DNA of 46,171 bases from Spirochaetales bacterium (lineage in GTDB: Bacteria; Spirochaetota; Spirochaetia; DSM-27196; SLST01): NCBI GenBank assembly GCA_019038705.1, contig JAHOYX010000098.1, positions 1 to 46,171 of the forward strand, in the 5' to 3' direction. This document shows, one piece after another, positions 1 through 46,171 of this stretch. Below the pieces are notes generated by a model. The model had not been told where the DNA came from. It worked only from the letters and a program-made list of their open reading frames with translations, and did no database searches. The translations under genes and the position numbers were made by a program. The first letter of the stretch is position 1, and the number at the start of each line of letters is the position of its first letter.

Positions 1-448
1 AATCCGCACTGTCCATATCAACCGCGACCATCGCTAGATTATTCCCTTCCAGCTTTGCAATCAGGCGGTCCGGACGATTGAAAAGAAGAATGCCCGCCGG
101 ATTACGGCTGCTGACTTCTTCTAGAATATCAGTCACATCTTCCCGTTCTTCCAAGTTGGAAATAAACAGAAGGTTCAGCATATAGCCTCTTTCACGGAGT
201 ATTTTCTCGCTGGCCGCGATTTTTGCAGCAGTCAATTCACCCACATTATTAATAACCCCGGTGATTTCATAGGAAATCCCTGTGCGCAAGCCTCGGGCTT
301 TGCGGTCCACCCTATAATGCATTTCACGGGCCAAATCCAGAATGCGCTTTTTTTTCAATTCCTGCACATAACCGGAATCATACAGAGCACGGCTGACCGT
401 TCGAACCGAAACTCCGGCTGCCTGCGCAATGTCTTTTAATGTAGCCAT
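1..448 (-). CDS. LacI/GalR-family transcriptional regulator, partial (C-terminus lies beyond the left edge)
   Basis: Hand translation of the reverse strand from the ATG at 446-448 gives MATLKDIAQAAGVSVRTVSRALYDSGYVQELKKKRILDLAREMHYRVDRKARGLRTG..., the canonical LacI N-terminal HTH. The frame stays open to position 1. It is absent from the ORF track because no stop codon lies in the window. Confidence 0.8.
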   Translation of the reverse strand, partial: MATLKDIAQAAGVSVRTVSRALYDSGYVQELKKKRILDLAREMHYRVDRKARGLRTGISYEITGVINNVGELTAAKIAASEKILRERGYMLNLLFISNLEEREDVTDILEEVSSRNPAGILLFNRPDRLIAKLEGNNLAMVAVDMDSAD

Positions 449-463
449 ATTTTCCCGGAAACC

Positions 464-485
464 AATGTGCCAACGTTGGCACATT
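464..485. promoter_or_regulatory. Perfect 22-bp palindrome, candidate LacI-type operator
   Basis: AATGTGCCAACGTTGGCACATT equals its own reverse complement and has a central CG. It lies 15 nt upstream of the start codon of the LacI-family gene at 1-448. Confidence 0.55.
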
Positions 486-540
486 GTACCAAATAAGGAG
501 ACCATGTCAAGGTGACCCGCCCCCGATGTTTGTACCACCC

Positions 541-816
541 CTATGACAGACCGGCAACAGCCGGAAGTCCTTCCAGCAGCGATTTCACCTCCGGTGCCGG
601 GGGACGGTACCCAAGCGAGCTGTGCGGCCGCTTCGTGTTGTAGTGCTTTCGCCACTGCTCAATGAGGACCTGCGCCTCCTTCAGTGTGTACAGCCGTTCC
701 AGGTTGAGGAACTCGTCCCTGAGTTTCCCATTGAACGATTCCACCTCGCGCTGCTTCTTGCGGTACATCGGCCCGGATGCACGGGCTTTCGCGATTTCCC
801 GCTGTTTTCCGTGCAT
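541..816 (-). pseudogene. 3' remnant of an rve/DDE (IS3-like) transposase
   Basis: The tail of the 91-aa ORF, ESFNGKLRDEFLNLERLYTLKEAQVLIEQWRKHYNTKRPHSSLGYRPPAPE, is the typical C-terminus of integrase-core transposases. The first ~25 residues do not look homologous, and the entire N-terminal DDE part is missing. Only ~70 nt separate the ORF from the next gene. Confidence 0.7.
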
Positions 817-885
817 CCGAATGGTCGATTATACCATCTAACTCATTGTAGCGTAAAGTCTTAGGACGTTTTCAGGAAGCCCTGC

Positions 886-1704
886 TTACACATCTCGCCA
901 TCGATAGGAAGGCAACCATCCCAATAGCTTCTTTGCCTGCCTTGTATCAACCAGGGAAGCAAATGGTTCCCGATTCTTGAAATCGCCACCGCGCCACTCA
1001 ACCCCGGGCAAGTGCCTGACCACAAGTTCCTCGCTGTTGAGTTCTTCAGAGGCGAGATCATCTGCAGAAAGAAGCAAGACGACATGACCCGGATCCGGAC
1101 AAGTCAGGGCGCAAACCGCAGCACGGGCCATATCCTCAACATGGATGAAACAGCCATACTCCCAAAAGGGAGTCCACTCCCGGCTCGGGTCGGTAGCGCG
1201 CTCTCTGCGTATCCGCTCTATCCTCTGATCGGTCCAGACAATCGGCGGCCGGAGGCATATGGTCGCTATGCCGGTGCGTGACGTGAAGACCGAGCAGGCC
1301 TCTTCTGACAGATACTTGGACAGGCCGTAGGATGTCGCTGGCCGGCAGGGATGCGTTTCGTCGATGGGCAGAAAATCAGGTTTGTCCTCGCCGCGAAAGA
1401 TTCCCAATGCATTGACGCTGCTGAAGTAGACGATCCTTTCGACATGACAGGCTTCTGCAGCCTGCAGGAGATTCCAGGTGCCGCCAACGCCTGTGCTGAA
1501 TACGATCTCATCCTCACCGTTCATCAATGCGCCGAGGTGCACGGCCGCCTGACAGCCCTGCATGTGTCTGATGAGCGACTGCAGATCCATCACGTCGCGG
1601 CCGTCCAGAATATCGAAGCCTTCAACGTCGTGGCCGGCTTCCTCAAGCCGGCGATGGACAACCGAACCAATTCTGCCCCTGTGACCTGTAACGAGGATTC
1701 TCAT
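886..1704 (-). CDS. NAD-dependent epimerase/dehydratase (extended SDR)
   Basis: It has the N-terminal Rossmann motif MRILVTGHRGRIGS and the catalytic YGLSK (YxxxK). The length of 272 aa is typical. Confidence 0.75.
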   Translation of the reverse strand: MRILVTGHRGRIGSVVHRRLEEAGHDVEGFDILDGRDVMDLQSLIRHMQGCQAAVHLGALMNGEDEIVFSTGVGGTWNLLQAAEACHVERIVYFSSVNALGIFRGEDKPDFLPIDETHPCRPATSYGLSKYLSEEACSVFTSRTGIATICLRPPIVWTDQRIERIRRERATDPSREWTPFWEYGCFIHVEDMARAAVCALTCPDPGHVVLLLSADDLASEELNSEELVVRHLPGVEWRGGDFKNREPFASLVDTRQAKKLLGWLPSYRWRDV

Positions 1705-1786
1705 CTGGTCTCTGCTGGAGGCATACTGGTGAACATCCGACGATAATGAAATAATGTCCGGTGATCATCAACCGTCGGGGACAAAG

Positions 1787-2866
1787 ATGTCAACAGACAA
1801 ACCATATCCGCTAAGAGCCGTGCCAGGCCTCTATTCGACTCATTCGGGCATCCAGATCGCGTCAACGATCCGGTCGACCGCAACGGATGAGGATCTGCAG
1901 TTCCTGCAGCAGCTGGGTATCGAGTGGGTCATGGTCAACATTGACAAGCCATCGGATCATCACGTCGACTACTACCGTGGATTGAAAGCCCGCCTGGCAC
2001 GATTCGACCTCCAGATCTATCGAATCGCCAATCATGCTGTCCACAACGTAGCGGAGATCACCCTGAATCTGCCCGGTCGCGAGCGGAAGATAGACGAGTT
2101 CATCGCGTTTGTCCGCAATCTGGGCAAAGCGGGAATCCGATACCACACCTACGCGCATATGGCTAATGGCATCTGGTCCAGCGGCCGGACCGTCCTTCGT
2201 GGCGGCATGTCGGCGAGAACGCTCGATCCGAGCGACGCAACCGGTCATTGGATCGACCAGGTCTACCAGGGCGAACTGACCCACGGGCGTGAGTACAGTG
2301 AAGATGAGATCTGGGACAACTACGAGTTCATGATCCGCCGTGTGGCGCCAGTCGCGGAAGAGGCCGGGGTGTATATCGGGATTCATCCCGACGATCCACC
2401 CGTATATACCCTTGGTGGTGTTCCACGCTGCATCTTCGGTAACTTCGATGGCTACAAACGTGCTCTCGAGATTGCCGACAGTCCGAATATTGGTGTCTGC
2501 CTGTGCGTTGGCTGCTGGCTGGAAGGCGGTCCTGCCGCGATGGGCAGTAGTGTCATCGACGCAATCCACTACTTTGCGGGCATCGACAAACTGTTCAAAG
2601 TGCATTTTCGAAACGTCACCAATCCGATGCCGGATCCGTTGACCGAAACCCTGATGGATGACGGCTACATGGATATGTACGCTGTCATGCGCGCACTCAG
2701 GCAGGTCGACTTTGACGGTTGCATCATCCCTGACCACATACCCCAACTGATTGGCGGAGACAGATCCGGTGTGGCCTATTCCATCGCTTATATGAAGGCC
2801 CTGGTCCAGGCGGTCAACACCGAGACCGGACACATTGATGGAAATCTGAACATCGACTCACCGTAG
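1787..2866 (+). CDS. uxuA: Mannonate dehydratase (UxuA) family protein
   Basis: GIHPDDPP, KVHFRNV, DDGYMDMY and IIPDHIP resemble short-form UxuA as I recall it. I chose the start at 1787 (MSTDKPY) because GGGGA lies 5 nt upstream. The alternative ATG at 1754 sits inside a -10-like TAATGT. Confidence 0.6.
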   Translation: MSTDKPYPLRAVPGLYSTHSGIQIASTIRSTATDEDLQFLQQLGIEWVMVNIDKPSDHHVDYYRGLKARLARFDLQIYRIANHAVHNVAEITLNLPGRERKIDEFIAFVRNLGKAGIRYHTYAHMANGIWSSGRTVLRGGMSARTLDPSDATGHWIDQVYQGELTHGREYSEDEIWDNYEFMIRRVAPVAEEAGVYIGIHPDDPPVYTLGGVPRCIFGNFDGYKRALEIADSPNIGVCLCVGCWLEGGPAAMGSSVIDAIHYFAGIDKLFKVHFRNVTNPMPDPLTETLMDDGYMDMYAVMRALRQVDFDGCIIPDHIPQLIGGDRSGVAYSIAYMKALVQAVNTETGHIDGNLNIDSP

Positions 2867-3083
2867 CAACGCCGTTGTCGGCCTTGAGGAACTCGCTAAG
2901 CTCGGACAGCCTTCCGGTCATGCCGTCGACCATGAGATTAAGTTGGTGTTTGAGCCATCCTCTTGGTCGGACCGCACCGAGGGGGAGCTTGATGAGACGC
3001 TGGGGCTCCAGCGGGGGATTATTCGAGCCGTAGTGGTCGTTGCGCGAAACAGCGTCGGGCCTTTCGACAACGCTCACATTCAT
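2814..3083 (-). pseudogene. Possible N-terminal stump of a large glycoside hydrolase (family not assignable)
   Basis: An ATG lies 11 nt after the GH38 stop. MNVSVVERPDAVSRNDHYGSNNPPLEPQRLIKLPLGAVRPRGWLKHQLNLMVDGMTGRLSELSEF looks like the start of multi-domain glycosidases. The frame then runs 52 nt into the convergent uxuA 3' end and stops after 89 codons. Confidence 0.3.
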
Positions 3084-3094
3084 GTCACTGTCCT

Positions 3095-5974
3095 TCACGA
3101 CTCCGGCTGCCGGGTGGGTGCCCCACCCACAGATGAGCCGACAACGTCGGCAAAATGGATCAAGAGCGTCTTGACCTGATGAGGATCGATTGTGACCTGG
3201 AATCGCGTTCCGTCCTGAATGTCTACAGACTTCTGCGAGCTGTCCCTTTCCATGGGGTCTATCTCGTAGACCTCGCTGATCGCCCGTGCGGCGGTGACCA
3301 GAGCCGTGCAACCCTCCCCCGAACACTCAAAGAGCCTCAGGATTGTTCCACCGCCGTCCTCGGCCTCCTTGAACGCACTCAACTGGACGTTGGTCGGTTC
3401 AATGGAAAGGAACGTTCGCTCCGCCGGCCAGGGTCCCTCCCGTGGTTCAGTTCTCATGGGAATGAGTGGGCAGTTGAAGCTCGTCGCCACAGATGAGGCG
3501 TGCTCCGGTGACCACTGTGTCGAAGGGTAAACGGAGTAGGTAATCCGGTGTCGCCCCATCTCGGGCAGAGGATCAGGCTCGTAGGAACTCCGCAGGAGAC
3601 ACATGGCAATTCCATCGTCGTCTCCGCTGTAGCTATACGTGTGGGAGTTCACAATCGTAATTCCGGCGCCGTCTTCTTCGACCACCGCCCCCCATCGTTG
3701 CGCCGGGACTTCCTTCCCATCGGCATCCCGTCTGATGCTCCCGAAGGGAGCATCGTACACGTGTCGTGGATTGTCCAGGCTGACCGGGAAGTAAACCTTC
3801 AATGTGGGGACTCCGGTGTCTCTCCCCCCTTTTTCGTGCCAAACCACGTTCAGGGTGAAGTCCAGTTCGGGCAGATCCCGGTGAAGGATGATGTCAAGAT
3901 CGAAACTGGAGTCCAGGAAGGTGTTGTGACACCGAACCATGGCTCGTGACGGCCCGGACTCGACGACTTCCAGGGTGCCTCCGGAAGCAAGGGCCCACGC
4001 CTCCGTCAGTCTTCCCTTAATCCAGGCAGACATTCGGTGCGGCTCTTCGCGCTCGAAGTGGAGTTGCCCAAAATTCTTCTTTCCAGGGACGAGTTCACGG
4101 GATGTGCGTTTGTCAAAGAGGCTCACGACGCTGGAAGACTTTGCGTCTATCTCAACCCGAAGGAATGCGTTCTCCATCCATGCCCCGGTCGTCGTGTGAC
4201 CCGCCAGGGCACCGCTCGTCCGACATTCCTCCGGCAGCCGGGCGACTTCGTCTATCCAGAATGTCTTGTAGCCGAGCGGCGGGACCTCTTTGGCGGTGAA
4301 GACAATCTGAGCAAACTGGTGTCCGTACTCCATGTCAAAGCGGAGCATCGGGGGCTGAGGTATGTCATCGTAGAACGTGTTGTAGAACCCCTTCCTTCCG
4401 TAGAAGCTGTCCCCCTTCGCATTCTTCTCCCAGAGGCTCGCCTGCGTCTCCATGATGTGCGCGGCGACTGCGCCCCCCTGACCATCTCTCACGACGAGGT
4501 CGTGGGTGCCCGAAACGTCGTAGAGAACCAGCTCCACCTTGTCGGTTCTGGGTTGCGACGTGGGGTTGAACACGACCACCGGAATGCCACGTTCCCCGCC
4601 GGTGTTGACGTTGACCGCCATCTGCCGAACGGCGCGATCAATGACTGTAGACGTCCTGGCCTCGATCTCCAGATGCTGACCCTGAGCGTGTTCGTTGGAC
4701 TCCCTGATGCCCGCACCCGGCAGGATGTCGTGGAACTGGTTGAACATCGCCATCTTCCAGCTCTGCTCCAGTTCGTCCTTTGGATAGACGAAGTTGGCGA
4801 ACGTCCCGGCAATTGAGGCGATTGATTCGGAGATGAACAGCTGGTTTTCGGCTCTCCGATTGGAGTGCTTGATTCTGCTCTGCGAGGAGTAGCAGCCGCG
4901 GTGGACGAAGTTGAGTTCTCCTCGTACCTCGGGCAGATCTCCGGCTTCTTCTTCAACCAGCTTGAAGTACTCCTGCACCGTGCTGCAGCGTGTGGCAGGA
5001 AATATCGGCCACTTCCCCATCTCTTCTATCTTTCTGATGTCGTCCCGGGACGGGCCGCCCCCGTGGTTGCCGACGCCGTAGACAATCATGAATTGCCTGA
5101 GGCCTGTTGCGGTCTCATGGCGCAGGACATAGGCGACATCACTGCTGGCGACGTGTTTGTCCACAAACGGGAATCTGTCGTTGTTCCAGACGAGCAACCG
5201 TGAATCATCCTCGCCGACCCACCAGAAGAGCCACGGCATCTTTCCGGGCTTCCCCTCACAGATATCGGGTTGCATGTCACTTCCGGGACGGCGGAGGTAG
5301 TAGTACCGTATGCCCGCCTGGCGCAGGATGCTGGGAGTCGCTAATGGATGGCCAAATGTGTCGGTCGCCCAATCAACCTGGACGGTCTCCGGGTCTATCC
5401 CCAGGTGCTCTCTCATGTACTTCTTCGCACAGAGAATCTGGCGCACCTGGGATTCGCCGGAGCTCATGTTCTTGTCGGCTTCAACCCACGAGTTGGCGGT
5501 GACCTCCCACTGGCCGCCGGCGATCTTCTCTTTGATCCGCTCAAAGAGCTCGGGACTGAAGCTGCGGGCAATCTCGTAGGTTAGGATCTGGCTCTGAGAG
5601 AAGCGGTAGTCAGGGAACTCGTCCATCAGATCAACCATGGTGGCAAAGGTTCGATAGCACGACTTGACTGTTTCGGGCCACGACCAGAGCCAATCCATGT
5701 CTATGTGAGCGTGGGCGACGTAATTCAGGCAGTAGTTCTTTGCTTCCGGCCCGATCGGCTTCAGGATCTCCTCGACATGGTCAACGATCGTCTGGATGCT
5801 CTGGGCTTGATCCCTTCGCGTCCTGGACGCGTTTTCGGCCTGGTCAACAAGCGCGAGCCAGTCATCTCTGTCCATATGCAGGGCAAGCTCGCGAGCGAAA
5901 TCGATTTGGCTGAGGAGCCTGTCAGAAGCGGCGCTTTCCCGCTCTATCTTCTCGCACACTGGGTCCAACTCCAT
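3095..5974 (-). CDS. GH38 alpha-mannosidase
   Basis: The 959-aa product has the HAHIDMDWLW metal-site motif and FNQFHDILPG, both GH38 hallmarks. No signal peptide is evident. Confidence 0.9.
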   Translation of the reverse strand: MELDPVCEKIERESAASDRLLSQIDFARELALHMDRDDWLALVDQAENASRTRRDQAQSIQTIVDHVEEILKPIGPEAKNYCLNYVAHAHIDMDWLWSWPETVKSCYRTFATMVDLMDEFPDYRFSQSQILTYEIARSFSPELFERIKEKIAGGQWEVTANSWVEADKNMSSGESQVRQILCAKKYMREHLGIDPETVQVDWATDTFGHPLATPSILRQAGIRYYYLRRPGSDMQPDICEGKPGKMPWLFWWVGEDDSRLLVWNNDRFPFVDKHVASSDVAYVLRHETATGLRQFMIVYGVGNHGGGPSRDDIRKIEEMGKWPIFPATRCSTVQEYFKLVEEEAGDLPEVRGELNFVHRGCYSSQSRIKHSNRRAENQLFISESIASIAGTFANFVYPKDELEQSWKMAMFNQFHDILPGAGIRESNEHAQGQHLEIEARTSTVIDRAVRQMAVNVNTGGERGIPVVVFNPTSQPRTDKVELVLYDVSGTHDLVVRDGQGGAVAAHIMETQASLWEKNAKGDSFYGRKGFYNTFYDDIPQPPMLRFDMEYGHQFAQIVFTAKEVPPLGYKTFWIDEVARLPEECRTSGALAGHTTTGAWMENAFLRVEIDAKSSSVVSLFDKRTSRELVPGKKNFGQLHFEREEPHRMSAWIKGRLTEAWALASGGTLEVVESGPSRAMVRCHNTFLDSSFDLDIILHRDLPELDFTLNVVWHEKGGRDTGVPTLKVYFPVSLDNPRHVYDAPFGSIRRDADGKEVPAQRWGAVVEEDGAGITIVNSHTYSYSGDDDGIAMCLLRSSYEPDPLPEMGRHRITYSVYPSTQWSPEHASSVATSFNCPLIPMRTEPREGPWPAERTFLSIEPTNVQLSAFKEAEDGGGTILRLFECSGEGCTALVTAARAISEVYEIDPMERDSSQKSVDIQDGTRFQVTIDPHQVKTLLIHFADVVGSSVGGAPTRQPES

Positions 5975-6000
5975 ACCGGTTCCTGAGTCCGCCGACTCTC

Positions 6001-6840
6001 TTATCCTTTCACACCCGCGAGATTGAACGACTTGATGAGATGCCTGCGAGCATAGAGAACAAGAACGATAATGGGGGCGATGTAGACAATAGCGAGAGCC
6101 GCCAGGAATCCATAGTCGATGTACTGAGAGGTTATATACGCTCTGAAGATGGCGACGCCCAGTGGCGTCTTGTTGTCTGACGTGATGAAGAGAACCGGCG
6201 TGAGAAACGTGCCCCAGGAGCCCCTGAAGGTGAGGATGGCAACCGCCGCGGCTGCCGGCGCCGAGAGAGGAAACACAACCCGGGTCAGTGATGTCCAGCG
6301 CGTTCCGCCGTCAATCCAGACGGCCTCCTCCAACTCCGGCTGAATGGTGTCGAAGAAGGTCTTCATGACCCAGAGCGCAATCGGCAAACTGCCCGACGCG
6401 TCAACCAGGATGACCGCGAAGTAGGTGTCCATCAGACCGAGGTTGCTGATGAGTTTGAAGAGCGGGACAAGATATGTCGTATTCGGTATCACACGGATGA
6501 GAATGATGAAATACAGGAATGGCGTCTTCCACCAGAATTTCAGCCGCGACAGCATGTAGCCGCCAAGGGTGCTCGCGACAAGCACAAGGACTACCGTACC
6601 TACCGCGTATATCAGGCTGTTGCCCATCCAGAGAAACCCTTGTTCCTGGACGAAGAAGTTGACGAAGTTCTGAAAGGTGAACTCCACCGGGGTCAGCCAG
6701 AGCTGCGGTTTTGTGTCAAACGCCGAGAGAATCAGCCAGTAGAAGGGCACCAGGCTGAAGACGACCAGGAACACGACAAATCCGTATCTGGAGATCTGCG
6801 TCGCGGCCGGTGTGCTGACTCTGCGTCCTCGTCGCTTCAT
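6001..6840 (-). CDS. Carbohydrate ABC transporter permease (MalG-like)
   Basis: It is a multi-TM protein with the EAA-loop region ELEEAVWIDGGTRWTSLTRVVFPLSAP. Its start overlaps the upstream permease stop by 4 nt. Confidence 0.85.
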   Translation of the reverse strand: MKRRGRRVSTPAATQISRYGFVVFLVVFSLVPFYWLILSAFDTKPQLWLTPVEFTFQNFVNFFVQEQGFLWMGNSLIYAVGTVVLVLVASTLGGYMLSRLKFWWKTPFLYFIILIRVIPNTTYLVPLFKLISNLGLMDTYFAVILVDASGSLPIALWVMKTFFDTIQPELEEAVWIDGGTRWTSLTRVVFPLSAPAAAAVAILTFRGSWGTFLTPVLFITSDNKTPLGVAIFRAYITSQYIDYGFLAALAIVYIAPIIVLVLYARRHLIKSFNLAGVKG

Positions 6841-7727
6841 GTCTTTACCCTTAGTAGTTTGAGGTACGCGACGCCGAGAATCGTGCTCAGTATGAGCATG
6901 ACCACGCCGACGGCCGCGCCGTAGCCGAGCTGGAAATGGGCGAACGACTCCTTGTATATGTAGACCGATATGACTTCAGTTGACCGGGCGGGTCCACCTC
7001 CTGTGAGGAAGTAGACAAAACCAAACGTACCGAGCGAACCGACCGTGGTGAGTAGCAGGAACAAGAGGATCGTCGGCGCCAGTATCGGCAGGGTGATGTA
7101 GAGGAACAACTTGAGCCCGGCTGCGCCGTCCACGGTTGCAGCCTCCCGAACATCGTTACCGATTGCCTCGAAACCCGCGGCGAGCAGAATGAAGGCCATG
7201 CCTATCCCCCGCCAGACATTGATCAGGGAGATGGCTATGATCGGGTACTCCCTCGTCCAGTTGATCGGGTCGGCCCCGAAGACAGAAGTAATAAGATTGG
7301 CAATTCCCGTTTCATTCGGGACCAGAATACTGGCCCACATGAATGCGGCCGCCGTCTCCGGAACCGCCATCGTCATCATGATTGCGGCAGTCGGCAGCCA
7401 GCGCAGTTTGAGAGATTGACTCCGAAGTACTCCGGCGGCGCCCAGGCCGATGAAAAGCTGGCCGAGCCATGCGGAGAGGACGAGAAACATCAACGTCACA
7501 AACACCGAATTGTAGAAGTTCGCGTCGGAGAACATGTCGCTGAAGTTCAAGAGGCCTATGAATTGCGGATCGATGGAGCCGCTGCCTATCAACTCCTCGT
7601 TGGTCAAGGCCAGGCGGAACGCGTCAACCGTGGGGATGAGGAAGACGAGAAGCAGGAGAATCGCCGGCAGGAGAAACAGATAGATAGGCAGGTTTGATCG
7701 GTGCAGTTTTGATCGTCTGATGCTCAC
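6837..7727 (-). CDS. Carbohydrate ABC transporter permease (MalF-like)
   Basis: It is a multi-TM protein with the EAA-loop region DVREAATVDGAAGLKLFLYITLPIL. Confidence 0.85.
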   Translation of the reverse strand: MSIRRSKLHRSNLPIYLFLLPAILLLLVFLIPTVDAFRLALTNEELIGSGSIDPQFIGLLNFSDMFSDANFYNSVFVTLMFLVLSAWLGQLFIGLGAAGVLRSQSLKLRWLPTAAIMMTMAVPETAAAFMWASILVPNETGIANLITSVFGADPINWTREYPIIAISLINVWRGIGMAFILLAAGFEAIGNDVREAATVDGAAGLKLFLYITLPILAPTILLFLLLTTVGSLGTFGFVYFLTGGGPARSTEVISVYIYKESFAHFQLGYGAAVGVVMLILSTILGVAYLKLLRVKT

Positions 7728-7760
7728 GATGTCTCCCTCGCTTGGTCTTTGTGTAGCAAA

Positions 7761-7794
7761 GCGGGAGGAAGCGTCGTGCGATGCTCCCTCCCGC
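7761..7794 (-). other. Intercistronic stem-loop between the binding-protein and permease genes
   Basis: GCGGGAGG (7761-7768) pairs with CCTCCCGC (7787-7794) around an 18-nt loop. The position matches the mRNA-stabilising hairpins common after ABC binding-protein genes. Confidence 0.35.
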
Positions 7795-7823
7795 GTGTAG
7801 TGTGAACGGTAGCTACATGCCTA

Positions 7824-9173
7824 TCAGTCTAGCGGCAGCAGAACCATTCCCTCCGGGCTATGACGGAACGCCTGTCGGATCATGTTCGTGTAGGCCGTGA
7901 GGGCCTCCTCTGCGCTGAATCCGAGCAGGAGACGCTCGGTCGCCGTGGCAACCGCCAACTGCACTGCAGATTCCTTTTCAAACGGTGGGAACGTAACCAG
8001 AGTGTCGAGGCGATCCTCCTCCCTCATGAGGTTCGGATTTGCCGCATAGTCCGGGTAAGCATCGCGTGCGTCCCTCCGAGCGGCGATTCCACCGACCTCG
8101 AGCGCCATCCGCCCTATCGCTTCTGCGCTTACCAGGTACTTGAACACCTCAAACGCCAGGTCCGGGTCATCGGTGGCAGCATCGATGCAGTAATTGAAAC
8201 CCATGTTACCGTAGATGTAGGGCTCACCTTCACCGTAGACGGTCGGGAACGCCCAGGTCCCCACGACCTCGTTGATGTCGGGCATCGGCGTGGCGCCGCC
8301 CGGGCCGTAGTCAAAACGCCATCCCCAGGTGCCCTGGGTCTCCATCGCCAGGACTCCCTCCGGGAACTGCTGGTACTTCGGGATCACGTGCGGCAACGGT
8401 GCGAGCATTGAATCGATGAAGAACAGGTTGTTCGCCACCACGGCCTCATAGAGTTGGAATACCTCGAGCAGACCCTTGCTCTGCGCCACAACACGCCCCT
8501 GGTCATCCACGATGTAGGGCGTGCTCGAGCCCATCAGAAACTGCCTGAAGCCCTCGCCCCAGGGACCGCCGCCCCAGATGTTACCCATCGGGAGCATAAG
8601 GCCGTACTCGGCGCCGCTATTGTCCCTGACTTGGACGGCCTTCTCGACCAACTCTTGCCAGGTCTGCGGCTGATCTTCAGACACTCCCGCTTCCTCCAGG
8701 CGGTCTCGACGATACCAGATAGAGAGGCCGGACCCGGCAATCGGCAGTCCGTAGATCCGTCCACCGCCGATTTCCAGTGACCGTTGCTGCGAAATCTCGT
8801 AGAACTGATCCCATCCGTCCCAGGCCTTCACCTGGTCGGTGATGTCAAGAACAAGGTCGCTGGCCACGAGCATGGGGTCAATCTGGCCGTCGGTGCGGAA
8901 GATGTCGAAACCCTCGCCGCCCTGCAGCGCCGTGAGCAGCTTCGTGATGTAGTCCGCCCCTACATTCGGCCCCTCCACGATCGTGATTTCGACGCCCAGT
9001 TCCGCCTCAATCTTCGGCACGATGGCCCGAACCGCCTCGATCCTCAGAGGTTGGCCCTCGTAGATGGTGATTTCGCCACCAGCTGCGGCCCCTTCTGCTC
9101 CACCCCGAGCGAAGAGAAATGCCGGCATGAGTAGCAAGACCAGCATTGTCAGAACGAAGATTCTCGTTTTCAT
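7824..9173 (-). CDS. ABC transporter extracellular sugar-binding protein (CUT1 family)
   Basis: It has the signal peptide MKTRIFVLTMLVLLLMPAFLFA, and GGAGG lies 5 nt upstream of the ATG at 9171-9173. The track start at 9185 falls inside that SD. No ABC ATPase gene is in the locus. Confidence 0.85.
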   Translation of the reverse strand: MKTRIFVLTMLVLLLMPAFLFARGGAEGAAAGGEITIYEGQPLRIEAVRAIVPKIEAELGVEITIVEGPNVGADYITKLLTALQGGEGFDIFRTDGQIDPMLVASDLVLDITDQVKAWDGWDQFYEISQQRSLEIGGGRIYGLPIAGSGLSIWYRRDRLEEAGVSEDQPQTWQELVEKAVQVRDNSGAEYGLMLPMGNIWGGGPWGEGFRQFLMGSSTPYIVDDQGRVVAQSKGLLEVFQLYEAVVANNLFFIDSMLAPLPHVIPKYQQFPEGVLAMETQGTWGWRFDYGPGGATPMPDINEVVGTWAFPTVYGEGEPYIYGNMGFNYCIDAATDDPDLAFEVFKYLVSAEAIGRMALEVGGIAARRDARDAYPDYAANPNLMREEDRLDTLVTFPPFEKESAVQLAVATATERLLLGFSAEEALTAYTNMIRQAFRHSPEGMVLLPLD

Positions 9174-9302
9174 AGATACCTCCATGGTACTAAGATTCCT
9201 GTATCGTGCACATGTCCGGAAGCCAATCTCCCGGTAACGTGACGAAACCCTGATTTGGATGAGACGGTCCGTGGGCAGGGGACATCTGGATCACGGCGAA
9301 CC

Positions 9303-11918
9303 TCAGCCACCGGTCTCCGGTCCGATTACCACCAGGTCCGCGTCGAGTGCCGGAACCGTCTCCAACTCTGATCCCCGGAGCGTAAAACTGTGCTCGGTAT
9401 TGTCGATCTCCAGCCTCCGTGTGGTGGCGATCGAACTCCGGCCGGCCGCGCCGTGGGGACCATGACCGATGTGGCCATTCACCGGCGCGTACGCTTCCAC
9501 CCTGATAATTGGCGTGACCCGGTTCTCTGTTCGGGTTCGCGCCTCTGTGTACGGAATGACGGCGCCGGCCCGCACGTAGATGGGAATGGACTCGAGCGTG
9601 ACGGGGACGGCAATCCACCGGCCGTCCGAATCGATACGCTCGTTCGTCCAGAAATCGTACCAGGAACCGGCCGGCAGGTACACGTCACGGACCTTCGCCT
9701 GGGTAAGTGGGCGCAATACCGGCGCCACCAGCAGATCGCTTCCAAGAAGGTACTCGTCCTCGATGGTCCACGCGACGTAGTCATCGGGGTACGCGAGAAG
9801 CAACGATCGAATGACTGGAAGCCCGTCGCGTGAAGCTTCCTGAGCCGTGGACAGGAGGTATGGCAGCAGGCTGTAGCGCAGCTCGGCAAACCGGCGGAAA
9901 ATCCGAGCGGCATCGGAACCGAAACTCCACGGCTCGCGGCTGTTGGTGTTTCCGTTCCCGTGCGTCCGCGCGTGCGAACTCAGCAACCCGAACTGCGCCC
10001 AGCGGATATAGAGTTCCTCGCTTGGCCTTCCGATGAACCCGCCGATGTCGTGCGAGTAGAACGGGATGCCGGACAGCCCGGTGCTGATCGCGCCTTTCAC
10101 TGTCCCGGCAAGCCCGGCCCAGGAACACTGGCCGTCTCCTCCCCAGTGCACGGGGTACCGCTGACTGCCTGCAGTGCCGCTTCTGGCCCAGACAATCCAT
10201 TCCCCCGTCTCATCATGGATTGCGCGGGCAATGCAAGCGTTATAGAAGAGCGAGTAGATGTTGTGTACGCGCTTCCCCGGCAGGGCATGGTAGTTTCCCT
10301 CATCCGGGATGCCCTCGCCATAGTCCACCTTGATTGACGACACGCCGGATCGGACCAGCCCACGGATCTGGGCCGCATACCACTCCGCGGCATCCGGATT
10401 CGTGAAGTCGATAATCGTCTCGTCCGTCCGGCTGCCGACCGTATCTTCAGGGTATCTATACGGCAAACCGTCCGAACCGGTTACGAGGTAGGCCCGGTCG
10501 AGAGCCTCCCGGTAGTTTGCATTGTTCTCCCGGGGAGGAATGAAGTTGTACTGCCACAGACACACCCTGATACCCCGCTCACGAAGGGCCCGCATATGGC
10601 CCTCCGGATCGGGAAAGCGATCCGGCGAGAAGCGCAAATCGCAGTTGTAGGTCTCCGTGAACCACGCAGGGTCCAGGTTGACGACGTCAAACGGTAGATG
10701 TTCCTTATCCGCCTCGGCTGCAATCTGGTCCACCATATCCCAGGAGGTGTAGCTGTTCCGGCTCAGCCAGAGCCCGAAACTCCACACAGGGGGGACCGGC
10801 GCCAGGCCGGTCAGCAGACCATACCGCTTCAGGATTGTTGACGGATCCGGCCCGTGGATGACGAAGTAGTCGAGGATCTCGTCTTCAACAACCACCCCGA
10901 GTGTCGTGAGGTCCTGTGTGCCGATCTCCCATTCGGGATTGGCGGAAGAGTTGACGAACAGACCGTATCCCGCGGACGAGATATAGAACGGTACGTTTAT
11001 GTAGGTTCTTCCGCTGCTTGAGCCGATCGCATCCTTGTTTCGGAAATCAACGGCCCGACCGTTCCTCAGTACACCATCAAAGCGCTCACCCAGTCCGACG
11101 ATGCGCTCCCGTTCGCGAAGCTCAAAACTGTCGAAGAAGGCCCTGCGATCGTTCCACTGCGCCTCACCGGCATCGAAAACATCACTCGTGAAGAGGTCGC
11201 GCTTCTTCTGCGCCCAGATTTCGGTGTCGGCCGAGTCCACCAATGAGAGACGGAACGGGTCCAGGCGAACACGAATCCCGGCTCCGTCACCACCAGCGTC
11301 CATGACGATGGCCGCGGCGCCTTCCCTGGTTCCCATCACTTCGGCCACTGATGCGCCCAGCGCCGGATCCGGGTCTGCAACAAGCATGCGGGAATGTGCC
11401 GGCAGATGGGAGTAGGGGTCCTGACTCGGATCTCGACCCAGACGAACCCGGGTAACACCGGGCGCGAACGCCTCAATCAACGCCCCGCTGGTGTGCTCAT
11501 GCCCACCGCCGGAGAACTGGTGCATCTGAGTCTCGTGCGTCTGGACAAAACGATTCTCGTATGTTTGGCCGGACAGATCGAGAAGTACTCCGCGCGGTGT
11601 AGGGGTCCAGCTGGTTACCGTTTCAAGTCGCAGGTGCGTCGCGCCGTCTGCGGTCCGGAACTCGGACGGCCCGCGGTAGATCCGGGCCATGGTCCGAGCC
11701 TCGCCGGAGCCGTCCAGATCGACGCGCTCGGGAAAATCTTTTGCAAGATCCCAGTCCCCACCTTCCACGTGTCCTACCTTGGTCAATTTGACGTACGTAC
11801 GACACTCATTGTACGCGGCATATTGCGAGCCGTCAAGAAGAAATGTCGTTCTTGCGGGAATCTCATCTTTACACTGGCCCACATGAATGACAGAATCGCG
11901 TAGCATGGTGCCACCCAC
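9303..11918 (-). CDS. GH31 glycosidase, YicI-like (alpha-xylosidase/alpha-glucosidase type)
   Basis: KVDYGEGIP (nucleophile region), HWGGDG and YSHDIGGF resemble YicI-type GH31. The start is uncertain among GTG 11918, ATG 11906 and ATG 11690. Confidence 0.8.
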   Translation of the reverse strand: MGGTMLRDSVIHVGQCKDEIPARTTFLLDGSQYAAYNECRTYVKLTKVGHVEGGDWDLAKDFPERVDLDGSGEARTMARIYRGPSEFRTADGATHLRLETVTSWTPTPRGVLLDLSGQTYENRFVQTHETQMHQFSGGGHEHTSGALIEAFAPGVTRVRLGRDPSQDPYSHLPAHSRMLVADPDPALGASVAEVMGTREGAAAIVMDAGGDGAGIRVRLDPFRLSLVDSADTEIWAQKKRDLFTSDVFDAGEAQWNDRRAFFDSFELRERERIVGLGERFDGVLRNGRAVDFRNKDAIGSSSGRTYINVPFYISSAGYGLFVNSSANPEWEIGTQDLTTLGVVVEDEILDYFVIHGPDPSTILKRYGLLTGLAPVPPVWSFGLWLSRNSYTSWDMVDQIAAEADKEHLPFDVVNLDPAWFTETYNCDLRFSPDRFPDPEGHMRALRERGIRVCLWQYNFIPPRENNANYREALDRAYLVTGSDGLPYRYPEDTVGSRTDETIIDFTNPDAAEWYAAQIRGLVRSGVSSIKVDYGEGIPDEGNYHALPGKRVHNIYSLFYNACIARAIHDETGEWIVWARSGTAGSQRYPVHWGGDGQCSWAGLAGTVKGAISTGLSGIPFYSHDIGGFIGRPSEELYIRWAQFGLLSSHARTHGNGNTNSREPWSFGSDAARIFRRFAELRYSLLPYLLSTAQEASRDGLPVIRSLLLAYPDDYVAWTIEDEYLLGSDLLVAPVLRPLTQAKVRDVYLPAGSWYDFWTNERIDSDGRWIAVPVTLESIPIYVRAGAVIPYTEARTRTENRVTPIIRVEAYAPVNGHIGHGPHGAAGRSSIATTRRLEIDNTEHSFTLRGSELETVPALDADLVVIGPETGG

Positions 11919-13020
11919 TCAGCAGGAGATTGCACGTAAGCTCGGGCTCTCGCTCAAGACAGTTCAGCGTGCATTCAACCAACCAGAGACCGTTTCGCCA
12001 ATCGTCAGGGATCGGGTCTACGAATTTGCGGCACGAATCAACTACAGTCCCAATCGAGGCGCCCGCGCGCTTCAGGGCAGCAGACGCCACCGTGTGGCAC
12101 TGTTCTCGAGGAGCACGCCAAGCTTCTTCTGGAACGATGTCGCAATCGGAGCCAGGATCGCAGCCCGGCAGTTATCACAGCTGGGGCTTGAGTTCCACTA
12201 CCGTCGGGTATCCAGCTATGACTCGTGTATTCGAGCGCTCAGGACGGTCGTCCGCGACGGCGTAGATTGTATTGGGCTCGTCAATCACACCGGTATGCAA
12301 ATGGAGCGAATCCTGGAGTGGATCCGGAGGCGCGATCTGCCGTTTGCCGCATTCAACATAGATTTTGAGGGGGTTGAGCGTCTCTGCTACCTGGGAATCG
12401 ATTATGAGCGCCAGGGCATGCTCGCAGGTGAGGTCATTGCCAAACTTCTGCCTGACGGGGGTGCACTCGGGATCCTCACGTCACCCGAAACACCCGGTTC
12501 GTTCCTGCCTGGCGCGGACATTCAGAACCGACGTCATCGCGGATTGCAGGCGGCGCTTGAGGAGTTTCCGAGTATCCGGAGAGAGGAGATACCAATCCGA
12601 ACGAAGGGGGTTGAAGCTGACCCTGACAAGGTGCTCCGCGCAATCCAGAGCATTGCCGGCCGGAATCGAATAGTCATCTGCATTCCGTCTATTCCCAGCT
12701 ACCTCCTCCGGTACCTGCATGACACGCCGCCGGACAAACGACCGGGGCTGATTGGCTTTGACCTCTCGCCGCAGACTACCAGCCTGTTGGAGCATGGTCT
12801 GATCACGGCCGAGATCTACCAGAACCCGTCTCTCCAGGGATACGGAATCGTGAAACTGCTGGATACGTTCCTGGAAACGGGCCGCAAGCCATCCAGAGAC
12901 AGATACCTCATCACTCCCCAGGTGATCTTCAGCAGCAACGTGGACCAGCGCAATGTCTTTGACATCATCGCTGAGATTTCCGAGCCATCGCACGCATGGA
13001 CCGGCGCTCTTGCTGAATAG
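11887..13020 (+). CDS. LacI-family transcriptional regulator
   Basis: It has the HTH QQEIARKLGLSLKTVQRAFNQPETVSPIVRDRVYEFAARINYSPNRGARAL followed by a periplasmic-binding-protein-like sugar domain. An alternative start is the ATG at 11905. Confidence 0.85.
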   Translation: MTESRSMVPPTQQEIARKLGLSLKTVQRAFNQPETVSPIVRDRVYEFAARINYSPNRGARALQGSRRHRVALFSRSTPSFFWNDVAIGARIAARQLSQLGLEFHYRRVSSYDSCIRALRTVVRDGVDCIGLVNHTGMQMERILEWIRRRDLPFAAFNIDFEGVERLCYLGIDYERQGMLAGEVIAKLLPDGGALGILTSPETPGSFLPGADIQNRRHRGLQAALEEFPSIRREEIPIRTKGVEADPDKVLRAIQSIAGRNRIVICIPSIPSYLLRYLHDTPPDKRPGLIGFDLSPQTTSLLEHGLITAEIYQNPSLQGYGIVKLLDTFLETGRKPSRDRYLITPQVIFSSNVDQRNVFDIIAEISEPSHAWTGALAE

Positions 13021-13063
13021 AGATGCTGCGCGCAACGGTGGTCAAAGGACAGAGCTTCCAGCA

Positions 13064-15220
13064 ATGAGCACTACTAAACCCGACTTCGATGGCCTGATTG
13101 GCGAGATCCGTGCGACCAAACTGCAGTTCAACGACCAGAAGGTCGAGGGATGGGGACACTACGACAGCGACGACCACGGTTGGATACCGCTCGAGCGACC
13201 TGAGTTCGAACCGGAGACCGATCCTGAGACGGGTCTCTGCTCGGGGCCCGCGCTGATTGGTCGCAGCTTCAGGTCATGGCTGGCGGTACATCCGGTGTAT
13301 ATCCACCCTTCCAGCGCGTTGGCCGGAGCATGGGTATCTGTTGCCCCTCGAGTCGGGGAATGGACCGATACACCGGATGAATTCGAACCCATCTGGGAGA
13401 AGTACAACATACGCCAGAGCGGCGCCCAGGGGATGAATCACTTCGGGCCCGACATGAATCTGGGTCTTACTCTTGGCTTCGGTGGATTACTCGACAAGAT
13501 TCGGCACTTCCGAAGAATCAACGCACCTGAAGACAGTTCTTTCTATGACGGGGAAGAGAATGTTGTCCTCGGGATGCAGGAGTTTGTACGAAGGCATGCA
13601 ACCGAGGCGAGCCGTCTCGAGGCGCAGTGCCAGGACCCGGGCCGACGACAGAACTATCGCGCAATTGCTGAAACGAACGAATGGCTCGTGAGCAACCCGC
13701 CGAGGACGCTGCGAGAAGCGGTTCAGTTCCTCGCATGGTTCCAAACCTTCGATCGCATGTACTTCATGGGCGGCGCCATGCAGCAGATTGACACGTTGCT
13801 CTTGCCGTTCTACGAGAACGACATCGCCGCTGGCATTATCTCCGACGACGACGAGGTCGTCTGGTACCTGGTGAGCCTGTTGTTTAATGACACCCATTAT
13901 CACCAGATATGCGGACCCTCTCCGATCGACGGACACGACGTCACCAATCCAATCTCCTTCGCGATACTCGACGCAATGCACAAGCTGGGAATCCCATCGA
14001 ATGTTGCAATCCGGCTCCACGACGGTATTGACGATGAGCTGATGCGTAGAGCTGTCGAGTACCTTTTTGAGGACGGGACCGGCGTGAGCTTCTCGTGTTC
14101 CGGTGGTCTGGACGCGGGCTACGCCAGAAATGGATATCCATTGGAAGTGGCTCGTATGCGGGCGAAAGTTGGATGCAATTGGACCGCCCTTCCGGGCACC
14201 GAGTACTGCCTCCAGGACGTGACCAGGGTGTGCCTGGTGGCTCCTTTCCTCATCGCTTTCTACGAGATGATTGACGACGCCACGTGCACCAATTCCCTGG
14301 AGAATCTATGGGAGAAGTACGCTGGTCATCTTGAGATATGCGTGGAGACAATCAAGAAAGGATTCGACTGGCACCACGAGTACAAGAAGTCGAATGTTCC
14401 GGAGATGATCTTGAATCTCTTCTGCCATGGCCCAATAGAGCGAGGTCTGGACATCAGCGCTGGTGGAGTTGACATATGCAATTTCACCATCGACGGCGTT
14501 GGTCTGGCCACGATAGCAGACTCACTTGGGGCGATTGAGCAACGAGTAGTTGACGAAGGCCGGCTGGAGTGGGAAGACCTCGCACAGTTGCTACGATCGG
14601 ATTACGCCGGCCGAGAAAACGAGCGGCTGATGCTCAAGAACATAGCTCGCTACGGGTCTGGAGCTTCTCGCGGCGACAAGTGGGCGGATCGCCTTTCGGC
14701 ACTGTTCACCGATCTGGTGAAGCGCAGTCCAACACCAAAGCACCAGTTCAATGTTATCCCTGGTTTCTTCTCCCATGGAGTTGTTCGCATGCTTGGTGAG
14801 CATCTCGGGGCGACACCGAATGGGAGACACGCCTACGCAGAGATTTCCCACAGTGCCGATCCGGATCCCGGATTCGACGCCGACGGAACCGGAGCTCCCA
14901 CTGCCAAGAGTATTGCGGTCGCCCGGGTGCAACCTGGCTGGGGAAACTCGGCGCCGCTTCAGATAGACATGGACAGTATGCTGGCGAAGGAACTTGGCGG
15001 TGTCGAGATCATCACGGCGTACCTGAAAGCTCATGATCAGATGGGGGGAACGCTGATCAATATCAACGTAATTTCCAAAGAGAAACTCGTTGCGGCGCAT
15101 GAGAATCCTGACTTGTTCCCGGATCTGGTTGTCCGTGTAACCGGCTATAGCGCCTTTTTCAAATCGCTCTCCGAGGAGTACCGGCAACAGGTGGTGGATC
15201 GGCTCCTCTCCAAGAGCTAG
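13064..15220 (+). CDS. Glycyl-radical enzyme, PFL2-like but divergent and short (718 aa)
   Basis: The C-terminal glycyl-radical motif is VVRVTGYSAFF (Gly codon 15143-15145). The candidate thiyl Cys sits in VGCNW (codon 14174-14176), 323 residues upstream. ATPNGR matches the ATPDGR region of GREs. I chose the start at ATG 13064, after the LacI stop. Confidence 0.85.
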   Translation: MSTTKPDFDGLIGEIRATKLQFNDQKVEGWGHYDSDDHGWIPLERPEFEPETDPETGLCSGPALIGRSFRSWLAVHPVYIHPSSALAGAWVSVAPRVGEWTDTPDEFEPIWEKYNIRQSGAQGMNHFGPDMNLGLTLGFGGLLDKIRHFRRINAPEDSSFYDGEENVVLGMQEFVRRHATEASRLEAQCQDPGRRQNYRAIAETNEWLVSNPPRTLREAVQFLAWFQTFDRMYFMGGAMQQIDTLLLPFYENDIAAGIISDDDEVVWYLVSLLFNDTHYHQICGPSPIDGHDVTNPISFAILDAMHKLGIPSNVAIRLHDGIDDELMRRAVEYLFEDGTGVSFSCSGGLDAGYARNGYPLEVARMRAKVGCNWTALPGTEYCLQDVTRVCLVAPFLIAFYEMIDDATCTNSLENLWEKYAGHLEICVETIKKGFDWHHEYKKSNVPEMILNLFCHGPIERGLDISAGGVDICNFTIDGVGLATIADSLGAIEQRVVDEGRLEWEDLAQLLRSDYAGRENERLMLKNIARYGSGASRGDKWADRLSALFTDLVKRSPTPKHQFNVIPGFFSHGVVRMLGEHLGATPNGRHAYAEISHSADPDPGFDADGTGAPTAKSIAVARVQPGWGNSAPLQIDMDSMLAKELGGVEIITAYLKAHDQMGGTLININVISKEKLVAAHENPDLFPDLVVRVTGYSAFFKSLSEEYRQQVVDRLLSKS

Positions 15221-15235
15221 ACGACAAGGAGCCAA

Positions 15236-15310
15236 ATGCGGAATCAGATACGACAACTCAAGGTGAGGTGCACCTGGTGCGCCAGGCGCATCTGGATCCG
15301 GTGTGGATAG
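15236..15310 (+). CDS. Candidate 24-aa basic Cys-containing micro-ORF
   Basis: AAGGAG (15226-15231) lies 4 nt upstream of the ATG. The peptide is MRNQIRQLKVRCTWCARRIWIRCG. It lies between the GRE and activase genes and has no known family. Confidence 0.15.
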   Translation: MRNQIRQLKVRCTWCARRIWIRCG

Positions 15311-15348
15311 GGGCTGGCCGAACGGACAGGCTCCAGAGACGGACATGA

Positions 15349-16266
15349 ATGAGCATGCACACGACTGAAGAGAGAACCGGCATGGTTTTCAATATCCAGC
15401 GATTCTCGGTCCATGACGGCCCGGGCATTCGAACCACGGTGTTCATGAAAGGGTGCAATCTCCATTGCTTCTGGTGCCACAATCCAGAGAGCATTTCACC
15501 GGTGCAGGAGGTGCAGCTCTTCCCGGACAAGTGCATTGGGTGCGGGAATTGCTTTGAAGTGTGTCCGGTCCACGCACATCGGATGGAAGAAGACCATCGC
15601 GTGCTGGATCGCGAACTCTGCGAACGCTGCGGTAAATGCGTTGATGAATGCTATGCAGGAGCCCTGAAGATGGCCGGCGAGCTCAGGACCGTCTCGGATG
15701 TGATGAGTGTTGTGGAGCGGGACCGAGCCTTCTATGAGACTTCAGAGGGTGGTGTTACATACTCCGGAGGCGAACCGCTGCTTTCGGTGCCCTTCCTGGC
15801 CGAGTTGCTCAGATCGAGCAAGGAGCGTTCGATTCACACGGCCGTCGATACGGCGCTCAACGTCAGTTGGTCCAGCATTGAGAAGATCATTCCCCTGGCG
15901 GACCTGTTCCTCGTGGACTTCAAACACATCGATTCCCGGGCACATCGTGAGGCGGTGGGAGTGGACAACTCGCGGATTCTGGAAAACCTGGAGAAGCTGG
16001 CCCGACACCACGAGCATCTGTGGGTCCGGATACCTGTCATTCCGGGTGTCAACGCGAATCCCGACGTGCTCGCGCGAATGGCCGAGTTCCTGACCAGACT
16101 TGAACGACTCGAGCGCCTTGAGTTGCTCGCGTTCCATGGTCTGGCCGACGCGAAGTACGAGAGTCTTGGACAGGTGTCTTCCGCCTCGGACCTTCCCACC
16201 CCGTCCGACGAAGATCTGGCGAACTTCAGACAGATCTTTCTCAATTATGATCTACCCGTGAAATAG
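15349..16266 (+). CDS. Glycyl-radical enzyme activating enzyme (radical SAM)
   Basis: It has FNIQRFSVHDGPGIRTTVFMKGCNLHCFWCHN (CX3CX2C) and two ferredoxin-like motifs, CIGCGNCFEVCP and CERCGKCVDECY. The SAM-binding motif YSGGEPLL is present. The start could instead be the ATG at 15382. Confidence 0.9.
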   Translation: MSMHTTEERTGMVFNIQRFSVHDGPGIRTTVFMKGCNLHCFWCHNPESISPVQEVQLFPDKCIGCGNCFEVCPVHAHRMEEDHRVLDRELCERCGKCVDECYAGALKMAGELRTVSDVMSVVERDRAFYETSEGGVTYSGGEPLLSVPFLAELLRSSKERSIHTAVDTALNVSWSSIEKIIPLADLFLVDFKHIDSRAHREAVGVDNSRILENLEKLARHHEHLWVRIPVIPGVNANPDVLARMAEFLTRLERLERLELLAFHGLADAKYESLGQVSSASDLPTPSDEDLANFRQIFLNYDLPVK

Positions 16267-16300
16267 CGCTCCCCGGCCGCAGCATGACGACCGCCGCGGC

Positions 16301-18430
16301 CTACAATGACTCGATGTAATCGCTGAGCGCTTCGCGCGCTTCCTGCTCCACCTGGCGCGCATCAATCAGCTCGCGGTTGAGCACCTCCAGTCGATCCTCC
16401 TGGTTCGTGAAAGTTTCCAGGTAACGCTGGTAGATATCCGTTTCCGTATCGAGCACCTCCATGTTGGAGCGGATTCGCTGCTGCTCGCGGTAGATCGTGT
16501 TGATCTCCGCCTCTATCGCGCGTCGTTCGCTGTCGCGCGTCCGGATGACCCGCTGCAGCTCACGGATGCGACGCAATTGTCCGGCCGACTCGGCGTCAAT
16601 GGTCTGCTGGGAGAGGTAGAAGGCGATCTGGTCGTCATTGAGGCTCACAAGTCCGTAGGTCTGAGATCGAATGTACTCCTCCACGATCGGGGCGGTCACG
16701 GTGCCCGTTGGCGGCGCGTCAATCTGGAATCGCCACTGGCTCGCGGTCTCGTCCATCGGCTCGATTTGCCCGATGAGTTCCCAGCCGGATCGCTTGGGGT
16801 GGAAGAAGAAGTAGGGCACACCGTCCTCCGACTCGCTAATCCTGTCAAACACATACTCGGTTGTCTGTTCCTGTCTGAGGGTGGTTTCCAGGATCCCACG
16901 GGTCACACGAACGCGGATGATCTCCTGCGGGATCGACTGGCCCCGGACCAGGACGGTGGTCTTCAAATCGATTGCGTAGCTCAGCAGGCGTTCTTCGCCC
17001 GGCACGAGGTCCGGCAGACGGGCGTCACCGGCGTACCGGGCACCGTCAAAGATGGTGATGGGCCCGGCAAGAAGCTGGGAGCCGGTTTCGTTGTTCATCC
17101 GCAGGCCGGACAGGGGTCGATTTCCGAGTGTTGACGGGTCGTAGATGGCAAGCCGCTCAATGGGGATGGTCGTGGAGACGATCGGGATGAGCGCGGCCCC
17201 GCGTCGGGGGATAGTGACGCCGTGGCTGATGGTGAAGGCAGCGGCCTCCCCGGCCAGGACTGCCGCCGAGACGCCCTGACTGAGATCAATTGGCTCGGGT
17301 GCCGGCTCGGCATAGTAGTCGTAGTCGTCGGCGAAGGCACCGGAGAGGGCCTCCTCCATGGCGTACTCGGGAGCCATTGATCGAGCCGCGGACGGGGCGG
17401 ACATGGACGGCGCCTGCGCGATTCCCCGGTCATACGACGGCGGTGCAACGGACACACCGGTGGTGGGCTGTACCCGTGGTCGCTGGTTGTAGACGGGCGA
17501 GTAGAGGTCCATGACGAAGGAGATGGGTCGCTCGGCAATGAGGCTCAATCGAACATCATCCCAATCGATCTCACCCGTGTTCTCCACAATCGCCCAGCCC
17601 TGGAGCTGTGCGGTCCCGTCATCCTGCAGAACGAGTCGATAGGTCGACTTCCAGACGGGCACCGCCCTGATGTAACCGATTCTGACTCGGCGGCGCCCCT
17701 CTCCCGCAAACTGGATGGTGATGCTCTTGCGGTCCTGTTGGCGGTTTTCGGCGATGACCGCCAGCGCGCTGTCCAATTCCTGCTGGAGCGCGGGGTTGGT
17801 GAAACGCAGTGACCGGATTGACCCAAGGACAACCTGTCGGAACTCGCCGCCAACGAGCAGGTTGAGCAGCGTTTCCCGGCGGGTTCCCTGACCTTCGGGG
17901 ACGGTCTTGTACTCGATCCCGAATATCGTGCCGGTGACCGAAACCGGACCGTCAACGTTCACCTGCTCGCCACGCGCCCGGATGAGGAGCGTTTCAAGAG
18001 CCGGGTTGTCTCCGATTGGAAGCGAGAAACTGTTGAGGATCCGCTGAAGGGGGTCCTGGGACGGGTATGCGACAACCTCGATCCGGCCACCGTCCAGGTC
18101 CTGGAGCACGAGACTCTTCAAGAGATCGTTGATGTCCCCGGATGAGACCGTCAGCGTCACCGTCTCGTCACCCTCAACCACGCCGTCGTGCTGGAAGTAG
18201 CCGACTCCGGTCGTGAAGAGGCTGACAGCAGTGACCGGCAGGCGCTGGTCGCCGGCCGCGGAGAGGCCGAGAACACGGGCTCCCGCGTTTGACCCCGAAG
18301 AGTCCTGCGCCACGCCTGTCGCCGACACCGAAACCAGTCCGGCCACCACGAGCAGCACGACAATCAACAATCGCCGGTTCTCGAGAACCGTTCTTTGCGT
18401 CGTTTCTCGAATCGATCCTGGATTTCGCAT
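16301..18430 (-). CDS. Large secreted or membrane-anchored protein, DUF4139-like, with a C-terminal coiled coil
   Basis: It has the N-terminal anchor RRLLIVVLLVVAGLVSVSATG. The core (WKSTYRLVL...LQGWAIVENTGEIDWDDVRLSLIA) resembles DUF4139 as I recall it. The C-terminus is heptad-rich. I chose the start at ATG 18430. Confidence 0.4.
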   Translation of the reverse strand: MRNPGSIRETTQRTVLENRRLLIVVLLVVAGLVSVSATGVAQDSSGSNAGARVLGLSAAGDQRLPVTAVSLFTTGVGYFQHDGVVEGDETVTLTVSSGDINDLLKSLVLQDLDGGRIEVVAYPSQDPLQRILNSFSLPIGDNPALETLLIRARGEQVNVDGPVSVTGTIFGIEYKTVPEGQGTRRETLLNLLVGGEFRQVVLGSIRSLRFTNPALQQELDSALAVIAENRQQDRKSITIQFAGEGRRRVRIGYIRAVPVWKSTYRLVLQDDGTAQLQGWAIVENTGEIDWDDVRLSLIAERPISFVMDLYSPVYNQRPRVQPTTGVSVAPPSYDRGIAQAPSMSAPSAARSMAPEYAMEEALSGAFADDYDYYAEPAPEPIDLSQGVSAAVLAGEAAAFTISHGVTIPRRGAALIPIVSTTIPIERLAIYDPSTLGNRPLSGLRMNNETGSQLLAGPITIFDGARYAGDARLPDLVPGEERLLSYAIDLKTTVLVRGQSIPQEIIRVRVTRGILETTLRQEQTTEYVFDRISESEDGVPYFFFHPKRSGWELIGQIEPMDETASQWRFQIDAPPTGTVTAPIVEEYIRSQTYGLVSLNDDQIAFYLSQQTIDAESAGQLRRIRELQRVIRTRDSERRAIEAEINTIYREQQRIRSNMEVLDTETDIYQRYLETFTNQEDRLEVLNRELIDARQVEQEAREALSDYIESL

Positions 18431-18499
18431 GCAGGTACCCCCGATCAGTACATTACCGCTATGTCGGCGACGACGCAATCAGAATAGGCACCGGCCGCC

Positions 18500-18601
18500 A
18501 TACCGTTCCTCGCCTACATGGTGCAGACGCTTCCGGTCTCGCTCTACATGCTCGGTAACTACTTCCGGACCATTCCCTACTCCACAGAGGAAGCGGCGCT
18601 C
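18500..18601 (+). pseudogene. Relic of a sugar ABC permease (EAA-loop region)
   Basis: Hand translation of this intergenic stretch gives IPFLAYMVQTLPVSLYMLGNYFRTIPYSTEEAAL. This matches the segment that precedes and enters the EAA loop of MalG-type permeases. A TAG lies at 18485-18487, and similarity is lost after EEAAL. Confidence 0.5.
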
Positions 18602-18737
18602 CGTGTCCTTCTTGCCTGCCGCACGACTCCCTTCCCAGTGTGCGCTTGCCCTGCGCGTACCCTGTAGCGCGACTGCCAAGAGTGGAGTAAACTGCCAAAG
18701 TTCACAACCGGGGCTATCGCCCGCGAGAGGAGGTGTC

Positions 18738-20432
18738 ATGGCTGAGGGTGACCGATTCGAGTTCATCGTGAACCGATCTCCTGATTTCATAACGCTCATC
18801 AACTCGGAATACGTCTACGAGTTCGTGAATGACTCGTACCGCGAGGCCATAGACAAGACCTACGACGAGGTGGTCAGTCACTCCGTTGAGGAGATCTGGG
18901 GTCGGGACAAGTTCACCACGAGCATCCAACCGGTGCTGGACCGATGCTTTGACGGCGAGATTGTCGAGTATATCGATGTCTTCCGCTTTGGCAGCTTCGA
19001 GAAGCACATGCACGTCACCTATTACCCGTACAGTGAGGATGGTGCCGGGCGACCGTACGCACTGGTCTTCTCGCACGACATCACCAGACTGACCGAGATT
19101 GAGACTCGACTGACCCGTTACGAGTTCATTGATCCGCTGACCGGCCTTCTCAATCGCCGATCGCTCAACGTGATCCTGGATAAGGAGATCTATCGCGGGC
19201 AGCGCGCCAGCGATGACGTGTACCGTGCGGTCATCTTTATCAGCCTCCGGGACTTTGCATCGATCCATCAAAGCTATGGTCCTGAGTTCGCTGATATTCT
19301 GCTTGAGAACACCGGTCTGCGGGTCAAGCAGACCGTCCGGGACAGTGACTACGTGTTCCGCTTTGACGGGACCGATCTCACGGTTCTGCTGACCGACATC
19401 AAACGGGCGGCGGACGCGGCGATTGTTGCCGAGAAGATCCACGACGCGATCACGTTGCCCTACTCCTACAAGGGCATAGACATCCGTCTCGTGAGCGTGA
19501 TTGGCGTATCCATCTACCCCACCGACGGCACCGACAGTCAGACACTGATTCGAAACGCGAACTCAGCGATTGTAGAGGCAGCCAAGATCCAGGCGCCCTA
19601 CCTGCTCTACGATTCGGAAACGCATGAGAAGGCCATTGCGCGGGTGACCCTCAAATCGGAACTGCAGCGCGCGTTTGAGGCGCGCCAGTTTGTTCTTCAC
19701 TACCAACCGTTCGTTGACCGGAATGGCACTATTGTCGGGGCGGAGGCGCTTATCCGGTGGAATCACCCTGAGCGCGGTCTGCTCTATCCCGGAGCATTCA
19801 TCGGTTTGGCGGAGGAGACTCGCCTCATCAGTGCAATTGACAAGTGGGCACTCTTCGAGGTCTGCCACGAACTTGGCCGGTGGGAGCACCTGCCCGACTT
19901 CTTCATCTCCATCAACATCAGCGCGAGGGATCTTCTGGATCAGTACCTGGTTGAAGCCGTGGAACAGGCCCTTGCGGCCGCGGGTGACATCAGCCCCGAA
20001 CGGCTGAAGCTGGAACTCACCGAGAGCATCTCAATGAGCGATCCCGGGAAATCGATTGAGACAATGAAGGCGCTCATGGCATTGGGCCTGGATGTGTGGA
20101 TAGACGACTTCGGGACAGGGCAATCCAGCCTGAGCTATCTCAAACATCTGCCCGCGGTTGTCCTGAAGATTGATCGAGTCTTCATCGAACAGATTGCCGA
20201 CAGCGCCGACGACAGGGAGTACCTGCGGAGCATTGTCTCCGCCATCCGATCACGCGGCAAGAAGGTCATTATCGAGGGAGTGAGCAGCCGAGAGCAGATG
20301 GAACAGCTCACTGATGTCCGCTTTGAGTATCTGCAGGGTTTCTATTTCAGCAAGGGTGTGCTGGCAGATGATCTACACAAACTGGTCACGGATCACGGGT
20401 CACTCCCCGTCGCTGAGCCCACCAAGACGTGA
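18738..20432 (+). CDS. PAS, degenerate GGDEF and EAL c-di-GMP phosphodiesterase
   Basis: GAGAGGAGG lies upstream of ATG 18738. The GGDEF position reads RFDGTDL (19359-19379). The EAL signatures EALIRW, DDFGTGQSSLSYL, KIDRVF, EGVS and QGFYF are present. Confidence 0.85.
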   Translation: MAEGDRFEFIVNRSPDFITLINSEYVYEFVNDSYREAIDKTYDEVVSHSVEEIWGRDKFTTSIQPVLDRCFDGEIVEYIDVFRFGSFEKHMHVTYYPYSEDGAGRPYALVFSHDITRLTEIETRLTRYEFIDPLTGLLNRRSLNVILDKEIYRGQRASDDVYRAVIFISLRDFASIHQSYGPEFADILLENTGLRVKQTVRDSDYVFRFDGTDLTVLLTDIKRAADAAIVAEKIHDAITLPYSYKGIDIRLVSVIGVSIYPTDGTDSQTLIRNANSAIVEAAKIQAPYLLYDSETHEKAIARVTLKSELQRAFEARQFVLHYQPFVDRNGTIVGAEALIRWNHPERGLLYPGAFIGLAEETRLISAIDKWALFEVCHELGRWEHLPDFFISINISARDLLDQYLVEAVEQALAAAGDISPERLKLELTESISMSDPGKSIETMKALMALGLDVWIDDFGTGQSSLSYLKHLPAVVLKIDRVFIEQIADSADDREYLRSIVSAIRSRGKKVIIEGVSSREQMEQLTDVRFEYLQGFYFSKGVLADDLHKLVTDHGSLPVAEPTKT

Positions 20433-20461
20433 GACCCGGCTACTGACGCGACGCAGCCCGG

Positions 20462-20872
20462 TTACTGCCGAACCAGGAGGAGGTTTGCGTTGGAGTTGGC
20501 CTCTATCTGGGTGACTGTCGCGTTTCGCTCGGTGACGACAATACTCACGAGGAACAGGACATCTTCGGTCAGATCGCGAACCTTGTAGAAACTGTTGGCG
20601 GATGGCGTTTCAAAGTAGAGAAATTCTCCGTCCATTCCCCACGATTCAAACCGCAGGCTCTGAGAGTCGGATGTCATAGTTCCGTCATCCTGGAGAACGA
20701 GCGTTGCGTCTATGAAACTGCTCGTGGGCGCAGAAGTCCGGTACTCGTTCAGTGAAAAGGCACCGATCGTGTCGAGCCTGTACAGTTGCCACGTTCCAGC
20801 CATGTCAAGTTCCTGCCCGAACAGAGGGGTCACAAGCAGGAGAACAGCGAATAAAAGAAGTGCCCGTTTCAT
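20462..20872 (-). CDS. Small secreted hypothetical protein
   Basis: It has the signal peptide MKRALLLFAVLLLVTPLFGQ, and GGAGG lies 5 nt upstream of the ATG. I do not recognise the family. Confidence 0.6.
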   Translation of the reverse strand: MKRALLLFAVLLLVTPLFGQELDMAGTWQLYRLDTIGAFSLNEYRTSAPTSSFIDATLVLQDDGTMTSDSQSLRFESWGMDGEFLYFETPSANSFYKVRDLTEDVLFLVSIVVTERNATVTQIEANSNANLLLVRQ

Positions 20873-20945
20873 ACAGCCTCCGTCTCTCTCTTTACTTGTC
20901 GATCAGGACGGCTCGTATCTTGAGAAGTTCCGTGCATGCCGGCGT

Positions 20946-20974
20946 TTGCACCCCGAGCGAATCAAGTCTAAGAT
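20946..20974 (+). promoter_or_regulatory. Candidate sigma70-type promoter of the histidine kinase gene
   Basis: The arrangement is TTGCAC, a 17-nt spacer, then TAAGAT. The -10 ends 11 nt before ATG 20986 and there is no SD, which implies a very short leader or none. Confidence 0.35.
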
Positions 20975-20985
20975 TATCCCTGCCC

Positions 20986-22092
20986 ATGGCCGGTAAGAAG
21001 AAGGATCCGAACGTATTCGCCTCAAACGGCGACGGAACGGTAACAACCGAACTCCTCAATTCGCTCCCGATAACGGTAGCCGTTCTGGACGAGAACCAGC
21101 GCGTGGTGTTCGGGGAAGAACGCCTGATGACCCTGATCAATCAAACTGGCCCGCCCAACGGGAAGCGCAGGCCCGGCGATGTCCTCCATTGTGTGAACGC
21201 AGCATCTCCGGAAGGATGTGGCACGAGTGAGGCGTGCCGGCTGTGCGGGGCGTATCAGGCTATCCACGAGAGCCGGTCCACCAATGCTCCGGTAACCCGT
21301 GAGTGCCGTATTCAATACCACGCAGGCCGAGGATACGGCGCCATAGATGCCAAGGTCACGGCCGCCCCGTACCGCGACGGGGAACGTGACTACACCTTGC
21401 TCACCTTGCAGGATCTCGGCGTGGAAAAGCGCCGGCGGGTTCTGGAACGGGTCTTCCTGCACGATCTCATGAACACTGCCGGTGGCCTGACCGGACTGAT
21501 TCAAGTTCTGATGGAAGCTGATGATCCGGAGACGATGCCCGAATTGCTCGGCGAGGCTGAGCGCGCCGGTCAGCAACTGTTGGACGAGATCATCGCTCAA
21601 CGTCAACTCATGGGGGCCGAGAACAACGAGCTTCCTGTCGCGCTTGAGGATCACGACAGCCTCGGCATACTGCACTTGGCCCGGGACGTTATTGCACCTC
21701 ACAATGTGGCAGCGGGCAGGGAGATTCAGATCGATCCAGAGTCCGAACGGTTCATGATTCATACTGATCGGGTCCTGCTCAGCCGTGTCCTGGTGAATTT
21801 GGTCAAGAATGCGCTTGAGGCAACTCACGCGCCGGATCCTGTGACGCTCGGCGCCGGGAGCGCGGCCGGCACGGCGGTGTTCTCCGTGCACAACACCGGC
21901 ATCATGAGCGAGGATGTTCAACTGCAGATGTTTCAACGGTCGTTTTCCACCAAGGGGGAGGGACGCGGCGTCGGCACCTACAGCGTTCGCCTTCTGACGG
22001 AGAACTACCTCGGTGGCAGTGTCGATTTCACGTCCGTCGAGGGAACCGGTACGACCTTCCGGGTCCGGCTCCCCATCGGCGGTCACGCATGA
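20986..22092 (+). CDS. Cytoplasmic sensor histidine kinase with a Cys-rich PAS-like N-domain
   Basis: It has the H-box FLHDLMNTAGGL and the HATPase motifs VNLVKNALEA, HNTG and GEGRGVGTY. The Cys motif is HCVNAASPEGCGTSEACRLCG (C-x8-C-x5-C-x2-C, 21190-21246). No TM segments are evident and no response regulator is adjacent. Confidence 0.8.
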   Translation: MAGKKKDPNVFASNGDGTVTTELLNSLPITVAVLDENQRVVFGEERLMTLINQTGPPNGKRRPGDVLHCVNAASPEGCGTSEACRLCGAYQAIHESRSTNAPVTRECRIQYHAGRGYGAIDAKVTAAPYRDGERDYTLLTLQDLGVEKRRRVLERVFLHDLMNTAGGLTGLIQVLMEADDPETMPELLGEAERAGQQLLDEIIAQRQLMGAENNELPVALEDHDSLGILHLARDVIAPHNVAAGREIQIDPESERFMIHTDRVLLSRVLVNLVKNALEATHAPDPVTLGAGSAAGTAVFSVHNTGIMSEDVQLQMFQRSFSTKGEGRGVGTYSVRLLTENYLGGSVDFTSVEGTGTTFRVRLPIGGHA

Positions 22093-24086
22093 CCCCTGGC
22101 AAAGACACCCGGCTTGAAGGCCGGCTGGTTCTCACCGGTCGGGGTTTTGGTTTTGTGAACCGCGACGAAGGCCCCGACATACTCATTCCGTTTGATCACC
22201 TCGGAACCGCAACCTCCGGTGACATCGTCCGGGTGGAGCTGTTCCCGGAGTCGCCCAAAGACAAGCCTGCCGGCAGGGTCACAGAGGTGGTTGAGCGCAG
22301 CGGACTTCCTGTCGTGGGGCGAGTGGGGTGGCGTGGCAAGCAACTCCGTCTCTATCCTGAGGGCCAACGGATCAACCGGGCGGTTGTCCTTGAGCCGAAG
22401 GCCCTGGACGTATTTATCGCCGCACAGAAACTGAAAGGCGGCATCTCCGACGGCGATGTACTGAGCGCGGACCTGGGAGTCTGGGAGGACCCGGCGGCTC
22501 ACCCAATTGGCATCCCGCGGGAGTTCATCGGTCGGCGTGACGATGCGCAGAGCGAGGTGAAGCTCATTGCGCTTGCACGGGGCTTCAGCCGGGAGTTTCC
22601 ACCCGCCGTCGTGGACGCTGCCGATCGCCTGGAACTCCCACCAACCGAACAGCTCGTGAAGAAACGAAAGGATCTCCGCGATGAGATCTGCTTCACGATT
22701 GACCCGGAATCTGCCCGGGACTTTGACGATGCGCTCTCCGTGCATCGACGTGAGGACGGCCTCTTTGAAGTGGGTGTCCACATTGCGGACGTGAGCCACT
22801 TCGTTGCTGAGCGGGACGTGATAGACAGGGAGGCATGGCAGCGCGCGACATCGGTCTATCTGGTGAACACGGTCCTCCCAATGCTTCCCGAACGCCTGTC
22901 AAACACTCTCTGCAGTCTCGTCCCCGGGGAACCCCGGCTGACAATGACGGTGAAGGCGGTGCTGGACAGCACCGGGCGCGTTGCCGAGGTGTCATTCTTC
23001 GAGAGTATCATCAGGAGCCGCCGGCGGTTCACCTATCGGGAAGTTGAGGAGATCCTTCACGGCAAAGCAGATCCGCTCGCACCGGAACTGCACCTGCTCC
23101 ATCTGATTACCCAACAACTCAGACGTGGACGGGAGAAGGACGGCAGCGTGGACCTCGATCTCCCCGCCACCCGGATCACCCTGGACGAAAACGGGGTGCC
23201 GGTGGCAATTCGCCCCGAGGAACGGCTCTTTGCCCAGCGGATGGTGGAGGAGAGCATGCTGCTGGCAAATCGGCTTGTGGCCGAGCAACTTCTGGCAGCC
23301 GATTTACCCGGCATCTATCGCGTTCATGACCAGCCCCGACCAAGTGACGTGGAGAATCTCATCGGAACCCTCGAGCAGCTCGGGATCAAGTACAAGGTGG
23401 GTGAAGAGTTCAAGCCGGACGACTACCGGAATATCCTGGCCATCATTGAGAACCTCGAATTCAAGGACTTCGTGGAGGCGCTGGCGATGCGATCGCTGAA
23501 CAAGGCGGTCTATGACGTTGAGAATCGCGGCCATTTCGGTCTGGCAATGGCCGCGTACACCCACTTCACCTCGCCAATTCGGAGATACCCTGATCTCGTG
23601 GTTCACCGGCTGCTCAAACGGCTGGTTCCGCTCCATGTCGCACCTGCGGCCCCCGGTTCGCCGAAGGGCGGCAAACGGCGGGCGAAGAGTTCCGGACGCC
23701 GCGGCCGCCCGAACCAACAGCTTCTCAAGTTCCTGCGCGAAACCTGTGAGCACTCCTCCAAGCAGGAGCGGGCAGCCACCGGCGCCGAGCGCGCATACAC
23801 ACGCCTGAAAGCACTCCAATACCTGCAGCAGCGAATTGGCCGCGAATACTCCGGAACAATCTCGGGCGTCACCTCGTTCGGTCTCTTTGTCGAGATCGAT
23901 CGATACCTCGTGGAGGGACTCGTGCCCATCGCAACGCTCGGGAAGGAACGCTTCGAGCTTGAACGGGCCGAGCACCGGCTCGTCGGCGGGAAGACCGGCA
24001 CCTCCTTCAGGCTCGGCGATCGCGTGAAGATCTCCGTGGCCAAAGTTGACACCGGGGAACGTCGGGCGGAGTTTCGTCTGGTGTAG
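22089..24086 (+). CDS. rnr: Ribonuclease R (RNB family 3'-5' exoribonuclease)
   Basis: It has an N-terminal OB/CSD (GRGFGFVNRDEGPDILIP), the RNB motif VGVHIADVSHFV and a C-terminal S1 domain. Its ATG overlaps the kinase TGA (ATGA at 22089-22092). Confidence 0.85.
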   Translation: MTPGKDTRLEGRLVLTGRGFGFVNRDEGPDILIPFDHLGTATSGDIVRVELFPESPKDKPAGRVTEVVERSGLPVVGRVGWRGKQLRLYPEGQRINRAVVLEPKALDVFIAAQKLKGGISDGDVLSADLGVWEDPAAHPIGIPREFIGRRDDAQSEVKLIALARGFSREFPPAVVDAADRLELPPTEQLVKKRKDLRDEICFTIDPESARDFDDALSVHRREDGLFEVGVHIADVSHFVAERDVIDREAWQRATSVYLVNTVLPMLPERLSNTLCSLVPGEPRLTMTVKAVLDSTGRVAEVSFFESIIRSRRRFTYREVEEILHGKADPLAPELHLLHLITQQLRRGREKDGSVDLDLPATRITLDENGVPVAIRPEERLFAQRMVEESMLLANRLVAEQLLAADLPGIYRVHDQPRPSDVENLIGTLEQLGIKYKVGEEFKPDDYRNILAIIENLEFKDFVEALAMRSLNKAVYDVENRGHFGLAMAAYTHFTSPIRRYPDLVVHRLLKRLVPLHVAPAAPGSPKGGKRRAKSSGRRGRPNQQLLKFLRETCEHSSKQERAATGAERAYTRLKALQYLQQRIGREYSGTISGVTSFGLFVEIDRYLVEGLVPIATLGKERFELERAEHRLVGGKTGTSFRLGDRVKISVAKVDTGERRAEFRLV

Positions 24087-24165
24087 CTCCGCGCGGTGGT
24101 CCCGGCGGGAATGCTGAAACCAGCACTTCCCGTCGGCCACGAGCGTTTGATTCTGTCGCAGGACC

Positions 24166-24194
24166 TTGCATATTCACCACTTGCCGGGTAATAT
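24166..24194 (+). promoter_or_regulatory. Candidate promoter giving a leaderless ATPase mRNA
   Basis: The arrangement is TTGCAT (24166-24171), a 17-nt spacer, then TAATAT (24189-24194). Only 6 nt separate the -10 from ATG 24201, and there is no SD. Confidence 0.4.
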
Positions 24195-24200
24195 ATCACC

Positions 24201-25451
24201 ATGGTACGACGAAATATCGAGCCGAGCCTTGCGGCCGCTACGGCCGATACACCGGTCGTTCTGATCAACGGCGCACGCCAGACGGGAAAGACAACCCTCG
24301 TGCAGACGTTCGCGGCTCGTCCTGAACTGCCAATCAATAGTGAGCCTTCAACATACGTCACGCTGGATGACGCGAGCGTGCTGGCGGCCGCTGCGAGTGA
24401 TCCGCACGGTTTCGTTGAGGAGTTCGAGGGCCCGGTTATCATTGACGAAGTTCAGAAAGCTCCACAACTCTTCCCGGCCATCAAGATGAGCGTGGACCGT
24501 GACCGGAGGCCGGGGCGATTTCTCCTGACCGGTTCAGCGAACGTCCTGATGCTGCCCAGGCTCTCTGAATCGTTGGCGGGGCGAATGGAGATCATCACTC
24601 TGCGCCCGCTATCTCAGGGGGAGCAAGACGGGAGATGCGAAACCTTCGTCGATCGCCTGATGGACGGTGGGCGGTGGCGCGCACCTGCCCGGGAGATGAG
24701 CCGACAGGAGTTCGCGGGACGAGTGTCGAGAGGCGGGTATCCTGAAGCTGTTCAACGCATTGACCTCAAGCGCCGGCGCAGCTGGTTCGCATCCTACCTG
24801 ACAACGATCCTGCAGCGGGACATTCGTGACCTGTCGAACATCGAAGGCCTGACGAACGCACCCCGGCTCATGGCGTTGCTGGCTGCCCGATCCGGCGGGC
24901 TGCTGAATGTCGCCGAAGTGTCACGAAGCGCGGGCGTCCCACACACAACACTTCAACGCTATCTCGCCCTCTTCGAAGCAACCTTTCTGATTCACCGCGT
25001 CCGACCGTGGACGGCCAACCTGGGCAAGCGCCTCGTGAAATCGCCAAAACTCCTGCTTGGAGACACAGGCTTCATGACTTATCTCCTGGGTGCATCGGAA
25101 GCAACGGTTCTGGAGGACATGGTATTGGCCGGGCGCTTTGTTGAGACGTTCGTCGGTTGCGAATTGCTGAAACAGATCGAGTGGAGCGAGAGCAGACCCG
25201 CATTGTTGCACTACCGCACTGCATCGGGAACGGAGGTTGACTATGTCCTGGAAGAGGGGGCGCGCCGAGTTGCCGGTATTGAGGTGAAACTCTCACGGAC
25301 GATAAGGAAGGAGGATCTTCGTGGCCTACGAAGCCTCGCGGAGGACGCAGGGTCACGCTTCGTCGGTGGGATTCTGCTATACACCGGAGACCTGTGCATC
25401 CCCTTCGGAAACAACCTCTGGGCTCTCCCGATGGGGTGTCTTTGGGAATAA
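24201..25451 (+). CDS. AAA-family ATPase with DUF4143 C-terminal domain
   Basis: It has the Walker A motif GARQTGKTT and IIDEVQ. The overall layout matches the AAA_14 plus DUF4143 proteins I recall. Confidence 0.7.
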   Translation: MVRRNIEPSLAAATADTPVVLINGARQTGKTTLVQTFAARPELPINSEPSTYVTLDDASVLAAAASDPHGFVEEFEGPVIIDEVQKAPQLFPAIKMSVDRDRRPGRFLLTGSANVLMLPRLSESLAGRMEIITLRPLSQGEQDGRCETFVDRLMDGGRWRAPAREMSRQEFAGRVSRGGYPEAVQRIDLKRRRSWFASYLTTILQRDIRDLSNIEGLTNAPRLMALLAARSGGLLNVAEVSRSAGVPHTTLQRYLALFEATFLIHRVRPWTANLGKRLVKSPKLLLGDTGFMTYLLGASEATVLEDMVLAGRFVETFVGCELLKQIEWSESRPALLHYRTASGTEVDYVLEEGARRVAGIEVKLSRTIRKEDLRGLRSLAEDAGSRFVGGILLYTGDLCIPFGNNLWALPMGCLWE

Positions 25452-25526
25452 GCGTGGGCAGATACTGTGCTCGTCCCCGGCACCACGAAATGCCATCAAG
25501 AGAAGGTTCCGTCAAGGGGCGGGCGG

Positions 25527-26864
25527 CTACGAGAACTCGGGCAGGAACTCCCCGTGTGCATCGATCATCTCATCGCAGAGCTCACGAATCCTGAAGAGCG
25601 GCAGTTCAGCCGCCGTGTGCGGATCAAGGTAGGCCGCCTGGTAGACCAGCTCTCTGCTTCCATTCAGCGCCGCGTCTATGGTGAGGAGTTGCACGTTGAT
25701 GTTGGTCATGTTGAGCGCCGCGCACTGGGTTGGCAGGGAACCGCTGTAAACCCCCTGGACACCGTTCCGGTCAACGAGACACGGCACCTCAACGAGGGCA
25801 TTCGCGGGTAGGTTCGGAATGAGGCCGACGTTCATCACGTTTCCATGAATCCGCGTTGGCGCTCCCGTGACGACGGCTTCGATGATGTACGATCCGTACT
25901 CCCGGGTCCGCTCGTGTTCGAGTGCGGTGTTGGAGACAAGACTCTCGCGTTGCTTCTCCCACCCTGCAATCTGACCCTCGCAGCGGCGTGGATACTCGTC
26001 CAGCGGAATATTGTACTGCTCTATCAGTTCGGGGTATCCACTCTTGATCCAATACGGCATGTATTCAGCGCTGTGCTCCGAGCTTTCGGCCACATAGAAA
26101 CCGAAGTGGCGCATGACCTCAAATCGGACCATATCATCGTGCTTATCCGCCTTGCCTGAGAGTGCCAGATCATTCTTCTCGAAGGCGCGCCGCTTCACCT
26201 CCGGATACAAGTTCTCACCATCGGCGGTCAACTCCAGGAGCCACGCCATGTGGTTGATGCCGGCAATCTTCCATTGGGCACGATCGGTGTACTCTTCCAT
26301 CTCCAGCGACTTCAGCAGATGGGGCACGCAACTCTGCACACTGTGGCAGAGCCCGACAGTCGGGACATCGGTGGCGCGCAGAACCGCGCCGGTGACGATT
26401 GCCATGGGATTCGTGTAGTTGAGAAGCAGCGCGCCGGGACAGACCTCCTCCATCTCGTGGGCAAACCCAACCATCACCGGAATCGTCCGCAATCCCCGGA
26501 AAATGCCGCCCACTCCGAGCGTGTCGGCAATTGTCTGCCGAAGTCCGTACTTCTTTGGAATCTCGAAATCAATCACCGTGGACGGTCGATAGCCGCCAAC
26601 CTGAATTGCATTCACGACAAAATCCGCGTCCTTCAACGCGGTCCTGCGTTGGTCCGTTCCGAGGTGGGCGCTCACCGTGGCGCGCCCCTGATTGATGGAC
26701 CCGTTCAGATTCTCGATCATGAGCCTGGAGTCCTCGAGCCGGTGCGAGTCAACATCGTAGAGCGCGAGATGTGCGTCTCTGAGCGACTCGGTACGCATGC
26801 AGTCACCGAGGATGTTCTTTGCAAAAACGGTACTTCCGGCACCGATGAATGTGATCTTGATCAT
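25527..26864 (-). CDS. melA: GH4 NAD/Mn-dependent alpha-galactosidase
   Basis: MIKITFIGAGSTVFAKNILGD, ADFVVNAIQVGGY, QTIADTLG, LLNYTNPMA, VGLCHSVQ, AGINHMAW and ESSEHSAEY closely track E. coli MelA as I recall it. GGAGGG lies 5 nt upstream of ATG 26864. Confidence 0.8.
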   Translation of the reverse strand: MIKITFIGAGSTVFAKNILGDCMRTESLRDAHLALYDVDSHRLEDSRLMIENLNGSINQGRATVSAHLGTDQRRTALKDADFVVNAIQVGGYRPSTVIDFEIPKKYGLRQTIADTLGVGGIFRGLRTIPVMVGFAHEMEEVCPGALLLNYTNPMAIVTGAVLRATDVPTVGLCHSVQSCVPHLLKSLEMEEYTDRAQWKIAGINHMAWLLELTADGENLYPEVKRRAFEKNDLALSGKADKHDDMVRFEVMRHFGFYVAESSEHSAEYMPYWIKSGYPELIEQYNIPLDEYPRRCEGQIAGWEKQRESLVSNTALEHERTREYGSYIIEAVVTGAPTRIHGNVMNVGLIPNLPANALVEVPCLVDRNGVQGVYSGSLPTQCAALNMTNINVQLLTIDAALNGSRELVYQAAYLDPHTAAELPLFRIRELCDEMIDAHGEFLPEFS

Positions 26865-26905
26865 GTGACCCTCCAACTGGGCAGAGAGGATACTGCGGAT
26901 TCAGA

Positions 26906-27796
26906 ATGGATGATATCTCTTTTTGTGACTTCGCAGCTACTCCGATTCTGTATATATTACATTTTGTGATAATCGAACAAGAGAACCACTACGGATCGCC
27001 CGATCCGAGCCGCCCGGTCACCGTGCTGTACGCCGGCAGCGAGCAGTGTGCCCCGGCGCACCGGTGGGAGGGTGTGCGCGATCACTATCTTCTGCACTAT
27101 GTGACAAGCGGCACAGGATACGTGTGGCGACGGGGACGACGCGAGAGCCTCTATCCCGGCGGCTGCTTCTTCTTCGGTCCGATGGAGCGTCTTCGATACG
27201 AAGCCGACGGCAATCGGCCGTGGGCCTACATGTGGGTGGGGTTCGCCGGAACGCATGCCGCGAGTCTCTTTGGCGAGTACGTGCGTGTGACCGGCTCCGA
27301 GGTTGCCCAACTGCCCCTGCTGGACTGCCTGAGGCAGCATCTGGTTGGCATCCTCGATGCGCTCCGTCGCCGCACCGGCGGTTCCACGACGCGCGCCGCA
27401 GGACTGCTCGAGGTCTTTGTGGGGTCCGCAATTGATCTGGCAGTAGGCGGGAAGCCGGGCGCCCGCGAGACCGTGGATCCCATCTCCGCGGCGGTTGAGT
27501 TCATTGATCTGAACTTCCAGCGAAGAATGAGGGTGGCAGACGTTGCGACCCGGGTTGGAGTGGATCGCAGCCACCTGAGTCGTCTCTTTCACCGCCGTCG
27601 TGGCGTGACGATCCAGGAGTACATGATCACCCGTCGCATGAACCGTGCCAGGGATCTCCTGAGACAGACAACACTCCCGATGCGTGCCGTGGCGGCTTCG
27701 GTGGGTTACGACAGCTATGTGTCGTTTGAACGACGCTTCGCCGATCGTGTCGGCATGCCGCCCACCGCCTGGCGGGAGCAATCGCGCGACGCGTGA
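26906..27796 (+). CDS. AraC-family transcriptional regulator (cupin plus HTH)
   Basis: It has an N-terminal cupin (HYLLHYVTSGTGYV) and a C-terminal AraC HTH (VATRVGVDRSHLSRLFHRRRGVTIQEY). It is divergent from melA. The start is uncertain: ATG 26906 or GTG 26966, which lies after an AT-rich stretch. Confidence 0.8.
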   Translation: MDDISFCDFAATPILYILHFVIIEQENHYGSPDPSRPVTVLYAGSEQCAPAHRWEGVRDHYLLHYVTSGTGYVWRRGRRESLYPGGCFFFGPMERLRYEADGNRPWAYMWVGFAGTHAASLFGEYVRVTGSEVAQLPLLDCLRQHLVGILDALRRRTGGSTTRAAGLLEVFVGSAIDLAVGGKPGARETVDPISAAVEFIDLNFQRRMRVADVATRVGVDRSHLSRLFHRRRGVTIQEYMITRRMNRARDLLRQTTLPMRAVAASVGYDSYVSFERRFADRVGMPPTAWREQSRDA

Positions 27797-27935
27797 GGCT
27801 CCGGCGGGAACCTCTCTCCTACTGCAAAATCGAGTCCGGATACCCGTCGGACCGCTTCTCGGTATTCGTGACGCTCAAGGCCGTTTGCCGGTAGGGCGGC
27901 GGTCGGCTGATGGAGGTGGGTGGTAGCACCCCGGG

Positions 27936-28895
27936 TCAGTTCCCGCGCTCGAGGTCCGCGAGGTATCGTTCGGCTTCAAGCGCCGCCATGCAGCCGGAGC
28001 CTGCCGCGGTGATGGCCTGCCGATAGACCCGATCCTTCACGTCGCCGCAGGCATACACGCCGGGCTTTGCGGTCAGGGTGGAGTCGGGCGCCGTGATCAG
28101 GTAGCCCGTGTCGTCCATCTCAAGCTGGCCGCCCAGGAACTCGGTGTTCGGTTTGTGACCAATCGCGAAGAAGAGACCACCCGCCTCAATGACATCTTCC
28201 TCCTGGGTCTTGTTGTTGTGGACTTTGACAGCCGCGAGGGTCTGCTCGCCGATGGCCTCAATCGCATTGTTGTTCCAGCGGACGGTTATCTTCGGGTTGT
28301 TGAAGACACGATTCTGCATTGCCTTGGATGCGCGGAGGACGTCCCGGCGCACGAGCATAATCACTTCTGAACCGAACTTGCTCAGGTAGCTTGCCTCTTC
28401 ACACGCCGAGTCTCCCCCGCCGATGACCACGAGAGGTCGATTGCGAAAGATGGGAAGCCCGCCGTCGCACACGGCGCAGGCGGAGATTCCTTTCTGCCAG
28501 TAGGTGCTCTCGCCCGGGAAATCCAATCGGATTGCCGTTGCGCCGGTTGCGATGATGACGGTCATCGTCGTGTACTCTGCACCGGCGGTGAACACCGAAT
28601 ATGGTTGCTCCGAGAGATCAACCCGCTCCACGGTCTCCGTCCGGATGGTGGCGCCGTACTTCACCGACTGCTCGCGCATCTTCACCATGAGATCCGGGCC
28701 GCCGATGGTCTCCGGAAATCCCGGGTAATTCTCCACGTCGGTCGTCGTCGTGAGCTGGCCTCCGGGAGCAACACCCCCGGCCATGAAGCCCTCAAACATG
28801 AGCGGGGCGAGCTCCGCCCGACCCGCATAGATAGCCGCGGTGTGGGCCGCCGGGCCCGACCCGATGATGATTACCTTCTGTGGGTTGTCCGACAT
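27936..28895 (-). CDS. trxB: Thioredoxin-disulfide reductase
   Basis: It has GSGPAAHTAAIYAGRA, the redox-active CAVCDG and GGGDSACEEA. Confidence 0.9.
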   Translation of the reverse strand: MSDNPQKVIIIGSGPAAHTAAIYAGRAELAPLMFEGFMAGGVAPGGQLTTTTDVENYPGFPETIGGPDLMVKMREQSVKYGATIRTETVERVDLSEQPYSVFTAGAEYTTMTVIIATGATAIRLDFPGESTYWQKGISACAVCDGGLPIFRNRPLVVIGGGDSACEEASYLSKFGSEVIMLVRRDVLRASKAMQNRVFNNPKITVRWNNNAIEAIGEQTLAAVKVHNNKTQEEDVIEAGGLFFAIGHKPNTEFLGGQLEMDDTGYLITAPDSTLTAKPGVYACGDVKDRVYRQAITAAGSGCMAALEAERYLADLERGN

Positions 28896-28916
28896 GGTTT
28901 CCTCTTGCTTGCTTGC

Positions 28917-30791
28917 CTACTTGCCCGCGGCCGCCACGAGCTCTTTGACCTTCTCCCCGGACACCTGTTCCTCCTTGAGGAGGAGATCTACCAGCTTGTC
29001 CACGGCTGACCGATAGCCGGTCAGGAGTTCCAGTGTACGATCGAAGGCTCCTTTGAGAATCTTCTTCACTTCCTCGTCAATTTCTCGGGCTGTTGCCTCG
29101 CTGTAGCTGCGTTGGTGACTCAACTGCTCGCCCAGGAAGACACTGCGGTCACCCTCTCCCATGGCGGTGTTCGCGAGTCCGTCGCTCATGCCCCACTCAG
29201 TCACCATTCGACGAGCCATCTGGGTCGCCTGCTTGAGATCATTCTCAGCGCCGCTGGTCATTGAATCAAAGACGAGCTCCTCGGCTGCACGCCCACCCAT
29301 CATGACGGCGATTCGATCCTCAAGGTAGTCACGCCGGTAAACGTAGCGCTCCTCCGTGGGCTCCTGCATGGTGGCTCCCATGGCCATTCCACGCGGGATG
29401 ATTGTGACCTTCAGAACGGGATCGGTATTGGGAAGCGCGGCCGCGGTGACGGCGTGGCCCGCCTCATGATAGGCGATGAGCTTTCGCTCCTCGGCTGAGA
29501 CCTTCATCCCCTTCCGCTCGAGACCCATCATGATTCGGTCACGGGCGTCTTCTATGTCGACCATGGAAATGACTGCCGCTTTCCGCCGCGCCGTTCTCAG
29601 AGCCGCCTCGTTGAGGAGATTTTCCAGGTCGGCGCCGCTGAAACCAATGGTTCGCAAGGCTACGGTATCCAGGTCAACGGAATCGTCAAAGGGCTTGTTT
29701 TTTGCGTGAACGCGCAGGATGGCAGCCCGCTCGTCCTTGGTGGGCATGGGCACGGTAACCTGCCGGTCAAATCGACCCGGGCGAAGGAGCGCCGGGTCCA
29801 GGATGTCCGGGCGGTTGGTGGCTGCGACCACCACGGTGCTCGAGTTCTGCTCAAAACCATCCAGCTCACTCAGCATCTGGTTAAGGGTCTGCTCCCGTTC
29901 ATCGTGACCACCCCCGAGGCCCGCGCCCCGGTGCCGCCCGATTGAGTCCAGTTCGTCAATGAAGATGATGCTCGGCGCCTTCTTCTTGGCATCCCGGAAC
30001 AGGCTTCGAACCCGGGAAGCGCCCACACCAACGAACATCTCCATGAAGTCGGATCCGCTCATGCTGAAGAACGGGACTCCGGCTTCCCCGGCAATCGCCC
30101 GGGCAATCAGGGTCTTACCGGTTCCCGGCGGTCCAACGAGCAGCAGCCCCTTGGGCGACCGCGCGCCGAGCCGTTCGTAGCGTGAGGGATCCTTGAGGAA
30201 ATCGACGATTTCCATCACCTCTTCTTTTGACCCCTCGAGCCCGGCCACATCGGCAAAGGTGGTCTTGGTCTGATTCTCGTCGTAGAGTTTGGCCTTGTTC
30301 TCGCCGACCTTGAAAATGCTATTGCCCTGTCCCCGGATGTTCCGAAAGAGCACGAAGAAGATCCAGAGGAGAAAGAGGTAGGGCAGAACGCTTACCACAA
30401 TGCCAAAGAGAGTCGGCTGATCCGACGGCTGCGTGATCAGTTCAACTCCGTTGTCACGGAGGAGCGGAAGCAGATCCGGATCGCCAAAGGTCGGTACATA
30501 GGTCGTGTACGCGTCGGCGCCCCCAAACAAGCCGCTGTCGGCGGTTGTCCCGCCCAGCGGCGTTATGGTGAGCTCCTCGCCCTGGACAACGACTCGTTGG
30601 ATCGCCCCGTCGGAAACGAGCTGCTTGAATCGAGTGTAGCTGATCTCCTGCCCCGCATTGTTGCCCTGGAACACGTTGATGAGCATGGGTACGAGGAAGA
30701 ATATGAGGAGGAGAGGGACCAGCAGTCGCCAGTTCATGAACGGCTTGGGACGCTGATTGGGGTCCTGCTGGTCGTTGCCGTTTTGTGCCAT
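28917..30791 (-). CDS. ftsH: ATP-dependent zinc metalloprotease FtsH
   Basis: It has the Walker A motif GPPGTGKTL, the Walker B motif IIFIDELD and the zinc site HEAGHA. An N-terminal TM segment is present. Confidence 0.95.
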
Positions 30792-30842
30792 ACAAACAAA
30801 ATAGTGATTCTCCCCCGCCGGAACAACGCAGTAGAATAGATC

Positions 30843-31268
30843 ATGGATCGATTTCCGCTCGCGCTCGTGATCGCTGTGCTCGTGCAGGTTTCCTGCCAGG
30901 TGTTCAAGTTCGTCTACTACTCAATCCGGGCCGGACGAATCTCGCCCCGATACCTGGTCACCGCCGGGGGGTTCCCGAGCGCTCACACGGCGTTTGTGAC
31001 GGCGTTGGCCGTATCCATTGGCATCCGCGCAGGGTTCTCCTCCGATCTGTTCGCGGTTGCGGCGGTGTTCAGCACTATTGTCGTCTACGACGCCTTCCGG
31101 CTGCGCGGGCATGTCCAGAATCACGCCAGACTTATCAATCGATATCTCCTCGCCAAGACAGATGATGAGCCGGTTTCCGAGATGGTCGGCCATTCGATTC
31201 CGGAGATTCTCGCCGGACTGGCATTTGGGGGCGGGCTATCCGCGGTGGCAACGGTGCTGCTCGGATGA
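30843..31268 (+). CDS. Divergent PAP2 family membrane protein (DUF212)
   Basis: It has GGFPSAHTAFVTALAVSIG and other motifs typical of DUF212. Confidence 0.7.
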   Translation: MDRFPLALVIAVLVQVSCQVFKFVYYSIRAGRISPRYLVTAGGFPSAHTAFVTALAVSIGIRAGFSSDLFAVAAVFSTIVVYDAFRLRGHVQNHARLINRYLLAKTDDEPVSEMVGHSIPEILAGLAFGGGLSAVATVLLG

Positions 31269-31340
31269 TGGGAGATCTCTCACGGAGGCGCAGAGGCACG
31301 GGATAGACAAGATGACGCCGGAACCATCAATGGACGTGAG

Positions 31341-31487
31341 CTGCCGCGAAGATTGGGGATGAGATGCTCACAAACCCTGCACCAAGAGCGATTTACTCTG
31401 CACAAAGTGTCGCCGCACAGCACCAACGACAGCAATTCGCGGTTCCGACGGAAAATGGGTTCGATCCATCCCCAATCTTCGCGGCAG
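31341..31487. repeat. Perfect 21-bp inverted repeat flanking a 105-bp unique core
   Basis: CTGCCGCGAAGATTGGGGATG (31341-31361) is the exact reverse complement of CATCCCCAATCTTCGCGGCAG (31467-31487). It lies between two convergent gene ends. Confidence 0.9.
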
Positions 31488-31511
31488 TCCGCAAGGTATG
31501 CACTGGACGAC

Positions 31512-32213
31512 TCAGAATGTCTCGAATTTGTCGATCCGGTCAATCTGAAGCAGGATATCCACGGTAGCCTGATAGTTCCCTCGGACAATGCCGAAGTCCG
31601 GGTAAGCGGCAAGAAGTACGGCCCCGGTGACCTGCTGCGGCCGGGTGAACTCCAGAGCTCGTACATGCTCCCGCACGGCGGACCGTATCCCGTCTGAAAC
31701 CGCGCCGGCCTTGCGGGTTGGCCCCAGAAAGAGGCTCGATACGCCGATGCCGGTGCTCCGGGCGTTCGCGCTGCTGTGCCACCCCTGATACCACCCACGC
31801 TGTTCGGCGGACACCTCGTAACCCACCCGGGCCACAAGTCGATCCTCGTCTATCCAGGTCTGAAGCACGGTCAGCCCCGGATCCCCGCGCGGTGTTGACG
31901 CGTGCGGCTCCAGCTGAAAACTCTCGGCTATCTCCCGGCTCGGATCTCCCGGCACGTAGACAAATCGATAGCCGTACACTAATCCTGAAACGACGTACTG
32001 AACCTCGTCCAGTAATCGATCCAGGGCAACCTCGCGCGGGAGTGGGCGGGCGCTGCCGTCGGCCACGATTGGATCAAGCTCGGCCCATACCTCCGCCACG
32101 ACATATTCGTCAGCGGCAAAACCGACGGGCATTACGGTGGCGAGCAGTGAAATGAACAGAATGAAGGTTGCGCGGCGCACGCCTCTATTATCGGCGGCTG
32201 TCCAGGAACTCAC
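31512..32213 (-). CDS. Hypothetical secreted protein
   Basis: It has a hydrophobic N-terminus (ATFILFISLLATVMPVGFA). I do not recognise the family. A possible GTG start at 32180 would avoid the overlap with the rhomboid gene. Confidence 0.5.
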   Translation of the reverse strand: MSSWTAADNRGVRRATFILFISLLATVMPVGFAADEYVVAEVWAELDPIVADGSARPLPREVALDRLLDEVQYVVSGLVYGYRFVYVPGDPSREIAESFQLEPHASTPRGDPGLTVLQTWIDEDRLVARVGYEVSAEQRGWYQGWHSSANARSTGIGVSSLFLGPTRKAGAVSDGIRSAVREHVRALEFTRPQQVTGAVLLAAYPDFGIVRGNYQATVDILLQIDRIDKFETF

Positions 32214-32802
32214 GAACCGGATTGATCCGCAATCGAATCAGAAGATAGAGAAAGGCGAACCCGAACCCCGCCAGGTGGGTGAGGTGGGCCACATTCCCCT
32301 GGTTCCGGCTGAACATGCTGAAGATCTCGATTGCGGCATAGCCGACAATGAGCACCGGTGCTTTCACCGGAATGATCCCGAAGATGAGAATGGTTGACGT
32401 GGGATAATAGGTCGCATAGGCGAGGAGGACGGCAAATACGGCTCCCGATGCGCCCACCAGCCACACATGGTATGCCCCGGTGGCCCAGTAGACCAGCAGA
32501 CTGAACAGTCCGGCGAGAGTTCCGGTAAGCAGGTAGAAGAGAAGGTACTCGTTGGACCCAATTCGGCGCTCCAGCTGGACGCCGAAGAAGAACAGCCCGA
32601 GCATGTTGAACAGGAGATGCCAGATACCGGCGTGCGCGAACATGTAGGTGAAAACCTGCCACCACCAGTTCCAGGCAACCACGAGCGCCGGGTTCATTCC
32701 AATGTAGTTGTAGATCGTTGGCGCGATGTAGTAGCTGATGAAAAAGACAGCGACATTGATGCCGATGAGAATCAGCGTCACGTTGTAGTACTTGAAAGGC
32801 AT
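32188..32802 (-). CDS. Rhomboid-family intramembrane serine protease
   Basis: It has HLLFNM and the catalytic GASGAVFAVL...AHLAGF motifs and is multi-TM. I chose the start at MPFKYYN. The track ORF extension overlaps the divergent esterase gene. Confidence 0.8.
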   Translation of the reverse strand: MPFKYYNVTLILIGINVAVFFISYYIAPTIYNYIGMNPALVVAWNWWWQVFTYMFAHAGIWHLLFNMLGLFFFGVQLERRIGSNEYLLFYLLTGTLAGLFSLLVYWATGAYHVWLVGASGAVFAVLLAYATYYPTSTILIFGIIPVKAPVLIVGYAAIEIFSMFSRNQGNVAHLTHLAGFGFAFLYLLIRLRINPVREFLDSRR

Positions 32803-32961
32803 CGAGCGCTGGAAGAATGGTAGTCGTTTCACCAGTGAAACGTACGGCGGCTGCAGAGCCCGGTCAAGGGCCGCAATCGGTTTGCCCTGCCCACGTTCCC
32901 GCTGCGGCGCCCGTTTCTCCTGCCGTCGTATTTCAGCTACAATCCCGCTCGGGAGGCTTGG

Positions 32962-33942
32962 ATGCCGGTCGTAGACATGCCGATTGAAGAGCTTCGCGCG
33001 TACACAGGGACAAACCCGCGGCCGGAGGACTTCGACGAGTATTGGGGCTCTGCTTTGACGGAACTGGACGACGTCGCCCCGGATGTGGAGTTCAGAGATG
33101 CTGAGTTCAGCGCGCCTCACATCCGGTGTGAGCATCTCTACTTCACCGGCACCGGCGGCGCACGGATCCACGCTAAATTGCTACGACCGATCGCCAATGC
33201 GCCGGCCGATACCGCCGGCAAGCGAGGCGGTCCGGCCATCCTCCGTTTCCACGGGTACACGGGAAACTCGGGCGACTGGTCAGACCATCTTGGGTACGTG
33301 GGCGCGGGCTTTGTTGTTGCGGCAATGGACTGCCGCGGGCAGGGCGGGCTCTCAGAAGATGTCGGCGGCGTCCGAGGGAACACGCACCGCGGGCACATCA
33401 TCCGCGGCCTGGATGACGGCCCGGACAAGCTGCTGTTTCGGCATGTCTTCCTGGACACCGTCAGGCTGGCTCGCATCGTGATGGGGCTCGACGAGGTTGA
33501 CCCGGCCCGGATTGGCGCCACCGGGGAATCGCAGGGTGGTGGATTGTCGCTGGCGTGTGCCGCGCTGGAGCCGCGGATCAGCCGGGCGGCCGCGGTATTC
33601 CCGTTCCTCTCCGACTACAGGCGGGTCTGGGATATGGACCTTGATGCGGGAGCGTATCAGGAGTTGCGCGATTACTTCCGTCTGTTTGACCCGACCCACG
33701 ATCGCGAAATCGAGACCTTCACTCACCTTGGCTACATAGACGTGCACCATCTTGCCCCTCGGATCAGAGCCAATACGCTCATGCTGACCGCGCTCATTGA
33801 CGAGATCTGCCCGCCGTCCACGCAATTCGCGGCTTTCAACGCAATTACAGCGGAGAAGCGGATGGTCATGTACCCGGACTTCGGGCACGAGTGCCTGCCC
33901 GGCGGAAGCGATCTGATCTTCTCTCACCTGCTGGAGTTGTAG
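32962..33942 (+). CDS. CE7 acetyl xylan esterase / cephalosporin-C deacetylase
   Basis: It has the N-terminus MPIEELRAYTGTNPRPEDFDEYW, the nucleophile motif GESQGG and the C-terminal YPDFGHE. Confidence 0.85.
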   Translation: MPVVDMPIEELRAYTGTNPRPEDFDEYWGSALTELDDVAPDVEFRDAEFSAPHIRCEHLYFTGTGGARIHAKLLRPIANAPADTAGKRGGPAILRFHGYTGNSGDWSDHLGYVGAGFVVAAMDCRGQGGLSEDVGGVRGNTHRGHIIRGLDDGPDKLLFRHVFLDTVRLARIVMGLDEVDPARIGATGESQGGGLSLACAALEPRISRAAAVFPFLSDYRRVWDMDLDAGAYQELRDYFRLFDPTHDREIETFTHLGYIDVHHLAPRIRANTLMLTALIDEICPPSTQFAAFNAITAEKRMVMYPDFGHECLPGGSDLIFSHLLEL

Positions 33943-34551
33943 GTGGGCCGCGGCGATCGACGAAGCCAACCCGATCATTACTCGATTCGGGCGCGGAAAG
34001 AGGGGTTCGCTGCCAGATCGATCTACAAGCTCCAGGAGATTCAGCGAAAGTACGCCGTGATCCCCACCGGCGGACGGGTCCTGGATATCGGCGCCGCACC
34101 GGGGAGCTGGACGCAATTCGCCCACTCGGTTGTCGGTCCAACGGGGCATGTGGTCGCCGTGGATCTCAGCCCGCTCCCCGAGCTTGAAGACTTCACCAAC
34201 GTTACGCCCATCGTTGGCGACATCTTCGACACCGCGCTCATCGAATCGTTGGCCGCCCGCGGCCCGTTTCACACTGTGATCAGCGACGCCGCTCCTCCGA
34301 CCACGGGGAACCGGACGGTGGACACCTCACGGTCGGCCGCACTCGTGGAACAGGTCATCTCGCTCTGTCCGGCGCTGCTCCGCGACGGCGGAACGTTGAT
34401 CGCAAAGCTCTTCCAGGGGGGTGAAGAGCAGTCGTTGCTCGCCCAGGTCCGCTCACGGTTCTCGATGGGTCGACTTGTGAAACCCCGGGCCAGCCGATCA
34501 GAAAGCTTCGAGGTATTTCTGGTTGGCACGGGTTATACTTCGCAAAGATGA
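33943..34551 (+). CDS. rlmE: 23S rRNA 2'-O-ribose (U2552) methyltransferase RlmE/FtsJ
   Basis: It has RSIYKLQEIQRKY and the SAM motif VLDIGAAPGSWTQ. The GTG start directly follows the esterase stop. Confidence 0.85.
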   Translation: MGRGDRRSQPDHYSIRARKEGFAARSIYKLQEIQRKYAVIPTGGRVLDIGAAPGSWTQFAHSVVGPTGHVVAVDLSPLPELEDFTNVTPIVGDIFDTALIESLAARGPFHTVISDAAPPTTGNRTVDTSRSAALVEQVISLCPALLRDGGTLIAKLFQGGEEQSLLAQVRSRFSMGRLVKPRASRSESFEVFLVGTGYTSQR

Positions 34552-35294
34552 GACGTGCACTCATGATTCTTGGAACAGTTGTGGCGTTGGCTGCGTGCCA
34601 AACGATCGCACCGCTCGACGTGCCGGTCGCACCACTCGATGTCCTGGTCACGCCCGACGGGGACGACACCGAGACGGTCGCGCCGGAGGCGGGGGCGCTC
34701 TCCGAGCGACAAGTACTCCTGGTTCAGGCTGCCCGGGAAATCGTTGAAACGCAGAGTACGATCGTCGGGGAGACCACGTTCTCGTATGATTGCAGCGGCA
34801 CGATCCTGACGGTGTATGCGCATGCCGGGATCTATCTGATCGATCTCTTTGGCAACTACACGGGCAACGGGGTTGCTCGGCTCCACGGGATCGCGGCCGA
34901 CTATGACGTGCTCCACGTCAGGGACCTGCCCGAACCGGGAGACGTGATCTTCTGGGACAACACCTACGATCGAAATCAGGACGGGAACTGGAACGATCCG
35001 TTGACCCACGCCGGGCTCGTGATTTCCGTCGCGGAGGACGGAACGATAGAATACCTTCATCACAACTACCGCCGCGGAATTGTGACTGCCACCATGAACC
35101 TGCTCGAGCCCGATATCTACCAGAATGACGAGGGGAGTGAGTTGAACTCGCCCATGCGGATGGCCAGTCAGCGCTCGGCAAACCCCGATCTCTGGTTGAG
35201 CAGTCACCTGTTCAGGGAGTTTGCCGGCATGCACCTGATTCACATTGAGGCGGCAACTATCGACCGGACGGACGTCGTCGCGTCACTGCCGTGA
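34548..35294 (+). CDS. NlpC/P60-like (C40) lipoprotein
   Basis: It has a lipobox (VVALAAC), the catalytic-Cys context YDCSGT, and GDVIFWD...THAGLV. It shares an ATGA overlap with rlmE. Confidence 0.65.
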   Translation: MRRALMILGTVVALAACQTIAPLDVPVAPLDVLVTPDGDDTETVAPEAGALSERQVLLVQAAREIVETQSTIVGETTFSYDCSGTILTVYAHAGIYLIDLFGNYTGNGVARLHGIAADYDVLHVRDLPEPGDVIFWDNTYDRNQDGNWNDPLTHAGLVISVAEDGTIEYLHHNYRRGIVTATMNLLEPDIYQNDEGSELNSPMRMASQRSANPDLWLSSHLFREFAGMHLIHIEAATIDRTDVVASLP

Positions 35295-36358
35295 GCGTTG
35301 CCCGGACTACGCGCGCGCCACTCTGCAGTGCCGTGACAATCGCCACACTGATGACGATCATAGCCGCTCTCCTCGGCAGCTGCGGCGGCGACCCTCCGCG
35401 GCACTCCCGCACGGAGTTTCTCCTGGGAACACCCGTCACCGTGACCACCTACGGCAGGGTCTCCCCGGACCTGCTCGATCAGGTCTTTGCACGGGTAGGC
35501 GAGATTGAACGCAAGATGAGCACGAGCGAGGACGATCACACAGACACCGAACTTCTCCAGGTCAATGCCGCGGCGGGGACCCGCCCGGTGTCAGTCTCCC
35601 CGGATACATTCAGCGTTGTGAAGGAAGCGCTCGCCTTCTCGGAATCATCGGGCGGCGCCTTTGACGTGACGGTCCACCCCCTGGTTCGTCTCTGGGGGAT
35701 CGGGACCGAAAGTGCAGCGATTCCCGATGCCGAGCAGTTGTCTGCCGCGCTCGAGCTGGTGGACTATCGCGCGGTTCAGATGGACCCGGAGGACACGGCT
35801 ATCTTGCTCCCGCGGCCCGGCATGGGCGTGGACGTGGGCGGCATTGCCAAGGGATATGCGGCCGATGAAGCGGCGCGGATCCTCAGGGCGGCCGGTATCC
35901 AGTCCGCCCTGTTGGATTTTGGCGGCAACATCCTCACGGTGGGTCACAAACCGGACGGGTCGCTGTGGCGGATTGGCATTCAGACACCCGACGCAAGCCG
36001 CGGGGAGTTCCTTGGCATCGCCTCTGTGGCAGACCAGTCGGTCGTGACATCGGGCACCTATGAGCGGTTCTTTGAACAGGGCGGTGTCCGCTACCACCAC
36101 ATCCTGGACACACACACGGGATACCCGGTCCAAAACGGACTTGCGAGTGTCACCATCATCGCCACTGATTCAATCGATGCCGATGCCCTCTCCACGGTGG
36201 TTTTTGCCCTCGGTCCTGAGGCGGGCCGTCTGTTCATCGAGGCCCTGCCGGATGTGGAGGCAATCCTCGTCACCGGTGATAACGAGGTCTCCATCACGTC
36301 AGGCGCGGGCGAGATCTTTGAGCTCACGAATGAAGAGTACGAACTGCGCCGGCCTTAG
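35291..36358 (+). CDS. apbE: FAD:protein FMN transferase ApbE/Ftp, lipoprotein
   Basis: It has a lipobox (LLGSCGG), GGAFDVTVHPLVRLWG and GGIAKGYAADE. It shares a GTGA overlap with the upstream gene. Confidence 0.85.
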   Translation: MSVARTTRAPLCSAVTIATLMTIIAALLGSCGGDPPRHSRTEFLLGTPVTVTTYGRVSPDLLDQVFARVGEIERKMSTSEDDHTDTELLQVNAAAGTRPVSVSPDTFSVVKEALAFSESSGGAFDVTVHPLVRLWGIGTESAAIPDAEQLSAALELVDYRAVQMDPEDTAILLPRPGMGVDVGGIAKGYAADEAARILRAAGIQSALLDFGGNILTVGHKPDGSLWRIGIQTPDASRGEFLGIASVADQSVVTSGTYERFFEQGGVRYHHILDTHTGYPVQNGLASVTIIATDSIDADALSTVVFALGPEAGRLFIEALPDVEAILVTGDNEVSITSGAGEIFELTNEEYELRRP

Positions 36359-36362
36359 CGGC

Positions 36363-37253
36363 CTATCGGGTGCAGAGTTTGTGCGGCAGTGGAACTGATA
36401 CCCGTGTCGCGAGTATCCGGTCGGCCAACATCTGAAATCGATTCGTCGTCCCGGATGCCCCGGTGATACCGTCCAGGGCTATCCCTCCCCCGGTCTCCGA
36501 CACCCCCACCTCCACAAACTGACGCGACAGTTCAGCGGCGATCCCGGCCGGTGTCAGATCCAACGCGCTCTCGTAGGCTTCAGTGTAGACCGCGTCATCG
36601 GCTTTCACGCTCACCGTACCGTCCGCCCCGACTCGCCGTTCCTGGAACGACGCTGCCGCGGCCCCGGCCTCTCCGAAGATGATGACTATCCGCGCTTCCC
36701 AGCCGAGCTCGTCGGGATGGTCGTGACCAATATAGGGTCCGGCTGTCGGGATCACCGCAGGGTCTGCATCACCCACCCGCGCCAGATGGAGGGCCACGTC
36801 GGCGAGAACCGCAAAGGAGTTTGACCAGGCGACACGCTCATCCAGGCGGGTGATCGGGATTTCAAGCGGAAGTTCCTGCCGCGCGCCGAGTCCGGCCTCA
36901 AGCCGGTCAAGAAAACCGGGGAGATCCGCGCCGGTCTCCAGGCGAAATCGCTCAACGTAGTTCTCATCATTGCGGACCAGCATGCCGTCGGCCCTGATTG
37001 CCCCGTAGCATGCCTCGGTGATGAGCCCGGCCCGGACGCGGAGCTGCAGGAACGGCTGCCATCCATCCGTTCCGGTGTGTGAGTACGAGACAATGTAGGT
37101 TCCGTCCGTGTAGACGGTATCACCGGCGGTGTTGAGCAAGGCGCCTTCGGCGGGCTCGGTCGGTGTGCAGGCCGCAAACAGCACGAGCGCGAGGAAGGCT
37201 CCGGCGGTTGCCATCAGCGGAAGGGCATCAGAACGTCTGGGCGTCAACGCCAT
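36363..37253 (-). CDS. FMN-binding-domain lipoprotein, predicted ApbE substrate
   Basis: It has a lipobox (LVLFAAC). The C-terminal ALDGITGASGTT (36453-36473) fits the D-x-x-[ST]-G-A-[ST] flavinylation motif of FMN_bind domains. An alternative start is ATG 37214. Confidence 0.55.
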   Translation of the reverse strand: MALTPRRSDALPLMATAGAFLALVLFAACTPTEPAEGALLNTAGDTVYTDGTYIVSYSHTGTDGWQPFLQLRVRAGLITEACYGAIRADGMLVRNDENYVERFRLETGADLPGFLDRLEAGLGARQELPLEIPITRLDERVAWSNSFAVLADVALHLARVGDADPAVIPTAGPYIGHDHPDELGWEARIVIIFGEAGAAAASFQERRVGADGTVSVKADDAVYTEAYESALDLTPAGIAAELSRQFVEVGVSETGGGIALDGITGASGTTNRFQMLADRILATRVSVPLPHKLCTR

Positions 37254-37596
37254 CTCTCCGTTCTCCGCCTTCAACCCGCACGAATACCCGGTTGGGAAGA
37301 CAGGCGGTCCAGTCACCGGTGTTCGCCAGCCACCCGGCGGCGACGCAGATCTTGTCCCGACACGGGCTCTCGGTGACCCGCACACGGTTACCCTTGATCT
37401 CCACGTGGGTGTGTCCAATAGGACCGTCCACTTCAATCACCCGCGTTTCGCTGAGCGGATAGAGGAACTCTCCGCCATCGCTCCGGATGCTCACCCCGGT
37501 CGGGTCCGCGTCGCTTCCGTACGCAAAGACACTCACTCCGACGACAGCCAATATGGCGACGAAGACCGCGACGAAATCCAGCGGACGGAGCTTCAT
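37228..37596 (-). CDS. NusG domain II-containing protein (DUF1312), membrane-anchored
   Basis: It has an N-terminal TM segment. VEIKGNRVRVTESPCRDKICVAAGWLANTGDWTACLPNRVFVRVEG matches the CPDKIC...G...CLP signature of this family. Confidence 0.75.
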   Translation of the reverse strand: MKLRPLDFVAVFVAILAVVGVSVFAYGSDADPTGVSIRSDGGEFLYPLSETRVIEVDGPIGHTHVEIKGNRVRVTESPCRDKICVAAGWLANTGDWTACLPNRVFVRVEGGERRDGVDAQTF

Positions 37597-38864
37597 TGAC
37601 CGGACTTCTCCACCAATCGTTCGATGTCCGAGCCGCTTGGCTGCTGGAATACCTGGAGTTCAAACTCCGGGATGACCGCAAGAAGGTGGTCAAAAATGTC
37701 TGCCTGTATCCCCTCGTAGTTTGCCCAGACTTTGTCGGCGCTGAAGACGTAAATCTCAATTGGAAGGCCGGTTGGACCGGGCGAGAGATGGCGAATGAGG
37801 AAGGTCATCTCCTTGTTGATCATGGGGTGGGCGCGGAGATAAGCCGCGATGTAGGCGCGGAAGGTTCCGAGGTTGGTCATCCGACGGGAGGAGAGAAGGT
37901 CGGCATCATCCAGTCCGCGCTCGGCGTTGTAGGCACTGACTTCGGCCTGTCGTTGTGTCACGTAGTCACGGATCAGCGGGTAGCGTTTTAATCGATCTGT
38001 CATCTCCGGCGTGCAGAACTTCACGGTTCGCATATCTATGTTGATCGCGCGCTTGATCCGTCTTCCGCCGGACTCGCTCATGCCCCGCCAGTTCTTGAAG
38101 CTGTCGGAAACCAGCGAATAGATGGGGATGGTCGTGATGGTCTTGTCCCAGTTCTGGACTTTCACCGTCTGGAGCGTCACATCAATCACGTCCCCATCGG
38201 CGCCGTACTTCGGCATCTCAATCCAGTCGCCAATGTGAACCATATGATTGGAACTGAGCTGAACCCCGGCAACCAGGCCCAGGATCGTGTCGCGAAAAAC
38301 CAGGAGGAGGACGGCACTGAGCGCGCCAATCCCACTCAGGATGCCCACCGGCGACTTGTCCATGATCGTCGTCACGACGAGCACGAGCCCCACGATGTAG
38401 AACAGGATCTTCAGGAGCTGGATGTACCCCTTGATGGGTCGCTGCCTGCTCTGCTGAGCATTGGTCATGTAGATGTCGTTGACCGACTCCAGCACCGCGT
38501 CCAGGACAAGAACCGCCATGGCAATCATGTACGCAATCGAGCCGCGCTGGATTGCCGTGGTCACCCACCCAATCTCGGGGAAGGCCAACGGGTTCATGAA
38601 GTAGACGACGAGGGCCGGTGCAATGTGGCTGAGTCGATTCAGGACCCCGCGGTCATAGATGATGTCGTCCCAGCGCGACCGGGACTTTCGGACGATCCGC
38701 CGGACCACAGTGGATATGATTTTCTTTGCGAGGAAGTTCGACAGTAGACTCAGGCCCACGATGACAATGACGATCGCGACGCGGGCCAGCACGGTTGCCG
38801 GCCGGTCACTCAAGCCCAGCGCCAGAAACCAGCCTTCTGCCAGCGCGGTCACGGTCTGACCCAT
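37593..38864 (-). CDS. ybdG: MscS-family mechanosensitive channel, YbdG-like
   Basis: GDWIEMPKYGADGDVIDVTLQTVKVQNWDKTITTIPIYSLVSDSFKNWRGMSESGGRRIKR and MTNLGTFRAY closely track E. coli YbdG as I recall it. Confidence 0.8.
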   Translation of the reverse strand: MGQTVTALAEGWFLALGLSDRPATVLARVAIVIVIVGLSLLSNFLAKKIISTVVRRIVRKSRSRWDDIIYDRGVLNRLSHIAPALVVYFMNPLAFPEIGWVTTAIQRGSIAYMIAMAVLVLDAVLESVNDIYMTNAQQSRQRPIKGYIQLLKILFYIVGLVLVVTTIMDKSPVGILSGIGALSAVLLLVFRDTILGLVAGVQLSSNHMVHIGDWIEMPKYGADGDVIDVTLQTVKVQNWDKTITTIPIYSLVSDSFKNWRGMSESGGRRIKRAINIDMRTVKFCTPEMTDRLKRYPLIRDYVTQRQAEVSAYNAERGLDDADLLSSRRMTNLGTFRAYIAAYLRAHPMINKEMTFLIRHLSPGPTGLPIEIYVFSADKVWANYEGIQADIFDHLLAVIPEFELQVFQQPSGSDIERLVEKSGQ

Positions 38865-38873
38865 GCCGGCGCC

Positions 38874-39626
38874 CTACCGGCGCCGCTTGTCGCGGATGTA
38901 GATCTGCTTCGCCGCCGAGTTCACGCTTGAACGCTCGTCAATGATGAACAGATCCACTGCCCGAATCAGCTCGCCGAATTTCTTATACCCGTAGTTTCGA
39001 GGATCAAACTCGGACGCCTTGTTCACCACGTTCTGGCCCACCGTTCCCAGGTTCGCCCAGCCGGTCTCGTCGGCAGAGTCTTCTGTTGCGTTTCGCAGCA
39101 AATTGACGAGCCGCGTGTTGCTCTTCAGCTCGCCGGCGGTCGGTCGTTTCGGAGAGGCCTCATCCTTCTCGTCCTTCTCGCCTTTCCGGAGGATCTCGTT
39201 GTAGATGAACCGGTCACATGCTCCCACGAACGCTTTGGGCGTCTTCTGTTCGCCGAAACCGTAGACGGTGAGGCCGGCTTCCCGAATGCGTGCCGAGAGG
39301 CGCGTGAAGTCGCTGTCGCTGGATACGATGCAGAAGCCGTCCATGGCGGCAGTGTAGAGGAGGTCCATGGCATCGATGATCATGGCGCTGTCGGTTGCAT
39401 TCTTGCCCTTCGTGTAGGCAAATTGCTGAATGGGCTGGATTGCATGTTCCAGGAGCTCGTCCTTCCACTTTTTCAGGTGGGGCCCGGTCCAGTCACCGTA
39501 AATCCGCCGCACCGTTGCAATTCCAAAGTTTGCAATTTCCTCGAGAAGACTATCAATAATGGCAGCCTGCGTGTTGTCCGCGTCTATGAGAACTGCCAGT
39601 CGTTTCTGACCGTCGCTGTTTGGCAT
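38874..39626 (-). CDS. NYN (LabA-like) domain protein with C-terminal OST-HTH/LOTUS domain
   Basis: It has LAVLIDADNTQ...RIYGDW...KNATDSAMIIDAMDLLY...FCIVSSDSDFT, followed by a LOTUS-like tail. I chose the start at ATG 39626 (MPNSDG). Confidence 0.75.
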   Translation of the reverse strand: MPNSDGQKRLAVLIDADNTQAAIIDSLLEEIANFGIATVRRIYGDWTGPHLKKWKDELLEHAIQPIQQFAYTKGKNATDSAMIIDAMDLLYTAAMDGFCIVSSDSDFTRLSARIREAGLTVYGFGEQKTPKAFVGACDRFIYNEILRKGEKDEKDEASPKRPTAGELKSNTRLVNLLRNATEDSADETGWANLGTVGQNVVNKASEFDPRNYGYKKFGELIRAVDLFIIDERSSVNSAAKQIYIRDKRRR

Positions 39627-39633
39627 GATCACT

Positions 39634-39662
39634 AGACTACGGAAATGGACGCCATTGTTCAA
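39634..39662 (-). promoter_or_regulatory. Candidate promoter of the NYN-led operon (leaderless)
   Basis: On the reverse strand the arrangement is TTGAAC, a 17-nt spacer, TAGTCT, then 7 nt to the ATG. There is no SD. Confidence 0.35.
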
Positions 39663-39664
39663 GG

Positions 39665-39692
39665 TTGACAGATCCCTGAACAGGCATAATGC
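39665..39692 (+). promoter_or_regulatory. Candidate promoter of the kinase/DUF92 pair
   Basis: A consensus -35 TTGACA lies at 39665-39670, 2 bp from the opposing -35. The -10 is ambiguous within CATAATGC (39685-39692). The ATG at 39702 follows within about 10 nt, and there is no SD. Confidence 0.3.
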
Positions 39693-39701
39693 TTCTGATT
39701 C

Positions 39702-40376
39702 ATGAGTATGAACTGGTGGGGCGTCGTTGTTTCGTTTGGTTTTGTGTTCGCCGTGCTTGGCATTGCCCAGGTGCTGCTGCAGGCTAAGCTTGTCACGGCT
39801 GCGGTCAGCCGCAAGCTGGTCCACATTGGAGTAGCGCACTGGTGGTTCTTTGCCATGTACTTCTTTGATCGCTGGGAATTCGCGATCATCGCCCCAATCG
39901 CATTCGTCCTCATCAACCTGGCCTCCTATCTCTTCCGACTCCTCCCGGCCATGGAGCACGAGGTGCGATCAAAGAATCTGGGGACCGTCTACTTTCCCGT
40001 CTCGCTCCTGATCCTCGTGCTTCTCGGGTGGGTCGGGCCGCTCCCGCCATGGATTGCGGGACTCGGCATCCTGGTTCTGGGCTACGGCGACGGACTTGCC
40101 GCCCTTGTTGGCGAACACTTCGCGCAGCGGACCTTCCGAATATTCGGCAATACCAAGAGCTACCTCGGCACCGCAGTGATGTTCGTTGCATCGGCCGCGG
40201 TCGTGGTGGTGTTTGTGCTTCTGTTTGGCTCGCAGCCCGCCGCCGGGTGGTTGGTCGCGGCCGCCCTCGCAACCGCAGCCGTGGCGACGGCAGTAGAACT
40301 ACTCACCCCGTTCGGGATCGATAACCTGACGGTGCCGGTGCTGGCCTCTCTCTTTTTCTACGCGGTCTTCGCGTGA
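39702..40376 (+). CDS. Polyprenol/phytol/dolichol kinase family protein (CTP-dependent, VTE5-like)
   Basis: It is a multi-TM protein with the GYGDGLAALVGEHF motif typical of this kinase family. Confidence 0.6.
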   Translation: MSMNWWGVVVSFGFVFAVLGIAQVLLQAKLVTAAVSRKLVHIGVAHWWFFAMYFFDRWEFAIIAPIAFVLINLASYLFRLLPAMEHEVRSKNLGTVYFPVSLLILVLLGWVGPLPPWIAGLGILVLGYGDGLAALVGEHFAQRTFRIFGNTKSYLGTAVMFVASAAVVVVFVLLFGSQPAAGWLVAAALATAAVATAVELLTPFGIDNLTVPVLASLFFYAVFA

Positions 40377-41248
40377 CCGTTCGACTGGGATTCCTGTTTC
40401 TCGCAATCGGGCTCAACGCAGCAGTGGCGCTGGTCGCCCGATGGCGACGGTCGGTCTCCCGGAGCGGGGCGGTGGCCGGATTCCTGGTCGGCTCGATCAT
40501 CCTCGTCGCGGGCGGTTTCTCCATCTGGGGCATGTTGATGCTCTTCTTCGTCTCGGCTTCGGTCATCAGCCGCGTGGGCGCAACCGCCAAGGCGGGACTG
40601 GCATCGATGCATGAGAAGGGAGGCGAGCGGGACGCGGTCCAGGTGCTCGCAAACGGCGGGGCCGGTCTGGTGGGATCAATTCTCTTTGCGGCCACCGGCG
40701 AACCGGCATTCGCCGCGGCTGCGGCCGGCGGTTTCGCGGCGGCGAACGCCGACACCTGGGCGAGCGAGCTCGGTGTGCTCAGCCCGACCCCCCCGCGCTC
40801 CGTTGTAGGCCGCAAGGAGCTCCCGCCGGGGGCGTCCGGTGGCGTGACGCGAATGGGCACGCTCGCCTCGGTCGCGGGAAGCGCCCTCATTGCGGTGTGG
40901 TTTGTCGCGTGGGCCTGGGCTCAGCGGACGCCGAGCGGCGGCACGGTCGGTGGGGGCATCGGTGCGGCGCCGGCCCAGGCGGCTCTGCTGGTGATGATCA
41001 TCACCGCCGCCGGCGCTGCCGGCTCGCTGATTGACAGCCTCCTGGGCGCCACCGTCCAGGCGCTCTACCGGACCGAATCCGGGGCGTTGACCGAGAGGCG
41101 CAGGAGCGGTGGAACAGCCAACGCCGTGATCCGCGGCTTCCCGGCTGTGAACAACGATGTTGTGAACTCCATGAGTACAATGGCCGCGGCCGTGATAGCC
41201 GGCGTTGCAACCGAGCTTGCAGGGACGATCGGACTGGCGCTCGCCTGA
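40373..41248 (+). CDS. DUF92 / TMEM19 / VTE6-like integral membrane protein
   Basis: It has RDAVQVLANGG and NADTWASELG, the DUF92 signatures. Its GTG start overlaps the kinase TGA (GTGA). Confidence 0.7.
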   Translation: MTVRLGFLFLAIGLNAAVALVARWRRSVSRSGAVAGFLVGSIILVAGGFSIWGMLMLFFVSASVISRVGATAKAGLASMHEKGGERDAVQVLANGGAGLVGSILFAATGEPAFAAAAAGGFAAANADTWASELGVLSPTPPRSVVGRKELPPGASGGVTRMGTLASVAGSALIAVWFVAWAWAQRTPSGGTVGGGIGAAPAQAALLVMIITAAGAAGSLIDSLLGATVQALYRTESGALTERRRSGGTANAVIRGFPAVNNDVVNSMSTMAAAVIAGVATELAGTIGLALA

Positions 41249-41387
41249 GACCGGCGTGTCTGAGCCGACAGCCGCAGGCAGGTGCCTGGTCTGACCTTCG
41301 GGTGACGACCCAGGGCAAACGCACAACGGCGGGATGAGCGTGCGGCATGCAGGAAGCACGTACAGTGGATGTCTATGTGCGTCTGGC

Positions 41388-42671
41388 TTACCGTGCGACT
41401 TTTCGCGGGTCCTTGAGTCGCACGAACCGCACCTGGTTCCGCCCGTTCTCTTTCGCAATGTAGAGCGCCTTGTCGGCGGCCTGCAGCACGTGTCCGAGCG
41501 GTTGCCTGGCTATCTTGCGGTCGGACAGCCCAATGGATACCGTGACGCCGATGCGCTGCCGCTTCCAGGTTGTGTCAGTCGCCTCGATGGTCGCACAAAG
41601 CCGTTTGGCGAGGGGAATGATGTCCCGACCGGTGCGCCCCGCGAAGAACACAATCAATTCCTCTCCCCCGTAACGACACACGACACCCTCGGGCACAACA
41701 ATCTTCTGGATTGTCTGTGCAATTGAGAAGAGAACACGATCCCCCGCTTGATGCCCGTGGGTATCGTTCACCTGTTTGAAGTGGTCAATGTCTATCATCA
41801 TGATCGCAAGCGGTGGCTTGGTCGAAATGTGGGTCTGCTCGGCCAGAATTCGATTGGAATACTCCCGATTGTAGACATGCAGGAGTGGATCATAGGCTAC
41901 GCGGTGATCCATTCTCGCAAGGATATGGAAGAGGATGCTGACGGAGAGGAACAGCGGCGCCAGGCCGGCATACAAGATGTGAATCAGATCGTCGGAGACG
42001 TGATAGCCCAACTCGCCAAGGAGGGAAGGGAGGATCCACGCACCTCCGGCGAGGAGAGCGAGGCCTGAAAAGGCTCCGCGAAGGAAGAAGCTCTGCGTCG
42101 GGAGCAGAGCGTTGATGACAATGATCGCGACTGTCAGTGTCGCAACCACGACTATCGGGATTGAGATCAGCTCATCCGGTACAAGCACGGACAGCCGGCC
42201 GAACGACGCCGGCATGAATCGAACCACGGCCAGGAAGGCTATCTGCAACCCGACCAGGAGCCGCGTCGTTACCCGCGTCGCCCGATAGGTCGGGAAGGCC
42301 GGGAGCAACGAGTAGGCGTAGGGACCAAGGAGTCCGAACACCAGCATGAGCTGGGCATAACCCGCCGGGGCGATTGGCACGCTGTCGATGAAGAAGGTGT
42401 CAAATCCCCGGACGAGGGCGTAGACAATTCCCTGGATGCCCACGGAGTACCCGGCGAGGTAGACCCGGAGATTCTGCACCCTGGGGTAGGAGACGTGGCC
42501 GGCAGAGAGGACCAGGGCGCCAAGCACGAGCGCAAGTGATGGGAGCACGATCCGCATGGCGATTGTCGGCGGAACCGGGCCGATCCCGACTGCCAGTACT
42601 CCAACGGCGGCGACAGTGAGTGCGGAGAAGGCAAGGAGAGGAGTTCCCCATCGGGCGGTTCTGGCTGTCAT
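41388..42671 (-). CDS. Membrane-bound diguanylate cyclase (multi-TM N-domain plus GGDEF)
   Basis: It has about 8 predicted TM helices. The GGDEF domain contains DIDHFKQVNDTHGH and the active-site motif RYGGEEL. Confidence 0.8.
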   Translation of the reverse strand: MTARTARWGTPLLAFSALTVAAVGVLAVGIGPVPPTIAMRIVLPSLALVLGALVLSAGHVSYPRVQNLRVYLAGYSVGIQGIVYALVRGFDTFFIDSVPIAPAGYAQLMLVFGLLGPYAYSLLPAFPTYRATRVTTRLLVGLQIAFLAVVRFMPASFGRLSVLVPDELISIPIVVVATLTVAIIVINALLPTQSFFLRGAFSGLALLAGGAWILPSLLGELGYHVSDDLIHILYAGLAPLFLSVSILFHILARMDHRVAYDPLLHVYNREYSNRILAEQTHISTKPPLAIMMIDIDHFKQVNDTHGHQAGDRVLFSIAQTIQKIVVPEGVVCRYGGEELIVFFAGRTGRDIIPLAKRLCATIEATDTTWKRQRIGVTVSIGLSDRKIARQPLGHVLQAADKALYIAKENGRNQVRFVRLKDPRKVAR

Positions 42672-42687
42672 GATCGTGCCGAGTATA

Positions 42688-43536
42688 TCAGAGTTGGCGG
42701 CCTGTTCGGAGTTTGTCCAGAAATCGATCCAGTTCCTTGCCTTTCATGCCGGTGAACTCACCAGTACCCGGATCGCCAAGTATCTGCTGCAACGCCCGCC
42801 ACTCTGCGGCAGAAAAACGCACCGACCCGAGGACATGGTTCTCGAAGGAGGCACAGGCGGCAGGGCACACTCGCTTCGTGATTTCGAAGATGGTCGTCGC
42901 ATACGCCCGGATCTCTCGCTGAGCATGCTGATTCATTCGGAGTTTCAGAAACCGAAAGAGATTGTGCAGGTCAATCTGCCAGTACCACTCGGTGTACAGA
43001 CTCAGCGGGAGATTGACGCGGGCAAGCTCGCGCGCCAGCCCTTCATCCAGCAGCGCCGTGTACTCGGCGTACGCTGCCTCCTGCCCGTCGGCCAATCGAT
43101 TTCGAACTGACTCCTGGAGTTCGGCATCTGCGGCGGCCTCGGCACGGCCCTGTTTGTTATCCTCGCTCTGTTCCGATACGTCCTCACCGGCGGGTACGTA
43201 GAACTCGTCCTTCATGACGCTGTACCGGCCGGAAATCTCGTTCAGTCGGGCCGTTCTGTGGCGGACCCACTGTCGAGCGACGAATACCGGCATTTTCGCG
43301 TGAAACGTGAGGACCACCTGCTCAAATGGGGAGGTGTGGTCGTGACGGAGGAGGTAGTCGATCAAACCGGCGTCCTGACGGTGGCTCTTGGTACCCTCCC
43401 CGTAGGAGACCCGCGCGGCCTGGACGATTCGTTGATCACTGCCGAGGTAGTCCACGAGCCGGACAAACCCCTTGTCCAGAACCGGGAACTCCTTGTCCAG
43501 TATCGCGTCTGCTTCCGGAACCGGTGTGTGCGCCAA
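42688..43536 (-). CDS. thyX: FAD-dependent thymidylate synthase ThyX
   Basis: It has the ThyX motif RHRTARLNEISGRYS (RHR-x7-S). I chose the start at TTG 43534-43536 because GGAGGA lies 5 nt upstream. The track start, TTG at 43554, has a poorer SD. Confidence 0.85.
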   Translation of the reverse strand: MAHTPVPEADAILDKEFPVLDKGFVRLVDYLGSDQRIVQAARVSYGEGTKSHRQDAGLIDYLLRHDHTSPFEQVVLTFHAKMPVFVARQWVRHRTARLNEISGRYSVMKDEFYVPAGEDVSEQSEDNKQGRAEAAADAELQESVRNRLADGQEAAYAEYTALLDEGLARELARVNLPLSLYTEWYWQIDLHNLFRFLKLRMNQHAQREIRAYATTIFEITKRVCPAACASFENHVLGSVRFSAAEWRALQQILGDPGTGEFTGMKGKELDRFLDKLRTGRQL

Positions 43537-43604
43537 TGCCGTCCTCCGCCGCAATTATCCCCGGATGCCGGCCGCGGGGCAAACGCACATGCGAGTCTGC
43601 TTTG

Positions 43605-44822
43605 CTACAGGAGTATGCCGCCCTTCATTGTTTTGGTCACAAGGTTTGTGCCAAAGTAGTAGGGCAGTTCTCCGGGTGACTTCACGTCCAGGATTATGAT
43701 ATCAGCCTTCTTCCCCGGTTCCAGGCTGCCCGTTTCACTCTCCCGGTCTATGGCCTTTGCCGCGTCCAGAGTTGCGGCCTTCAGGGCTTCGGCGGCCGTC
43801 AGGCCGCAGAAGAAAACGCCCAGAGCAATCATCATCTGCATTGAGTATGAGGGGCAACTTCCGGGATTGAAATCGGTAGCGAGAGCAACAGGTATGCCCC
43901 TCTCGATGAAGCGCCGTGCATTGGGATAGATCGACGACTGCAGAAAGAAGGGAACCCCTGGAAGAAGGACTGCCACCGTACCAGCTTTGGCCATCAGGTC
44001 CAGGTCATCGTCACTGATGTTCTCGAGATGGTCCGCCGATACGGCGCCCATTGAGGCGGCGAGCCTTGCTGCCCCGAGGTCATTGAACTGGCCCGCATGG
44101 ACTTTGAGTTTGAACCCTGCCTGTGCCGCGGCTTCCAGGAGGAACTCGGTCTCTTCCAGAGAGAAGGCTCCCTCCTCACAGAAGACATCGAAGAATTCTG
44201 CATACCCGGAGAAGGTCTCGAGACTGCTCCCGGCCAGCCAGCGGACGTACTCGTTCCGGTCAGTCTCGGAAGGAATCGTGTGAGCACCGAGATAGGTTGC
44301 AGCTACGTCCAGGGTGTGGTCGGCCGAAAGCTTTCGGACCACCTCCAGCATCTTCAATTCCGTCTCCTCATCAAGACCGTAGCCGCTCTTGATCTCGACT
44401 GTCGTGGTACCGTTGCGTGCCATCCTGTCCAGTCTCTCCATGCCTGCATCAAACAGCTCGTCGGCCGAAGCAGCCCTGGTAGCCCGTACCGTGGAATGAA
44501 TGCCTCCCCCGGATTTTAGAATCTCCAGATACGAGGCTCCCCTGAGTCTCATCTCCATCTCGCCCGATCTTTCCCCGGCGAACACGAGATGAGTGTGACA
44601 GTCCACGAATCCGGGCATGACCAACTGGTTGCCGGCATCAATGATTTCAGGGCACCCGGGATAGATTCGCAGGAGATCCTCGGTCCTCCCGGTTTCAATG
44701 ACGATGCCGTCTTTCACGGCAACAGCCCCGCCGGGCACACCCCCGCTCTCTGCCATGGTGAGAAGCTGCGAGCTGTTGACAATGATCGTATCGACGTGCG
44801 TCGGGCGGTCGATTGCGGTCAT
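43605..44822 (-). CDS. hutI: Imidazolonepropionase
   Basis: It has FVDCHTHLVFAGERSGEMEMRLRGASYLEILKSGGGI and the other HutI amidohydrolase signatures. Confidence 0.9.
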   Translation of the reverse strand: MTAIDRPTHVDTIIVNSSQLLTMAESGGVPGGAVAVKDGIVIETGRTEDLLRIYPGCPEIIDAGNQLVMPGFVDCHTHLVFAGERSGEMEMRLRGASYLEILKSGGGIHSTVRATRAASADELFDAGMERLDRMARNGTTTVEIKSGYGLDEETELKMLEVVRKLSADHTLDVAATYLGAHTIPSETDRNEYVRWLAGSSLETFSGYAEFFDVFCEEGAFSLEETEFLLEAAAQAGFKLKVHAGQFNDLGAARLAASMGAVSADHLENISDDDLDLMAKAGTVAVLLPGVPFFLQSSIYPNARRFIERGIPVALATDFNPGSCPSYSMQMMIALGVFFCGLTAAEALKAATLDAAKAIDRESETGSLEPGKKADIIILDVKSPGELPYYFGTNLVTKTMKGGILL

Positions 44823-46171
44823 CAGATCTTCTTTCTGACAGATGCAAAGAGGCGTTTGTGGATCTTTGAGATGTCATTCATCAGCATCTCGGCCTCTTCC
44901 GATGTAGAGGTCACAAACACCTGATCGTTCACTTCAGGCAGATTGATCCGCACATTCAGAAAGGCACCCTCGGCCGCCGCATTCGCCTGGGAGACCGCCA
45001 CGAACGCATCGGAGAGTGCATTGGAATTGCCCTTCCTGAGCACCTTCTCAGCGAGAGTTATGAGCTCCCTGCACAGCCTCAGTGTTTCCAGAGGAGTTGT
45101 CGTCATTGTTATGGCGGCTGATTCAACGGCCTGCGCCCGATCCTTGATGCCAGCCTCGCTTTGCTTCGGAAGGCGCAGCGCTCGTATGTACTCATTGAAA
45201 GCGTCGGAATCGCTATCTACAAGGCATAGAAGCCTGGCTTTCAGTTCCTGTGCCCTGATGGAGATTTCCTTCATGGGCTTGTTCTGACGTTCGTAGCCCT
45301 TCTTGCCAAAGGTCAGGTTCGCAACCATGGAAGTCAGTGAGGCGGACAGTGCCGCGCTCAGGGCAGAAACGCTGCCCCCCCCGGGTGCCATGGAATCGGA
45401 AGAGAGTTCGTCGCTGAAACCGGACAAGGTCAGGGCAGCAGGACCGGTGCTCCTTCCCTCCACTGCATATTCAATGACCCTCTCACCGGGAATAAACGGG
45501 CTGGTGTCGTTCAGGCCAAGTCCGAGGACTGCCGCTTGAATAATGTCCTTCTCGGGGATTCCGGTATTACTCCCCTTCTTTTCCAGGTAATACCTTCCGG
45601 CATCCAGCAGAGCATCCCTGGGCAGGAGACCTATGGCTTCGCTGCCGGTAACCCTGACACCGCGCTTTGCGGCTTCCTCGGACACAACCTCGAAGGCCCG
45701 GTGCAACCCGGTCTCGCGGAAGTTCGTGAGGTTCATGGTCACCTGCGCATAGCCATATTCATCGATGAACCACCCGCCGGCCTGACAGTGACTGAGACGC
45801 CCGGGAACCGTGACCGCAGCACCGTCTTCGTCTCTTGCTATGGCGCCCTTTCGATCCCGCTTTGCCCGACCCTTGTCTCTGACTGTCAGGGCGATATCGC
45901 TTGCAGTCTTCTTATCCCAGGTAGAGAGATTCACGTTGTATGCGAGAAGGAAATCCCGTACACCGATGGCAGTGGCCCCCGATGTTGCATTGAAAACGGC
46001 CGGACCATAGTCAGGCTTGAAATCCCCGGCGAGAAGCTTATCCTCCAGGGCTTCATATTCCCCATGCCGTATATCCGGCAGCCGTACTCTATCCTCCCGT
46101 CTTGCAGATTTGGCATAGAGATACACAGGGATATTGAGCTCAGACCCAACTCTCCCGGCAAGTTCCTCGGC
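44822..46171 (-). CDS. ftcD: Bifunctional glutamate formimidoyltransferase / formimidoyltetrahydrofolate cyclodeaminase, 5'-partial
   Basis: A transferase domain is followed by a cyclodeaminase domain (APGGGSVSALSAALSASLTSMVANLT). The frame stays open to the right edge (...AEELAGRVGSELNIPVYLYAK), so the track M at 46126 is an internal GTG. The stop overlaps the hutI start. Confidence 0.85.
   Translation of the reverse strand, partial: AEELAGRVGSELNIPVYLYAKSARREDRVRLPDIRHGEYEALEDKLLAGDFKPDYGPAVFNATSGATAIGVRDFLLAYNVNLSTWDKKTASDIALTVRDKGRAKRDRKGAIARDEDGAAVTVPGRLSHCQAGGWFIDEYGYAQVTMNLTNFRETGLHRAFEVVSEEAAKRGVRVTGSEAIGLLPRDALLDAGRYYLEKKGSNTGIPEKDIIQAAVLGLGLNDTSPFIPGERVIEYAVEGRSTGPAALTLSGFSDELSSDSMAPGGGSVSALSAALSASLTSMVANLTFGKKGYERQNKPMKEISIRAQELKARLLCLVDSDSDAFNEYIRALRLPKQSEAGIKDRAQAVESAAITMTTTPLETLRLCRELITLAEKVLRKGNSNALSDAFVAVSQANAAAEGAFLNVRINLPEVNDQVFVTSTSEEAEMLMNDISKIHKRLFASVRKKI

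Follow-up and report, generated by a model that had tools for sequence, protein, structure and literature searches.

A glycyl radical enzyme with a GCNW cysteine loop, encoded with its activase beside sugar-utilisation genes in a Spirochaetales bacterium

Results

The window, that is, the whole stretch of DNA analysed here (46,171 nucleotides from a Spirochaetales bacterium), encodes on its plus strand a glycyl radical enzyme (GRE) of 718 aa (positions 13064..15220), followed by a GRE-activating radical-SAM enzyme (15349..16266, plus strand). The GRE start lies 43 nt downstream of the end of a co-directional ORF (11887..13020, plus strand) for a LacI-family regulator with a helix-turn-helix and a periplasmic-binding-protein (PBP) domain (PF00356, PF13407); the ATG at 11905 may be the true start of this regulator. 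A divergent operon occupies the minus strand. Its first gene encodes an alpha-xylosidase-like GH31 glycosidase (9303..11918; PF01055, 3e-82), which scored 517 bits against a cut-off of 606 on the alpha-xylosidase model NF007940. It is followed by genes for a sugar ABC transporter substrate-binding protein (SBP) similar to oligosaccharide-binding proteins in the PDB (7824-9185; PF01547), two sugar ABC permeases (6837-7727 and 6001-6840; PF00528) and a GH38 alpha-mannosidase of the Ams1/cytosolic type (3095..5974; PF01074, PF07748 and PF09261), which matched the Ams1-type alpha-mannosidases in the PDB at 1e-65. The regulator and the divergent operon are thus placed as the initial annotation had described. 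That annotation also stated that microcompartment shell, aldehyde or alcohol dehydrogenase, formate channel and sulfite-handling genes are missing from the window. This held among the ORFs of at least 150 aa, and shell genes were likewise missing among the genes called in the related loci that were inspected; shell proteins, however, are encoded by ORFs below 150 aa, and ORFs of that size were scanned at the immediate locus only.

The GRE assignment rests on Pfam matches to PF02901 (1.1e-70) and PF01228 (4.5e-10). A longer ORF is also open from position 12953, but the ATG at 13064 is supported as the start: the homologues measure 718-724 aa and align over 98-100% of the 718-aa form. The translated Gly loop, RVTGYSAFF (15134..15160, plus strand), is backed by the PF01228 match, fits the GRE motif RVxG[FWY] and contains the putative radical site, Gly694; the putative thiyl-radical residue, Cys371, lies 323 residues upstream, in the Cys loop KVGCNWTALPG (14165..14197, plus strand). 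The AF2 model (pLDDT 83.5) has the GRE fold, with a TM of ~0.75 to both PflD and propanediol dehydratase (PD). PflD was the top Foldseek match and the best single-sequence PDB match, and glycerol dehydratase the best PDB profile match (2.9e-65). The nearest solved proteins are without exception eliminases or isomerases, and identity to any solved GRE is only 17-20% by structure-based alignment. The protein is ~65-130 residues shorter than the solved eliminases: phmmer and profile alignments begin near its residue 115-125, versus 155-165 in the solved chains. The activase scored 358 bits on TIGR02494 (cut-off 174) and carries a CX3CX2C motif together with two ferredoxin-type auxiliary cluster motifs (CX2CX2CX3C); it is of the three-cluster eliminase type and not of the PflA type. 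Taken together, domains, motifs, alignment and fold establish that the 718-aa protein and its activase are a genuine GRE system, and the annotation of a bona fide Gly loop, a Cys at the expected spacing, a short N-terminus and a three-cluster-type activase is borne out.

This GRE lies outside the characterised families, as had been proposed. It passed none of the curated NCBIfam family cut-offs; the best score was 210 bits on TIGR01774 (cut-off 678), and the HypD, CutC, HpsG, HpfG and PflD-type equivalog models all gave scores far below their cut-offs. NF007437, a formate C-acetyltransferase equivalog model that we take to be of the PflD type, gave 184 against 1109. The best PDB sequence match reached 164 bits, versus 950-1360 bits within the GRE's own family.

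We next consider the Cys loop. Its placement rests on three independent alignments to solved GREs, anchored by the G-C pair and by the P-G five residues on. By phmmer and profile alignment, GCNW falls without gaps on the GCVE/GCTE of PflD, HplG, glycerol dehydratase, propanediol dehydratase and HpsG, and Cys371 aligns with the catalytic Cys433 of glycerol dehydratase and with the equivalent Cys of PflD, PD, HpsG and HplG. Since KVGCNWTALPG sits on the GCVE loop, the shared Glu is replaced by Trp373 and the Val by Asn372; the CXE motif, with Glu at Cys+2, reads C-N-W. No other Cys in a GCVE or CC context was found in the sequence, and the loop singled out in the initial annotation is both atypical and, by alignment, the catalytic one. 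In the AF2 model this loop has a pLDDT below 50. The usual ND motif is also replaced, as noted previously: PAYYNDE of glycerol dehydratase aligns with VSFSCSG. His164 and Asp447 of glycerol dehydratase are preserved as His126 and Asp385, both invariant in the family. CutC and IslA depend on the Cys+2 Glu for catalysis, and all characterised eliminases and isomerases retain it. A GRE review of June 2026 lists no GCNW-loop enzyme among the characterised GREs.

The GCNW family comprises 530 loci in species-representative genomes, carried mainly by Chloroflexota, Latescibacterota, Poribacteria, Bacillota and Spirochaetes, mostly uncultured anaerobes. Within-family identity is 57-80%, and across 120 family clusters the Cys loop is essentially invariant, essentially all of them keeping C-N-W. 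The family is nested in a wider GC-x-W clade, with 26-46% identity to its sister families. Cys371, Trp373, Asp385, Glu447 and Gly694 are invariant across this clade, compared at 26-43% identity, and His126, Glu380 and Tyr381 nearly so; three extra cysteines conserved in the GCNW family (C345, C382 and C390) are, in contrast, specific to it. The sister families GCHW, GCQW and GCFW (e.g., P0282 of Anaerocolumna xylanovorans) are of similar length (~700-760 aa) but have His, Gln, Phe or Gly in place of Asn at Cys+1 and differ in their barrel-strand motifs (NDTHY and FSH); some of their activases are short and without a ferredoxin domain. Sister GREs also occur in sugar-linked loci, sometimes in one operon with a GCNW GRE. 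In four Anaerolineae operons, GCNW and GCHW paralogues share a single activase, which hints at consecutive radical steps.

Related loci were sampled for their neighbourhoods (76 loci, 10 kb range, raw counts without chance control). At least 33 of the 76 have a glycoside hydrolase, a sugar ABC component, a PBP-type regulator or a UxuA-like gene within 10 kb, while about 40% have no recognisable sugar gene among the recurrent clusters. Sugar ABC permeases homologous to those of the window adjoin the GRE in 17-18 of the 76, and GH38 is found in 9-10, in ~8 of which it belongs to the same operon as the GRE. PBP-type regulators, some of the GntR and some of the LacI type, adjoin the GRE in at least 8 loci, GFO/IDH/MocA oxidoreductase genes occur in 10, URO-D/MtaA-like genes within 10 kb in 15-17, GlpK-type glycerol kinase genes within 10 kb in 7 and sulfatase genes in at least 4; GH3/43, GH116, GH99, GH63, GH78, GH88, GxGYxYP and UxuA-like genes were also seen. 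An activase gene adjoins the GRE in 38 of the 76, the other half being without one. Complete regulator-GH38-SBP-permease-permease-activase-GRE operons are present in L067, L071, L076 and L078 (Bacillota and an unclassified MAG); L001 and L015 have partial versions in which GH38 is next to the GRE. Operons of this form occur in several phyla. Among the sister-family loci, L091 has ABC and DUF1861 genes, L093 has GH63, and L092 has hexokinase, MPI, GPI, RPE, activase, GRE and AKR genes. In a few loci, aldehyde:ferredoxin oxidoreductase, aldo-keto reductase or SDR genes adjoin the GRE, and it is possible that the GRE product is a carbonyl compound. Neighbourhoods are heterogeneous, and one conserved downstream enzyme across the related loci was not found. 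The sugar linkage anticipated for relatives is thus recurrent, but it is not universal, its partners vary, and GH31 and this window's LacI gene are not conserved beside the GRE.

Discussion

We consider it probable that the two genes form a functional, oxygen-sensitive glycyl radical system, and that the large and so far uncharacterised clade of PFL-like GREs to which it belongs is devoted to the breakdown of carbohydrates. With the required motifs present, the activase would cleave S-adenosylmethionine and place the radical on Gly694, which alignment and fold put, with Cys371, where they lie in all PFL-like GREs. Expression would be governed by the LacI-type regulator. The substrate is probably a cytoplasmic sugar or a sugar-derived polyol, anhydro-sugar or keto-sugar, which would arise after ABC import and glycosidase action, the glycosidases of the window being GH38 and GH31. 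Trp373, at the usual position of the Cys+2 Glu, would act as a stacking platform, and the hydroxyls would be bound by Asn372 and an invariant polar set (His126, Asp130, Asn275, Thr277, His278, Tyr279, Gln281, Glu380, Tyr381, Gln384, Asp385, Ser570 and His571).

With the Cys+2 Glu gone, a standard elimination is less likely, and the lack of the catalytic Glu of the nearest characterised relatives makes a sugar chemistry not yet described probable. The proposal that the chemistry lies outside that of the characterised families is in that respect reasonable; it is weakened by the retention of His126 and Asp385, with which an eliminase-like reaction using a relocated base is possible. Our best guess is a thiyl-radical C-O cleavage of a sugar-derived substrate with relocated acid/base residues. 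PflD/YbiW and glycerol dehydratase offer the model for the most likely reaction, which would be redox-neutral: either a dehydration or the opening of an ether or ring. The general acid would be kept, as His126, and the base function would have shifted from Cys+2 to another conserved acid, for which Asp385, Glu380 and Glu447 are candidates picked on conservation alone. The product, a deoxy-keto or aldehyde sugar, would be handed to neighbouring oxidoreductases or kinases. More tentatively, and as a plausible rather than a probable reading, the GCNW family and the GC-x-W clade may constitute a new functional class of GREs, transforming a common carbohydrate-derived metabolite without the Cys+2 Glu, with Trp373 as sugar platform and the base relocated or absent.

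The closest parallel is with PflD and YbiW (PDB 8YJO, 8ID0, 8ID7), isomerases of 1,5-anhydromannitol-6-P and 1,5-anhydroglucitol-6-P, which share with the window GRE the PFL-like fold, a sugar-operon context, a three-cluster-type activase and, as we propose for the window enzyme, carbohydrate substrates. The GRE might be their counterpart in 'anhydroglycolysis' for unphosphorylated substrates, opening the ring ether of an ABC-imported (not PTS-imported) 1,5-anhydro-hexitol or similar anhydro- or deoxy-sugar, with phosphorylation and aldol cleavage coming after ring opening. We regard this as unlikely, even though PflD leads both the single-sequence PDB and the Foldseek comparisons and the PG-x-E-Y-C-L-Q-D segment after the Cys loop resembles PGRTYGLHD of PflD (common pattern PG-x-x-Y-x-L-x-D). 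Some neighbourhoods would suit it as well: in four Bacillota loci (L017, L022, L023 and L051) a regulator, an SBP and two permeases diverge from the activase-GRE pair, which is followed by one GFO/IDH/MocA gene in L051 and by two in the others; L017 has in addition, close by, genes for an FGGY kinase and for a protein resembling a class-II aldolase/epimerase, and the gene set of the sister-family locus L092 is also in keeping with it. GFO/IDH/MocA is the family to which anhydrofructose reductases belong. However, the Cys+2 Glu that deprotonates the C2-OH in PflD and YbiW (loop CVE) is Trp in the GRE (CNW), which is ~60 residues shorter than PflD, only ~20% identical to it and far below the NF007437 cut-off. 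Moreover, no aldolase is conserved with the family, the context is ABC transporter and glycoside hydrolases versus PTS, and the GH38 linkage has no obvious tie to anhydro-hexitols. About equally improbable is a different class of radical reaction on sugars in which no Cys+2 base is needed, such as a C-H epimerisation in which a second cysteine donates the hydrogen, a reductive deoxygenation of the RNR kind, or the elimination of sulfate, sulfonate, phosphate or methoxide, as good leaving groups, beside a ring carbon. The missing Glu, the Asn beside the catalytic Cys, the conserved extra cysteines, the URO-D/MtaA-like and sulfatase neighbours and the GCNW-GCHW paralogues with one activase all point in this direction. 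Against it, the extra cysteines are not kept in the wider clade, genes for thioredoxin, formate or other reductants are not linked, the URO-D-like genes have no corrinoid protein alongside, and the dehydratase active-site residues His126 and Asp385 are still present.

It is very improbable that the GRE is a diverged dehydratase of glycerol or 1,2-diols, with glycerol or a small diol set free from glycosyl-glycerols or deoxy-sugars as its substrate. The Gly loop and the TPxGR motif are shared with glycerol dehydratase (PDB 1R8W/1R9D) and other 1,2-eliminases (PD, CutC, HypD, IslA and HpsG), glycerol dehydratase gave the best profile match with its His164 and Asp447 equivalents conserved, glycerol kinase genes lie near seven related GREs, and solutes of the glycosyl-glycerate or glycosyl-glycerol type are conceivable substrates of the neighbouring GH38 and GH63 (MGH1-like) hydrolases. 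Yet the active site is altered at Glu435 (Trp373), Val434 (Asn372), Ser282 (Ala238), Tyr339 (Ser/His280), Tyr640 (Phe569) and the ND motif (SCS), the TIGR01774 score is less than a third of its cut-off, and neither the window (ORFs from 150 aa upwards) nor the related loci inspected showed, near the GRE, genes for a 1,3-propanediol or propanol dehydrogenase, for a CoA-acylating aldehyde dehydrogenase or other aldehyde-processing enzyme, or for a microcompartment. That the enzyme is a pyruvate or ketoacid formate-lyase is hardly tenable, despite the names 'pyruvate formate lyase family protein' and 'formate C-acetyltransferase' that relatives bear in the databases. PflB and TdcE belong to the same superfamily, have the glycyl radical domain and need an activase, but they require a Cys-Cys pair on the Cys loop where GCNW offers a single Cys; TIGR01255 gave 58 against a cut-off of 994, PFL aligns over the C-terminal 140 residues only (1e-12), and the activase type also argues against this assignment.

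The preferred reading, C-O cleavage of a sugar-derived substrate, concerns a family of some consequence. Newly characterised GREs have so far each revealed a new anaerobic pathway (e.g., choline to TMA, hydroxyproline, sulfonates and anhydro-sugars), and, according to the 2026 review, entire GRE clades are still without validation. The GCNW family alone amounts to 530 very strongly conserved loci, set among the glycan-utilisation genes of anaerobes that are abundant and uncultured, and its members are mis-named 'pyruvate formate-lyase' in databases. As the residue common to all eliminases and isomerases is missing, the reaction, once solved, would extend the mechanistic rules of GREs or reveal a new route of sugar degradation, and would correct the metabolic reconstructions of many MAGs. 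Should the tentative assignment to a new GRE class be true, it would represent an unrecognised anaerobic sugar-catabolic step, found widely among uncultured members of the Chloroflexota, Latescibacterota, Poribacteria, Bacillota and Spirochaetes. The question is experimentally approachable, as Anaerocolumna xylanovorans, which carries a sister enzyme, is a cultured organism.

The GRE gene and its surroundings

The 718-aa product of 13064-15220 (+) matches the PFL-like barrel (1.1e-70) and glycyl radical (4.5e-10) domains of Pfam, and its translation contains the Cys loop KVGCNWTALPG (14165-14197, +) and the Gly loop RVTGYSAFF (15134-15160, +), with 323 residues between Cys371 and Gly694. An alternative ATG at 12953 would give a longer reading that runs into the upstream gene; the start at 13064 is supported by homologues of 718-724 aa, which span 98-100% of the 718-aa form. 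The GRE activase encoded at 15349-16266 (+) scores 358 bits with TIGR02494 (cut-off 174) and carries one CX3CX2C and two CX2CX2CX3C motifs. Directly 3' of the activase gene and convergent with it lies a 725-aa ORF (16301-18478, -) with no Pfam match at E<=1e-4; its translation appears to have a hydrophobic segment at the N-terminus and a C-terminus rich in Glu, Arg and Gln.

A LacI-type regulator gene (11887-13020, +; LacI HTH and periplasmic-binding-protein domains) ends 43 nt 5' of the GRE gene. The minus-strand side is occupied by an alpha-xylosidase-like GH31 gene (517 bits with the alpha-xylosidase model, cut-off 606), an SBP gene, two permease genes and an Ams1-type GH38 gene; a UxuA-like gene (+) is found downstream, and the locus also includes an epimerase-family gene (-). 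An assignment of the GH31 as a sulfoquinovosidase was rejected: the alpha-xylosidase score far exceeds the 225 bits obtained with NF007746, a second alpha-glucosidase model that we take to be of the YihQ/sulfoquinovosidase type, and the gene is not conserved beside the relatives of the GRE.

As listed, the GH31 ORF (GTG 11918, -) and the LacI ORF (ATG 11887, +) share 32 nt in head-to-head orientation (11887-11918). Judging from promoter-like hexamers at 11836-11808 (-) and 11868-11896 (+), the true starts may be internal, at ATG 11905 for LacI and at a Met near 11693 for GH31; promoter and terminator scans at the locus performed no better than shuffles. A search for a LacI-type operator palindrome between the GH31, LacI and GRE genes returned a single weak one, within the LacI gene. 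Among the window ORFs of at least 150 aa, no propanediol/ethanolamine-type dehydrogenase, formate channel or sulfite reductase was found. The remaining window holds housekeeping genes, a GH4 glycosidase gene divergent from an AraC-family regulator gene (25527-27796) and an AXE1 acetyl-xylan esterase gene (32962-33942); these additional carbohydrate genes have no obvious tie to the GRE locus.

The Cys loop aligns with canonical loops and lacks their Glu

All PDB chains were searched with the single sequence and with a family profile. Both searches placed GCNW without gaps on the GCVE/GCTE loops of PflD, HplG, glycerol dehydratase (GD), propanediol dehydratase and HpsG, the alignment being anchored by the G-C pair and by a P-G five residues further on. 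Together with the Pfam domains and the activase score, this alignment bears out the initial annotation, which had described an atypical GRE with a GCNW loop and an activase. Two active-site residues of GD are kept, His164 as His126 and Asp447 as Asp385. The others are replaced: Glu435 by Trp373, Val434 by Asn372, Ser282 by Ala238, Tyr339 by Ser/His280, Tyr640 by Phe569, and Asn407-Asp408 by Ser-Cys345-Ser. A CXE motif, with the Glu hydrogen-bonded to the substrate, is kept in all six C-O eliminases, CutC, the three C-S lyases and the three isomerases (superfamily review, June 2026), and HPAD and IAD also have Glu at this Cys-loop position. As Trp373 stands there in the window GRE, a residue common to the closest characterised classes is absent from it.

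The proposal that the protein belongs to no characterised GRE family was likewise upheld. No cut-off was reached in an NCBIfam scan, and every score was far below its threshold, as with TIGR01774 (210 vs 678 bits), HypD (153 vs 1100) and CutC (138 vs 1050). An AlphaFold2 model (pLDDT 83.5, pTM 0.85; residues 595-614 poorly modelled, Cys loop below pLDDT 50) resembled all eliminase and isomerase structures to a roughly equal degree (TM ~0.75, 17-20% identity), PflD and propanediol dehydratase ranking first. These data indicate that the window GRE lies outside every characterised GRE family.

A large GRE family conserves the GCNW loop

With one genome scanned per GTDB species, 530 loci of the GCNW family were identified. 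The loop AKVGCNWTALP hardly varies across 120 or more clusters (57-80% identity). The nearest relatives (77-80%) are from Spirochaetaceae and Spirochaetales MAGs, a hint at the origin of the window; most other carriers belong to Chloroflexota/Anaerolineae, Latescibacterota, Poribacteria, Bacillota, Armatimonadota and Gemmatimonadota, and the best 80 of the 530 loci are all from MAGs. In a 32-sequence alignment (mean column identity 67%), many invariant polar residues fall in predicted barrel strands (GAMNH126xGPD130, FN275DT277H278Y279xQ281, E380Y381CxQ384D385 and PGxF569S570H571). Members at ~59% identity to the bacterial ones were binned to 'Candidatus Methanoperedens' and a Euryarchaeota MAG (locus L025; protein P0101), to be explained either by gene transfer to archaea or by a binning error. 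At two loci (L014 4269-6419 and L060 9372-11585) a frameshift or an assembly error, not a tandem duplication, has divided the GRE gene into two neighbouring ORFs.

When 1.8 billion representatives were searched exhaustively with HMMER, a wider GC-x-W clade emerged at 26-46% identity, with loops of the form GC[N/H/Q/F/G]W...PG.EY...D; canonical GCVE proteins appeared only at or below 31%. Gly370, Cys371, Trp373, Asp385, Glu447, Gly587, Arg588 and Gly694 are invariant in 27 members of this clade, and His126, Glu380, Tyr381 and Ser570 nearly so. A GRE with its activase is a well-known kind of system, and uncharacterised GRE clades have already been recognised (superfamily review, June 2026). The novelty lies in the replacement of the hallmark Glu at Cys+2 by an invariant Trp throughout a clade that is very large, highly conserved and linked to carbohydrates; in the literature covered by full-text searches there was no description of the GCNW family or the GC-x-W clade. 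A paper on GH130 does no more than cite the GRE SSN work, and one on AARE is silent on the family.

Many relatives lie in varied carbohydrate loci

ORFs were called in 84 loci and clustered, recurrent clusters and operon members being annotated with Pfam and NCBIfam; precomputed Pfam labels were read for ten further places. Neighbours were counted within 10 kb in the 76 non-redundant loci with a called GRE, and the counts are lower bounds, as the simple ORF calling used overlooked the GRE gene in 7 loci and size-one clusters were left unannotated. The activase was found in 38 of the 76 loci, sugar ABC permeases in 18, URO-D-like genes in 15, SBP in 11, GFO/IDH/MocA in 10, GH38 in 9, PBP-type regulators and Zn-ADH in 8 each, GlpK in 7, NagB-like genes in 5, and UxuA-like, GH3/43, GxGYxYP and sulfatase genes in 4 each. 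GH63 (MGH1-like), GH78, GH88, GH95, GH99, GH116 and ThuA/AP_endonuc_2 were seen in single-locus annotations. As GH38 and GlpK are low-copy genes, their recurrence among ~18 flanking genes is probably well above expectation.

Overall, at least 33 of the 76 loci have a gene for a glycoside hydrolase, a sugar ABC component or a PBP regulator, or a UxuA-like gene. The GCNW family is tied to carbohydrate catabolism by a link that is real but varied. The sugar connection drawn initially holds for the family; the GH31 gene and this very LacI gene are found at the window locus only.

Three arrangements recur. The operon regulator-GH38-SBP-permease-permease-activase-GRE occurs in the Bacillota loci L067, L071 and L076 and in L078, from an unclassified MAG. 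There are two partial variants: L001 has SBP-permease-permease-GRE-GH38 with the activase encoded on the other strand, and L015, from a Clostridiales MAG, has activase-GRE-GH38. In the second (L017, L022, L023, L051), a regulator, SBP and permeases diverge from activase-GRE, and one or two GFO/IDH/MocA genes come after the GRE. The third, SBP-permease-permease-(GH42-like)-GCNW GRE-activase-GCHW GRE, is complete in L043, with parts in L045, L047 and L061 on truncated contigs. These four Anaerolineae loci carry GRE-activase-GRE operons (L043 9977-15448; L045 4249-9748; L047 354-5895; L061 122-5604) in which a GCNW-family GRE comes first and a GRE of a GCHW sister family (44-46% identity) second, with one activase for both; upstream permeases and the GH42-like gene are present in L043 and L045, and SBP also in L043.

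A C-O cleavage of a sugar-derived substrate is proposed

All parts for radical installation and transfer are present in the sequence (activase motifs, Gly694, Cys371). The thiyl radical would abstract hydrogen from a cytoplasmic sugar-derived substrate, and a redox-neutral C-O cleavage, by dehydration or by ether/ring opening, would follow, with the base function supplied from elsewhere than the Cys+2 position. Such cleavage is favoured because His126 and Asp385 are retained and because the fold and activase are eliminase/isomerase-like. Glu380 and Glu447 are candidates for a relocated acid/base on grounds of conservation, since the aligned positions of GD and PflD are non-acidic in the PDB-chain alignments. 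Stacking of pyranoses on aromatic residues is a general trait of sugar-binding sites, so that Trp373, with Asn372, may adapt the Cys loop to a carbohydrate.

We consider it reasonably probable that the protein works as a GRE on a substrate derived from carbohydrate, C-O cleavage being the most likely reaction. Given the loss of the Cys+2 Glu, a new GRE chemistry is plausible. PflD is the top PDB sequence match, at 164 bits against 950-1360 bits for members of the GCNW family itself, and the PflD-type NCBIfam model scores 184 bits (cut-off 1109); an anhydro-hexitol isomerase like PflD/YbiW, which act on 1,5-anhydrohexitol phosphates, working here on an unphosphorylated substrate, is an unlikely though not negligible reading. 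The same modest weight is given to a different reaction class, namely epimerisation, reductive deoxygenation or leaving-group elimination. A divergent glycerol/diol dehydratase, which would share His126 and Asp385 with GD and differ at its other aligned active-site positions, appears improbable. Least credible is a PFL: two cysteines are found in PFL and TdcE only (superfamily review, June 2026), and the PFL model gives 58 bits (cut-off 994).

Other neighbours and sister families

URO-D-like genes (PF01208, weak MtaA/CmuA-type matches) were counted within 10 kb of the GRE in 15-17 of ~76 loci and also lie beside sister-family GREs; examples are L002 6307-7398, L025, L038, L044, L084 16015-17010, L089 2256-4660 and L093 11513-12583. 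A corrinoid O-demethylase role was discarded, as no B12-binding/corrinoid protein was seen in those loci. In two loci (L018 2226-4379, -; L079 13144-15315, +), the GCNW GRE has within 10 kb a GRE of a third type (21-23% identity), whose Cys loop is the canonical TCVE and whose Gly motif is RIGGY.

Sister-family loci are likewise sugar-linked. A 43%-identity sister family is present in a cultured Lachnospiraceae, Anaerocolumna xylanovorans (L091), where the locus contains LacI, two DUF1861 genes, an ABC transporter and an FAD oxidoreductase, and where the activase is short (241 aa) and without ferredoxin domain. In chicken-gut bacteria ('Ca. Gallacutalibacter', L092), the sister locus comprises DeoR, MPI, hexokinase, GPI, RPE, activase, GRE and AKR genes.
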